Assembly (NCBI RefSeq): GCF_016127575.1 | Contig: NZ_CP066019.1 | Span: forward strand, 1,980,001 to 2,012,000 | Source: Cupriavidus necator | GTDB taxonomy: Bacteria; Pseudomonadota; Gammaproteobacteria; Burkholderiales; Burkholderiaceae | Direction: 5' to 3' | DNA length: 32,000 nucleotides | In this document: one piece after another, positions 1-32,000 of the stretch | How the letters are laid out: each line of letters begins with the position of its first letter | Position numbering within the stretch: the stretch's first letter is position 1 | The notes under the pieces: generated by a model | Told to the model about the DNA's origin: nothing | What the model saw: only the letters and a program-made list of their open reading frames with translations | Database searches by the model: none | Program-made: the position numbers and the translations under genes

Positions 1-342
1 CAACTCGACGGCGCCATCGCGCCGCTGCGCGTCCTGCCTGAGATCGTGCACGCCGTGCCCGACCTGCCGGTGATGCTCGACAGCGGCGTATGCCGCGGCA
101 CCGACGTAATCAAGGCGCTCGCGCTCGGCGCGCGTTGCGTCTTTGTCGGCCGGCCGTTCGCCTATGCGGCGACGGTCGGGTCCACCCCCGGCGTGGCGCA
201 CGCCATCGACTTGTTGCAGGCCGAGATCTCGCGCGATATGGCAATGCTCGGCCTGACCCGGCTGGCAGACATCGGCCCTGCCTGCATCCGGCCTGCCGCT
301 TCACTACCCCACATGCCCCCTCACCCGGAGACTTATCGATGA
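1..342 (+). CDS. FMN-dependent alpha-hydroxy-acid dehydrogenase family, C-terminal fragment (5' end outside window)
   Basis: Frame +1 is open from base 1 (QLDGAIAPLRVLPEIVHAVPDLPVMLDSGVCRGTDVIKALALGARCVFVGRPF...). This segment aligns by eye with DGGVRRGADIAKALAMGARGVLVGRAP of the full-length paralog at 16600-17757. Stop TGA 340-342 overlaps the next start (ATGA). Confidence 0.85.
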   Translation, partial: QLDGAIAPLRVLPEIVHAVPDLPVMLDSGVCRGTDVIKALALGARCVFVGRPFAYAATVGSTPGVAHAIDLLQAEISRDMAMLGLTRLADIGPACIRPAASLPHMPPHPETYR

Positions 343-1019
343 GCACGCTTCACGGCTTTCGCATCCACCCCAAGCCGGCGCCGACTGCCAGCAACGCGCT
401 GCTGGAACGCTACCGCAGCTTCCCGGTGGCCAATGTCAGCGACGCAATGTGCCGCACCGTCGGCACCACGCGGCTGCGGCCCTATCACCGGCGCGATGGC
501 GTCATGGCCGGCCGCGCCCTCACCGTGCGCACGCGCCCGGGCGACAACCTGATGGTGCACAAGGCCCTCGACCTCTGCGGACCCGGCGATGTGATCGTCG
601 TCGATGCCGGCGGCGCCGGTCCCAATGCCATCATCGGCGAGATCATGCTGGCGCTGGCGATCGCGCGCGGCGCAGCGGGCTTCGTCATCGACGGCCTGAT
701 CCGCGACAGCGATACGATCGGCAAGGAGACGTTGCCCGTGTATGCGCGCGGGGTCTCGCACCGCGGTCCTTACAAGGACGGTCCCGGCGAATTGCATGTG
801 CCCGTCTGCATCGACGGCATGGTGGTGCGCCCCGGCGACCTGGTGCTGGGCGATGGCGACGGCCTGCTGGTCGTTGCGGCCGAGGATGCCGAGGAAATCG
901 CCGCGCGCGTGGAGAACGTACAACGCACCGAAGCAGCGGTGCTCGAGTCGATCGCGCAAGGCCGCGCCGATCGGAGCTGGGTCGAGCGCACGCTGCGCGA
1001 AAAGGGGGTGGTCGTATGA
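339..1019 (+). CDS. RraA-family protein / 4-hydroxy-4-methyl-2-oxoglutarate (HMG/CHA) class II aldolase-like
   Basis: ATG at 339 gives 226 aa (MSTLHGFRIHP...). Size and the GEIMLALAIARGAAGFVIDGLIRD segment are typical of the RraA/HMG-aldolase fold. ATGA overlaps at both ends (339-342 and 1016-1019). The longer ORF-track start at 90 lies inside the upstream gene. Confidence 0.85.
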   Translation: MSTLHGFRIHPKPAPTASNALLERYRSFPVANVSDAMCRTVGTTRLRPYHRRDGVMAGRALTVRTRPGDNLMVHKALDLCGPGDVIVVDAGGAGPNAIIGEIMLALAIARGAAGFVIDGLIRDSDTIGKETLPVYARGVSHRGPYKDGPGELHVPVCIDGMVVRPGDLVLGDGDGLLVVAAEDAEEIAARVENVQRTEAAVLESIAQGRADRSWVERTLREKGVVV

Positions 1020-2098
1020 ACGCGCCCGTCCTGCTGATGCCTGCCGCCGGCACGGTGGTCCGTTTCGACCACTGGCTGGACGCAGCCTTTGACCGCATCA
1101 TTACGGCCACGCCAGGCCTGACGCTGCACACCTGCGCCCGCGAAGGCGCCGACGCGGCCGCCTGGGACCGGCTGTCCGGCGCCCATGTCTACCAGATCTC
1201 GGCCGCCAAGGACGAGATCCCGCGCCGCTGGTTCGCCGACGCCGCGCTGCTGGCGCGCTGCCCGAACCTGCTGGCGGTGTCGTCCAGCGGCTCCGGCTGC
1301 GACACCATCGACATCGATGCCTGCACCGAGGCCGGCGTCGCGGTGCTCAACCAGGCCGGCGGCAACGCCGACTCGGTGGCGGAGATGACGCTGGGCCTGA
1401 TGCTCGCGGTACTGCGCCGCATCGCCGAATCCGACCGCAGCCTGCGCGCGCACAACTGCGAGAGCCGTGAGGACCTGATGGGCCACGAACTGCGCGGCCG
1501 CACGCTCGGCCTGGTCGGCGTGGGCCACGCGGGCCGCCGCGTCGCCGCACTCGGCCGCGCCTTGGGCATGCGCGTGATCGGGTGCGACCCGGCGCTGGAT
1601 GCGGCGGAGCTGTCCGCACGCGGCGCACAGGCCGTGTCCTTCGAGGAATTGCTGCGCAGTGCCGACATCGTCTCGCTGCATTGCCCGCGCGATGCCACCA
1701 CGCTGCGCATGATGGATGGCGCCGCCTTTGCCGCGATGCGGCCGGGCAGCATCTTCGTCAGCACCGCGCGCGGCGGCATCCACGATGAGGGCGCGCTGCA
1801 TGCGGCGCTGGCCAGCGGCCATCTTGCCGGCGCCGGTCTGGACGTGTGGGACCAGGAGCCGCCACCACGCGCCCACCCCTTGCTCGCGCTGGACAACGTC
1901 GTCGCCACCTTCCACACCGCTGGCGTTACTCACGAGGCACGGCGCAGGAACGCCGAACTGGCCGCCACTCAAATCGTCACGCTGCTGACCAGTGGCGAGC
2001 GGCCCGAGCGGCTGGTCAATCCCGAAGTCTGGCCGCGAGCGCGCCTGCGCATTGCGGCGGTGATGCAGGCTGCCGCCCTGTCATCGGTCACACCTTAG
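1016..2098 (+). CDS. D-isomer-specific 2-hydroxyacid dehydrogenase (NAD-binding, PGDH/GhrB-like)
   Basis: ATG 1016 (MNAPVLLMPAAG...). Rossmann motif GLVGVGHAGRRVA. Catalytic-triad-like R (TARGGIHDE), E (LDVWDQEPP) and H (TFHTAGVT). Confidence 0.9.
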   Translation: MNAPVLLMPAAGTVVRFDHWLDAAFDRIITATPGLTLHTCAREGADAAAWDRLSGAHVYQISAAKDEIPRRWFADAALLARCPNLLAVSSSGSGCDTIDIDACTEAGVAVLNQAGGNADSVAEMTLGLMLAVLRRIAESDRSLRAHNCESREDLMGHELRGRTLGLVGVGHAGRRVAALGRALGMRVIGCDPALDAAELSARGAQAVSFEELLRSADIVSLHCPRDATTLRMMDGAAFAAMRPGSIFVSTARGGIHDEGALHAALASGHLAGAGLDVWDQEPPPRAHPLLALDNVVATFHTAGVTHEARRRNAELAATQIVTLLTSGERPERLVNPEVWPRARLRIAAVMQAAALSSVTP

Positions 2099-2168
2099 CC
2101 CCCGATTCCGCAGACTATTCTTTACACATAACACGCTGGCATACCAGACCGGCGAGGAGACACCAACC

Positions 2169-3173
2169 ATGCACCCGACCCAAGACCAATGGCGCCGGCG
2201 CTTTCCCCTTCGCCTGGCCGGCGCGCTCGCGCTGGCCTGCGGCCTCGCCGCCGCGACCGGCGCACAGGCAGAGGCGCCCTATCCCAACCGCCCTATCCAG
2301 ATGATCGTGGCCTACGGTCCCGGGGGCGGGACGGACCTGGTGGCACGGTTGCTGGCCCGCCACCTCGAGAAGCAACTCGGCGGCGCCACGGTGGTGGTGC
2401 AGAACAAGCCCGGCGCGGGCGGCGCCATCGGCTTCGCCGAACTGGCACGGTCCGCGCCGGACGGCTACACCATCGGCTTTATCAATACGCCGAACCTGCT
2501 GACCATTCCCATCGAGCGCAAGACCACCTTCACCTGGCGCAGCTTCGACCTGATCGGCAACCTGGTCGACGATCCGGGCGGCTTCACGGTGCACAACAGC
2601 AACGGCATCGACTCGCTGGCCGCGCTGATCCGCCATGCCAAGGCGCATCCGGGGGAGGTGTCAGTCGGCACCACCGGCGTCGGCTCGGACGACCACCTCG
2701 CCATGCTGCTGTTCGAGAGGGCCGCGGGCGTCAAGCTCACCCATGTCGGCTACAAGGGCGCAGGCGACGTGCGTGCGGCGCTGGTCGGGCAGCAGCTCAC
2801 CATCGGGGCCATTAACGTGGGCGAAGCGCTGCAGTACCAGAAAGGCGGCTCGCCGATCAAGTTCCTTGGCCAAATGGGCGCAACACGGGCAACGCTGGCC
2901 CCGAACGTGCCCACCTTCCGCGAACAGGGCTTCGACATTGAGCTGGCTTCGCTGCGCGGCCTGGCGGCGCCCAAGGGCCTGCCTGAGCCGGTCAGGAAGA
3001 AACTGGTGGAGGCGATGGCGCGCGTGGTCGCGGATCCGCAGTTCCGCCAGCAGGCCGAAGCGATGTATGCGCCGTTGCACTATCTGGCGCCGGCCGCCTA
3101 CAGCGCGGAGCTGGAGCGCGGGGAGACGGGCTTCCGTCAGCTGTGGAAAGAGATGCCGTGGCAGGAGAACTGA
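2169..3173 (+). CDS. Bug-family (TctC-like) tripartite tricarboxylate transporter substrate-binding protein
   Basis: 334 aa with a signal peptide (LAGALALACGLAAATGAQA). Bug hallmark 'YPNRPIQMIVAYGPGGGTDLVARLLA...VVVQNKPGAGG'. SD GAGGAG upstream of the ATG. Confidence 0.9.
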   Translation: MHPTQDQWRRRFPLRLAGALALACGLAAATGAQAEAPYPNRPIQMIVAYGPGGGTDLVARLLARHLEKQLGGATVVVQNKPGAGGAIGFAELARSAPDGYTIGFINTPNLLTIPIERKTTFTWRSFDLIGNLVDDPGGFTVHNSNGIDSLAALIRHAKAHPGEVSVGTTGVGSDDHLAMLLFERAAGVKLTHVGYKGAGDVRAALVGQQLTIGAINVGEALQYQKGGSPIKFLGQMGATRATLAPNVPTFREQGFDIELASLRGLAAPKGLPEPVRKKLVEAMARVVADPQFRQQAEAMYAPLHYLAPAAYSAELERGETGFRQLWKEMPWQEN

Positions 3174-3176
3174 GCT

Positions 3177-3416
3177 TTGCTGCAAACGCTGGGGGTTCCT
3201 CGCCGATCAGGTTCTCCGCCGGAATCTCCAGGCTACGACTGGCTGCCCGAGCAAGGCGCCGAGCTTGTTCGACACGATGCGCGCCACCACGTCGGTGCTG
3301 CCGCCGGCGGCGAAGCGTACGACCAGGCGGACGGGATGGTCAGGATAAGCAGCCTAGGCGTGCGCGCTGAACGAAATGAGCGCACCGATCCCTACTTGAG
3401 CAAGCAAGCGTTTCAT
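3177..3416 (-). pseudogene. Decayed Bug-family gene remnant (nonsense codon plus internal deletion/truncation)
   Basis: Minus-strand ATG at 3416 gives MKRLLAQVGIGALISFSAHA, then an in-frame TAG (3356-3354). The same frame continues AAYPDHPVRLVVRFAAGGSTDVVARIVSNKLGALLGQPVV, clearly homologous to the N-termini of the intact Bug genes. The expected ENRPGAGG motif is missing. A shifted frame reads ...EEPPAFAAKL, which resembles a Bug C-terminus. The lower boundary is approximate. Confidence 0.55.
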
Positions 3417-3606
3417 GTCTCTTCCACGAAGATAGTTTTGATTGGGTGGCGCATTGCGCGTCGACACCCTTTGAAACGATGGTAGCGAGCAACCGTGGCG
3501 ACGGTGAAATAGAAAATTCCGCTGCTGCTATCAAGGGGCGGCATGCCTGGGGCTTCTACTGCGGTGTTAACCCGAAGCTTGCTCCGCGGGCGCCGCGTAA
3601 GCGCAA

Positions 3607-3638
3607 GTACGCCGCGCAGCCATCGTCGCGCGGCGTAC
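3607..3638 (-). terminator. Stem-loop (11-bp perfect stem GTACGCCGCGC/GCGCGGCGTAC, 10-nt loop) downstream of the Bug gene at 3691-4695
   Basis: Inverted repeat read directly at 3607-3617 and 3628-3638. No clear U-tract follows, so function as an intrinsic terminator is uncertain. Confidence 0.3.
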
Positions 3639-3657
3639 ATTCAGGGTGCAACGGAAC

Positions 3658-3677
3658 GCAAGCGCTGGCGCGCTTGC
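3658..3677 (-). terminator. Stem-loop (8-bp stem GCAAGCGC/GCGCTTGC, 4-nt loop) 14 nt past the stop of the Bug gene at 3691-4695
   Basis: Inverted repeat read directly. On the minus strand it is followed by GTTCCGTTGC, a weak U-tract. Confidence 0.35.
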
Positions 3678-3690
3678 CGCCTGCAGGATG

Positions 3691-4695
3691 TCAGTCGGCC
3701 TCCACCTTCATCGTCTTCAGCAGCGGCTGCCACTTGTCGCTTTCCGCCTTGAGCCAGGTGCGCAGCCCTTCCGGCGTCTGCTTGTCTACCGGCACAACCT
3801 CCGCACCCAGGTCGTCAAGCCGCTTGGCCACGGCGGGATCCTTCAGTGCCTGCTGCAGCGCCCTGGTCAGCCTGGCAGTGACCTCGGGCGGCGTGCCCTT
3901 GGGCGCATAGATCCCGTGCCACACCTTCATCGAGAAGCCCTTCAGGCCGCCTTCCTGCAGCGTCGGCGCATTGGGCAGTGCCTTGATGCGGCTAGGCGTC
4001 GTCACGCCATACAGCTTGACGCGGTTGGCGTTGATATGCGGCAGCGTCGAGGTGGTCTGGTCGCACAGCAGGTCCACCTGCCCGCCCAGCAAGGCCGTCA
4101 GCGCGGGGCCGGTGCCCTGGTAGGGAATGGAAGTCATCTTGACCTTGACTGCCTCCTCGAACAGCAGGCCGCATAGCTGCGAAACCGCGCCAAGGCCGGC
4201 ATTGGCCAGCGAGACCTTCTCCTTGTTCTGCGAGACATACTTGATCAGCTCCGCCGCGTTGGCCGGCGGCAGGTCCTTGCGGCCCAGCAGCGTCATCGGC
4301 ACATCCGCCACCTGCCCGATGTACTCGAAGTCCTTCATCGGACTGTAGGAGAGCTTCTTGTACAGCGCCGGCGCCGTCGCCATGCCATTGTGGTGGATCA
4401 GGATGGTGTAGCCGTCGGGCTGCGCCCGCGCCACGAATGCGGCCGCCACCGTGCCGCCGGCGCCGAGCTTGTTCTCCACGACAACGCTCTGTCCCAGATC
4501 CTTCGACATGGCCTGGCCAAGGGCCCGCGACACCACATCGGTCGGGCCGCCGGCCGAGAACGGCACCACCAGCGTGATGGGCTTGGACGGATAGGCATCC
4601 GCTGCCAGCGCCCCCGCGGAAAACGCCAGTCCAAGCGCTCCGCACATGATCCACTTCATACCGGCCAGCGTGGCCTTGCCCGCTTGAACGCACAT
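3691..4695 (-). CDS. Bug-family (TctC-like) substrate-binding protein
   Basis: Hallmark 'AYPSKPITLVVPFSAGGPTDVVSRAL...VVVENKLGAGG'. I prefer ATG 4695 (SD GGAGA 7 nt upstream; MCVQAGKATLAGMKWIMCGALGLAFSAGALA signal). ATG 4659 (MKWIM...) is an alternative. The ORF-track start at 4965 has no support. Confidence 0.9.
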   Translation of the reverse strand: MCVQAGKATLAGMKWIMCGALGLAFSAGALAADAYPSKPITLVVPFSAGGPTDVVSRALGQAMSKDLGQSVVVENKLGAGGTVAAAFVARAQPDGYTILIHHNGMATAPALYKKLSYSPMKDFEYIGQVADVPMTLLGRKDLPPANAAELIKYVSQNKEKVSLANAGLGAVSQLCGLLFEEAVKVKMTSIPYQGTGPALTALLGGQVDLLCDQTTSTLPHINANRVKLYGVTTPSRIKALPNAPTLQEGGLKGFSMKVWHGIYAPKGTPPEVTARLTRALQQALKDPAVAKRLDDLGAEVVPVDKQTPEGLRTWLKAESDKWQPLLKTMKVEAD

Positions 4696-4747
4696 ATCAC
4701 CGTCTCCATGTCGCCGGCACGCTGACTGTGTCGCGCCGGTCGGTTTA

Positions 4748-4990
4748 TCAAACAGCGCTAGAGTGCGGGATAGCGGCACCGGAGGACAATCCGGATTTAT
4801 CGAACGGGCCATACGGCCAGGCCGAACGCACGCCAGCCGACCACCCGGTCGGGAACTTCTGCCCGAAGTCGCAGGTCTCCCGGGCCAGCATGGCGAGGGA
4901 CGACACAAGCTTGCTGCGCTGGTCACTCTTGCAGATGGCGGCATCCGCCCGCCACCATGGCGCATCTTCCGGCGCAGGTCGAGGCTTCAT
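4748..4990 (-). CDS. Hypothetical small protein (80 aa), weakly supported
   Basis: ATG 4990 is preceded by GGAGAG with a 6-nt spacer. The central codons are strongly G/C-ending (about 33 of 36 by my count) and overall about 60 of 80. No recognisable motif. It lies 52 nt upstream of, and co-directional with, the Bug gene. Confidence 0.3.
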   Translation of the reverse strand: MKPRPAPEDAPWWRADAAICKSDQRSKLVSSLAMLARETCDFGQKFPTGWSAGVRSAWPYGPFDKSGLSSGAAIPHSSAV

Positions 4991-5078
4991 GTTCAGCTCT
5001 CCATCGCCACGCGCCCACGGCACTGGTCCGCTTGAAATCGCCTGAAATTTTCAACCAATGAAAATATATGGCATTCGT

Positions 5079-5108
5079 TTGACGCTCGTTCGCTCCCCTC
5101 CCTAAGAT
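5079..5108 (+). promoter_or_regulatory. Candidate sigma70-type promoter for the Bug/DUF1446 operon (TTGACG-N18-TAAGAT)
   Basis: TTGACG at 5079-5084, an 18-nt spacer and TAAGAT at 5103-5108, about 70 nt upstream of ATG 5178. It sits next to an AT-rich stretch with TTGAAA-N11-TTTCAA (5032-5054). Sequence pattern only. Confidence 0.25.
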
Positions 5109-5177
5109 CTCCCGCACAGAGTTTCCCTCAACGAAACCAGATGCGCGCGCACCGCCTCGCGCCCAGGAGACAACCCG

Positions 5178-6173
5178 ATGCAGCGTCATTCCCGCCAGCG
5201 GCGTGCCATAGTTGCGGCGCTCGCCACCCTGCCTGCCTTGTGCGCCTGGTCCGCACCGGCCTGCGCGGCAGAGGCATTTCCTTCGCGTCCGATCCGGCTG
5301 GTGGTGCCCTTCACGCCCGGCGGCACCACTGACATCCTGGCGCGCCTGGTTGCGCAGAAGGCCGGCGAGGCGCTGGGCCAGCAGATCGTGGTCGACAACC
5401 GTCCGGGCGCGGGCGGCAACATCGGCGCTGAGGCCGTGGCGCGCAGTGCAGCTGACGGCTATACGCTGCTGATGGGCACGTTGGGCACGCAGGTGACCAA
5501 CCAGTTCATTTACCCGCGCATGCCGTACGACAGCACCCGGGACTTCGTGCCCGTGACGCTGGTCGCCAATTCCCCCAACGTGCTGCTTGTCAACAGCACG
5601 CTGAACGCAAGGTCGGTGGGCGAACTGGTGACGCTGGCCAGGCGCGAGCCGGGCAAGATCAACTATGCCTCGACCAGCACCGGCGGGTCGCCCCACCTGT
5701 CAGGCGAGTTGCTGAACATGATGGCGGGCGTCAGCATGCAGCACGTGCCGTACAAAGGGGCCGCCCCCGCCATGACGGACCTGCTCGCGGGCCAGGTCAA
5801 CCTGATGTTCGACAACCTGCCGTCCGCGCTCGCACAGATCCAGGCTGGCAAGGTGACGGCGCTGGCGGTCACCAGTGCCAGGCGGGCCTCGGTGCTGCCT
5901 TCCGTGCCGACCGTGCGCGAGTCGGGGCTGCCGGGCTATGAAGTCAATTCCTGGTTCGGGCTGCTCGCGCCGGCCGGCACGCCGCCCGAGCGCGTGCGCC
6001 GGCTCCAGCAGGCGGTGGACAAGGTGCTGGCCACGCCCGACGTGCGCAAGCGCATCGAACAGCTTGGCGCCGAGCCGGGCGGCGAAGGCTCCGCCGCGTT
6101 CGCGGCGCAGATCAGGAGCGATACGGAAAAATGGTCGCGCGTGATCCAGACCGCCGGCATCAAGCCGCAATGA
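5178..6173 (+). CDS. Bug-family (TctC-like) substrate-binding protein
   Basis: 331 aa. Signal peptide with AxA (PACAAEA). 'FPSRPIRLVVPFTPGGTTDILARLVA...IVVDNRPGAGGNIG'. SD AGGAGA upstream. Confidence 0.9.
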   Translation: MQRHSRQRRAIVAALATLPALCAWSAPACAAEAFPSRPIRLVVPFTPGGTTDILARLVAQKAGEALGQQIVVDNRPGAGGNIGAEAVARSAADGYTLLMGTLGTQVTNQFIYPRMPYDSTRDFVPVTLVANSPNVLLVNSTLNARSVGELVTLARREPGKINYASTSTGGSPHLSGELLNMMAGVSMQHVPYKGAAPAMTDLLAGQVNLMFDNLPSALAQIQAGKVTALAVTSARRASVLPSVPTVRESGLPGYEVNSWFGLLAPAGTPPERVRRLQQAVDKVLATPDVRKRIEQLGAEPGGEGSAAFAAQIRSDTEKWSRVIQTAGIKPQ

Positions 6174-6211
6174 CGCGGCTGGGCAGCGCCAACCCCTGAC
6201 ACAGGACAATC

Positions 6212-7567
6212 ATGACCAAGACCAACACCCTTCGCATCGGCTCGGGATCGGGCTGGTGGGGCGACCGCGTCGAGCCGGCCGAGCGTTCGGCGCGCCTGGG
6301 CAAGCTCGACTACCTGTGCTTCGAGACCATGGCCGAGGCCACGGTATCCGCCGCGCAGGTGCGCAAGCGGCGCGACCCGGCCTTCGCCGGCTACGACACC
6401 TATCTCGACGAACGCATGCGCGCAGTGCTGCCCCCGTGCATCGCCAATGGCACGCGCATCATCAGCAACCAGGGCTGGATTCATCCGCTCGGCGGGGCCC
6501 GGCGCGTGGCCGAGCTCTGCGAGGAACTGGGCCTGCCCGGCGTCAGAATCGCCGCGGTCACCACCACGGACCTGACCGGAAGCATCTGCGAGCTGGATCT
6601 CACCCTGCTGGAAAGCGGCGCACCGGTTTCCTCGCTGCGTGAAACCCTGATCAGCGCCGAACCATACGAAGGCGCCGAACCGATCGTCGCCGCATTGCGC
6701 GCGGGCGCGCAGATCGTGATCACCGGGCGCGTGGCCGACCCGTCGCTGTTCCTCGCGCCGATGATCCATCATTTCGGCTGGTCGCCGGACGACGTGACTC
6801 GGCTTGCGCGCGGCAGCGCCATCGGCCATCTGCTCGAGTGCGGCGCGCAGGTGACGGGGGGATATTTCGGCGACCCCGGCTACAAGGATGTGCCGGAACC
6901 ATGGAACCTGGCCTTCCCGATCGCCGAGGTGGAGGCCGACGGCAGCGCCGTGATCGGCAAGGTGGATGGCAGCGGCGGACGCATCGACCAGCAGACCGTC
7001 AAGGAGCAGATGTTCTATGAGGTCCACGACCCGCGCCGCTACATCACGCCGGACGTGGTGGTCGACTTCTCGACCGCGGTGCTCGAACAGGTAGGGCCGG
7101 ACCGCGTGCGTATCAGCGGTGTGAGCGGGCAGCCGCGCACCGATACGCTCAAGGTGTCGCTGGGCTGCACCGAAGGGCATATCGGTGAAGACATGTTCTT
7201 CTACGCGGGGCCGGGTTGCCTGGAAAAGGCCAGGCTGGCCAAACGCATCCTCGAAGCGCGCTTTGCCATGGCAAGGTTGCAGGCGGATGAGGTGCGCATC
7301 GACTTCCTCGGCGTCAACGCCGTGCACGGCGCGGCCTCGCCCGAACCTGTCTGCGAGCCCAACGAAATCGCGGTCCGCGTCGCCGCGCGCACCCGCACGC
7401 GCGACGAAGCCGCCAAGGTTGGCCGCGAGATCGACGGCATGGCGGTCTGCGGCCTGGCCTCCACCGGCAAGCGCGTGCCGCACCAGGAGCGCACGCGCGA
7501 GATCATCGGCGTCTGGTCGGCACTGGTGCCGCGCGCGTTGATCACCTCCCAGGTCCACTATCTCTGA
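6212..7567 (+). CDS. DUF1446 / AtuA-like (acyclic terpene utilisation family) protein, N-terminal-domain-only form
   Basis: 451 aa starting MTKTNTLRIGSGSGWWGDRVEPAE...LDYLCFETMAE, which I recognise as the typical DUF1446 N-terminus. The gene is 38 nt after the Bug gene. Confidence 0.8.
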   Translation: MTKTNTLRIGSGSGWWGDRVEPAERSARLGKLDYLCFETMAEATVSAAQVRKRRDPAFAGYDTYLDERMRAVLPPCIANGTRIISNQGWIHPLGGARRVAELCEELGLPGVRIAAVTTTDLTGSICELDLTLLESGAPVSSLRETLISAEPYEGAEPIVAALRAGAQIVITGRVADPSLFLAPMIHHFGWSPDDVTRLARGSAIGHLLECGAQVTGGYFGDPGYKDVPEPWNLAFPIAEVEADGSAVIGKVDGSGGRIDQQTVKEQMFYEVHDPRRYITPDVVVDFSTAVLEQVGPDRVRISGVSGQPRTDTLKVSLGCTEGHIGEDMFFYAGPGCLEKARLAKRILEARFAMARLQADEVRIDFLGVNAVHGAASPEPVCEPNEIAVRVAARTRTRDEAAKVGREIDGMAVCGLASTGKRVPHQERTREIIGVWSALVPRALITSQVHYL

Positions 7568-7576
7568 GGATTCGCC

Positions 7577-7927
7577 ATGCGTGTACCACTGCGACGTCTC
7601 GCACACAGCCGCTCCGGCGACAAGGGCAATACTTCGAACACGGCGGTCATCGCCTACGCGCCGGAGTTCTACCCGCATATCAAGGCACAGCTGACGGCAC
7701 CCGCGTTCAAGGCGCTGTACGGCACGCTGATCACAGGCGCGGTCACGCGCCATGAAGTGGATGGACTGCAGGTGCTCAACTTCGTCGCGGAGGGCGCGCT
7801 CGGCGGCGGTGTGTCGCGCAGCCTCGCGATCGACAACTACGGCAAGGCGCTGGCCAGTGCCGTGCTGCGTTTCGAAGTCGAGATACCTGACGCGCTGGCC
7901 GGCCTGCTGCGCGGGCCGGCGTCATAG
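7577..7927 (+). CDS. Small protein resembling the C-terminal (ferredoxin-fold/DUF4387-like) part of AtuA
   Basis: 116 aa. 'LRRLAHSRSGDKGNTSNTAVIAY' resembles the start of the AtuA C-terminal domain as I recall it. The gene is 9 nt after the DUF1446 gene, with SD GAGGA upstream. Confidence 0.7.
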   Translation: MRVPLRRLAHSRSGDKGNTSNTAVIAYAPEFYPHIKAQLTAPAFKALYGTLITGAVTRHEVDGLQVLNFVAEGALGGGVSRSLAIDNYGKALASAVLRFEVEIPDALAGLLRGPAS

Positions 7928-7944
7928 GCTCGCCGGGGTAGGCG

Positions 7945-8763
7945 TCAGCCACCGCCGGACTGGCGCCCCCTGGCACGCCGGCCGTCGGTGCATGCGTCGG
8001 CCCGCGGCGGTATCACGGTGCGCGTCCAGGCGCTGGTGATGCGTCGCGCCTCTTGCTTGAGCTTGCGTGCCAGCGCGGCCTCGCGCGAGCGGATACGCGC
8101 GCTCGTCGCCGCCACGCTCAAGGCACCGATCGGCCGGCCCTCATAGTCGAGAATCGGCACCGCAATGCCGCCCATGCCGTCGACCACCCAATCGAGAAAC
8201 AGCACATGCCCGCGCGCCCGGGCTGCCTCGATTTCCGCGGCGATGCACGCGGCATCGAGCCGCGGGTGCTTGCCAAGCTTGCGCGTGGTCTGCTGCAGCC
8301 GGCGCGCGCGCTCGGGCGCGGGCAGCCATGCCAGCACCGCCAGGCTGCCGGCGCCCACGCCGAGCGGCCGGCGCGTGCCGACCGTCACGTAGTTCGCCCG
8401 TATCGCATACGTGCCGGGTTCCAGGTCGGTGCACACCGCCTCGCCACGGCTGGCCTCGGTCAGCACGGCGGTATCCTCGAACGCCTCCACCAGCCGTTCC
8501 AGCGCCGGACGCGCCAGCTTGCGCAAGTCCACGCGCCGCTGCGCCACGTCTGCCAGCTGGAAGATCTCGGGCCCGATGCCGTAGCGGCGCGCCTGGTCGC
8601 GCGTGGCGAACCCCTCCTGCACCAGCAGGTCGAGCATGCGCGAAGCCGTGGCCGGATCGAGCCCGGTGGCGCGCGCCACGTCGCTCATGCGGCGCACTTC
8701 CGGATCGGACAGCGCGCGCAGCACGGCCAGGGCGCGCTGGATCGGGGATGGGCGCGATGGCAC
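7945..8763 (-). CDS. IclR-family transcriptional regulator
   Basis: wHTH 'IQRALAVLRALSDPEVRRMSDVARATGLDPATASRMLDLLVQEGF' plus an IclR effector domain. I prefer GTG 8763 (SD GAGGGGG upstream). TTG 8808 or GTG 8862 (the longest ORF, which would overlap the acyl-CoA dehydrogenase 3' end by 58 nt and has poor GC3 there) are alternatives. Confidence 0.85.
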   Translation of the reverse strand: MPSRPSPIQRALAVLRALSDPEVRRMSDVARATGLDPATASRMLDLLVQEGFATRDQARRYGIGPEIFQLADVAQRRVDLRKLARPALERLVEAFEDTAVLTEASRGEAVCTDLEPGTYAIRANYVTVGTRRPLGVGAGSLAVLAWLPAPERARRLQQTTRKLGKHPRLDAACIAAEIEAARARGHVLFLDWVVDGMGGIAVPILDYEGRPIGALSVAATSARIRSREAALARKLKQEARRITSAWTRTVIPPRADACTDGRRARGRQSGGG

Positions 8764-8804
8764 CTGCCGGGCCCCCTCAGGCAGGCCCGGCGCCAGGGCG
8801 GCGC

Positions 8805-9998
8805 TCAACCATGATGCGATGCTGCCAGGGTATCGCGCTTGATCTTCTTTGCCAGCGACCACTTGTGGACTTCGGTCGGGCCGTCGTAGATGCGAAACGC
8901 ACGCACTTCACGGAAGACCTGTTCGACAATGGTGTCGCGCGACACGCCCATGCCGCCGAGGATCTGCACGCAGCGGTCGGCCACGCGGAACAAGGCATCG
9001 GACACGGCCACCTTGGCCATCGAACTCTCGGCCGTACCCAGGGAACCGCCGTCGAGCACCCCGGCGCACCAGTCGATCATCAGTGCGGCCTGCTGCAGGT
9101 CGATCAGGTTCTCGGCGAGCATGAAGCCCACGCCCTCGTGGTCGATCAGCAGCTTGCCGAAAGCCTTGCGCGTGGTGGCGTAGGCGCGCGCGATCTCGTC
9201 GGCACGCGCCACACCCCCGAACCAGCGCATGCAATGCGACAGCCGCGCCGGCGACAAGCGAACCTGCGCATAACGGAAGCCCTCGTCCACCTCGCCCAGC
9301 ACCTGGTCCTGCGGCACGCGCAGGCCGTCGATCAGGACCTGCGCATGTCCGCCCGGCATGGAACTGTCGATGGTGTCAAGCAGGCGTTCGATGCGGATCG
9401 CCGGATGGGGCAGGTCGACCAGGAACATGGTGGCCTGCGCGCGCTCACCATCGCCGGTGCGCGCCATCAGGATGCCGGCGCTGGCCCCTTCGGCTCCGGT
9501 GATGAACTTCTTGCGGCCGCGGATCACCCATTCGTCGCCGTCCCTGACCGCGGTGGTCTGGAGCATCGACGGATCGGAACCGGCCCCGCCTTCTTCCGCA
9601 GGTTCGGTCATGAAGAATGCGGAGCGGGCCTCGCCGCTGACCAGCGGTGCAAGGAAGCGCTGCTGCTGTGCCTCCGTGGCGACCTTGCCCAGCAGGAACA
9701 TATTCCCCTCGTCCGGGGCCATGGTGTTGACCGCGACCGGCCCGAGGGGCGACAAGCCCGAGCGCTTGAGCACGGCCGCGGTTTCGAGCTGGGTCAGGTG
9801 AGAGCCGTCGGGCAGGATATGTGGCGTCATGACGCCGGCCGCGCGCGCCAGGTCGCGAAGCTCGGCGACCAGCCCGGCCGTCGGGCCATGGGCTTCGCAG
9901 CGCACGTCGCGCTCATAGGGCACCACGACGTCGCGGACAAAGCGCTCGACGCGATCGGCAATGACACGGCTTCTTTCTGTGGGACAGGCGGTGAACAT
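8805..9998 (-). CDS. Acyl-CoA dehydrogenase family protein
   Basis: ATG 9998 (MFTACPTERSRVIADRVERF...) with SD GAGG upstream. ACAD-type middle and C-terminal domains (FFMTEPAEEGGAGSDPS; RIYDGPTEVHKWSLAKKI). Confidence 0.9.
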   Translation of the reverse strand: MFTACPTERSRVIADRVERFVRDVVVPYERDVRCEAHGPTAGLVAELRDLARAAGVMTPHILPDGSHLTQLETAAVLKRSGLSPLGPVAVNTMAPDEGNMFLLGKVATEAQQQRFLAPLVSGEARSAFFMTEPAEEGGAGSDPSMLQTTAVRDGDEWVIRGRKKFITGAEGASAGILMARTGDGERAQATMFLVDLPHPAIRIERLLDTIDSSMPGGHAQVLIDGLRVPQDQVLGEVDEGFRYAQVRLSPARLSHCMRWFGGVARADEIARAYATTRKAFGKLLIDHEGVGFMLAENLIDLQQAALMIDWCAGVLDGGSLGTAESSMAKVAVSDALFRVADRCVQILGGMGVSRDTIVEQVFREVRAFRIYDGPTEVHKWSLAKKIKRDTLAASHHG

Positions 9999-10126
9999 GG
10001 TGAGCCTCGTTGTCAGGACAGGATCAGATTGTAGGGCGGCACGCCGCCGGGCCGCTGTCACGGAAGGCCGTTCGCACAAGGAACCCCCGACATCTGGTCT
10101 GCAGCCCTTTGCCTGTCGAGCGACAA

Positions 10127-10147
10127 AGTAATCGCATTGCGATTACT
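10127..10147. promoter_or_regulatory. Perfect 21-bp palindrome AGTAATCGCA-T-TGCGATTACT, a candidate operator in the divergent promoter region
   Basis: Read directly: 10-bp arms around a central T at 10137. It lies in the AT-rich 227-bp gap between the divergent starts at 9998 (-) and 10226 (+). It is flanked by the direct repeat ACTAGTATG (10145-10153 and 10188-10196). Confidence 0.5.
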
Positions 10148-10225
10148 AGTATGTGGATTTCACCTATACATATGCTCATGACAATCGACTAGTATGGCTT
10201 CAATCGAGCACGAGGGCACAAGGCG

Positions 10226-11659
10226 ATGTCACTTGTATTGAAGCTGAAAGACCTGTTGGGACCCGATGCGGTTCTCACCGAACCCGCGGACGTAGCCGCC
10301 TACATCGAGGACTGGCGCGGCCGTTATAAGGGCCCGGCGCTGTGCGTGGTGCTGCCGGCCTCCACCGCGCAAGTCGCCGCGGTGGTGCAGGCCGCGGTCC
10401 AGGCCAGCGTGCCCGTGCTGCCGCAAGGCGGCAATACCAGCCTGTGCGGCGGCGCGGTGCCGGCCCCGGACGGCACGCCGCCCATCGTCATCAGCCTGGC
10501 ACGCATGCGGCGCATCCGCGCCATCGATGCGGCCAACAACTCGATGGAAGTCGAGGCAGGCTGCGTGCTGGCCGCGATCCAGCAGGCGGCGGCGGAACAG
10601 GGGCGCCTCTATCCCGTGAGCCTGGGCGCCGAAGGCTCCTGCCAGATCGGCGGCAATATCGCCACCAATGCGGGCGGCACCGGCGTGCTGCGCTATGGCA
10701 ACACCCGCGACAACGTGCTCGGCCTTGAAGTGGTCCTGCCCGACGGCCAGGTCTGGAACGGCCTGTACCGCTTGCGCAAGAACAACACCGGCCTCGATCT
10801 CAAGCACCTGTTTATCGGCTCCGAAGGCACGCTGGGCGTGATCACCGCCGCCACGCTCAAGCTGCACCCGCTGCCCACCGCGCACGCCATGGCGTGGCTG
10901 GCGGTGAGCACGCCGCAGGCGGCGCTGGAGATGCTGGGACGCTTCCAGCAGCGCTGTGGCGCCACCCTGTCCGCGTTTGAAATGCTCAATGACGTGCAGT
11001 TGCAGATCGTGCTCGATCACGTGCCCGGCCGCCGTGCGCCGTTGCCTGCCAGCCATCCCTGGCACGTGCTGGTGGAACTTGCCGACACCGGCCGGCGCGA
11101 GCTGCTCGACCAGGTGCTGCAGGAAGTGCTGGAGCAAGGCGTGGCCGAAGGCCTGGTCGACGATGCCGTGGTGGCCGCCAGCGGCGCGCAGCGCGAAGCC
11201 ATGTGGCAGGTGCGGCATAGCGTCTCCGAAGGCAACAAGAAGGCGGGCCTGGGCCTGAACACCGATTGCGCCGTGCCGGTCTCGGCGGTGCCGCAGTTCA
11301 TTGAGCGCGCCACCGCGGCGGCGCATGCGGTCCTGCCGGACTTGCCGATCATCGTCGTGGCCCACCTGGGCGATGGCAACGTCCACTTCATCCCGCTGGT
11401 GCCTTTCCCGCAGTGGCAAGCGCTGCCAGAGCGCGATGCCGTGGCCGCCCGCATCAAGCACGCCATCGACCAGGTGGCCTACGAACTGGGCGGCACCTTC
11501 AGCGCGGAACATGGCATCGGCCAGGTCCTGACCGAGGAAATGGCGCAGTTCAAGCCGGCGGTCGAGATCGCCATGATGCACGGCATCAAGCGCATGCTCG
11601 ACCCGCGCGACCTGTTCAACCCCGGCCGGCTGCTGCCGTCCCCACCTTCCCAGCAATAA
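10226..11659 (+). CDS. FAD-binding (PCMH/GlcD-type) oxidase/dehydrogenase, D-2-hydroxyacid dehydrogenase-like
   Basis: 477 aa. FAD-binding segment 'VLPQGGNTSLCGGAVP' and C-terminal 'GGTFSAEHGIGQ...KRMLDPRDLFNPGRLL', typical of GlcD, D-lactate or D-2-hydroxyglutarate dehydrogenases. Confidence 0.9.
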   Translation: MSLVLKLKDLLGPDAVLTEPADVAAYIEDWRGRYKGPALCVVLPASTAQVAAVVQAAVQASVPVLPQGGNTSLCGGAVPAPDGTPPIVISLARMRRIRAIDAANNSMEVEAGCVLAAIQQAAAEQGRLYPVSLGAEGSCQIGGNIATNAGGTGVLRYGNTRDNVLGLEVVLPDGQVWNGLYRLRKNNTGLDLKHLFIGSEGTLGVITAATLKLHPLPTAHAMAWLAVSTPQAALEMLGRFQQRCGATLSAFEMLNDVQLQIVLDHVPGRRAPLPASHPWHVLVELADTGRRELLDQVLQEVLEQGVAEGLVDDAVVAASGAQREAMWQVRHSVSEGNKKAGLGLNTDCAVPVSAVPQFIERATAAAHAVLPDLPIIVVAHLGDGNVHFIPLVPFPQWQALPERDAVAARIKHAIDQVAYELGGTFSAEHGIGQVLTEEMAQFKPAVEIAMMHGIKRMLDPRDLFNPGRLLPSPPSQQ

Positions 11660-11678
11660 CGGCAATCAAGGAGCTCGC

Positions 11679-12764
11679 ATGAACGACCACAGCCCCATCA
11701 ACTCTTCTCGCCGGCGTGCCCTCAAGGTCGCCGCTGCCGGCCTTGGCACGCTTGCCGCGCCCGCAGTGCTGCAATATGCGCGCGCGCAGTCCAAGCGCAT
11801 CGTGGTGCGCGACGACGGCGGCATCTACACCAAGGCCTACAGCGCGGTGTACTACAAGCCGTTCACCGAGAAGACCGGCATCGAGGTCGTGGGCGTGCAG
11901 GCCAACGCCGAACCGGTGGCGCAGATCCGCAGCATGGTCGAGACGAGGAACTACACCTGGGACATGGCCAAGATCAGCCAGCCGGCCATCCTGCTGCTGA
12001 CGCAGGGCGGCAAGGTCTACCTGGAGAAGCACGGCCTGGAGGGCGACGCCACCATCAAGACCATTCCGGCGCATTTCATGTCGCCCTACGGCGTGGGCAC
12101 CAACGTCTACAGCACGGTCCTGGCCTATCGCACCGACGCCTTCAAGGGCCGCAAGGCACCGTCGTCGTGGGCCGACTTCTGGAACGTCAAGGACTTCCCC
12201 GGCCGCCGCGCCCTGCGCAAGCACCCGTTCGACACGCTGGAAGAGTCGCTGATGGCCGCCGGCACGGCGACCTCCGCGCTCTATCCGCTCAATATCGACC
12301 AGGCCATCGCCAACCTGGAGAAGATCAAGGCCAACGTTGACGTGTGGTGGAACTCCGGCGCCCAGGTAGAGCAGATGCTCAAGTCCGGCGAGGTCGACAT
12401 GGTGGCCACCTGGGTGTCGCGCGCACAGAGCGCGGCCGCCTCCGGTGCCCAGGTCGGCATCGTCTGGAACCAGAACCTGTGGGGCGTGGACAACTGGTCC
12501 ATCCTGGCCGGCACGCCGAATGCGCAAGCCTGCCGCGAATTCATCAAGTTCGCGTCCGACCCCAAGCGCATGGCCTCGCTGGTGGAGTACTTCCCGGCAG
12601 GCGTGACCCAGCCGGATGCCTTCAAGTACATCAAGCCCGAGGTTGCGAAGAACTGCCCGACCCACCCCGACAACATCAAGTCGGGCGTGCAGATCAACGC
12701 CAAGTACTGGCTCGATAACCAGGCCGCGGTGATGGAGAAGTTCAACGGCTGGATCCTCAAGTGA
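11679..12764 (+). CDS. ABC transporter periplasmic substrate-binding protein (family 1, PotD/PotF-like)
   Basis: 361 aa. N-terminal 'SRRRALKVAAAGLGTLAAPAVL' signal. AAGGAG SD 5 nt upstream. The gene lies immediately upstream of the cognate ATPase and permease. Confidence 0.9.
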   Translation: MNDHSPINSSRRRALKVAAAGLGTLAAPAVLQYARAQSKRIVVRDDGGIYTKAYSAVYYKPFTEKTGIEVVGVQANAEPVAQIRSMVETRNYTWDMAKISQPAILLLTQGGKVYLEKHGLEGDATIKTIPAHFMSPYGVGTNVYSTVLAYRTDAFKGRKAPSSWADFWNVKDFPGRRALRKHPFDTLEESLMAAGTATSALYPLNIDQAIANLEKIKANVDVWWNSGAQVEQMLKSGEVDMVATWVSRAQSAAASGAQVGIVWNQNLWGVDNWSILAGTPNAQACREFIKFASDPKRMASLVEYFPAGVTQPDAFKYIKPEVAKNCPTHPDNIKSGVQINAKYWLDNQAAVMEKFNGWILK

Positions 12765-12802
12765 TCTGAACCTCTTCACCAGACACCACAAGCAACGACA
12801 CG

Positions 12803-13894
12803 ATGCCGAATTCCAAACTCAAGATTTCCGGGCTGACCAAGCGTTATGGCGACTTCGTCGCGCTGGCCCCGACCGACCTTGAAGTGGCCGAGGGGGAATT
12901 CCTTACCCTCCTGGGCCCTTCGGGCTCGGGCAAGACCACGCTGCTCAGCCTGATCGCCGGGCTGGCCGTGCCGGACGGCGGCCAGCTGCTGATCAATGGC
13001 AAGGACGTGACCTTTGGCGCCCCCTACGAGCGCGATATCGGCATGGTGTTCCAGAACTACGCGCTGTTCCCGCACATGACGATCGCGGAGAACATCGCCT
13101 TCCCGCTGAAGATGCGCCGGGTCGACGCGGCCACGGCCAGGCGCCAGGCACTGGAAGCACTGGAAATGGTCCGCCTGCCCCACGTCGCGGCGCGCTTCCC
13201 GAAGGAACTCTCGGGCGGCCAGCAGCAGCGCATCGCGCTGGCCCGCTGCCTGGTCTACAAGCCATCGATCATCCTGATGGATGAACCGCTGGGCGCCCTG
13301 GACAAGAAGCTGCGCGACCACATGCAGCTGGAGATCAAGCGCATCCACCGCGAGCTGGGCACCACCATCGTCTATGTCACCCACGACCAGGAAGAGGCGA
13401 TGACGATGTCTGACCGCATCTGCCTGATGAACGGCGGCAAGATCGAGCAGCTTGGCACGCCGTCGGACCTGTACTTCCGCCCGCGCACGCTGTTCGTGGC
13501 CGACTTCCTGGGCGAATCGAACCTGTTCGAGGGCACCGTCACGGAAGTGCGCGGCGACCACGTGGAGGTGGCGCTGGCACAGGGCGGCGCCGTCGCCCAC
13601 GCGGTCACCAATGCGCCGGTGGCCGCCGGGGGCAAGGTGCGGGTCATGGTGCGGCCGCAGAACATCGCCATGGCCAACGGCGTCACCGCCGCCAATGCGG
13701 TCAGCGGCAAAGTGCTTGACAGCATGATCACCGGCAGCCTGACCAAGCTGTACGTGGAATCCGATGCCGCCGGCCAGGCCCCGGTGGTGCTGTCCTACCC
13801 CACCTCGATGGGCGCTTCCCGGCATGCGGTCGGGCAGCAAGTCACGCTTACCTGGCAGCGCAGCGACGCTGTCGCCGTCCCGGATTCGCTATGA
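12803..13894 (+). CDS. ABC transporter ATP-binding protein (PotA-like, with C-terminal TOBE-like region)
   Basis: Walker A GPSGSGKTT, signature LSGGQQQR, Walker B IILMDEP, H-loop YVTHD. The stop overlaps the next ATG (ATGA, 13891-13894). Confidence 0.95.
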   Translation: MPNSKLKISGLTKRYGDFVALAPTDLEVAEGEFLTLLGPSGSGKTTLLSLIAGLAVPDGGQLLINGKDVTFGAPYERDIGMVFQNYALFPHMTIAENIAFPLKMRRVDAATARRQALEALEMVRLPHVAARFPKELSGGQQQRIALARCLVYKPSIILMDEPLGALDKKLRDHMQLEIKRIHRELGTTIVYVTHDQEEAMTMSDRICLMNGGKIEQLGTPSDLYFRPRTLFVADFLGESNLFEGTVTEVRGDHVEVALAQGGAVAHAVTNAPVAAGGKVRVMVRPQNIAMANGVTAANAVSGKVLDSMITGSLTKLYVESDAAGQAPVVLSYPTSMGASRHAVGQQVTLTWQRSDAVAVPDSL

Positions 13895-15660
13895 CCGCCG
13901 TCGCCCTGCAACGCCGACCCCTACCCTGGCTGCGGCCCGCCTTGCTGGCCGCGCCGCTGGTGCTCCTGTTCGTGGTGCTGCTGGTCTACCCGGTCGGCCA
14001 GCTGCTGCTGCTGAGCGTCTACAGCGACGGTGCCTTCACGCTGGCCAAGTACCGCCAGCTGTTTGCGTCATCGGTCTACGTCGACGTGATGCTGATCACG
14101 CTGAAGATCTCGCTCTGGACCACGCTGCTCTCCGTGGTCGCCGGTTATCCGGTGGCCTACCTGATCTCCTCGCTGTCAAAGGACAGGAAGGCAAAGTGGC
14201 TGTTCTGGGTACTGCTGTCGTTCTGGACCAGCTTCCTGGTGCGCGCCTTTGCCTGGATCGTGATGCTGGGCCGCAACGGCGTGGTCAACCAGTTGCTGAG
14301 CGCCGCCGGCATCCAGGATGCGCCTTCCAACCTGCTGTACAGCCTCGGCGCCGTGCTGGTGGCGATGGTGCACGCGCTGATGCCGCTGGCGGTGCTGACC
14401 ATGCTGTCGGTGATGGAGAACATCGACCGCAACCTCCCGCGCGCGGCGCTTACGCTTGGGGCACGGCCTGGCACGGCGTTCTGGCGCGTCTACTTCCCGC
14501 TCTCGATGCCGGGCGTGGCGGCCGGCGCCATCATGGTGTTCGTCACCGCCGTCGGCTTCTTTATCGTGCCCGCGCTGCTGGGCGGACGCAAAGAGATCAT
14601 GGTCGCCCAGCTGATCATCGACCAGGTGCAGCAGACCATGAACTGGGGTTTCGCCGGCTCGATCTCGGTGTTGCTGCTGCTGGTCGTGCTGGCGGTGTTC
14701 GCCCTGTATGACAAGGTGCTCGGGCTCTCGTCGATGGCAGGCGGAGCGGAGCAACGCACCCGCTCCGCGGCCGCGCACGATGGCGTGCTGCATCGGCTCG
14801 GTGACAGCGTGCTGGGCGCACTGGGAGCGGTCAGCGACAAGCTGCTGGCACTGGTGCCGCGCGGCCGGCGCGAGCCGCAGCCGGGCGACTCGCTGCCGCT
14901 GCGCACGATCGTGCTGATGGTGCTGCTGTTCCTGAGCGTGCCGGCGCTGCTGATGATCCCGCTGTCGTTCGCCGACAAGTCGGGGCTGAACTGGCCGCCG
15001 CGCGGCTTCACGCTGCAGCACTACCAGGACATGCTCGCCTCGCCGCTGTGGATGCAGGCCGGGCTGCGCTCGCTGCTGGTCGGCCTTGGCGCCGCGGTGC
15101 TGGCGCTGCTGGTCGGCACGCCGGTGGCGTTCCTGCTGGCGCGCTCGCAGATGCGGGGCAAGTCGCTGCTGCTGGCGTTCGTGCTGTCGCCGATCATCAT
15201 CCCGCGCATGATCATCGCGGTGGGGATGTTCTACTTCTTCGCCAGGGTCGGGCTGGTCGGCACCTCGCTCGGTCTGATGATCGGCCACACCGTCATTGCC
15301 GTGCCCTACGTCGTCATGACGATGATGGCGGTGCTGCGCAACTACGACACGCGGCTCGACCTGGCGGCGCAAAGCCTGGGCGCCAGGCCCTGGCAGACGC
15401 TGCGCTACGTGACGCTGCCGATCCTCGCCGCCGGCCTGTTCTCGTCCTTCCTGTTCGCCTTCGCCACCTCGTTCGATGAGCTGACGATCGCCCTGTTTGC
15501 CTCTGGCGGACTGAGCGCCACCCTGCCCAAGCAGTTCTGGGACGAGGTGACGCTGCAGCTTTCACCGGTGATTGCCGCGGTGTCTACCTGCCTGTTCGTC
15601 TTCGTTACCCTCCTGATCACCTGCGCCGAGCGCTTGCGCCGCAAGAGCGCCGGGCGCTGA
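13891..15660 (+). CDS. ABC transporter permease, fused PotB-like plus PotC-like double domain
   Basis: 589 aa with two hydrophobic halves. Each half carries an EAA-type loop (MENIDRNLPRAALTLGARPGTAFWRVYFPL and LRNYDTRLDLAAQSLGARPWQTLRYVTLPI). They are joined by a polar linker (...GGAEQRTRSAAAHDG...RGRREPQPGD...). Confidence 0.9.
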   Translation: MTAVALQRRPLPWLRPALLAAPLVLLFVVLLVYPVGQLLLLSVYSDGAFTLAKYRQLFASSVYVDVMLITLKISLWTTLLSVVAGYPVAYLISSLSKDRKAKWLFWVLLSFWTSFLVRAFAWIVMLGRNGVVNQLLSAAGIQDAPSNLLYSLGAVLVAMVHALMPLAVLTMLSVMENIDRNLPRAALTLGARPGTAFWRVYFPLSMPGVAAGAIMVFVTAVGFFIVPALLGGRKEIMVAQLIIDQVQQTMNWGFAGSISVLLLLVVLAVFALYDKVLGLSSMAGGAEQRTRSAAAHDGVLHRLGDSVLGALGAVSDKLLALVPRGRREPQPGDSLPLRTIVLMVLLFLSVPALLMIPLSFADKSGLNWPPRGFTLQHYQDMLASPLWMQAGLRSLLVGLGAAVLALLVGTPVAFLLARSQMRGKSLLLAFVLSPIIIPRMIIAVGMFYFFARVGLVGTSLGLMIGHTVIAVPYVVMTMMAVLRNYDTRLDLAAQSLGARPWQTLRYVTLPILAAGLFSSFLFAFATSFDELTIALFASGGLSATLPKQFWDEVTLQLSPVIAAVSTCLFVFVTLLITCAERLRRKSAGR

Positions 15661-15671
15661 GAACCTTATCC

Positions 15672-16586
15672 ATGAACAACAAGCTTACCGCCGCCGACCT
15701 GCGCGGCATCTTCCCCGCCATCCCGACGCCCGTGACGGCCGACGACAGGATCGACCAGGACGCCACGCGCAAGCTGATGGCCTACCTGCTGGCCAACGGC
15801 GTTGCCGGCGTGGTGCCGCTGGGCGGCACCGGCGAATACGGTGCCCTGTCGCGCGAGGAGCGCGTCCGCATGGCAGCCCTTTGTGTCGAAGCAGCGGCTG
15901 GCCAGGTTCCCGTCATTCCCGGCGTGCTCGACCCGGGGTTCCACGATGCGCTGGATGCGGGCAAGGCCTTTGCCGGCGTCGGCGCCTCTGCCCTGATGGT
16001 GCTGACGCCCTATTACACCTCGCCGACCCAGCAAGGCATCCGCGACTACTTCCTGCGCTATGCCGACGCCTCGCCGGTGCCGGTCATGATCTACGAGATC
16101 CCCTACCGCACGCGGATCGCGATCGCGCCCGAGGTGCTGCACGAGCTGTCGCGCCACGAAAACATCATCGGCATGAAAGCCTGCAACACCGACATGTACC
16201 ACTTCCTCAAGGTGGTGGCGGGTGTCGACGACAGCTTCAGCGTGTTCAGCGGCGAGGACAGCCTGTTCCCGCTGCACATGGCGGCGGGTGCCAGGGGTGG
16301 CGTGGTCGTGACCGCCTCCGTGCTGCCGCGCACCTGGCGCACCATCTATGAGCTCGGCGTGGCCGGCAATACCGCGCAAGCGGTACGCCTGCACCGCCAG
16401 CTGATTCCGTTGCTGGACCTGGCCTTCTCCGAAACCAATCCTGGGCCGCTGAAATCCGTGCTCGACCTGGTGGGCGTGACCGCGCCTAAGGTGCTGGCAC
16501 CGCTGGTAGCGCCGGCACCCGGGCTGCAGGCACAGCTGCGTGCCGAACTGACGCAGCGGCTGCAAGCCGAGGCCGCCCTCGCCTGA
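15672..16586 (+). CDS. Dihydrodipicolinate synthase/N-acetylneuraminate lyase-family (class I pyruvate-dependent) lyase
   Basis: 304 aa. GGTGEYGALSREER (GxTGE motif), TPYYTSP (active-site Tyr region) and IIGMKACN (Schiff-base Lys region). Confidence 0.9.
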   Translation: MNNKLTAADLRGIFPAIPTPVTADDRIDQDATRKLMAYLLANGVAGVVPLGGTGEYGALSREERVRMAALCVEAAAGQVPVIPGVLDPGFHDALDAGKAFAGVGASALMVLTPYYTSPTQQGIRDYFLRYADASPVPVMIYEIPYRTRIAIAPEVLHELSRHENIIGMKACNTDMYHFLKVVAGVDDSFSVFSGEDSLFPLHMAAGARGGVVVTASVLPRTWRTIYELGVAGNTAQAVRLHRQLIPLLDLAFSETNPGPLKSVLDLVGVTAPKVLAPLVAPAPGLQAQLRAELTQRLQAEAALA

Positions 16587-16599
16587 GGCGCCGACGATC

Positions 16600-17757
16600 A
16601 TGCTGCCGGCCATCAAGGACTATCGGGACCTGGCGCGGCGCCGGCTGTCGCGCTTCGCCTTCGACTATCTGGAGGGAGGCGCGGAGGACGGGCGCACGCT
16701 GGCACGCAACCTGGCCGCATACCAGGCACTGCTGTTCCGGCCGCGCGTGCTGCGCGACGTCACGGAGACCGATCCCGGCATGGAGATCTTCGGCCGCAAG
16801 TACCGCCTGCCGTTGCTGGTGGGCCCCACGGGGCTGAACGGACTGTACTGGCCGAAGGCCGAAGAGGCGCTGGCACGGGCCGCACACGCTGAAGGACTGC
16901 CCTTCGTGATGTCGACTGCATCGACCTCGCTGATCGAAGACGTGCGCGCAGCCAGCGACGGCGACCTGTGGCTGCAGCTCTACGTGCAGCGCGACCGCGC
17001 CATCGCCGAGAGCATGATGGCGCGCGCACGCGCCGCCGGCTTCAGCACGCTGATGCTGACCGTCGACACCATGGTGCACGGCAAGCGCGACCATGACATC
17101 CGCAACGGCTTTCGCATGCCGGTGCCGTGGACGCCGCGGCTGCTGGCCGACCTCGCGGCACATCCGCGGTGGTGCCTGCGCATGCTGCGCCAGGGCGGCT
17201 CGCCGCAGCTGGTCAACCTGGCCCGCAGCAGCGGGATGGCCAACGACCTGAAGGCGCAGGCGGCGGGATTGAGCCGGCAGATGGACATGTCGCTGTGCTG
17301 GGACGACATCGCCTGGCTGCGCCGGCACTGGCACGGGCCCGTCATCATCAAGGGTATCCTTACGCCGGCCGACGCGGAAATCGCCGCCCGCCAGGGCCTG
17401 GATGGCATCGTGGTCAGCAACCACGGCGGCCGCCAGCTGGAAGGCGCGCCCAGCGCGGTCGAGATGCTGCCCGCCATCGTCGCGGCGGCGGGCGGGATGC
17501 ACGTATTCGTCGATGGCGGCGTGCGCCGCGGCGCCGACATCGCCAAGGCGCTGGCAATGGGCGCCCGCGGCGTGCTGGTGGGGCGCGCACCGCTGTACGG
17601 GCTGGCGGCGCGCGGTCCCCGCGGCGTGGCGGAAGTCCTGGCCATCCTGCGTGGAGAATTCGAGACCACGCTGCGGCTGCTCGGCGTTCCGCAGGCAGCC
17701 AGGCTGGACGCTGCCGCGCTCTCGGACGACCATGCCGCGCGGCTGGCCGCACTGTAA
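16600..17757 (+). CDS. FMN-dependent alpha-hydroxy-acid dehydrogenase/oxidase (LldD/mandelate dehydrogenase-like)
   Basis: 385 aa. N-terminus 'IKDYRDLARRRLSRFAFDYLEGGAEDGRTL', 'DHDIRNGF', catalytic His region 'VVSNHGGRQLEGAPS', and 'VDGGVRRGADIAKALAMGA'. Confidence 0.9.
   Translation: MLPAIKDYRDLARRRLSRFAFDYLEGGAEDGRTLARNLAAYQALLFRPRVLRDVTETDPGMEIFGRKYRLPLLVGPTGLNGLYWPKAEEALARAAHAEGLPFVMSTASTSLIEDVRAASDGDLWLQLYVQRDRAIAESMMARARAAGFSTLMLTVDTMVHGKRDHDIRNGFRMPVPWTPRLLADLAAHPRWCLRMLRQGGSPQLVNLARSSGMANDLKAQAAGLSRQMDMSLCWDDIAWLRRHWHGPVIIKGILTPADAEIAARQGLDGIVVSNHGGRQLEGAPSAVEMLPAIVAAAGGMHVFVDGGVRRGADIAKALAMGARGVLVGRAPLYGLAARGPRGVAEVLAILRGEFETTLRLLGVPQAARLDAAALSDDHAARLAAL
17617..17618. other. (placeholder intentionally not used)
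   Basis: Ignore this entry; it carries no claim. Confidence 0.
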
Positions 17758-17794
17758 GCCATGAAAACAATGACAAGGACGAGCAGGAGGTTGT

Positions 17795-18619
17795 GTGGAT
17801 TCAGGTAATGAAGGCAACGGGCTGCGCACAAGGCGCGAGCGTTCGTCCCTGTTCGTCGGTTCGGTGGAAAAGGCCTTCCAGGTGCTGGAAGCCTTCCACG
17901 GCCCGGACCGCCGCCTGATGTCGATGGCGGAAATCGCCCGGGCGGCCGATCTCGACCGCAGCGCCACCCAGCGGCTGGTGCACACACTGGAACAGCTGGG
18001 CTACATCCGGCGCCTGCCCGATTCGGCGATGTATGGGCTTGCGCCGAAGGCACTGGGCCTGTCGTACAACTACCTGCGCTCCAACGACCTGGTCGAGCGC
18101 GCATCGCCCTACCTGCTCGATATCAGCCGCACGCTGGGAGAAACCGCCAACCTGCAGGAACTCGACGGGCACGAAATCGTGTTCCTGGCCCGCTTCCCCG
18201 GGCAGCACCTGATCAACGTCGATTTCGGGGTCGGGTACCGGCTCCCGGCCGTGTACACCGCGTCCGGGATTGCGATCCTGTCGAAGCTGCCCGAAGCGCA
18301 GCGCCTGGAGGTGGTGCGGGCGACCGCACTGAACCCCATCACGCCGTTCACTGAAACCGACCCCGACAAGCTGATGACGGCGATCCGCGAGGCCGGTGAA
18401 CGCGGCTATGCCGTGGCCATGAACCAGACCGTGGTCGGCGACATCTCCGTCGCAGCCGCAATCACCGACCACCGCGGGCTGCCGGTCGGGGCCATCAATA
18501 TCTCAGTCCCGTCCACGCGCTGGACGCTGGAAACCGCCCAGGCCAAGCTGGCCCCGCATGTGCAAGTGGCGGCCATGTCGATCTCGCAGGCAAAGCGGAT
18601 GAGTTTCCAGACGGCATGA
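17795..18619 (+). CDS. IclR-family transcriptional regulator
   Basis: GTG 17795 sits just after AGGAGG (17785-17790). wHTH 'VEKAFQVLEAFHGPDRRLMSMAEIARAADLDRSATQRLVHTLEQLGYI' plus an effector domain. Confidence 0.85.
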   Translation: MDSGNEGNGLRTRRERSSLFVGSVEKAFQVLEAFHGPDRRLMSMAEIARAADLDRSATQRLVHTLEQLGYIRRLPDSAMYGLAPKALGLSYNYLRSNDLVERASPYLLDISRTLGETANLQELDGHEIVFLARFPGQHLINVDFGVGYRLPAVYTASGIAILSKLPEAQRLEVVRATALNPITPFTETDPDKLMTAIREAGERGYAVAMNQTVVGDISVAAAITDHRGLPVGAINISVPSTRWTLETAQAKLAPHVQVAAMSISQAKRMSFQTA

Positions 18620-18650
18620 GCGATGCCGGAAACGCCGCCGGCTTCGCTCA
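18617..18650. terminator. Hairpin spanning both convergent stop codons (candidate bidirectional terminator or attenuating structure)
   Basis: TGAGCGA-t-GCCGG-aaacgccg-CCGGC-t-TCGCTCA: 7 + 5 bp with one T/T mismatch. It includes the IclR TGA (18617-18619) and the SDR stop (TCA on the plus strand, 18648-18650). No U-tracts. Confidence 0.3.
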
Positions 18651-19400
18651 GATGGCCCGGCCTCCGTCAACGGGCATGTCGATGCCGGTAAGGAAGCGGG
18701 CACCCGGGCTTGCCAGGAAGACCGCGGCATTGGCCACGTCGGCCGGCTCGCACATTCGCCCCAGCGGTATGGTGGCAACAAAGCGGGCGCGGTTCTCGGC
18801 GGTGTCGGCAACCCCCATGAAGTCCTGCAGCAGCCCGGTCGCCGCCATCACGGGCGAGATCAGGTTGACCCGGATCCCGTGCGCGGCCAGTTCAACAGCC
18901 ATCGATTTCGACATCACGCTCACCGCGCCCTTCGAGCTGTTGTACCAGGTCAGCCCCGGGCGCGGCCGGTGGCTGCCGACCGAGCCGATATTGAGGATCA
19001 CGCCTTTGCCGCGCTGCTTCATCAGCGGCACGACCGCGCGTGCCATGTGGTAGATCGACTTGACGTTGACGGCGAAGACGCGGTCGAAGACCGCTTCGTC
19101 GACTTCCAGCATCGACTGATTCCGATGCGTGGTGCCGGCATTGTTGACGACCACGTCCGGCTCGCCGAAATGGTCGCAGCAGTGCTGCACCGCGGCGTTG
19201 ATCTGCGCCGGGCTGGTGACGTCGCACGGAGCCGCACTGGCATTCGGCCCCAACTCGTCCGCCAGTCTCTGCACGGCATCGCGATCGATATCGGCCAGCA
19301 CGACCTTCGCTCCCGCCTGGATAAAGGCCCGCGCAATCGCGGCGCCAAAGCCACTGCCTGCGCCCGTGACAATGGCAACCTGGTCTGATAGCTCCGACAT
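18648..19400 (-). CDS. Short-chain dehydrogenase/reductase (classical SDR)
   Basis: 250 aa. TGAGSGFG (TGxxxGxG), NNAG and YNSSK (YxxxK). SD GGGAGA upstream. The gene is 9 nt after the ALDH stop. Confidence 0.9.
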   Translation of the reverse strand: MSELSDQVAIVTGAGSGFGAAIARAFIQAGAKVVLADIDRDAVQRLADELGPNASAAPCDVTSPAQINAAVQHCCDHFGEPDVVVNNAGTTHRNQSMLEVDEAVFDRVFAVNVKSIYHMARAVVPLMKQRGKGVILNIGSVGSHRPRPGLTWYNSSKGAVSVMSKSMAVELAAHGIRVNLISPVMAATGLLQDFMGVADTAENRARFVATIPLGRMCEPADVANAAVFLASPGARFLTGIDMPVDGGRAI

Positions 19401-19409
19401 GTCGTCTCC

Positions 19410-20843
19410 CTATTGGTAGTGCTGCACGATGGTCTTGGTGGTGCTCATCTCTTCCAGCGCGAGGAAGCCCTTTTCCCGGCCGTACCCGCTCTTCTTGACG
19501 CCGCCGAAGGGCAGTTCGACCCCACCGCCGGCACCGTAGCAATTGATAAAGACCTGCCCGCTCTGCAGCCGCTGGCTGACCCGCATCTGCCGGCTGCCGT
19601 TCTCGGTCCACACGCCGGCGACCAGGCCGTAGTCGGTGGCATTGGCCAGCCGGATGGCATCCTCTTCGTCCGTGAACGGCATCACCGACAGCACTGGCCC
19701 GAATACCTCGATATTCGCCAGCGCGTGGTCGCGCGGCACCGGACCGAACAGGACCGGCCTGACGAAGTACCCACCCCGGGGCAAATCCGCCGCAAACCCG
19801 CCTTCGGCGATAACCGGCACGCCGCTGTCCCGCGCGGCCTCCACCAGCCCCATCACACGCCGGTACTGCCGCTCGCTGACGATCGGCCCGCAATCCAGAT
19901 CGGCGGCCGGCACGCCCGCCTGCAGGGCACGGAAGGCCTGCGCCACCATGCCGACGAAGCGATCGTAGATGCCTTGCTGCACCAGCAGCCGGCTGCCCGC
20001 CGAGCAGGTCTGCCCGGCGTTCTGGACAATGGCCTTGACCACGGCCGGCACCGCCTTGTCCAGGTCCGCGTCGTCGAAGACGATCTGCGGCGACTTGCCG
20101 CCCAGCTCAAGCACGCAGGGGACGTGGTTGGCCGCGGTTGCCTGCTGCACCAGGGCGCCGGCCTCGGGCGAGCCGGTAAAGGTGGCGAAATGGATGCCGG
20201 GGTTCGATGTCAGCGCGGCGCCTGCCTCCGCGCCATACCCGGTCACCAGGTTGAGGGCTCCGGGCGGCAGCCCGGCTTCCATGGCAAGCTCGGCAATCCG
20301 GATCACGCTCAGGCACGCATCCTCCGATGGCTTCAGCACCGCCGCATTGCCCATCGCCAGTGCCGGCGCCAGCGTGCGCCCCATCATCTGCGCCGGGTAG
20401 TTCCAGGGAATGATGTGGGCGGTCACGCCATGCGGGACGCGCACCACGCTCACGTTGTATCCGTCCAGGTACGGAATCGTCTGACCGTGGACCTTGTCGG
20501 CGGCGCCACCGTAGAACTCGAAGTACCTGGCCACCGCCCTGGCATCGGCGCGCGCGGCCGAGATCGGCTTGCCGGTGTCCTGCGCCTCGATTGCCGCCAG
20601 CTCTTCCGCGTGATCGAGAATGCCTTGTCCCAGCCGCTGCAGGATGCGCCCGCGTTCGGTCGCGGTCTTGCTGCCCCACTCGCCCTGCAAGGCATCCTGC
20701 GCCGCGCTCACCGCCTGCTGCACATCCGCGGCGCGGCCGCGGCTGATCTTCGCAAACGCCATGCCGTCACTGGGATCGATCACGTCGATGGTCTCGCCAT
20801 CGATGGCGCCGAGCCATTTCCCTCCGATGAGTAACGTCTTCAC
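19410..20843 (-). CDS. NAD(P)-dependent aldehyde dehydrogenase
   Basis: 477 aa with a GTG start at 20843 and SD GGAG 7 nt upstream. ELGGKSP (catalytic Glu region) and GQTCSAGSR (catalytic Cys region). Confidence 0.95.
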   Translation of the reverse strand: MKTLLIGGKWLGAIDGETIDVIDPSDGMAFAKISRGRAADVQQAVSAAQDALQGEWGSKTATERGRILQRLGQGILDHAEELAAIEAQDTGKPISAARADARAVARYFEFYGGAADKVHGQTIPYLDGYNVSVVRVPHGVTAHIIPWNYPAQMMGRTLAPALAMGNAAVLKPSEDACLSVIRIAELAMEAGLPPGALNLVTGYGAEAGAALTSNPGIHFATFTGSPEAGALVQQATAANHVPCVLELGGKSPQIVFDDADLDKAVPAVVKAIVQNAGQTCSAGSRLLVQQGIYDRFVGMVAQAFRALQAGVPAADLDCGPIVSERQYRRVMGLVEAARDSGVPVIAEGGFAADLPRGGYFVRPVLFGPVPRDHALANIEVFGPVLSVMPFTDEEDAIRLANATDYGLVAGVWTENGSRQMRVSQRLQSGQVFINCYGAGGGVELPFGGVKKSGYGREKGFLALEEMSTTKTIVQHYQ

Positions 20844-20950
20844 CCGCCGCTCCTGAACAGCACATCTATCGTCACCGCGGCCACTCCCGGCCTGTGCGCC
20901 TCGCGCAGGCCAGCGGTACCGCCTCAGCCCATGGAAATCGGTCTGCTCCC

Positions 20951-22051
20951 CTACTGGCTCCGCGCAAGCGAGCCCGGCGACTCCGACTCCTTCATGAACT
21001 CCGCGTCGTTGTAGTGATAGAGATCGTCCAGGTAGGGCACGAAGAAGTCATAGAACGAGCGCGAGTCATACCTGATCTCGTCCCCGGGCCTGACGCATTC
21101 CGGAATCGGCCCGACATTGGCGTCATCGTCCGGGTAGAAGAAGAAGGTCAGCGCATAGCGCTTCATCGGCGGATTGACCACGCGGTGCGGCGTGGCGATG
21201 AAGCGGTCGTTGGACAGGCGGTTCAGGATCTGGCCGGTGTTGACGATCAGCGCGTCCTTGACGTAGCTGACACTCAGCCACTCGCGCGACGGGGTCATGA
21301 CCTGCAGGCCGGGCACCGGGGTCATCGGCAGCAAGGTCAGGAAGCTGCCGTCGGAATGCGGCGCCAGCGCGTACTGGCCCTCGTCGAGGTGTTCCTCAGG
21401 ATGGTAGTAGGCGCAGCGCTGGTAGTATTCCGGCGCCTTGAACATGCTGTCGAAATAGTCCGCGCGCAGCTCCAGCGCCCTGGCGTAGATGGGCAGGAAC
21501 TTCAGCGCCAGGCGCTCCATCGACAACTGGTAGTCGTACAGCGTCTGGCGGAACTCCGGCAGGCTCTCCGGCCACTGGTTCAGGCCACGATGACGCACAT
21601 TGGCCCGCACCTTGGGGTCGTCCTCGGTGCGGTTGCGCATGAAAAGCCAGGCCGAATTGGTATCCTTCTTGGTGTTCTCCGCAATCTTGGTCCGGATCGC
21701 CTCGGACTTCAGGATGGATGCCTTCGGCGGCAGGTAGCCCTGGTGGTGATAGCCGACCCGGTGCCTGAGCTTCTCTTCCATCGGGATCTCGAAGAGCTTG
21801 GCGGTCTGGCGGAACGACTCGTCGATCAGGGCGTGCGGGATGCCGTGATTGATCACCGAGAAGAACCCCAGCTCCTCCTGGATCAGCTTGACGTCGGCGG
21901 CCAGTTGCTCAAGCGCGCCGGGCACGCCAGCCAGGTAGGGGCCCAGGTCGAGAATGGGCAGGTCGGTCCCGCGCGCTATGGCTGCGCGCACCTGCTCTGA
22001 GGGAGCGGCCTGCAACGGCTGGGCCGCAGCCCGGGATGGCATTGCTGTCAT
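20951..22051 (-). CDS. 2-oxoglutarate/Fe(II)-dependent oxygenase (isopenicillin-N-synthase-like family)
   Basis: 366 aa. N-terminal DIOX_N-like 'LPILDLGP...GFFSVINHGIP'. Facial triad H-x-D (APHSDGSFLTLL) and distal His (ATPHRV), followed by KRYALTFF. SD TAGGAGA upstream. Confidence 0.85.
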   Translation of the reverse strand: MTAMPSRAAAQPLQAAPSEQVRAAIARGTDLPILDLGPYLAGVPGALEQLAADVKLIQEELGFFSVINHGIPHALIDESFRQTAKLFEIPMEEKLRHRVGYHHQGYLPPKASILKSEAIRTKIAENTKKDTNSAWLFMRNRTEDDPKVRANVRHRGLNQWPESLPEFRQTLYDYQLSMERLALKFLPIYARALELRADYFDSMFKAPEYYQRCAYYHPEEHLDEGQYALAPHSDGSFLTLLPMTPVPGLQVMTPSREWLSVSYVKDALIVNTGQILNRLSNDRFIATPHRVVNPPMKRYALTFFFYPDDDANVGPIPECVRPGDEIRYDSRSFYDFFVPYLDDLYHYNDAEFMKESESPGSLARSQ

Positions 22052-22147
22052 GATCGGTGTCTCCTATGGTTTGACTGATACGGGGAACGTGCTGCCTTGC
22101 CCGCCGATACGGTGGATCGGCTTGATCAAACTTCCACTGCACACATC

Positions 22148-23392
22148 TCACTTCCAGAACGCGCATCGGGATTCCGCCCTGGAAGCAAAGGCCTGCTCCC
22201 CGGGAATCCGCTGCACCTCCTTGTAGTAGTCCCACGGCTGGCGTGATTCAGCCGGGCTCTTCACTTCCATCAGGCGCAGATCGTGCACCATGCGTCCGTC
22301 TCCGCGGATATAGCCGTTCTGGGCGTACATATCGTTGATGCGGGTGGCCTTCATGCCGGCGATCACCTTCGCGGCGGCGTCCGTGCCGGCAGCCTTCACC
22401 GCGCGCAGATAGTGCTGTGTCGCCGAGTAGCTGGCCGCCTGCATGCTGGTGGGCTTCTTCTTCATCTTGTCCTGGAACCGCCCTGCCCACTTCCTTGAGT
22501 CATCGCTCTGGTCCCAGTACCAGGCTTCGGTCAGGGTGATGCCCTGGGTCAGTCCCAGGCCGAGGGCGTGCACATCCGTGATGAACAGCATCAGCCCCGC
22601 GATCTTCATCGACCTGGAGATGCCGAATTCGTTGGCCGCCTTGATCGCATTGATGGTGTCGCCGCCGCCGTTGGCCAGCCCCAGGACCTGGGCCCGCGAT
22701 GCCTTGGCCTGCAGCAGGAAGGAGGAAAAATCGGAGGCGGACAAAGGATGCCGGACGCTGCCCAGGACCTTGCCGCCGCCGGCGGTGACCACCGCCGCGG
22801 TCTCCTTCTCCAGCGAGGCGCCAAAGGCATAGTCCACCGTCAGGAAGTACCACGACCGTCCGCCCTGCCTGGTCATGGCGGCACCGGTGCCCCTGGCCAG
22901 GGCCACGGTGTCATAGAGATAGTGGATGGTATAGGGCGAGCACTCCTCATTGGTCAGCTGCGCCGCCACGCCGCCGGTCACCATGACCGGGCGCTGCTTT
23001 TCCGCTGCGACCTTGGCCACCGCCAGGCTGGTGCCGGAACTGGGCCCGCTGATGATCATGTCCACCCCTTGCCGGTCGAACCACTCGCGGGCCTGCGTGG
23101 CCGCGGTATCGGGCTTGCCGGCATGGTTGGCGTGGACCAGCTCGATGCGCTTGCCGTTGATCTCGCCGCCGGCATCCGCAATCGCCATCCGCACTGCCTC
23201 GACCAGGCCGTTGCCGCCCATGTCAGAGTAAAGCCCTGACATGTCCGCCAGCACGCCGATCTTCACCGACTCGTCGCTGAACTGGGCCGCAGCCGGTCCG
23301 GCCAGGGCCAGGCCGGCCATGCCCAGCAACGCAGCCGGCCACCTGATCCGCCTTGCCCGGCCTTCAGGCACTCGTTTTCTATTTATCCGCAT
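22148..23392 (-). CDS. ABC-type periplasmic binding protein, Leu/Ile/Val (LivJ)-type PBP1 family; orphan (no adjacent permease or ATPase)
   Basis: ATG 23392 with strong SD GGAGGGGAG. Signal 'WPAALLGMAGLALAGPAAAQ', then 'VKIGVLADMSGLYSDMGGNG', typical of this family. Confidence 0.9.
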   Translation of the reverse strand: MRINRKRVPEGRARRIRWPAALLGMAGLALAGPAAAQFSDESVKIGVLADMSGLYSDMGGNGLVEAVRMAIADAGGEINGKRIELVHANHAGKPDTAATQAREWFDRQGVDMIISGPSSGTSLAVAKVAAEKQRPVMVTGGVAAQLTNEECSPYTIHYLYDTVALARGTGAAMTRQGGRSWYFLTVDYAFGASLEKETAAVVTAGGGKVLGSVRHPLSASDFSSFLLQAKASRAQVLGLANGGGDTINAIKAANEFGISRSMKIAGLMLFITDVHALGLGLTQGITLTEAWYWDQSDDSRKWAGRFQDKMKKKPTSMQAASYSATQHYLRAVKAAGTDAAAKVIAGMKATRINDMYAQNGYIRGDGRMVHDLRLMEVKSPAESRQPWDYYKEVQRIPGEQAFASRAESRCAFWK

Positions 23393-23426
23393 CTCCCCTC
23401 CTGTCGACAGATTGCACTGCATCCGT

Positions 23427-23762
23427 TCACGCCCGCATCCCGCCTGGTGGCGCTGCCTCTGCCCCGGCCGGGCTGGCCAATGCGGACAGGTGCGCTTTCC
23501 TGAGCCTGCGCAACTGCCCCGGATTTGCCCGCACGCTTTCCACCGTTTCGAAATAGCGCCACAGTTCCCCGTCTATGTCGGCACGCAGCCTGATCGCGTC
23601 CAGCAGGCGGATTACCGCCAGCCGCTCGTGCCGCATCCTGACGCTGTGCCGCAGCAGCGCCAGCGCGGCCGCCCGCACATCTGGCACCTGGTGCGCCGGG
23701 GTTTCGGCGCGGCCGGCGGTGCGGATGGTTTTCTTGAGTGCCTTGATTCTTTCGCGCGACAT
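23427..23762 (-). CDS. Hypothetical Arg-rich, predicted helical protein (111 aa)
   Basis: ATG 23762, 37 nt after the meaB stop (MSRERIKALKKTIRTAGRAE...). The frame mostly uses G/C-ending codons. No recognisable motif. The ORF-track N-terminal extension to 23876 overlaps meaB. Confidence 0.45.
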   Translation of the reverse strand: MSRERIKALKKTIRTAGRAETPAHQVPDVRAAALALLRHSVRMRHERLAVIRLLDAIRLRADIDGELWRYFETVESVRANPGQLRRLRKAHLSALASPAGAEAAPPGGMRA

Positions 23763-23799
23763 GGTGCTTGCGGCTCCGGCGTTGTTCGGACTGGCAGCG

Positions 23800-24702
23800 C
23801 TACGCGCCAATGGCTTTGCCCAGCTGGGTCCAGGCCTGGGACAGCTGCTGCCGCAGTGGCAGGGCCAGGAATTCATCGTCCTGATTGGCGACCACCTCGG
23901 CGACCTGGACCTCGAGCAGGCGCTTCAGCCGGTAGCGGGCCCGCTGCCTGCGCAAGGCCGCCTGCCGCCCGGCGGCAGCCAGCCACGCCTGGTGCCGGTC
24001 GATGGCATCGGACAGAGCACTGACCGAGGCGGGACGCGATGCCGCGGTCAGCAGCACCGGCGGAACCCACGCGCCCTGCGCATGCCGCGTGATGGCGCCG
24101 ATGCGCCGGATATCCGTGGCCATGCGCTGGGCGCCCGGCAGGTCTGCCTTGTTGACGACGAAGATATCGGCCATTTCCATGATTCCCGCCTTCATCGCCT
24201 GCACCATGTCCCCACTGTCCGGCAACAACAGCAGCACCAGCGTATCGACCTGCGCGCGCGCCGCGTATTCCGTCTGGCCGACACCGACCGTTTCCAGCAG
24301 CACCTCGGCAAAGCCGAAGTCATCCATCGCATCCAGCATCTCCGGGAGGTTGTCAGCCAGGCCATCCGAGGTGCCGCGCGAGCCCAGCGAGCGGATGTAG
24401 AGTTCCGGGCTGGTGCCAAGCTCATCCATGCGGATCCGGTCCCCGAGGATGGCGCCGCCGCTCCTGGGACTGCTGGGATCCACCGCGAGCACGCCGAGGC
24501 GCCCCTTAGACGCGCGCGCCATGGCGAGGTGGCCCAACAGGGTGCTCTTGCCCGCGCCGGGCGCACCGGTCATGCCGATGCGCCTGGCCGGATGCAGCGG
24601 GGTATCCCGCTGCGCTCGCTGCACCAGCTCCGCGGGCGTGGCGTTGGCGATGCGGGTCAGCGTCCGGCCCAGCGCGCCCCGGTCGAGCGAGGACGGGTTC
24701 AT
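23800..24702 (-). CDS. meaB: MeaB/ArgK-type G-protein chaperone of B12-dependent mutases
   Basis: 300 aa. P-loop GMTGAPGAGKST, ETVGVGQ (switch region) and NKAD (VVNKADL). The start overlaps the CoA-transferase stop (ATGA, 24699-24702). Confidence 0.9.
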   Translation of the reverse strand: MNPSSLDRGALGRTLTRIANATPAELVQRAQRDTPLHPARRIGMTGAPGAGKSTLLGHLAMARASKGRLGVLAVDPSSPRSGGAILGDRIRMDELGTSPELYIRSLGSRGTSDGLADNLPEMLDAMDDFGFAEVLLETVGVGQTEYAARAQVDTLVLLLLPDSGDMVQAMKAGIMEMADIFVVNKADLPGAQRMATDIRRIGAITRHAQGAWVPPVLLTAASRPASVSALSDAIDRHQAWLAAAGRQAALRRQRARYRLKRLLEVQVAEVVANQDDEFLALPLRQQLSQAWTQLGKAIGA

Positions 24703-25826
24703 GGCGCCACCTTGCCCAGGACTTCATCGCGATGCTCGTCAAGCAACGGCGGCAGGCCATAGCTCGGCTCGTAATCCGAGAAGCGGATCGGGCTTGCCAC
24801 CGCGCGCAGCGGCAACTCGCCCTGCCCCAGCGCCACGATCAGCGAGCGCGCAGCGGTGATGTCGCTGCCCAACGCCTCATTCAATGTGCCCACCTCCGAC
24901 ACCACCACGCCCTGTGGCCCCAGGCGCCGCACCCATTGCGCCGCCGGGGCGGAGCGCAGCACCTCGGCAATCTCGGGTATCACCTCGGCACGGTGCGCGC
25001 GGCGGCCCGCCATGGTGGCAAAGCGCGGATCCGTGGTCCACGCCGGCCGGTCCACCTCCTCGCAGAAGGTCTTCCAGAAGCGGTCATGGGTGATGAAAAG
25101 CGTCAGCCAGCCCTTGGCGGTCGGGAAGATCTGTGCGGGCACCAGGTAGGGATGCGACGAGTCGGCCAGCCGCTCGATGGTCTCCCCCGCGTTCAGGGCG
25201 GCCCCGGCAAGGTAGTTGAGCTGTGACAGCATCACGTCGTACATGGCCACGTCCACCTGCCCACCCCGCCCCTGCACGATCTTCGCAAGCAAGCCCACTG
25301 CGGCAACCAGGCCAGCCGAGTTGTCCACCGCCGAGTAGCCGGCCTTGGTGGGCGGTGCCGCCGGATCTCCCGTCAAGGCCATGACCCCGGTCATGGCCTG
25401 GATCACATAGTCGTATGCCGGGCTGTCCGAATAGGGGCCGTCAAGGCCGTAGCCGGTGACGGCCACGCAGACCAGCTGCTCATTCCACTGGCGCAGCACC
25501 TCGTAGGTGAGCCCGAGCTTGCGCACCGCCGCCGGACGCAGGTTGGTCACCAGCGCATGGGATTGCCGCAACAGCCGCCCGAGTGCCAGCGTCCCTGCCT
25601 CGCTGGCGAGGTCGAGCACCACGCTTTTCTTGTTGCGGTTCAGGCTGGCAAAGTAGGCATTGTGCGGGCCGATGAAATGGGGGCTGATGGTGCGGCCGAT
25701 ATCACCTTCCGGGGTCTCGATCTTGATCACCTCGGCGCCCAGGTCGGTCATCATCAGCCCGCAGTAGGGCCCGGCAAGCATGTGGCCGACTTCGATGATG
25801 CGGATGCCGGCAAGGGGCGCGCTCAC
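24699..25826 (-). CDS. Family III CoA-transferase (CaiB/BaiF/Frc-like)
   Basis: 375 aa with a GTG start at 25826 overlapping the upstream stop (GTGA). N-terminus 'PLAGIRIIEVGHMLAGPYCGLMMTDLGAEVIKIE' is typical of family III. Confidence 0.9.
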   Translation of the reverse strand: MSAPLAGIRIIEVGHMLAGPYCGLMMTDLGAEVIKIETPEGDIGRTISPHFIGPHNAYFASLNRNKKSVVLDLASEAGTLALGRLLRQSHALVTNLRPAAVRKLGLTYEVLRQWNEQLVCVAVTGYGLDGPYSDSPAYDYVIQAMTGVMALTGDPAAPPTKAGYSAVDNSAGLVAAVGLLAKIVQGRGGQVDVAMYDVMLSQLNYLAGAALNAGETIERLADSSHPYLVPAQIFPTAKGWLTLFITHDRFWKTFCEEVDRPAWTTDPRFATMAGRRAHRAEVIPEIAEVLRSAPAAQWVRRLGPQGVVVSEVGTLNEALGSDITAARSLIVALGQGELPLRAVASPIRFSDYEPSYGLPPLLDEHRDEVLGKVAP

Positions 25827-26239
25827 GCCAGGCTCCTGCCCAGATTGCTGACCACCGTCTCCAGCGGCATGTCGGCGGTAAACACAGCGGTGACCCCCAG
25901 CGTCCGCAGGAAGGGCTGGTCCTCGGCGGGAATGGTGCCGCCGACAAAGACCTTGATGTCATGCGCATTGAGTTCGCGCAGCTGGGCGATGACCTCCCCC
26001 ACCAGCTCCTTGTGGCTGCCAGACAGGATGCTCAGGCCGACTGCGTCAACGCCCTCGTCGACAGCGACCTGCGCGATCTGCAATGGGCTGCGGCGCAGGC
26101 CGGTGTAGATGACTTCGGCACCGGCATTGCGCAACGTCAGCGCGATGATCTTCGCGCCGATATCGTGGCCGTCCAGGCCGGGCTTGCCAATCAGTATCCG
26201 CTTGCCGGACAACGCGCCGGCGGCTTGCAAGGTGTTCAT
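25823..26239 (-). CDS. B12-binding small subunit of a split acyl-CoA mutase
   Basis: ATG 26239 gives 138 aa. Cobalamin-binding DxHxxG motif (GLDGHDIGAK) and 'GLSILSGSH'. ATGA overlap with the large-subunit stop (26236-26239). Confidence 0.9.
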   Translation of the reverse strand: MNTLQAAGALSGKRILIGKPGLDGHDIGAKIIALTLRNAGAEVIYTGLRRSPLQIAQVAVDEGVDAVGLSILSGSHKELVGEVIAQLRELNAHDIKVFVGGTIPAEDQPFLRTLGVTAVFTADMPLETVVSNLGRSLA

Positions 26240-27861
26240 AGGTTCACCGGCTCCTTGAATTCGCCCCATTGCTGCTTCAGGCAAGCCACCATCTCTCCGA
26301 CCGTGGCATAGGCATGGCAGCAATCCACCAGATAGGGCATGACGTTCTCGCTGTCCCTGGCGGCCGCGGCCGTCAGCCGGGCCAGCGATGCGTCCACGGC
26401 TGACTGCTGGCGCGTATCCAGCACGCGCTGGAACTTCTCCAGGGCCCGCTGCGCGACGGTCGGATCCAGCGTGAACACCTCGCCGACCCGGATCTCCTCC
26501 CCCTCCTTCCTGAAGTGGTTCTGGCCGACGATGACGGTCTGGCCGGAATCGGTGTCCAGCTTGCGCTGCAGGCCCCGCTCGGCCAGCCGCATCTGGATCC
26601 AGCCATCCTCGATGGCAGGGATCACGCCGCCGTACGCCTCGATCTCGTCCATCACGTGGACGATCTGCGCCTCCATCCGGTCGGTGTGCTGCTCCAGGAA
26701 GTAGCTGCCGCCCAGCGGATCGACGGTCCGGCCGATGCCGCTTTCATAGGCGATGATCTGCTGCGTGCGCACGGCCAGCTCGGCGGAGAACTCGGTCGGG
26801 ATCTGGAAGGCCTCGTCGAAGGCACAGGTGAAGATCGACTGGGCCCCGCCCAGCACCGCGGCCATGGTCTCCACCGCCACCCGCACCACGTTGTTGTAAG
26901 GCTGGGGCGCCACCAGCGACGATCCCCCGCAGACGACCCCGAAGCGGAAATGCTGGGCCTTCGCATCCCTGGCGCCATAGCGCTCCTTCATCAGGCGCGC
27001 CCAGAGCCGGCGGCCCGCCCGGAACTTGGCGATCTCGTCGAAGAAGTCCATGTGCACGTAGAAGAAGAAGGACAGGCGCTTGGCAAACTTCTCCACGTCG
27101 CCGCCCCGGGCACGCAGCTCGTCCACATAGGCCAGTCCGTTGGCCAGGGTGTACGCCATTTCCTCGGCCGCGGTGGCCCCCGCGTCGCGCACATGGGCGC
27201 CGGCGATGCTGATGGGGTTGAAGCGTGGCGAGACCTCGTTCGAATAGAGGATCGAATCGGCGATCAGCCGCATCGACGGCCGCACCGGGAAGATCCAGGT
27301 GCCGCGCGCGACGTACTCCTTCAGGATGTCGTTCTGGATCGTGCCGGTCAGCTTGCTGCGCGGCACGTTCTGCTTGTCTGCGACGGCCAGGTACATGGCA
27401 TAGACGATCGCGGCCGTACCGTTGATGGTGAACGAGGTCGAGATCCTTGACAGGTCCAGGCCGTCGAACAGGATCTCGGCCTCGCTCAGGTTCGACAGCG
27501 ACACGCCGACCTTGCCGATTTCCGGCCGGGCCATCGGGTGGGTCGGATCGAAGCCGCATTGGGTCGGCAGGTCCAGCGCCACTGAAAGGCCGGTCTGGCC
27601 CTGCGCCAGCAGGAACTTGTAGCGCTCGTTGGACTCCTCCGCGGTGCCGAATCCCGAGTACTGGCGGATGGTCCACAGCCGGCCCTGGTAGCCATCGGGA
27701 AAGATGCCGCGCGTGAACGGGTAGCTGCCGGGGTCCCCGATCTTGTCCGGATGGACCGCCGCCGCATCCACGCTCGCCGGAACCTCGATGCCGCTCTGGC
27801 TGACCGGCCGCAAGGCCGGCTCGGCGCCCGCATCCGTCATGGACAGCTCAGCGTTGCTCAT
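26236..27861 (-). CDS. Adenosylcobalamin-dependent acyl-CoA mutase, large (substrate-binding) subunit; methylmalonyl-CoA-mutase family, divergent
   Basis: ATG 27861 (SD GGAGG upstream; ATGA overlap with the crotonase stop) gives 541 aa. Family motifs YPFTRG, WTIRQYSGFGT, GLSVALDLPT, GTIQNDILKEY, PYNNVVR. Confidence 0.92.
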   Translation of the reverse strand: MSNAELSMTDAGAEPALRPVSQSGIEVPASVDAAAVHPDKIGDPGSYPFTRGIFPDGYQGRLWTIRQYSGFGTAEESNERYKFLLAQGQTGLSVALDLPTQCGFDPTHPMARPEIGKVGVSLSNLSEAEILFDGLDLSRISTSFTINGTAAIVYAMYLAVADKQNVPRSKLTGTIQNDILKEYVARGTWIFPVRPSMRLIADSILYSNEVSPRFNPISIAGAHVRDAGATAAEEMAYTLANGLAYVDELRARGGDVEKFAKRLSFFFYVHMDFFDEIAKFRAGRRLWARLMKERYGARDAKAQHFRFGVVCGGSSLVAPQPYNNVVRVAVETMAAVLGGAQSIFTCAFDEAFQIPTEFSAELAVRTQQIIAYESGIGRTVDPLGGSYFLEQHTDRMEAQIVHVMDEIEAYGGVIPAIEDGWIQMRLAERGLQRKLDTDSGQTVIVGQNHFRKEGEEIRVGEVFTLDPTVAQRALEKFQRVLDTRQQSAVDASLARLTAAAARDSENVMPYLVDCCHAYATVGEMVACLKQQWGEFKEPVNL

Positions 27862-28637
27862 TGGGCCCTCCTGGAGAGGATGCCCTCGGCAGCGTTCCAA
27901 TGGTCCGCATGGAGCCAGGTATGCAACAGTTGCTGCTGCTCGATGGTGCGGGCAGCGTCATGCGACTCGCCGCGCCGGCTGGCCGCGGTCTGCGCCTTGA
28001 TGCCGCGCAGCACCTGCGGGGCGCAGCCCAGCAGCGGTTGCAGGAAGGCGTGGATGTCCTTGCCGGCGGGTCCGTCCGTGACCACCGCATCGGCCAAGCC
28101 CCACTGCAGCGCCTGCTGCGCATCGACAAGCTCGCAACGGCTCATCATGCGCATGGCCCGCGCCGCGCCGACGATCCGGCACAGGTCGGGGCCGCCGCCC
28201 CAGGCCGAGGTGATGGCCAGCCGCGCCTGGATAAAGCCGATGCGCGCGCTCGCCGACTGCAGCCGCATGTCGCAGGCCAATGCCAGCTCGGCGCCGCCGC
28301 CGATGGCATCGCCGTTCAGGTAGGCCAGCACCGGCAGCGGGCAGTCGCGCACCGCATCCAGGGCACCGCGCGCCTGCTCGCTCATGGCCAGCGTAGCCTC
28401 CCGGTCGCGCACGCCGGACAGCTCGACCAGATCGCCGCCTGCCGCAAAGAAGCGCTGGCCGGCGCCGGTCAGCACGATGCAGCGCACCCCGGGCTGCGCC
28501 GCCGCGGCGCTCACCACCTGCGCCAATCCCGCCAGCACGTGGCGGGCCAGCGCATTGTGTTTCTGCGCCCGGTCGATCGTGATCCATAGCGCGCCGCCGG
28601 CGCGCTCCTCCACGGTGATGTCCTTAGCTGCGTACAC
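27858..28637 (-). CDS. Crotonase-superfamily (enoyl-CoA hydratase/isomerase/decarboxylase-fold) protein
   Basis: 259 aa with a GTG start at 28637 and SD GGGAGG 9 nt upstream. Oxyanion-hole segments 'FFAAGGDL' and 'NGDAIGGGAELALACD'. Confidence 0.9.
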   Translation of the reverse strand: MYAAKDITVEERAGGALWITIDRAQKHNALARHVLAGLAQVVSAAAAQPGVRCIVLTGAGQRFFAAGGDLVELSGVRDREATLAMSEQARGALDAVRDCPLPVLAYLNGDAIGGGAELALACDMRLQSASARIGFIQARLAITSAWGGGPDLCRIVGAARAMRMMSRCELVDAQQALQWGLADAVVTDGPAGKDIHAFLQPLLGCAPQVLRGIKAQTAASRRGESHDAARTIEQQQLLHTWLHADHWNAAEGILSRRAQ

Positions 28638-28815
28638 GCTGTTCTGCCTCCCGACTGGTTTGAATGGATGCTAGGCGGGGGTTTATTCCGGCACAAGAAC
28701 GCTAGTTCCGTATCTCGAACAAATGAGTACAATGCAGCGGAATACGGCCACGCCGCCGGCGTTTGTTCAGCCGGCCGAATTTCTTCCAGCCAGGTGCAAG
28801 CGAAAGGAGGGGACT

Positions 28816-29574
28816 ATGTCCGGCGTCACGGTGACCGCCATCGAGCGGGTGATCGATATCCTTGAAGCCTTCCAGGCAAACCAGCGGCCGCTGTCGCTGA
28901 CGGAGCTGGCGGAGGCGATAGACATTCCCAAGAGCACCTGCCACGCCATCGTCTCGACCCTGATGGCACGCGGCTACCTCTATTCCCTCACCCGTCCGCG
29001 CGCGCTCTATCCCACCCGGCGCATCTATGACGTGGCGCGCGACATCACCGAGAAAGACCCGTTCGTGGAACGCGCCACGCCGGTGCTGGAGCGGCTGCGC
29101 GACGCCACGCGGGAAACCGTGATCCTTGGCAAGCGGCAGGGTGAATCCGTGATCTACCTGCAGGTCATCGAAGGCGTGCACGCGATCCGCTACACGGCCA
29201 AGCCGGGGGAGTTCAAGCCGCTGCACTCGAGCTCCATCGGCAAGGCCATCCTGGGCGGCCTGAAGGAGCAGGAGCTGCGCGGCTGGCTGGCCGGCCGGGA
29301 ACTGCCCGCCATCACCATGGCCACCAAGACCGACCCAGAGGCCCTCGTGCGCGACATCCAGGAAAGCCGGCGCGCCGGCTACTTCGTCACGCGCGGCGAG
29401 AACGTCAGCGACGTCTGGGCCGTCGCGACCTTCCTCACGTTGAACAATGAGACCCTGGCCATTGCCGTGGCAGGGCCGAAGAACCGGATGGAGACGTGCA
29501 TCCCTGAGTGCGCGAAAGTGCTGGTGGCCACCTGCAGCTTCCTGTCGCGGCAGGTGGCAGGCAACCACGCGTGA
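28816..29574 (+). CDS. IclR-family transcriptional regulator (divergent from the mutase operon)
   Basis: ATG 28816 preceded by AAGGAGGGG. wHTH 'IERVIDILEAFQANQRPLSLTELAEAIDIPKSTCHAIVSTLMARGYL' plus an effector domain. Confidence 0.88.
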   Translation: MSGVTVTAIERVIDILEAFQANQRPLSLTELAEAIDIPKSTCHAIVSTLMARGYLYSLTRPRALYPTRRIYDVARDITEKDPFVERATPVLERLRDATRETVILGKRQGESVIYLQVIEGVHAIRYTAKPGEFKPLHSSSIGKAILGGLKEQELRGWLAGRELPAITMATKTDPEALVRDIQESRRAGYFVTRGENVSDVWAVATFLTLNNETLAIAVAGPKNRMETCIPECAKVLVATCSFLSRQVAGNHA

Positions 29575-29587
29575 TGGCGCAGTGACG

Positions 29588-30205
29588 ATGAGCCGGCTCC
29601 GCTACGCCTCGCTCGATGCCCTGCTGACCGAAGTGCGGGCTTGCCGCGCCTGTGCGCCACACCTGCCGCTGGGCCCGCGCCCGATCGTGCGCGTCGGGGC
29701 CGACGCGCGCATCCTGATCGTCGGCCAGGCGCCGGGGATACGCGTGCATGAAACCGGCATTCCCTGGAACGATGCGAGCGGCGACCGCCTGCGGCAGTGG
29801 CTCGGGGTCGATGCCGCCACCTTCCTCGACGAATCGCAGTTCGCGATCATCCCGATGGGGTTCTGCTATCCCGGACGCGGCAAGAGCGGCGACAACCCGC
29901 CGCGCCGCGAGTGCGCGCCATTGTGGCTCGACCGGCTGCTGGCGCAACTGCCGTCGATCGAGCTGACCTTGCTGGTCGGCCAGTACGCGCAGCGCCATTT
30001 CCTCGGGGCGCGCCGCAAGCCGACGCTGACCGAGACCGTCAGGGCATGGAAGGACTACGCGCCCGGCTTCGTGCCGTTGCCGCATCCGTCACCGCGCAAC
30101 CAGCCGTGGTTCAAGCAGCATCCCTGGTTTGAGGACGAGGTGCTGCCGATGTTGCGTGAGCGGGTTGGCCGGCTGTTGCGGCACGGCCCTGCGCAATCAG
30201 GGTAG
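29588..30205 (+). CDS. Uracil-DNA glycosylase superfamily protein (Fe-S type, family uncertain)
   Basis: ATG 29588 gives 205 aa. CRAC near the N-terminus plus Cys93 and Cys109 (spacing like family 4/5 4Fe-4S UDGs). Motif 1 'IVGQAPG', motif 2 'HPSPRN'. Confidence 0.8.
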   Translation: MSRLRYASLDALLTEVRACRACAPHLPLGPRPIVRVGADARILIVGQAPGIRVHETGIPWNDASGDRLRQWLGVDAATFLDESQFAIIPMGFCYPGRGKSGDNPPRRECAPLWLDRLLAQLPSIELTLLVGQYAQRHFLGARRKPTLTETVRAWKDYAPGFVPLPHPSPRNQPWFKQHPWFEDEVLPMLRERVGRLLRHGPAQSG

Positions 30206-30248
30206 GCAGCAAGCGATACCCGCGCCACCGTCGCCTGGCCCGCTCACC

Positions 30249-31241
30249 TCATTCGCTGGCCGTAAAGCCCGAAGCCGCGACCACCGGTCCCCACTGCATG
30301 CGCTGCGCCTGGATGAGCTTGCGCAGGGCATCCCCCGGCTTGCCGTTCATCTCCATGCCCAGCGCCGACATCTTGTCGCGCACCACGGGATCCTTGACGG
30401 CGTCGAGCAGCGCTTTCTCGATCCTCGCCACCGTAGCCGGCGGCGTCCCCGCCGGCACAAAGGCCGAGTACCAGCCTGACGCCGTCTCGAAACCCGGCGC
30501 GCCCGCCTCCGCCAGCGTTGGCACATCAGGCAGCAGCGCCGACCGGCGGGTCCCGGTGACGCCGAGGAAACGGATCTTGCCCGCCCGGTACAGCTCCATC
30601 TGCCCCCCCACCGCATCGATACCCAGCGGCAGCGTGCCGCCGATCTCATCGGTCAGCATCATGACGGCGCCGCGATAGGCAGTGGGCAGCAACGGCACGC
30701 CAATCGACTTGCTGAGCGACAGCACCCCGAAATGAATGCTGCCGCCGAGCGTGACCAGCCCGACACCGCCCTTGTCCGGGTTGCGCTTCACCCATGCCAG
30801 GTATTCCGGCATGGTCCGATAGGGCTGGTTGACGCTGGCGGACGCCACCAGCGGCACGTCGGCCAGGTAGGCGACCGGAACCAGGTCCTTGTCGGGGTCA
30901 TAGGCCAGGCGCTTGTAGGTCAGCGGAAAGATGGTGAACGGCGGCGCGGGCGAGATCAGCACCGTCTTGCCGTCCGGCGGCGCGCGTTTGACGTTCTCCA
31001 GCGCCAGCCGCGCCGATGCGCCGGGGCGGTTCTCGACCAGGACAGGCGTATCGAGCGAAACACGCAGCTTTTCAGCAAGCGCGCGCGCGAAGATGTCCAG
31101 CGCGCCACCGGCCGCGAAGCCGACCACGATGCGCACGGGCGCGTCGCCGCTGGCGGGGGCAGCCATGGCAGGAACGGCACTGGCACCCAGGGCCAATGCC
31201 AGCGCGGCGGCCAGCCGTCGCAAGGGGTTCGGAAATAGCAT
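30249..31241 (-). CDS. Bug-family (TctC-like) substrate-binding protein
   Basis: 330 aa. Signal 'LAAALALALGASAVPAMA', 'PVRIVVGFAAGGALDIFARALA...VLVENRPGASA'. SD GGAG upstream. Confidence 0.9.
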   Translation of the reverse strand: MLFPNPLRRLAAALALALGASAVPAMAAPASGDAPVRIVVGFAAGGALDIFARALAEKLRVSLDTPVLVENRPGASARLALENVKRAPPDGKTVLISPAPPFTIFPLTYKRLAYDPDKDLVPVAYLADVPLVASASVNQPYRTMPEYLAWVKRNPDKGGVGLVTLGGSIHFGVLSLSKSIGVPLLPTAYRGAVMMLTDEIGGTLPLGIDAVGGQMELYRAGKIRFLGVTGTRRSALLPDVPTLAEAGAPGFETASGWYSAFVPAGTPPATVARIEKALLDAVKDPVVRDKMSALGMEMNGKPGDALRKLIQAQRMQWGPVVAASGFTASE

Positions 31242-31274
31242 ACGGATTACTCCGGTTGACGGCGGCGGATGCGC

Positions 31275-32000
31275 TCAGGCGGCCTCGAGCGCAGTGTGCA
31301 CTTCCAGCGGATAGATCGGGCGGCGCAGGTTGCGGAACGGGAACTGGCTGTAGTCAGAGCTGCAGACTCCGGGGCCGGCCACCAGCACGATCTCGCTGGC
31401 GATCGGCTCGAACCCTGCGCGGAAGTGCTGGCGCGACTTGATCAGGATGTACCTGCGGCGCGACAGGTCGATGCCCGCATGCGTGAACACGCCGGTATCG
31501 AACGGCTCCTGCGGCTTCTCGCAGATCACGACCAGCGTGCCGGCGACATCCAGCACCACGGTGCGGCCCAGGCTCAGCTTCATGCCTGTGAACATCGGGC
31601 CGGTGACCTGGTAGTTGCCGTCGGTAATGCACTGCACCCGGCCGCTCAGCCGCAGCGGACGGCCCTTCAGGTCCAGCGCGGGCATGTCGGTCTTGCCGCC
31701 CACATCCAGTGTGACGGACTGCCCGACGCCGGCGGCAATCAGTTCCGCCACCGCGCCCGGGTCCCAGAACGGCCCGGCGACCACGCCTTCGAGCCCCTGG
31801 CGCAGGACTTCGCCCAGCACCGTCATTTCATCCGTCGGCCCGCCAGCGCCGCAGTTATCGCCATGGTCGACCAGCACGACCGGGCCCTGCGTGAGCGTCT
31901 TGGCGCGCGCGATGGATTCCTCCATCGGCTCGATCGGAAAAACAAAATCAGCCCGGCGTTCCCACGCCATGCCGCAGAGCTCGTCGAGCAGGCGCCGCCC
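31275..32000 (-). CDS. MlrC-like (M81 peptidase family) protein, C-terminal part (5' end outside window)
   Basis: The frame stays open to the window edge (…GRRLLDELCG-MAWERR…). 'VLVDHGDNCGAGGPTDEMTVL' and the overall C-terminal region resemble the MlrC C-terminal domain as I recall it. The gene is 33 nt upstream of the Bug gene. Confidence 0.7.
   Translation of the reverse strand, partial: GRRLLDELCGMAWERRADFVFPIEPMEESIARAKTLTQGPVVLVDHGDNCGAGGPTDEMTVLGEVLRQGLEGVVAGPFWDPGAVAELIAAGVGQSVTLDVGGKTDMPALDLKGRPLRLSGRVQCITDGNYQVTGPMFTGMKLSLGRTVVLDVAGTLVVICEKPQEPFDTGVFTHAGIDLSRRRYILIKSRQHFRAGFEPIASEIVLVAGPGVCSSDYSQFPFRNLRRPIYPLEVHTALEAA

Follow-up and report, generated by a model that had tools for sequence, protein, structure and literature searches.

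The locus raises the question of whether an oxidative gene block and the B12-dependent mutase cassette beside it serve one pathway, and what that pathway would convert. The window analyzed here, a stretch of 32,000 nt, belongs to chromosome 2 of Cupriavidus necator H16 (AM260480.1, about 2.065-2.087 Mb). Within it, positions 18648-29574 hold a single IclR-flanked run of genes that consists of two modules. Module A, an autonomous and mobile cassette, comprises a crotonase-fold protein, the large and small subunits of a mutase, a family III CoA-transferase, and MeaB. Module B, a lineage-specific add-on, comprises a small ORF, a LivJ-type binding protein, a 2OG oxygenase, an aldehyde dehydrogenase (ALDH), and an SDR. 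We tentatively propose, with a probability of about 0.45, that the run is one IclR-controlled organic-acid catabolic unit in which module B feeds module A and the mutase works in the Sbm-like direction. Neither a published description of this gene set nor experimental or expression data on the cluster were found in the literature. The run would represent a conserved, uncharacterised acid-breakdown pathway in a model bacterium that is easily manipulated.

Organization of the gene run

The gene for the IclR-family regulator (28816..29574, plus strand; Pfam HTH_IclR and IclR_C) is divergent from the operon, which lies on the minus strand. The public gene call gives a protein of 252 aa, and the longest ORF begins at 28723. 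Orthologues of the regulator were found divergent beside the cassette in betaproteobacterial loci (71-83% identity) and ahead of it in Sulfitobacter and Paraburkholderia (43-51% identity). By its position, the divergent intergenic region (28638..28815), in which a consensus scan gave no sigma-70 match, is the presumed promoter/operator of both the IclR gene and the operon.

Adjacent genes of module A, five in all with the crotonase-fold gene first and MeaB last, share 4 nt at each junction. Downstream of MeaB, the original prediction had described five more genes on the same strand with gaps of 37, 34, 96, 107, and 9 nt. All genes, orientations, and gaps were reproduced, with intact catalytic motifs; four of the genes lie inside the range assigned to them (18648-23392), and the small ORF, at 23427-23762, lies just beyond it. 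GC3 was 0.83-0.90 in all large genes and 0.79 in the small ORF, versus 0.62-0.70 for antisense ORFs overlapping the large genes. Consensus promoter and T-tract terminator scans of the intergenic regions within the run gave no match above chance. The only hairpin of the run was detected at its far end by a repeat search (18617..18650). It is a 13-nt inverted repeat, 92% complementary around an 8-nt loop, and lies where the SDR gene and the neighbouring IclR gene converge. This repeat, which the T-tract scan did not detect, is a candidate bidirectional terminator at the operon end. Based on the overlaps in module A, the short gaps in module B, the lack of internal promoter or terminator matches, and the terminal hairpin, modules A and B are probably co-transcribed; the 96- and 107-nt gaps could contain hidden internal promoters.

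Enzymes and binding protein encoded by the two modules

The large subunit of the AdoCbl-dependent acyl-CoA mutase (26236..27861, 541 aa; Pfam MM_CoA_mutase, 3.9e-188) scored 542 bits, below the NCBIfam equivalog cut-off of 876 for methylmalonyl-CoA mutase (MCM), and its best PDB match was HcmA (4r3u, E 9e-149). As predicted, the protein appears to be a carboxylate-clamping mutase, in which the MCM clamp is kept as RQY (Tyr89) and VARG (Arg207). The remodelled pocket has Ala for Tyr243 and a Gly-rich 328-333 loop; GAH replaces the GYH of MCM and RFGVVCGGSSL replaces R(T)HSQTSGWSL, both being invariant in 16 betaproteobacterial, 20 alphaproteobacterial, and 3 other orthologues. From its sequence, we take this pocket to be enlarged in comparison with that of MCM. 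With truncated fragments left out, no other 50%-identity cluster is more than 56% identical, and the nearest outgroup, from Streptomyces and soil metagenomes (56% identity), has the GAH and GVVCGG motifs in common. Judged by these motifs and identities, the window mutase is a distinct subfamily, other than canonical MCM. The specificity residues of HCM and ICM are all missing from it: HCM has Ile90, Asp117, and Gln208, and ICM has Phe and Gln, where the window mutase has Tyr, Ala, and Arg (carboxylate clamp). HcmAB/MeaH and the isobutyryl- and pivalyl-CoA mutases, all of which resolve branched carbon skeletons, resemble the window system in their split subunits and MeaB-type chaperone. The B12-binding small subunit (25823..26239, 138 aa; Pfam B12-binding, 2.5e-21; TIGR00640, 128 bits) carries the DxHxxG motif at residue 23. 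The MeaB-type G-protein chaperone of the mutase (23800..24702; Pfam MeaB, 3.2e-71) scored above the TIGR00750 cut-off (243 vs 240.75 bits) and has the P-loop GAPGAGKST and the NKAD motif.

The first cassette gene encodes a crotonase-fold protein (27858..28637; Pfam ECH_1, 3e-41), for which the label enoyl-CoA hydratase was not upheld. The first catalytic Glu is kept (GGGAEL, residue 117), and the second is replaced by Ala (IQAR, not PE) in the alignment with true hydratases, its loss being shared by 40 of 40 orthologues and by three cassettes lacking the oxygenase; the protein is therefore not a canonical hydratase. Since its identity to E. coli ScpB is just 26% and Gly stands at the position of ScpB His66, a decarboxylase role is only putative, and an epimerase/isomerase role would fit a mutase running the other way. 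The family III (CaiB/BaiF) CoA-transferase (24699..25826; Pfam CoA_transf_3, 4e-105) has as its nearest characterised families the succinate-glutarate, oxalate, and succinyl-CoA:mesaconate CoA-transferases and SUGCT, all of which act on dicarboxylates.

In module B, the small conserved protein (23427..23762, 111 aa) had no Pfam or NCBIfam match and no family assignment. The corresponding ORFs of Achromobacter, Comamonas, Polaromonas, Diaphorobacter, and Burkholderia occupy the same place, share 41-48% identity with it, and usually stand directly after a cluster-specific TctC gene. Loci of Variovorax, Hydrogenophaga, Rhodoferax, and Acidovorax lack it, apart from a weak, displaced match in L016. 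The longest reading frame at this site in the window (23427-23876, 149 aa) runs into meaB and was rejected as a real gene. The LivJ-type periplasmic binding protein (22148..23392; Pfam Peripla_BP_6, 9.3e-108) has an N-terminal signal sequence and a near-orthologue of solved structure in Burkholderia mallei (3i09, 1.4e-156). It is an orphan within the window, as had been claimed: no cognate permease or ATPase was found there, and the sole ABC system (11679-15660) is of the SBP_bac_8/BPD_transp_1 type in a separate plus-strand operon.

The 2OG/Fe(II) oxygenase of the IPNS/DIOX_N class (20951..22051; Pfam DIOX_N, 2.3e-20, and 2OG-FeII_Oxy, 3.1e-18) has the ligands H232-x-D234...H289 and R298, invariant among 45 homologues, and an AlphaFold model with a pLDDT of 86. 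Its best structural matches were an ancestral ethylene-forming enzyme (29% identity), thymine-7-hydroxylase, SpoC, and CC_0200; with at most 29% identity to any solved structure, its substrate is not readable from sequence or fold. Thymine-7-hydroxylase and other DIOX_N/2OG-FeII_Oxy oxygenases have the same fold and the same Fe/2OG ligands, and the stepwise conversion of a methyl group to a carboxylate by thymine-7-hydroxylase resembles the chemistry proposed below for the oxygenase, SDR, and ALDH. However, identity to these enzymes is 24-25%, a likeness that gives no evidence on substrate or iterative oxidation. The NAD(P)-dependent, non-acylating ALDH (19410..20843; Pfam Aldedh, 1.5e-156) contains the catalytic motifs ELGGKSP and GQTCSAG with E246 and C280, and has a near-orthologue structure from B. 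cenocepacia (4ywe). The run ends with a classical SDR (18648..19400; Pfam adh_short_C2, 1.4e-65) carrying TGAGSGFG (TGxxxGxG), NNAG, and Y153xxxK.

Linkage of the oxygenase to the cassette across genomes

The co-occurrence analysis that had been suggested as a check revealed that co-localisation of the oxygenase and the cassette is conserved in two proteobacterial classes. Among 19 close oxygenase orthologue loci (≥70% identity to the window oxygenase), 17 had the cassette and 18 had the ALDH and SDR, the SDR always following the ALDH; the binding protein was found in 16 and was absent from Burkholderia sp. PU8-34. Linkage was kept in a plasmid copy (L087) and in a rearranged locus with the cassette on the opposite strand (L019). 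In marine and freshwater Alphaproteobacteria, the oxygenase was directly upstream of the cassette at 20 of 26 informative loci (gene order oxygenase, crotonase, mutase, CoA-transferase, MeaB). No cassette was found at the 32 loci of distant oxygenase paralogues. These counts bear out the predicted tie of the oxygenase, ALDH, and SDR to the cassette, and functional linkage is therefore well supported. A conserved core that includes the ALDH, SDR, and binding protein was not confirmed: they were absent within 10 kb in 32 of 32 alphaproteobacterial loci, where a TPP-dependent decarboxylase in split form, a luciferase-like oxidoreductase, and a citryl-CoA-lyase-like gene are found instead. Thus, the oxygenase-SDR-ALDH sequence is not a universal logic.

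The IclR gene and the cassette occur without the oxygenase, ALDH, and SDR in Sulfitobacter and Paraburkholderia, with TRAP transporters of the TAXI or DctP type coming next after them. A Marinobacter plasmid also carries the cassette without the oxygenase, with IS elements on its flanks. The mutase and crotonase signatures in these three genera are identical to those of the window. Near the Marinobacter cassette are a 63%-identical ALDH and, in place of the SDR, a non-homologous hydroxy-acid dehydrogenase of the HIBADH family, members of which are also present in the alphaproteobacterial loci; these genes indicate that a hydroxy-acid dehydrogenase, with or without an ALDH, recurs through non-homologous parts. 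Additionally, at least eight betaproteobacterial loci have, after MeaB, a TctC carboxylate-binding protein specific to the cluster, and in three others it is found at a different place within the locus. TRAP and TTT systems are importers of carboxylates.

Proposed pathway and alternatives

In the proposed pathway, the CoA-transferase would load CoA onto a substituted C4-C6 dicarboxylate, and the mutase, assisted by MeaB, would grip the free carboxylate by its Tyr/Arg clamp and move the thioester group between adjacent carbons. The crotonase-fold enzyme, which is no normal hydratase, would act on the rearranged thioester. According to our preferred version, which follows the logic of E. coli Sbm, an alkyl-succinyl-CoA would become an alkyl-malonyl-CoA and, by decarboxylation, an ordinary acyl-CoA, with CoA recycled via the transferase. 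Module B would be a Burkholderiales-specific feeder, in which the LivJ-type protein catches a precursor that is more reduced, the oxygenase introduces a hydroxyl group at a C-H bond, and the SDR and ALDH take the resulting alcohol through the aldehyde stage to form the second carboxylate, yielding the cassette substrate. The conserved Tyr89 and Arg207, the CoA-transferase relatives, and TRAP/TTT carboxylate import point to a dicarboxylate substrate. The recurring hydroxy-acid dehydrogenase (with or without ALDH) and the dedicated binding protein directly upstream of the oxygenase suggest the feeder role. The dicarboxylate-making front end of the original prediction is therefore plausible, with indirect support from the cassette standing alone beside TRAP genes, the dicarboxylate-acting transferase relatives, and the Marinobacter ALDH and HIBADH genes; its terminal-methyl oxidation, quaternary-carbon substrates, and analogy to pivalyl- and 2-hydroxyisobutyryl-CoA mutases are purely speculative.

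The Sbm-like logic is drawn from the E. coli 'sleeping beauty' operon scpA-argK-scpB-scpC, which converts succinate to propionate and encodes the same four functions, namely a clamp mutase, a MeaB/ArgK GTPase, a crotonase-fold enzyme, and a CoA-recycling CoA-transferase (PMC3850637). The mutases are 43% identical. Unlike this operon, the window cluster has a mutase split into large and small subunits with the GAH and GVVCGGSSL pocket, a crotonase-fold protein divergent from ScpB, a family III CoA-transferase unrelated to ScpC, and an added IclR regulator, transporter proteins, and oxidative block.

It is very improbable that the two halves are unrelated neighbours, with the enzymes and binding protein of module B serving a separate pathway next to a methylmalonyl-CoA mutase operon. 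This would agree with the gaps of 96 and 107 nt that set module B genes apart, with an oxygenase orthologue standing alone (L021, 77% identity), and with a Xanthobacter oxygenase-ALDH-SDR block that adjoins IS elements within a short contig (L020). However, linkage is kept in two classes with differing gene orders and survives rearrangement; only the orthologous clade of the oxygenase shows it (37 of 45 informative loci vs 0 of 32 paralogue loci), and the mutase is other than canonical MCM. Such independence is disfavoured. We also regard as doubtful that the steps of the oxygenase block come later than those of the cassette or use CoA thioesters, in which case the oxygenase might, for instance, hydroxylate the rearranged product and the SDR and ALDH complete the oxidation. 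In Alphaproteobacteria, the oxygenase gene is indeed part of the cassette operon, immediately ahead of the crotonase-fold gene and without ALDH or SDR; distant paralogues are also near CoA-transferase and crotonase genes, and feruloyl-CoA 6'-hydroxylase (4xae), a plant member of the family, has a CoA ester as its substrate. Nevertheless, the cassette occurs without any oxygenase in three lineages, the binding protein directly upstream of the oxygenase suggests that the block handles an imported compound, and a hydrolytic ALDH, producing a free acid, matches entry better than exit.

A possible, though rather unlikely, arrangement keeps the same modules and runs the mutase in the MCM/ECM direction, essentially as originally predicted. 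The feeder would make a 2-substituted malonate (e.g., methyl-, ethyl-, or dimethyl-malonate from isobutyrate, 2-methylbutyrate, or pivalate), the crotonase-fold protein would epimerise the alkylmalonyl-CoA, and the mutase would yield succinyl- or methylsuccinyl-CoA, this succinyl-type product being the CoA donor for the transferase. The MCM equilibrium favours the succinyl side, succinyl-CoA is the donor for relatives of the CoA-transferase, and the HIBADH-family dehydrogenases of the Marinobacter and alphaproteobacterial loci typically convert 3-hydroxy acids to malonate-type semialdehydes. Alkylmalonyl-CoA mutase pathways also normally require an epimerase (PMC5719088), and the cassette has none of the VOC type. 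However, the non-MCM pocket, read as enlarged, implies an alkylsuccinyl-CoA product, which needs dehydrogenase, hydratase, and lyase enzymes that are absent from the minimal cassette-plus-TRAP loci, and plain methylmalonate as the substrate would make a divergent mutase unnecessary. In addition, we know of no crotonase-fold alkylmalonyl-CoA epimerase.

Related mutases give context for the preferred Sbm-like unit. ActD/MatB-MatQ of actinonin and matlystatin biosynthesis are proposed hexylmalonyl-CoA mutases, of which ActD/MatB are split and belong to an HCM-like subclass (PMC5719088); the window mutase is also nearest to HcmA among solved structures. ActD/MatB and ethylmalonyl-CoA mutase, likened here by description as proposed alkylmalonyl/alkylsuccinyl-CoA mutases, are biosynthetic or assimilatory, with crotonyl-CoA carboxylase/reductase and a VOC-type epimerase as partners, whereas the partners of the window mutase are a CoA-transferase, a crotonase-fold protein, and transporters. 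The anaerobic indoleacetate pathway of Aromatoleum, unlike the window cluster, has no 2OG oxygenase and decarboxylates by the acyl-CoA dehydrogenase IaaF, not by a crotonase. By description, it likewise processes a substituted succinate with a family III CoA-transferase (IaaL, for phenylsuccinyl-CoA) and a two-subunit B12 mutase (IaaGH, phenylsuccinyl/benzylmalonyl-CoA) for the interconversion of substituted succinyl- and malonyl-CoA, and its cluster also encodes a periplasmic binding protein, IaaM (PMC8360864).

Gene content and organization of the ten-gene run

The window was identical to C. necator H16 chromosome 2 (AM260480.1, about 2.065-2.087 Mb, reverse strand), with a uniform G+C content of about 0.64-0.72. 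It contained an unbroken run of ten minus-strand genes (18648-28637). The run begins with a mutase cassette (23800-28637) encoding a crotonase-fold protein (27858-28637), the large (26236-27861) and B12-binding small (25823-26239) subunits of an acyl-CoA mutase, a family-III CoA-transferase (24699-25826), and MeaB (23800-24702). It continues with an oxygenase block (18648-23762) comprising a 111-aa ORF (23427-23762), a LivJ-type (Peripla_BP_6) binding protein (22148-23392), a DIOX_N/2OG-FeII_Oxy oxygenase (20951-22051), an ALDH (19410-20843), and, as the last gene, an SDR (18648-19400). The crotonase-fold gene is preceded by a divergent IclR gene (28816-29574). Public annotations of the run were generic, such as "Dioxygenase", "methylmalonyl-CoA mutase alpha subunit", and "3-hydroxybutyryl-CoA dehydratase".

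The original prediction had described the block as five genes within 18648-23392, separated by gaps of 37, 34, 96, 107, and 9 nt and including a binding protein without partners. The gap lengths were exact and the gene list held, except that the small ORF lies just beyond that interval. The binding protein is indeed an orphan: of a LivJ-HMGF importer, the window contained this protein alone, with no LIV-type permease or ATPase, and the other ABC genes (11679-15660) represent another family and lie in a distinct plus-strand operon.

Each of the first five genes, from the crotonase-fold gene to meaB, overlapped its neighbor by 4 nt. Third-position G+C was 0.83-0.90 in the large genes and 0.79 in the small ORF, against 0.62-0.70 in antisense ORFs, which supports the large-gene calls, and a motif scan found intact catalytic motifs in all enzymes examined. 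A consensus scan of the intergenic gaps of the run detected no sigma-70-like or intrinsic-terminator-like site above chance, and an Rfam search of the whole window gave no hits to riboswitches or other RNAs. The only strong hairpin was a 13-nt inverted repeat (18617-18650) between the convergent SDR and neighboring IclR genes, likely a bidirectional terminator. Judging from these sequence features, co-transcription of the run is likely. The oxygenase-ALDH gap also contains a GC-rich 10-bp stem with a 3-nt loop and no T-tract (20889-20911), which could be an RNA-stability or attenuation element.

The 111-aa protein had homologues with 41-48% identity in loci of other genomes, such as L087 (10279-10581), L088 (9619-9888), and L094 (about 14991). 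They shared the conserved core ARDAALALLRHSV.MRH.RLAVIRLLDA, and no family assignment was found.

The acyl-CoA mutase and its partner enzymes

The large subunit was assigned to PF01642 (3.9e-188) and the small subunit to PF02310 (2.5e-21), the latter with its DxHxxG motif as DGHDIG at residue 23. Together they are predicted to be an AdoCbl-dependent acyl-CoA mutase of the methylmalonyl-CoA mutase (MCM) superfamily. A MeaB-type chaperone with a P-loop and an NKAD motif is encoded alongside (TIGR00750, 243 bits against a cut-off of 240.75).

Tyr89 and Arg207 of MCM bind the free carboxylate of methylmalonyl/succinyl-CoA. This carboxylate clamp was kept in the window mutase, with RQY and YVARG at the positions of Tyr89 and Arg207 in 1req and human MCM. 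The MCM Tyr243-His244 pair was altered (GAH, containing Ala222, in place of GYH), as were MCM residues 328-334 (GVVCGGS in place of HSQTSGW), so that the H-x-Q-T-x-x-x-x-L motif of MCM and 2-hydroxyisobutyryl-CoA mutase (HCM) corresponds to GVVCGGSSL. Canonical MCM identity was ruled out by these changes and by a score of 542 bits against the MCM equivalog NF006944 (cut-off 876). The closest solved structure was HcmA (E 9e-149). In the alignment to HcmA (4r3u), the substitutions of HCM (Ile90/Asp117/Gln208) and isobutyryl-CoA mutase (ICM; Phe/Gln) were absent, with Tyr, Ala, and Arg there instead, which does not fit HCM or ICM identity. The mutase was 43% identical to E. coli ScpA, and the nearest other full-length mutase clusters were at most 56% identical in a library clustered at 50% identity. 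Both GAH and GVVCGGSSL were invariant across 39 orthologues (16 beta, 20 alpha, and 3 other). The pocket thus appears to differ from that of MCM, and we read the changes as an enlargement; the specificity is probably new, as set against MCM, HCM, and ICM.

A metagenome scan with the mutase returned, among the matches listed, mostly unrelated mutases of about 50% identity, the informative loci being L094-L098. The 56% sister branch, from Streptomyces and soil, shares GAH/GVVCGG without the cassette architecture. Its members, three soil metagenome loci (L096-L098) and Streptomyces sp. N50 (L093, NZ_CP137550), kept AGAH; RFGVVCGGSTL was also present in L096, and the variant GVVCGGWTL in P0242. 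The crotonase-mutase-B12 order was kept in L096 and the mutase-B12 pair in L097, neither with an adjoining CoA-transferase or MeaB. In Streptomyces sp. N50, the only crotonase-like ORF was on the other strand and separated from the mutase by about 5 kb, and the locus was rejected as a further cassette because the architecture was absent. This branch may consist of alkylmalonyl-CoA mutases of secondary metabolism.

The crotonase-fold protein had the first catalytic Glu (GGGAEL). The second was replaced by Ala, with IQAR aligned to LPE of 5zai, 3kqf, 6lvp, and 5jbw; the two catalytic glutamates of a canonical hydratase are Glu144 and Glu164 in rat ECH. Since this second Glu was lost (to Ala or Gly) in every orthologue examined, the protein is not a normal hydratase, and canonical enoyl-CoA hydratase identity was ruled out. 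Orthology to the methylmalonyl-CoA decarboxylase ScpB/YgfG was also ruled out (26% identity over 170 residues), and the AGHDI of ScpB aligned with AGGDL, which places Gly at the catalytic His66. The CoA-transferase matched family III (CaiB/BaiF) over its full length (PF02515, 4e-105, residues 5-365) and scored below every NCBIfam equivalog cut-off. Its closest families all act on dicarboxylates (oxalate, succinate/glutarate, mesaconate, and hydroxymethylglutarate). Taken together, the mutase, crotonase, and CoA-transferase sequences point to a substituted dicarboxyl-CoA whose skeleton would be rearranged between succinyl-type and malonyl-type forms.

The closest analogues were found in E. coli (the scpA-argK-scpB-scpC operon, PMC3850637), in anaerobic indoleacetate degradation (its IaaL/IaaGH steps, PMC8360864), and among the proposed hexylmalonyl-CoA mutases (ActD/MatB, PMC5719088). 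The cluster differs from the E. coli operon in its ScpB/ScpC partners. It also differs from MCM, HCM, and ICM, the classes covered by the sequence tests, while closeness to ethylmalonyl-CoA mutase, IaaGH, and ActD/MatB was judged by description, a search of NCBIfam yielding no dedicated model for them. A search of the searchable library with the H16 locus tags and with the combination of mutase, 2OG oxygenase, and CoA-transferase found no paper on this cluster or gene set. The cluster is best placed within known B12-mutase-dependent acid catabolism, with a mutase specificity that is probably new.

Linkage of the oxygenase block to the mutase cassette

In the oxygenase, the 2OG/Fe(II) residues of the IPNS/DIOX_N type (H232, D234, H289, and R298) were present and invariant among homologues. 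Its structural model (pLDDT 86) was a double-stranded beta-helix that matched EFE, T7H, and SpoC with target-normalised TM-scores of about 0.8-0.9. The top structural matches were an ancestral ethylene-forming enzyme, thymine-7-hydroxylase, SpoC, and CC_0200, with at most 29% identity to any solved enzyme. The PDB sequence and Foldseek searches gave class-level matches only and were rejected as a guide to function, and the context of a paralogue (L073) was uninformative and was dropped. The protein is therefore a predicted 2OG/Fe(II) oxygenase whose prime substrate is not inferable at this level of identity to solved structures. The ALDH (Pfam 1.5e-156) had the motifs of hydrolytic NAD(P)+ aldehyde dehydrogenases, including the general-base Glu and catalytic Cys (ELGGKSP at 246 and GQTCSAG at 277), and the SDR was of the classical type (TGxxxGxG at residue 12, NNAG at 86, and YxxxK at 153).

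GTDB representatives (one genome per species) were scanned for oxygenase relatives, and each 20-kb locus was tested for every gene of the window. Among the 19 distinct loci with an oxygenase of at least 70% identity, 17 contained the cassette, 18 the ALDH and SDR, and 16 the binding protein. This group included Cupriavidus, Polaromonas, Variovorax, Hydrogenophaga, Achromobacter, Rhodoferax, Comamonas, Acidovorax, Diaphorobacter (on a plasmid), and Burkholderia. The cassette was absent from two of these loci, an IS-flanked Xanthobacter contig of 8.7 kb and a locus with a solitary oxygenase copy. In a Burkholderiaceae MAG (L019), the cassette was inverted relative to the ALDH-SDR-binding protein-oxygenase block, and the adjacency was kept. 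Marine and freshwater Alphaproteobacteria had oxygenases of 45-60% identity; the cassette was present in 20 of the 26 such loci with at least 6.5 kb of downstream sequence, and the ALDH, SDR, and binding protein were in none. The 32 loci of paralogues (below 45%) contained no cassette, ALDH, SDR, or binding protein.

The alphaproteobacterial order was oxygenase, crotonase, mutase, B12 subunit, CoA-transferase, and MeaB, indicating that the oxygenase is the first gene of the cassette operon there. Because the linkage is specific to the orthologous clade and occurs in two classes and in two gene orders, functional coupling is strongly evidenced. Conserved co-localisation in related genomes, which had been set beforehand as a test of the original prediction, was thus borne out. 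The sequence oxygenase, SDR, then ALDH was not universal, as no ALDH or SDR (nor the binding protein) was found within 10 kb in the alphaproteobacterial loci. These loci instead had a split ComDE/Ppd-like TPP decarboxylase, a luciferase-like oxidoreductase, a citryl-CoA-lyase-like protein, and a PaaK-like ligase. The MAGs are related and the genes farther upstream (QueA, QueG, LpxR, and PEBP) are housekeeping, so this flank synteny, which partly reflects relatedness, was excluded as evidence, and the decarboxylase, oxidoreductase, lyase-like, and ligase neighbors were given no weight either.

Five marine alphaproteobacterial loci (L036, L048, L024, L025, and L027) kept the oxygenase and its HIBADH/TPP-decarboxylase/IclR neighbors and lacked the mutase and MeaB. 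Most of them kept the crotonase-fold gene, and L036 also the CoA-transferase. The place of the mutase and MeaB was taken in L036 (10969-14691) by genes for a TauD-family dioxygenase and an SMP30/gluconolactonase-like protein, which could bypass the rearrangement without B12.

Proposed route and substrate

The cassette also occurs on its own. In a search of annotated plasmids and chromids, mutase orthologues of 71-73% identity were found on a Marinobacter plasmid, a Sulfitobacter dubius plasmid, and Paraburkholderia chromids. The Sulfitobacter and Paraburkholderia units consisted of IclR, crotonase, mutase, B12 subunit, CoA-transferase, and MeaB and lacked the oxygenase, ALDH, and SDR; in Marinobacter, the five cassette genes were present without an adjoining IclR gene. 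The cassette was followed by a TAXI-TRAP binding protein (WP_243263818) and fused permease in Sulfitobacter, by DctPQM in Paraburkholderia (DctP, BEI71934), and by a corrinoid adenosyltransferase, with IS elements on the flanks, in Marinobacter. In Sulfitobacter, an upstream PDR/VanB oxidoreductase gene was considered as an alternative oxygenase front end and dropped, an IS6-type transposase lying between it and the cassette. A cluster-specific TctC gene directly followed MeaB in at least eight loci of Burkholderiales, and in three more it was elsewhere in the locus; the small ORF was usually the next gene after it. One such TctC protein is WP_166071549 of Diaphorobacter. H16 retains the small ORF and lacks the TctC gene. 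TRAP and TTT (tripartite tricarboxylate) systems are carboxylate importers; therefore, the cassette substrate is almost certainly a carboxylic acid that some bacteria import directly, and the oxygenase block is accessory to the cassette.

A corrinoid adenosyltransferase gene directly followed the cluster in Achromobacter-type clusters and the Marinobacter plasmid (L013/L014, about 13403-13925; L094, about 20065; L089, 16233-16802) and would supply AdoCbl to the mutase; none was present in the H16 window.

We estimate a probability of about 0.8 that the two halves form one functional unit with a dicarboxyl-CoA intermediate and a B12-dependent rearrangement. Within this unit, the oxygenase block may act as a feeder, its oxygenase, SDR, and ALDH turning a precursor into the dicarboxylate used by the cassette. 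A few kb from the Marinobacter cassette, an ALDH 63% identical to that of the window adjoins a HIBADH-family hydroxy-acid dehydrogenase and a DctP binding protein, and a HIBADH-family gene was also present in the alphaproteobacterial loci; thus, a hydroxy-acid dehydrogenase (+ ALDH) step recurs with non-homologous parts. Because of this recurrence, the occurrence of the cassette elsewhere without the oxygenase, and the dedicated LivJ-type gene immediately upstream of the oxygenase, distinct from the TctC and TRAP proteins after the cassette, we somewhat favor the feeder role.

In the mechanism that we prefer, the oxygenase would supply a hydroxy acid from a C-H precursor, which would be oxidized to an aldehyde acid and then to a dicarboxylate, the substrate of the CoA-transferase. 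A substituted succinate would be activated by CoA transfer, as in the E. coli Sbm operon, and rearranged by the mutase to an alkylmalonyl-CoA. The crotonase-fold enzyme would decarboxylate this to an ordinary acyl-CoA, which would enter beta-oxidation or donate its CoA to the next substrate molecule. Only with this Sbm-like version would the Sulfitobacter and Paraburkholderia loci, with their three enzymes and a transporter, form a complete route for any substrate but plain methylmalonate; as a whole it is tentative, with slightly less than even odds. Closer to the original prediction would be the formation of a 2-substituted malonate, its epimerization by the crotonase-fold protein, and its conversion to a succinyl-type CoA ester. 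Thermodynamics and the HIBADH-type partners favor this malonate-direction route, but its downstream enzymes are missing, and we consider it rather unlikely. For the direction of the mutase taken by itself, we lean slightly towards succinyl-type to malonyl-type. The quaternary-carbon substrates that had been suggested have no specific support.

To our knowledge, few specificities of acyl-CoA mutases have been described, and every one of them has led to a new pathway or metabolic-engineering tool. The subfamily described here has an invariant, non-canonical active-site signature and is widespread in soil and freshwater Burkholderiales, occurring also in marine Alphaproteobacteria, Marinobacter, and one roseobacter. 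C. necator H16 is a genetically tractable industrial host. Given the probably new specificity, the broad distribution, and the tractable host, we regard the cluster as of moderate to high interest. The cassette-adjacent TRAP, TAXI, TctC, and LivJ-type binding proteins offer a direct experimental handle on the substrate, whose identity would give function to ten generically annotated genes and could reveal a B12-dependent node in marine organic-acid turnover. At its broadest, the combination of the new specificity (clamp and GAH/GVVCGGSSL) with a 2OG oxygenase might represent an undescribed aerobic route for a branched or beta-oxidation-blocked acid via substituted succinyl/malonyl-CoA, in Burkholderiales and abundant marine Alphaproteobacteria, with the B12 step apparently replaced in some marine lineages by a TauD-type dioxygenase and an SMP30-like lactonase; this extended reading is speculative and, in our view, doubtful.

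In Burkholderia sp. PU8-34 (L088, 13391-21101), the cluster lacks the LivJ-type binding protein and adjoins TetR (RutR-like), M20 peptidase, and dihydropyrimidine dehydrogenase-like genes, a cytosine/purine permease, and a dihydropyrimidinase-like gene, predicted from their sequences to serve reductive pyrimidine catabolism. The products of this pathway, beta-alanine and beta-aminoisobutyrate, are precursors of malonate- and methylmalonate-semialdehyde. As a single case that may be coincidence, this neighborhood was set aside as a substrate clue.

A separate plus-strand operon (10226-18619) with an IclR regulator of its own converges on the cluster. It encodes an SBP_bac_8 binding protein, a TOBE-domain ABC ATPase, and a strongly T-rich fused double permease of 589 aa, together with three enzyme-type proteins: a GlcD-like FAD-linked oxidase, a DHDPS-family protein, and an FMN-dependent 2-hydroxy-acid dehydrogenase. 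By its gene content, it looks like a hydroxy-acid or sugar-acid utilisation system. The region 1-10079 is dense in "Bug"/TctC binding-protein genes (2169-3173, 3691-4965, and 5178-6173), and another lies at 30249-31241. The stretch 1-10079 also contains an RraA-like ORF, a 2-hydroxyacid dehydrogenase, an AtuA and AtuA ferredoxin-like pair (6212-7927), an acyl-CoA dehydrogenase (8805-10079), and a further IclR gene (7945-8862). In this part of the genome, binding proteins without partners are the rule.

Follow-up and report, generated by a model that had tools for sequence, protein, structure and literature searches.

A conserved, B12-dependent operon of Cupriavidus necator that probably acts on an imported branched dicarboxylic acid

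Five translationally coupled genes of Cupriavidus necator form the core of a widely conserved, uncharacterised, B12-dependent operon, whose substrate is probably an imported branched dicarboxylic acid. We found no publication on this operon in the literature. The mutase encoded in it retains the residues that clamp a carboxylate and a thioester, but its active site is, to judge from the alignments, unlike that of every characterised relative.

The window, i.e., the whole stretch of 32,000 nucleotides that was analysed, belongs to chromosome 2 of C. necator H16. The features discussed here, numbered by position in the window, are:

27858–28637, minus strand: atypical crotonase-fold protein, 259 aa, GTG start (ECH_1, 3e-41)
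26236–27861, minus strand: acyl-CoA mutase large (substrate-binding) subunit, 541 aa (PF01642, 3.6e-188; TIGR00641)
25823–26239, minus strand: B12-binding small subunit, 138 aa (PF02310, 1.6e-21; TIGR00640)
24699–25826, minus strand: family III (CaiB/Frc-type) CoA-transferase, 375 aa, GTG start (PF02515, 4e-105)
23800–24702, minus strand: MeaB-type G-protein chaperone, 300 aa (PF03308, 3.2e-71; TIGR00750)
23427–23762, minus strand: conserved small ORF, 111 aa, 37 nt after meaB
22148–23392, minus strand: LivK-type periplasmic binding protein for ABC uptake (Peripla_BP_6, 9e-108)
20951–22051, minus strand: 2-oxoglutarate/Fe(II) oxygenase, isopenicillin-N-synthase (IPNS)-like (DIOX_N and 2OG-FeII_Oxy)
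19410–20843, minus strand: aldehyde dehydrogenase (Aldedh, 1.5e-156)
18648–19400, minus strand: short-chain dehydrogenase/reductase (SDR), last gene of the same-strand run (adh_short_C2, 1.4e-65)
28816–29574, plus strand: divergent IclR-family regulator, 252 aa in the public gene call (HTH_IclR and IclR_C)
28716–28769, no strand: candidate operator in the IclR/crotonase intergenic region, two inverted TTTGTTCR half-sites

Coupling, conservation and surroundings of the five genes

On the minus strand, the genes for the crotonase-fold protein, the mutase large subunit, the B12-binding subunit, the family III CoA-transferase and MeaB form a chain, and their sizes (259, 541, 138, 375 and 300 aa) agree with the public gene calls for AM260480.1. 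These calls bear out the predicted division of the mutase into subunits of 541 and 138 aa, and the domain assignments (ECH_1, MM_CoA_mutase, B12-binding, CoA_transf_3 and MeaB) match the functional inventory of the original prediction. The four 4-nt start/stop overlaps that it had placed along the chain are exact in the minus-strand sequence: ATGA at 27861–27858 (crotonase stop, mutase large-subunit start), ATGA at 26239–26236 (large-subunit stop, B12-subunit start), GTGA at 25826–25823 (B12-subunit stop, GTG start of the transferase) and ATGA at 24702–24699 (transferase stop, meaB start). Shine-Dalgarno-like purine runs (AGGAGG, AAGGAG, GCAGGAG and AAGGTGG) precede the four downstream starts by 7–13 nt and sit within the preceding gene, and no terminator-like site is predicted within the block. 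The remaining same-strand neighbours of the locus do not overlap, being separated by 9–107 nt, and orthologous loci show these 4-nt overlaps as well (48/74, 71/79, 62/75 and 58/73 at the four junctions). Thus, the overlaps reflect more than chance.

A gene-neighbourhood comparison, which had been proposed as a check, found all five genes together in about 75 of 80 related genome loci, mostly from Burkholderiales. On these conservation grounds, the view that they constitute one functional unit is strongly supported. Copies of the operon also reside on IS-flanked plasmids of Marinobacter, Sulfitobacter and Diaphorobacter. The unit extends beyond the predicted five-gene cassette, which stood as the core but left out the divergent IclR regulator and the downstream genes, namely the small ORF, the binding protein and the oxygenase/aldehyde dehydrogenase/SDR trio, as well as the IaaL-IaaGH precedent discussed below.

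The IclR gene adjoins the crotonase gene in 66 of 85 loci; the longest open reading frame of the regulator begins at 28723. The two TTTGTTCR half-sites (28716–28723, minus strand; 28762–28769, plus strand) are the only matches to this pattern in the 32-kb window, where 0.42 would be expected by chance, and the 8-mers TTGTTCGA / TGAACAAA are present in 25 of 50 orthologous IclR/crotonase intergenic regions.

Downstream of meaB, the 111-aa ORF has no match in Pfam or NCBIfam; its homologues (39–51% identity) occupy the same position in 8 loci, and that of Variovorax overlaps meaB by 4 nt. The LivK-type protein has 3i09 as its best PDB match (1.6e-156). Across loci, the gene after meaB encodes TctC in 47, a LivK-type protein in about 20 and DctP in about 10, and in Sulfitobacter it belongs to a TAXI-TRAP system. 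Because a solute-binding or transporter gene usually stands at this position, the substrate appears to be an imported organic acid. The IPNS-like oxygenase accompanies the core in about 22 loci, and in two marine alphaproteobacterial MAGs a 51–55% identical homologue of it lies directly upstream of the crotonase gene. A TauD-type oxygenase is a neighbour in about 13 loci. The aldehyde dehydrogenase co-occurs in about 22 loci, with a 63% identical copy beside the Marinobacter plasmid cassette, and the SDR in about 25. Instead of preceding the core, the accessory oxygenase modules could follow it in the pathway; they could also be unrelated neighbours.

The mutase and its chaperone

The large subunit belongs to the acyl-CoA mutases over its full length (PF01642, 626.7 bits against a cut-off of 22.1; TIGR00641, 632.6 against 303.8). 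Its best solved relative is the large subunit of 2-hydroxyisobutyryl-CoA mutase (HCM), 4r3u (9.3e-149; 499 bits, versus 441 to human methylmalonyl-CoA mutase, MCM). To number the residues, we mapped the clade onto P. shermanii MCM. The carboxylate/thioester clamp is kept: Tyr68, Gln176, Arg186 and His223, equivalent to Tyr89, Gln197, Arg207 and His244 of MCM, are invariant in 82 orthologues. Elsewhere in the pocket, Tyr243 of MCM is invariantly replaced by Ala222, His328-Ser-Gln330-Thr331 by Gly308-Val-Val-Cys311, Trp334 by Ser314, and His364-Thr-Asn366 by Phe344-Thr-Cys346. These eight replaced positions, whose roles we presume from the alignment and from the MCM literature, are constant in the human, M. 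tuberculosis and P. shermanii enzymes, and mostly in HCM as well.

Among 150 representatives of the superfamily, this signature (Ala222, Gly308-Val-Val-Cys311, Ser314, Phe344, Cys346) occurs only in the clade itself and in one actinobacterial clade, whose mutase is 56% identical and whose adjoining CoA-transferase is 54% identical; canonical split and fused MCM-like representatives retain Y..HxQT..HTN. Identity is at least 70% within the clade and at most 48% to other mutases. Loci that differ in their accessory modules cannot be told apart by any residue of the mutase, and the core substrate therefore appears to be common to them.

Each of the known specificities was compared with these features. 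The score for the MCM equivalog NF006944 is 542.5 bits, against a cut-off of 876, and eight conserved pocket positions are invariantly replaced. HCM has Ile, Asp and Gln in 4r3u where the mutase has Tyr68, Ala95 and Arg186 (positions Tyr89, Ala116 and Arg207; alignments RQIAGF/RQYSGF, STDFD/SVALD and YMAQKEY/YVARGTW, 4r3u first). HcmAB and MeaH of Aquincola resemble the present system in the large/small subunit division and the MeaB-like chaperone, but HCM keeps Tyr243, HxQT and HTN, all replaced here, and HCM clusters carry a CoA ligase, not a transferase. For isobutyryl-CoA mutase or IcmF, Phe and Gln would be expected at the Tyr89 and Arg207 positions, as in the ICM-like representatives (F..Q), whereas Tyr68 and Arg186 are found, and the IcmF equivalog NF045497 scores 264.6 bits against a cut-off of 1500. 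Given the pocket replacements, we conclude that the protein is not a methylmalonyl-, isobutyryl- or 2-hydroxyisobutyryl-CoA mutase. Since the clamp is kept while the pocket residues are replaced, the acyl group probably exceeds succinyl and methylmalonyl in bulk or hydrophobicity, being, e.g., alkyl-, gem-dialkyl-, hydroxyalkyl- or aryl-substituted.

The small subunit scores 129 bits for TIGR00640 (cut-off 57.45), and its cobalamin-binding motifs DGHDIG (DxHxxG), SILSGSH and VFVGG are kept in 83 orthologues. MeaB passes TIGR00750 narrowly (243.4 bits, cut-off 240.75), with its P-loop GAPGAGKST and NKAD conserved, and in Marinobacter a PduO-type adenosyltransferase gene follows meaB. The B12 dependence of the operon rests on the DxHxxG, SxL and GG motifs, together with those of MeaB and the Marinobacter adenosyltransferase.

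The crotonase-fold protein and the CoA-transferase

In the crotonase-fold protein, the oxyanion-hole motifs FAAGGDL and GGG-E117 are invariant. A canonical enoyl-CoA hydratase has, in addition to the oxyanion hole and Glu117, a second glutamate (the Glu144/Glu164 pair of rat ECH), which is absent; its position is taken by Gln137, or by His in a few orthologues (FIQARLA aligned with LPEINLG of 5zai). Hydratases with Gln in place of this second catalytic Glu normally lose their activity, as does rat ECH E164Q. With Gln137 at this position, we read the protein as not a hydratase. Among solved structures, it comes closest to ordinary short-chain hydratases and dehydratases, with 3-hydroxyacyl-CoA dehydratases nearest. 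ScpB (YgfG), to our knowledge the only bacterial methylmalonyl-CoA decarboxylase of crotonase fold, shares the fold (PF00378), but its identity to the protein is 22–26%, its His66 and Tyr140 correspond to Gly68 and Ala144 in BLASTP and profile alignments, and it is not among the best 60 PDB matches to the crotonase family profile. For these reasons, we infer decarboxylation rather than report it as a finding; it is nonetheless plausible. Besides ScpB, alkylmalonyl-CoA decarboxylases of crotonase fold include ECHDC1 (PMC8473548) and CarB/ThnE (PMC6542682). With these two, likened by description, and with ScpB, the protein shares the fold and the oxyanion-hole chemistry by which an alpha-carboxy thioester could be decarboxylated.

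The CoA-transferase matches positions 1–365 of 366 of the PF02515 profile (352.4 bits). Asp139 in its PAYDY motif, which by comparison with the G(Y/H)D motif is probably the catalytic Asp, is conserved in 76 orthologues. For every named family III transferase, the NCBIfam equivalog scores below its cut-off: succinate-glutarate 234/750, YfdE oxalate 211/522, mesaconate 210/700, Frc 183/504 and CaiB 102/413. The nearest NCBIfam transferases are thus the succinate-glutarate, oxalate and mesaconate types; the PDB relatives are Frc-like, YfdE and SUGCT. E. coli ScpC consists of PF02550 and PF13336, and the transferase in the window of PF02515 only; that is, it belongs, as had been proposed, to the CaiB/Frc family (CoA_transf_3) and not to the ScpC type (AcetylCoA_hydro/AcetylCoA_hyd_C). 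The predicted action on a dicarboxylate is likewise supported, because the Tyr89/Arg207 clamp of the mutase is kept, the relatives of the transferase use diacids, and carboxylate-type uptake genes adjoin meaB.

Proposed pathway and its alternatives

According to the original prediction, the locus recreates the E. coli scpA-argK-scpB-scpC operon. The parts list does: both have a B12 mutase (PF01642 and PF02310), MeaB/ArgK (PF03308), a crotonase (PF00378) and a CoA-transferase, and in both, CoA would be recycled around a rearrangement. The equivalence of the parts does not hold, since the mutase is not an MCM and the crotonase, of low identity to ScpB, lacks the His66/Tyr140 pair. Also different here are the division of the mutase and its pocket signature, the PF02515 transferase in place of PF02550/PF13336, the attached IclR regulator and uptake system, and the gene order, as predicted.

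Judged by description, the closest precedent for the pairing of transferase and mutase, and for a bulky substituent, is the iaa operon for indoleacetate in Aromatoleum aromaticum. There, the family III transferase IaaL acts on a substituted succinate and is paired with IaaGH, a B12 mutase of two subunits by which (2-aminophenyl)succinyl-CoA and (2-aminobenzyl)malonyl-CoA are converted into each other, and a decarboxylating step follows (PMC8360864). Both systems pair a family III transferase with a two-subunit mutase, according to the published description of iaa, and in C. necator their genes adjoin. They differ in that the decarboxylating enzyme of iaa is the acyl-CoA dehydrogenase IaaF, not a crotonase (there is no acyl-CoA dehydrogenase among the genes of the C. 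necator operon), and in the ligase, molybdoenzyme and hydantoinase-like genes, which are absent here. ActD and MatBQ of actinonin and matlystatin biosynthesis, split mutases of the HCM subclass with hexylmalonyl-CoA as proposed substrate (long alkylmalonyl-/alkylsuccinyl-CoA type; PMC5719088), show that there are split mutases of the carboxylate type for substrates with bulky substituents. As described, these systems are biosynthetic, and they have a crotonyl-CoA carboxylase/reductase and a VOC epimerase but neither CoA-transferase nor crotonase.

The core is best read as a CoA-recycling cassette that would serve a bulkier, substituted diacid of the succinate/malonate type. Overall, we give about an even chance to the explanation that the operon is catabolic, horizontally mobile and under the control of IclR, and that it serves to break down a substituted dicarboxylic acid taken up from outside, each chemical step being assigned by family membership. 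A binding-protein-dependent transporter (ABC-type in C. necator; TctC, TRAP or TAXI elsewhere) would import the acid. The transferase, whose family is clear, would then place CoA on one carboxyl, with succinyl-CoA or the thioester end product of the pathway itself as donor, so that CoA would be recycled without ATP. The adenosylcobalamin mutase (541 + 138 aa), with MeaB to keep it loaded, would interconvert a substituted succinyl-CoA and its substituted malonyl-CoA counterpart by moving the thioester carbon. The last step, which is the weakest, would fall to the crotonase: its substrate would be the alpha-carboxy thioester, and the likeliest outcome is loss of CO2 to leave a monocarboxylic acyl-CoA. 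Such a decarboxylation would drive the otherwise unfavourable conversion of the succinyl to the malonyl ester. The 2-oxoglutarate oxygenase, SDR and aldehyde dehydrogenase, into which the operon continues in C. necator and about 22 further species, may constitute a feeder module that could make the second carboxyl from a precursor's methyl or hydroxymethyl group. Counting against this explanation are the missing ScpB residues and the ordinary nature of the closest solved relatives of the crotonase, and also the existence in C. necator of a pathway for methylsuccinate degradation that does not depend on B12 (PMC12290011).

It is a very doubtful further proposition that a new mutase substrate class and a new crotonase-fold decarboxylase make up a widespread aerobic route for removing branched or quaternary carbons from diacids. 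If so, 2,2-dimethylsuccinyl-CoA might be converted to isopropylmalonyl-CoA and then to isovaleryl-CoA and CO2, or a citramalyl-C1-CoA analogue to 3-hydroxybutyryl-CoA. Soil and freshwater Burkholderiales could then degrade gem-dimethyl diacids derived from terpenoids or pollutants, and the enlarged hydrophobic pocket (Tyr243Ala, His328Gly, Gln330Val, Asn366Cys) would be the solution for a doubly substituted migrating centre.

An unlikely alternative is that the cycle runs in reverse as an isomerase. The transferase would convert an imported substituted malonate to its CoA ester, the mutase would turn this into a substituted succinyl-CoA, and the transferase would hand the CoA on to the next malonate; the crotonase would set the epimer by one-base enolisation in its oxyanion hole. 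In net terms, a malonate-type acid would become a succinate-type acid without release of CO2 or use of ATP. The minimal unit consists of just transporter, transferase, mutase and crotonase, and the MCM equilibrium lies on the succinyl side. A Paraburkholderia TRAP binding protein adjoining the core is most similar to 4mco/4mev, which are probably malonate complexes and would favour a malonate-type substrate and this direction; the oxygenase, SDR and aldehyde dehydrogenase could oxidise an alpha-methyl branch to the malonate. A dedicated epimerase (ActC/MatE; PMC5719088) accompanies the mutase in other clusters; here, no epimerase of the VOC type is found. However, direct loading of a prochiral malonate could already give the right epimer, in which case a universally conserved, translationally coupled epimerase would be needless, and the product would have to enter yet another pathway. 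In addition, we know of no crotonase-fold 2-alkylmalonyl-CoA epimerase.

Rather improbable is an HCM-related route, in which the CoA ester of a hydroxy-diacid (e.g., of citramalyl or dimethylmalyl type) would yield a 3-hydroxyacyl-type product, to be dehydrated or cleaved by the crotonase, the substrate's own carboxylate possibly replacing the missing Glu. The overall proximity of the large subunit to 4r3u, that of the crotonase to 3-hydroxyacyl-CoA dehydratases, and the recurrence as neighbours of 2-oxoglutarate oxygenases, which could supply a hydroxyl, are consistent with it. Yet the HCM specificity residues are absent, with Tyr68, Ala95 and Arg186 instead, and the Glu-to-Gln change in the crotonase would normally be fatal to hydratase activity.

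Lastly, an ordinary MCM operon like E. coli sbm, for conversion of succinate to propionate or for propionate assimilation, is highly unlikely: the four-function parts list, the retained Tyr89, Arg207, His244 and Gln197, and database names such as 'methylmalonyl-CoA mutase' and '3-hydroxybutyryl-CoA dehydratase' point to it, but the NF006944 score, the eight replaced MCM positions and the missing ScpB catalytic residues argue against it, and NCBI now names the mutase simply 'acyl-CoA mutase large subunit family protein'.

Layout and conservation of the five-gene block

The window corresponds to ~2.07-2.09 Mb of chromosome 2 of C. necator H16 (AM260480.1), in reversed orientation. The genes considered here are:

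28637-23800, minus strand: five ORFs of 259, 541, 138, 375 and 300 aa, i.e., the crotonase, the mutase large subunit, the B12-binding small subunit, the CoA-transferase and MeaB
23427-23762, minus strand: a small Arg-rich ORF of 111 aa, unmatched in Pfam and NCBIfam, that separates meaB from the binding-protein gene
18648-23392, minus strand: same-strand continuation encoding a LivK-type binding protein, an IPNS-family 2OG oxygenase, an aldehyde dehydrogenase (ALDH) and an SDR

Pfam assigns the first five proteins to ECH_1, MM_CoA_mutase, B12-binding, CoA_transf_3 and MeaB (E-values 1e-21 to 1e-188), and NCBIfam is concordant at the family level. The four 4-nt overlaps that had been claimed to chain these genes can all be read in the sequence, namely ATGA at 27861-27858, ATGA at 26239-26236, GTGA at 25826-25823 and ATGA at 24702-24699. 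Every downstream start is preceded, within the preceding gene, by a purine-rich Shine-Dalgarno-like run. The other adjacent gene pairs of the locus do not overlap and are spaced by 9-107 nt. No terminator-like site is predicted inside the five-gene block, the promoter and terminator scans being at shuffle level and uninformative. Across the window no Rfam family was detected, and thus no cobalamin riboswitch.

In a scan with one genome per species, 346 stretches encode a relative of the mutase large subunit, and the 80 best loci, none of them below 70% identity, were compared. Relatives of ~85-92% identity are found in Variovorax, Rhodoferax, Hydrogenophaga, Polaromonas, Acidovorax, Comamonas, Ramlibacter, Bordetella and Achromobacter. 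Searches by tblastn with the window proteins show that the order crotonase, large subunit, small subunit, transferase, MeaB is kept in ~75 of the 80 loci, and that an IclR gene, mostly divergent, adjoins the crotonase gene. The 4-nt overlaps are kept at 48 of 74, 71 of 79, 62 of 75 and 58 of 73 orthologous junctions, in the gene order of the window, and de novo ORF clustering of 85 loci agrees with tblastn on the core arrangement. This gene-neighbourhood comparison strongly supports the original prediction that the five genes act as one unit; the operon is genuine and strongly conserved. A sixth coupled gene may be the 111-aa ORF, since its homologue in Variovorax overlaps meaB by 4 nt; homologues of 39-51% identity occupy the equivalent place in 8 loci.

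The motif TTTGTTCR has two sites in the 32-kb window (28716-28723 and 28762-28769), which are inverted and both lie between the IclR and crotonase genes. Of 50 orthologous intergenic regions, 25 contain identical 8-mers, and the pair is probably an IclR operator. On the other side of the core, the gene following meaB in the 85 clustered loci encodes TctC in 47, a LivK-type binding protein in ~20 and DctP in ~10; in Xanthobacter, DctP and DctM lie downstream of meaB. Annotated plasmid copies in Sulfitobacter and Paraburkholderia consist of IclR and the five genes, with a TRAP transporter (TAXI or DctPQM) next. The conserved arrangement thus defines a minimal system in which a regulator and a carboxylate-type uptake system accompany the five genes, and this system appears to be horizontally mobile. 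On a Marinobacter plasmid the cassette is located between IS5, IS630 and IS21 elements, and a PduO-type cob(I)yrinic acid a,c-diamide adenosyltransferase follows meaB (L090, the Marinobacter locus, 16233-16802); together, these features are consistent with horizontal transfer and adenosylcobalamin dependence.

The acyl pocket of the mutase large subunit

Few enzymes rearrange carbon skeletons. The B12-dependent acyl-CoA mutases belong to these, and only a handful of their substrate specificities are known. These are for methylmalonyl-, ethylmalonyl-, isobutyryl-, pivalyl- and 2-hydroxyisobutyryl-CoA; phenylsuccinyl and hexylmalonyl specificities have been proposed.

Residues of methylmalonyl-CoA mutase (MCM; P. 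shermanii numbering) were mapped from printed alignments, in which adding one to the chain index gives the literature numbering; the agreement covers Tyr89, Gln197, Arg207, Tyr243, His244, His328, Gln330, Asn366 and Glu370. The large subunit retains the clamp residues Tyr68, Gln176, Arg186 and His223, equivalent to MCM Tyr89, Gln197, Arg207 and His244. These residues rule out the signatures of 2-hydroxyisobutyryl-CoA mutase (HCM; Ile/Asp/Gln) and isobutyryl-CoA mutase (ICM; Phe/Gln), and both assignments were rejected. The clamp also argues for a substrate that would bear a free carboxylate. Elsewhere in the pocket, Tyr243 of MCM is replaced by Ala222, His328-Ser-Gln-Thr331 by Gly308-Val-Val-Cys311, Trp334 by Ser314, His364 by Phe344, Asn366 by Cys346, Phe117 by Leu96 and His122-Arg123 by Gln101-Cys102. 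Among 82 orthologues, reaching as low as 70% identity, these replacements are invariant or nearly so. Against the NCBIfam MCM equivalog the protein scores 542, versus a cut-off of 876; together with the signature residues, this led us to reject an ordinary MCM. RefSeq now names the protein 'acyl-CoA mutase large subunit family protein', nothing narrower, and the database names for the operon's proteins are automatic and in mutual conflict.

The Tyr243Ala mutant of MCM is said, from the work of Thomä and co-workers in 2000, to open a cavity beside the substrate. The natural Ala at this position, along with several polar-to-small or polar-to-hydrophobic replacements, suggests that the acyl group handled here is bulkier.

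From a full HMMER search covering 1.84 billion cluster representatives, the best 150 matches were aligned. Among these, MCM-like representatives carry Y..R.YH.HxQT.W.HTN, ICM-like ones F..Q and HCM-like ones I.D..Q. Many uncharacterised clades keep Tyr89 and Arg207 and vary exactly at 243, 328-334 and 364-366. Thus, these positions behave as specificity determinants, and we regard them as candidates for this role, usable when further mutase activities are mined. Carboxylate-type mutases look far more varied in specificity than the characterised few.

Within the best 150, the pocket signature of the window's mutase is common only to representatives of its own clade of orthologues and to one 56% identical clade. 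In searches of annotated plasmids, identity is at least 71% in the clade and at most 48% elsewhere, a Streptomyces copy excepted. This copy, on a plasmid of Streptomyces sp. N50 (L093, 9001-12935), is an example of the 56% identical clade and has the related signature Ser243, Gly328, Val330, Phe364 and Ala366; after it come its small subunit, a luciferase-like monooxygenase and, 54% identical to that of the window, a family III CoA-transferase. The association of mutase and transferase is therefore older than the proteobacterial clade. The clade itself is well delimited and strongly constrained, identity across genera being ~90%, and its partner enzymes are fixed. It is one of many uncharacterised mutase clades, but has a member in a model organism, where it can be tested directly.

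An 89% identical mutase was also found in a groundwater gammaproteobacterial MAG (L031, 5006-19864), with the small subunit and MeaB and without crotonase, transferase or IclR. Its neighbours encode a luciferase-like monooxygenase, two Baeyer-Villiger-type flavin monooxygenases, a KstD-like flavoprotein, an acyl-CoA dehydrogenase, a thiolase-like protein and an NMO, a context that, judged by its gene content, looks like alicyclic or terpenoid degradation.

Partner enzymes and candidate substrates

The small subunit contains the cobalamin motifs DxHxxG, SxL and GG, and MeaB has the P-loop and NKxD motifs. The CoA-transferase is a full-length family III protein, and for each of the named equivalogs its score lies far under the cut-off. 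The families nearest to it are those of succinate-glutarate, oxalate and mesaconate transferases; among solved structures, the Frc-like, YfdE and SUGCT ones are closest. In the crotonase, the oxyanion-hole motifs FAAGGDL and GGG are present, and Glu117 is the counterpart of hydratase Glu144. The position of the second catalytic Glu is occupied by Gln137 (His in a few orthologues), and an ordinary hydratase function is thus unlikely. The C-terminus has a conserved W241...H246-W247 in place of the usual D..EG..AF.EKR helix. This atypical one-Glu crotonase and the invariant, previously undescribed mutase pocket signature are the defining features of the operon.

Crotonase and E. coli ScpB are 22-26% identical. 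BLASTP and profile alignment agree in placing Gly68 and Ala144 at ScpB His66 and Tyr140; with these catalytic residues absent, we rejected the crotonase as a ScpB orthologue. The best solved relatives of its family profile are generic short-chain hydratases and dehydratases, and ScpB is absent from the top 60 solved-structure matches. Crotonase-fold alkylmalonyl-CoA decarboxylases other than ScpB exist, namely ECHDC1 (PMC8473548) and CarB/ThnE (PMC6542682), which makes the proposed decarboxylase role chemically reasonable.

The original prediction likened the block to the E. coli sbm operon, scpA-argK-scpB-scpC, which converts succinate to propionate. The parts list and the idea of CoA recycling hold up; the enzymes themselves differ, the MCM-type mutase, the ScpB-like decarboxylase and a transferase of another superfamily being found in sbm only. 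A closer precedent for the pairing of transferase and mutase is that of IaaL, a family III phenylsuccinyl-CoA transferase, with IaaGH, a two-subunit benzylmalonyl-CoA mutase, with a decarboxylating dehydrogenase following the mutase (PMC8360864). Also closer than sbm are ActD/MatBQ, split hexylmalonyl-CoA mutases of the HCM subclass (PMC5719088). As cited in PMC8360864, anaerobic alkane degraders rearrange the carbon skeleton of (1-methylalkyl)succinyl-CoA by an equivalent logic. The combination of mutase, chaperone, CoA-transferase and crotonase is already known, and its logic is familiar. In the literature searched, we found no publication on the locus and none with the H16_B182x-184x locus tags, and the RB-TnSeq studies of volatile fatty acids in C. 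necator and of diacids in beta-proteobacteria make no mention of a mutase.

Our proposed model, the best supported of those considered, to which we give roughly even odds, is that of a CoA-recycling, B12-dependent cassette for an imported diacid of the substituted succinate or malonate type. The family III transferase would load CoA onto the diacid, and the mutase would shift the thioester carbon. The resulting alpha-carboxy thioester would most likely be decarboxylated by the crotonase, a tentative assignment in which, taken alone, we have less confidence than in the general model. It is rather unlikely that the cassette runs as a reverse isomerase cycle, with the crotonase as an epimerase. 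This reading would be favoured if the TRAP binding protein adjacent to the core in Paraburkholderia, which resembles the putatively malonate-bound 4mco, truly signals a malonate-type ligand. The core-adjacent TctC protein matches all solved Bug/TctC proteins about equally and thus gives no ligand hint. An HCM-like route, in which a hydroxy-diacid is rearranged and then dehydrated, has a slim chance of being correct. An ordinary MCM/sbm function is contradicted by both the pocket signature and the equivalog score, and is very improbable. Within the diacid model, methylsuccinate is a less likely substrate, because its degradation in C. necator is B12-independent and proceeds via an itaconate cluster (PMC12290011).

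The substrate, once solved, would add a mutase specificity and probably also a new crotonase reaction, and would explain the use of branched diacids by common soil and freshwater Burkholderiales. For metabolic engineers, the operon would then be a compact, ATP-free module for skeleton rearrangement, in a host, C. necator H16, that is a biotechnology workhorse.

Accessory modules and neighbouring genes

The genes at 18648-23392, spaced by 9-107 nt, have no regulator of their own; the LivK-type protein is a 65%-class match to 3i09. This module recurs with the core in ~22 species, at times in the other orientation. In two marine alphaproteobacterial MAGs the 2OG oxygenase gene lies directly upstream of the crotonase gene, and an ALDH 63% identical to that of the window adjoins the Marinobacter cassette. 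An alternative module adjoins the core in L006 (14218-20079) and ~12 more loci, and encodes TctC, IclR, an FMN-dependent 2-hydroxyacid dehydrogenase, TctC, a TauD-family dioxygenase and an RraA-like aldolase/decarboxylase. No mutase residue sets loci carrying the oxygenase/ALDH/SDR module apart from the rest, and hence there is no sign of sub-specificities. The core thus probably acts on one shared intermediate, with the accessory modules as alternative feeders or drains. Trios of oxygenase, SDR and ALDH classically convert a methyl to a carboxyl group, as in TsaMBCD; by this analogy, the module may be a feeder that makes the diacid from a methyl-branched acid.

Converging on the end of the SDR gene is a plus-strand operon (12803-18619), which encodes an ABC transporter ATPase and permease, a DHDPS-family aldolase, an FMN-dependent 2-hydroxyacid dehydrogenase and a PcaR-like IclR regulator. 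At 29588-31970, upstream of the core, a family 4/5-type uracil-DNA glycosylase gene directly follows the IclR gene, and is itself followed by genes for a TctC (Bug) binding protein and then an MlrC-like (DUF1485/MlrC_C) protein. Gene sets of this kind are typical Burkholderiales 'Bug' islands.

Follow-up and report, generated by a model that had tools for sequence, protein, structure and literature searches.

The window, by which we mean the whole 32,000-nucleotide stretch of Cupriavidus necator DNA analysed (NZ_CP066019.1:1980001-2012000), carries a compact operon of five genes (Table 1). In order, these encode a crotonase-like protein (ECH), the large subunit of an acyl-CoA mutase, its B12-binding subunit, a family III CoA-transferase and a MeaB-type chaperone. 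All four junctions within the operon are 4-nt start/stop overlaps: the large subunit starts with an ATG that overlaps the stop codon of the upstream gene, and the small-subunit gene overlaps both of its neighbours. To judge from this arrangement, the operon is translationally coupled. A search at Rfam gathering thresholds found no cobalamin riboswitch in the window.

Table 1. Features of the mutase operon and its surroundings, in window coordinates.
Feature	Position	Strand	Basis and remarks
Accessory module A	18648..23422	minus	Pfam; directly downstream of the operon, on the same strand
SDR (module A)	18648-19400	minus	Pfam
Aldehyde dehydrogenase (module A)	19410-20843	minus	Pfam
IPNS/EFE-type 2OG-Fe(II) oxygenase (module A)	20951-22051	minus	Pfam
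ABC substrate-binding protein (module A)	22148-23422	minus	Pfam; PDB 3i09 at E 1.6e-156
Small conserved ORF (about 91-110 aa)	23490..23762	minus	between MeaB and the ABC binding protein
MeaB-type G-protein chaperone, AdoCbl loading, 300 aa	23800..24702	minus	TIGR00750
Family III (CaiB/BaiF) CoA-transferase, 375 aa	24699..25826	minus	PF02515
Small cobalamin-binding subunit, 138 aa	25823..26239	minus	TIGR00640, motif
Acyl-CoA mutase large (substrate-binding TIM-barrel) subunit, 541 aa	26236..27861	minus	profile, PDB and model matches
Crotonase-superfamily protein, 259 aa	27858..28637	minus	alignment; sub-threshold NCBIfam matches only
IclR-family regulator	28723..29574	plus	divergent; NCBIfam matches to BhcR, PcaR/PcaU, KdgR

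About 80 species-level loci have the core operon in conserved form. The small-subunit gene adjoins the mutase in those related loci that have enough flanking DNA, the position of MeaB is conserved across them, and the CoA-transferase gene is present in 72 of 86 loci. In some hosts the operon is found on plasmids or flanked by IS elements, and it is mobile as well as compact. An IclR gene lies beside it in 58 of the 86 loci (42–82% identity), the orthologous genes having the Pfam domains HTH_IclR and IclR_C, and the divergent IclR protein is probably the operon regulator. The small ORF that follows MeaB has a counterpart in the corresponding place in 11 other loci (32–50% identity by tblastn), and is annotated as a hypothetical protein in the Diaphorobacter record.

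The large subunit matches a 541-residue C. necator database protein over its full length with 100% identity. It has the N-terminal (β/α)8 substrate domain of the superfamily, with an NCBIfam profile score of 632.6 bits for TIGR00641 against a cut-off of 303.8, and PF01642 was found on all of its homologues. Among PDB sequences it is closest to HcmA (4r3u, E 9e-149), with methylmalonyl-CoA mutases (MCMs) next. The AlphaFold2 model (pLDDT 87.7) superimposes on HcmA 4r3u and on substrate-bound MCM 4req with TM scores of 0.92–0.93, and the signature residues discussed below all lie within, or just past, the eight barrel strands. The small subunit scores 129 bits with TIGR00640 (cut-off 57) and carries the base-off/His-on motif DGHDIG (DxHxxG), while the MeaB protein scores 243.4 bits with TIGR00750 (cut-off 240.75) and has the P-loop GAPGAGKST. 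These matches suggest that 26236-27861 and 25823-26239 together encode a catalytically active, two-subunit acyl-CoA mutase dependent on adenosylcobalamin.

Residue equivalences were taken from HMMER alignments to PDB chains and from MAFFT alignments, and substitutions are numbered as in P. shermanii MutB. Tyr68 (motif RQYSGF) and Arg186 (motif YVARGTW) correspond to Tyr89 and Arg207, which we take to be the clamp for the free carboxylate of the substrate. Ala222-His223 align with Tyr243-His244, so that SGYH reads AGAH, and 306-RFGVVCGGS-314 aligns with 326-RTHSQTSGW-334, giving the changes H328G, S329V, Q330V, T331C, S332G and W334S. The residue numbers proposed in the first-pass annotation of this DNA are all correct. 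It had singled out three changed active-site positions (those of Tyr243, His328 and Gln330), and all three are real, but the remodelling is far wider, including Y75F, T77D, M78G, F117L, H122Q, R123C and N366C (Phe54, Asp56, Gly57, Leu96, Gln101, Cys102 and Cys346 of the C. necator protein) at sites presumed to line the substrate/CoA channel. The equivalents of His244, Gln197, Arg283 and Glu370 are kept; we assume that His244 binds the thioester carbonyl and that Glu370 holds the adenosyl ribose.

The pattern is fixed within the clade. Across 207 clade sequences, spanning 56–100% identity, Tyr68, Arg186, Ala222, His223, Gly308, Val309, Val310, Cys311, Gly312, Gly313 and Glu350 (the Glu370 equivalent) are invariant, and the remaining signature residues of the mutase are invariant or nearly so. 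The changes in the pocket are therefore not due to chance or to sequencing error.

An alignment in which Ala, Gly and Val were normal at the three positions would have undone the first-pass proposal that this is not an ordinary MCM, and was therefore looked for. They are absent from four confirmed MCMs and from 39 MCM-type cluster representatives. Tyr243, His328, Gln330, Thr331 and Asn366 are kept in the P. shermanii, human and E. coli (ScpA) MCMs and in HcmA; the M. tuberculosis MCM has both SGYH and RTHSQTSGW by HMMER alignment. All 39 MCM-type representatives keep Tyr243, His328 and Gln330, and 36 of them keep Asn366. The H-x-Q-T motif is, as the first-pass annotation held, common to the MCM-, ICM- and HCM-type sequences aligned. 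Two Streptomyces plasmid mutases, looked at in seeking the pocket signatures of ECM and IaaG, turned out to be MCM-type.

It is therefore improbable that the enzyme is an ordinary MCM in an unusual scaffold, serving the use of methylmalonate or succinate by way of methylmalonate and succinyl-CoA to methylmalonyl-CoA and on to succinyl-CoA. Such a function would agree with the label 'methylmalonyl-CoA mutase' that the gene carries in the source databases, and with the retained clamp and equivalents of His244, Gln197, Arg283 and Glu370; the three enzymes would form a tidy closed scheme around succinate, and the Y243A mutant of MCM retains some activity. Against it, the large subunit scores only 542.5 bits with the NCBI MCM equivalog NF006944, well below the cut-off of 876, and four residues found in all the MCMs checked, and in 36–39 of the 39 MCM-type representatives, have given way to different residues that are fixed in this clade. 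The enzyme also belongs to a clade apart, which has a conserved operon of its own, and its remodelled residues stay invariant while overall identity drops to 56%, which indicates extreme purifying selection. Plain methylmalonyl-CoA could nonetheless be among the substrates that the mutase accepts.

A second conventional assignment, as a homologue of HcmAB or of isobutyryl- or pivalyl-CoA mutase acting on a monocarboxylic acyl-CoA, is very hard to sustain. It would account for HcmA 4r3u being the best match in both sequence and fold, and for the split into large and small subunits. But the window mutase has Tyr, Ala and Arg where HCM has its defining Ile90, Asp117 and Gln208, the Phe/Gln pair of the ICM/PCM type is absent, and the score for the IcmF equivalog is 264.6 bits against a cut-off of 1500. 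An invariant Tyr/Arg clamp would moreover have no role with an uncharged substituent. Since the clamp is retained, a dicarboxylyl-CoA substrate is the natural reading, as the first-pass annotation had argued.

The clamp is retained within a rebuilt wall. If Tyr243, His328, Gln330 and Asn366 play the structural roles ascribed to them in MCM, their replacement by Ala, Gly, Val and Cys should leave a larger and more hydrophobic cavity beside the reacting carbons, and Leu for Phe117 and Gly for Met78 add to its predicted size. The narrower proposals of the first-pass annotation are not established, as they rest on the same assumed roles: a space created by Ala222 for a C2 substituent in particular, and a C2-disubstituted malonyl-CoA or substituted succinyl-CoA as the substrate.

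In a neighbour-joining tree, the proteobacterial sequences of the large subunit are monophyletic with a bootstrap of 100, and they join an actinobacterial sister clade (56% identity) with a bootstrap of 99. The sister has ECH, a family III CoA-transferase and MeaB nearby. Nodes above this pair have bootstraps of about 1%, and hence no claim is made as to which known subfamily is closest by descent. At least 80 species-level genomes, most of them from Burkholderiales, carry a relative at 70% identity or more. These results uphold the earlier suggestion of a distinct clade, as does an operon that is unlike the contexts of MCM. For this clade NCBIfam offers only generic models and PGAP likewise generic names; neither the literature searched nor the curated family models assigns it a function, and a paper on C. 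necator fitness with VFA does not mention the operon. The sequences thus describe a distinct specificity clade of a known enzyme family, with a function so far unassigned in the literature searched.

The clade is not a lone oddity. Among 76 clamp-retaining representatives of 50%-identity clusters, 37 are without His328/Gln330; loss of H-x-Q-T is thus common in the superfamily, and the clade is one member of a large uncharted radiation. The changes go together: His328/Gln330 are kept by 39 of the 56 clamp-retaining representatives with Tyr243 and by none of the 20 without it (Fisher 1.5e-8), and Asn366 splits in the same way. In a second clamp-retaining clade with Ala at position 243, the mutase is adjoined by a MeaB-ECH fusion and a ScpC-type transferase. 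One representative, P0144, was considered as an ethylmalonyl-CoA mutase (ECM) and rejected, as it belongs to an unrelated Elusimicrobia clade.

The partner genes offer further information on the pathway. The CoA-transferase has sub-threshold NCBIfam matches to succinate-glutarate, oxalate and mesaconate CoA-transferases, and among PDB chains it comes closest to formyl-CoA transferase, YfdE, SUGCT and Rv3272, a set in which almost every enzyme acts on dicarboxylates. We propose that it may activate the free acid. The family III 'CoA-transferases' also take in racemases and intramolecular transferases, which counts against this role and against the pathway proposed below.

The crotonase-like protein keeps the oxyanion-hole motifs and has Glu117 at the position of Glu144, but Gln137 in place of the second catalytic Glu (Glu164), as aligned to 3-hydroxypropionyl-CoA dehydratase 5zai. 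Among 84 aligned sequences (83 orthologs, including the actinobacterial sister, and ScpB), the Glu is present in all and the Gln in 81; E. coli ScpB has Pro at the latter site. With Gln for the second Glu, the protein is not a standard hydratase. It may be a decarboxylase, or an epimerase, for a malonyl-type product. It is 26% identical to ScpB, the only methylmalonyl-CoA decarboxylase of the crotonase fold to have been well studied, whose catalytic His66 and Tyr140 are replaced by Gly and Trp/Ala, so that decarboxylation is an analogy and not a homology call.

The genes around the core vary. Carboxylate transporters follow MeaB in many loci (TctC in 45, MFS in 15, TRAP in 9, and TAXI-TRAP in Sulfitobacter), and in many genomes a transporter is the operon's only companion. 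Module A accompanies the core operon in about 21 of the 86 loci. The best PDB match of its oxygenase is an ethylene/succinate-forming enzyme (E 4e-36), and the module could turn an imported precursor into a dicarboxylate. Other genomes carry a module B, with an IclR gene, a TauD-type oxygenase, an FMN-dependent 2-hydroxyacid dehydrogenase (FMN_dh), an RraA-like decarboxylase/aldolase and TctC; some loci have the transporter alone. Reading a specific substrate from modules A and B was tried and rejected: they alternate between genomes and their nearest solved relatives are uninformative. They point to an organic acid, probably a dicarboxylate, and to nothing narrower. An arylmalonate link was suggested by an AMDase-like gene 8 kb upstream in one Variovorax genome; the gene is absent from all other loci and is taken as coincidence, and the reading was dropped.

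On the basis of these observations, we hypothesise, with confidence only a little on the positive side, that the operon encodes a mutase of a distinct specificity clade, acting on a substituted succinyl-CoA/malonyl-CoA pair within a self-contained module for CoA activation and rearrangement. The retained clamp, His and Glu, the DxHxxG subunit and MeaB would together carry out a radical 1,2-rearrangement of a thioester with a carboxylate on the migration origin. A free acid would be imported by TctC, TRAP, TAXI or MFS transporters, or in the window by the ABC system; the family III transferase would form its CoA ester without ATP; the mutase would rearrange the carbon skeleton; and the single-Glu crotonase-like enzyme would act on the product via the thioester enolate, the likeliest reaction, by analogy with the E. 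coli Sbm operon, being decarboxylation of a substituted malonyl-CoA to an ordinary acyl-CoA. A rebuilt pocket wall, a kept clamp and a constant operon thus suggest that a substituted dicarboxylic acid is probably rearranged, with a substituted succinyl-CoA and a substituted malonyl-CoA as the putative substrate and product. Modules A and B vary between genomes and indicate no single compound, which counts against this hypothesis.

The flux may also run the other way, although we regard this as unlikely. An imported substituted malonate (dimethyl-, ethyl-, or other alkyl- or aryl-) would then be converted to a substituted succinate or succinyl-CoA in a closed ATP-free cycle, the mutase product giving its CoA to the next substrate via the family III transferase, and the crotonase-like protein would be a 2-epimerase or proofreader. 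A single acid/base residue with an intact oxyanion hole suits exchange of the α-proton as well as it suits decarboxylation, and module B could, by pathway logic, carry a substituted succinate to a 2-oxo acid. The known methylmalonyl- and ethylmalonyl-CoA epimerases have the VOC fold, none being a crotonase, and where the operon stands alone with a transporter a substituted succinate would have no obvious fate. Characterised mutases take the (2R) epimer only, and ECM-type pathways require an epimerase (PMC5719088, PMC5512728), which favours this direction.

In a more ambitious form of the decarboxylating pathway, which is possible but distinctly tentative, the new specificity would serve branched or quaternary-carbon dicarboxylates beyond the reach of ordinary β-oxidation, three enzymes forming an ATP-independent, CoA-recycling cycle of import, rearrangement and decarboxylation. 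Candidate pairs are 2,2-dimethylsuccinyl-CoA/isopropylmalonyl-CoA and 3-methylsuccinyl-CoA/dimethylmalonyl-CoA, with aryl- or alkyl-succinyl-CoA as a further candidate. If true, the single-Glu crotonase would be a new type of substituted-malonyl-CoA decarboxylase, and the operon one worked example from the large hidden radiation of clamp-retaining mutases.

The few acyl-CoA mutase specificities known are MCM, ICM/IcmF, ECM, HCM and PCM, together with IaaGH and MatB/ActD, which are inferred from genetic evidence. Each new specificity has opened a pathway and provided a tool for carbon-skeleton engineering. As about half of the nearby clamp-retaining representatives are without the MCM pocket tetrad, the name 'methylmalonyl-CoA mutase' assigned to them by automatic annotation is probably wrong. 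C. necator is a genetically tractable industrial organism, and the question of the substrate is therefore directly testable.

Comparison with known systems places the operon as follows. With MCM (MutB, Sbm-ScpA, human MMUT; EC 5.4.99.2) the mutase shares the TIM-barrel domain, the Tyr89/Arg207 clamp, the DxHxxG AdoCbl domain and a MeaB-type chaperone, but it is only 38–46% identical, has split subunits where MCM has a fused α chain, has Ala, Gly, Val, Cys and Cys for Tyr243, His328, Gln330, Thr331 and Asn366, and differs in operon context. HcmAB (4r3u) is the nearest solved relative (about 45–49% identity) and has the same split architecture; its Ile90, Asp117 and Gln208 fit a hydroxy-monocarboxylic substrate, and unlike the window mutase it keeps Tyr243, H-x-Q-T and Asn366. 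In ICM, IcmF and PCM, Phe and Gln replace the clamp, and representatives of this type form separate clusters.

Ecm is a fused single chain. Ecm and the MatB/MatQ and ActD enzymes differ in belonging to assimilatory or biosynthetic clusters that also encode an epimerase and a crotonyl-CoA carboxylase/reductase; the window and the roughly 80 related loci have no gene for ccr, mcd or an epimerase. MatB/MatQ and ActD are proposed hexylmalonyl-CoA mutases, MatB/ActD being split and of the HCM subclass, and like Ecm/MeaA they convert alkyl-substituted malonyl-CoA to alkyl-succinyl-CoA (PMC5719088). IaaGH, from the anaerobic indoleacetate pathway of Aromatoleum, is a split phenylsuccinyl-/benzylmalonyl-CoA mutase with a bulky substrate; a family III transferase, IaaL, supplies it, and the step after it is a decarboxylation (PMC8360864). 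By that description the window module resembles it in having a split mutase adjoining a family III CoA-transferase. It differs in that an acyl-CoA dehydrogenase (IaaF), a ligase (IaaB) and others accompany IaaGH, none of which adjoins the window operon or the related loci; the window module has a crotonase-like protein instead, and the clade's hosts are mainly aerobic Burkholderiales. IaaGH with IaaL, like MatB/MatQ and ActD, sets a precedent for mutases with bulky dicarboxylyl-CoA substrates and so favours the proposed substrate class.

The E. coli scpA-argK-scpB-scpC (sleeping-beauty) operon likewise brings together a mutase, a G-protein chaperone, a crotonase-fold enzyme and a CoA-transferase, and encodes a cycle from succinate to propionate (PMC5512728). 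The window operon differs from it in gene order, in its PF02515 transferase as against the ScpC/AcetylCoA_hydro family, and in the remodelled pocket of its mutase. The E. coli cycle is nevertheless a model for how the window module may work.

The mutase gene encodes a protein with 100% identity to a C. necator database protein. Read from the sequence, its start codon is the ATG at 27861, which shares bases with the stop codon of the preceding gene, and not the TTG at 27900 that an ORF finder called. The protein scores 632.6 bits against the NCBIfam acyl-CoA mutase N-terminal domain family (cut-off 303.8), and 542.5 bits against the methylmalonyl-CoA mutase (MCM) equivalog, far under the cut-off of 876.

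The first-pass annotation had proposed that the carboxylate clamp is kept and that three other active-site positions are changed. Alignments to solved structures and with MAFFT bear this out. Tyr68, Arg186 and His223 correspond to Tyr89, Arg207 and His244 of the P. shermanii enzyme (Tyr89 and Arg207 forming the clamp), Tyr243 is replaced by Ala222, and 326-RTHSQTSGW-334 by 306-RFGVVCGGS-314. An alignment with these replacements in confirmed MCMs was sought, and none was found among the enzymes checked. Tyr243, His328, Gln330, Thr331 and Asn366 are kept by the P. shermanii, human and E. coli ScpA MCMs and by 2-hydroxyisobutyryl-CoA mutase (HcmA), and alignment to the solved structure shows the SGYH and RTHSQTSGW motifs in M. 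tuberculosis MCM. Further clade-specific changes are Y75F, T77D, M78G, F117L, H122Q, R123C and N366C, and the signature positions are invariant or nearly so in 207 clade sequences of 56–100% identity. The remodelling thus extends beyond the positions first named. With the clamp kept and so many of these residues replaced, we judge it improbable that the protein is an ordinary MCM with an unusual scaffold; it is probably a dicarboxylyl-CoA mutase whose specificity is not for methylmalonyl-CoA.

AlphaFold2 generates a confident model of the mutase (mean pLDDT 87.7, pTM 0.89); superposed on HcmA and substrate-bound MCM, it reaches TM scores of 0.92–0.93. A monocarboxylic specificity of the HCM/ICM type is very improbable indeed, because the residues that define those families are absent. 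The model has eight barrel strands (64-68, 91-96, 141-145, 172-175, 218-220, 264-269, 307-311 and 342-345), and all of the signature residues lie within them or just beyond their C-terminal ends. In MCM, the CoA ester threads along the barrel axis at the C-terminal strand ends. Going by residue size and the MCM structures, the pocket would be larger and more hydrophobic.

The wider superfamily was surveyed using the 150 best representatives of clusters at 50% identity (P0121-P0270). The Tyr/Arg clamp is kept in 76 of the 150. Among these 76, the MCM set Tyr243/His328/Gln330 is found in 39, 36 of which also have Asn366; a further 17 keep Tyr243 and have lost His328/Gln330. Tyr243 is gone from the remaining 20, and none of them keeps His328/Gln330 (Fisher 1.5e-8, a value that ignores phylogeny). 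His328/Gln330 are therefore absent from 37 clamp-keepers, most of them labelled 'methylmalonyl-CoA mutase' at source. By these counts Tyr243, His328, Gln330 and Asn366 co-vary as a single unit, one that marks true MCMs. Many unstudied lineages have this unit replaced, the mutase clade among them. After another Ala243 clamp-keeping mutase, P0149 (contig JGI 3300050821), come a MeaB-crotonase fusion of 537 aa and a CoA-transferase of the AcetylCoA_hydro type, inside an aromatic ring-cleavage cluster with a Rieske dioxygenase, an extradiol dioxygenase, hydrolases and a P450. The fusion beside an Ala243 mutase supports a recurring mutase-crotonase partnership.

Searched with patterns derived from the mutase, 185,579 species-representative genomes yield 346 matching stretches. 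Identity to the mutase is 70–90% in the best 80, which belong mainly to Comamonadaceae, Alcaligenaceae and Burkholderiaceae and also include some Alphaproteobacteria and one Marinobacter. Clade members are also found on plasmids or chromids, in Diaphorobacter, Paraburkholderia, Marinobacter and Sulfitobacter. In a neighbour-joining tree the proteobacterial clade has a bootstrap of 100, and its grouping with an actinobacterial sister (56% identity) a bootstrap of 99; deeper nodes have no resolution. The pocket signature is the same in the sister, where position 243 is Ser or Ala, and in Actinomycetota loci the crotonase, family III transferase and MeaB genes adjoin the mutase. One sister form comes from a cultured actinomycete, Streptomyces sp. 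N50 (L097, 1.47-Mb linear plasmid, 10001-13905, 56% identity). Position 243 is Ser in this protein, its strand reads R-F-G-C-V-A-G-G-A, and a small subunit and then a family III CoA-transferase (54% identity) lie 3' of the mutase in an unannotated record.

Features of the window and of the modules that alternate downstream of the operon
Feature	Position (strand)	Description
Crotonase-like gene	27858-28637 (-)	core operon
Mutase large subunit	26236-27861 (-)	core operon, 541 aa
Mutase small subunit	25823-26239 (-)	core operon
Family III CoA-transferase	24699-25826 (-)	core operon
MeaB	23800-24702 (-)	core operon
Small ORF	23490-23762 (-)	~91-110 aa, MSRERIKALKK..., in 378-bp gap between MeaB and the ABC binding protein at 22148-23422
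TctC (Bug-family) binding-protein genes (four)	2169-3173, 3691-4965, 5178-6173, 30249-31241	
AtuA-family gene	6212-7567	
Acyl-CoA dehydrogenase gene	8805-10079	
Module A		window arrangement, ~21 loci: ABC binding protein, IPNS/EFE-type 2OG oxygenase, aldehyde dehydrogenase, SDR
Module B		~17 loci: IclR, FMN-dependent dehydrogenase, TctC, TauD-type oxygenase, RraA-like protein

The core operon runs in the order crotonase-like gene, large subunit, small subunit, family III CoA-transferase and MeaB. Related loci that have enough flanking DNA keep this order in essentially every case, usually with an adjoining IclR gene. At all four junctions of the five genes (24699-28637) the start and stop codons overlap by 4 nt (ATGA or GTGA), an arrangement that suggests translational coupling. 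Between window 23800-28637 and loci L001-L086, across genera, the large subunit has 70–90% identity and its operon partners are far less conserved (crotonase 40–78%, CoA-transferase 53–84%, MeaB 48–77%, IclR 42–82%). A carboxylate importer usually lies 3' of MeaB: TctC in 45 loci, MFS in 15, DctPQM in 9, and a TAXI-TRAP system in Sulfitobacter. The mutase is therefore linked to a CoA-transferase and a non-hydratase crotonase in essentially every locus, and usually to an importer.

Downstream, accessory modules A and B alternate between loci. The small ORF recurs at the equivalent place in 11 other loci (32–50% identity), and in Diaphorobacter is annotated only as 'hypothetical protein'. The window's four TctC genes, AtuA-family gene and acyl-CoA dehydrogenase gene are linked to the mutase operon in 0 other genomes, and no cobalamin riboswitch or other Rfam family reaches gathering score in window 1-32000. 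An arylmalonate-decarboxylase link was considered and rejected: a PF17645 gene lies 8 kb upstream in a single Variovorax genome (L001, 1118-1861), is absent from all other loci, and is probably there by coincidence. On a Marinobacter sp. M3C plasmid (L091, 8141-13802), a cob(I)yrinic acid a,c-diamide adenosyltransferase gene lies 3' of MeaB and the operon is bracketed by IS5, IS630 and IS21 elements, which suggests that the core module moves as a unit.

The partner proteins were further analysed. The small subunit has the cobalamin motif DGHDIG (DxHxxG) and the P-loop of MeaB is intact. Judged from these sequences, the AdoCbl mutase apparatus is intact, with the clamp retained and an alternative pocket wall fixed. 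The nearest solved relatives of the CoA-transferase are formyl-CoA transferase, YfdE, SUGCT and Rv3272, nearly all of which act on dicarboxylates. In the crotonase-like protein both oxyanion-hole motifs are present, as is Glu117, the first catalytic Glu, but Gln137 stands at the position of the hydratases' second Glu; Gln is found here in 81 of 84 aligned sequences, the actinobacterial sequence among them. These features point to an enzyme that stabilises an enolate and has only one acid/base group. Decarboxylation, epimerisation or isomerisation would fit such an enzyme; canonical hydration would not.

We hypothesise that a free acid is imported and esterified by CoA transfer, that the mutase would then rearrange it between substituted succinyl and substituted malonyl forms, and that the malonyl form would be decarboxylated to a common acyl-CoA. 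This scheme as a whole is the one we favour, by a modest degree. Decarboxylation by the crotonase-like protein in the direction drawn is its more tentative part: E. coli ScpB, a methylmalonyl-CoA decarboxylase, has only 26% identity to it, and the His66 and Tyr140 of ScpB are absent. The opposite direction, with the crotonase-like protein acting as an epimerase, would also suit a single acid/base group and is rather unlikely.

No function assignment for the clade was found in papers (with subscription journals thinly covered), curated HMMs or annotations. A new specificity among acyl-CoA mutases is both rare and useful, and this one can be tested directly in C. necator H16. There are many similar clades still to be explored. 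The functional precedent for the proposed import-to-decarboxylation scheme is the E. coli scpA-argK-scpB-scpC operon (PMC5512728), and precedents for mutases of bulky dicarboxylyl-CoA substrates are IaaL/IaaGH (PMC8360864) and MatB/MatQ/ActD (PMC5719088). We rate the fold and chemistry of the clade as already known, and its pocket and operon as new.
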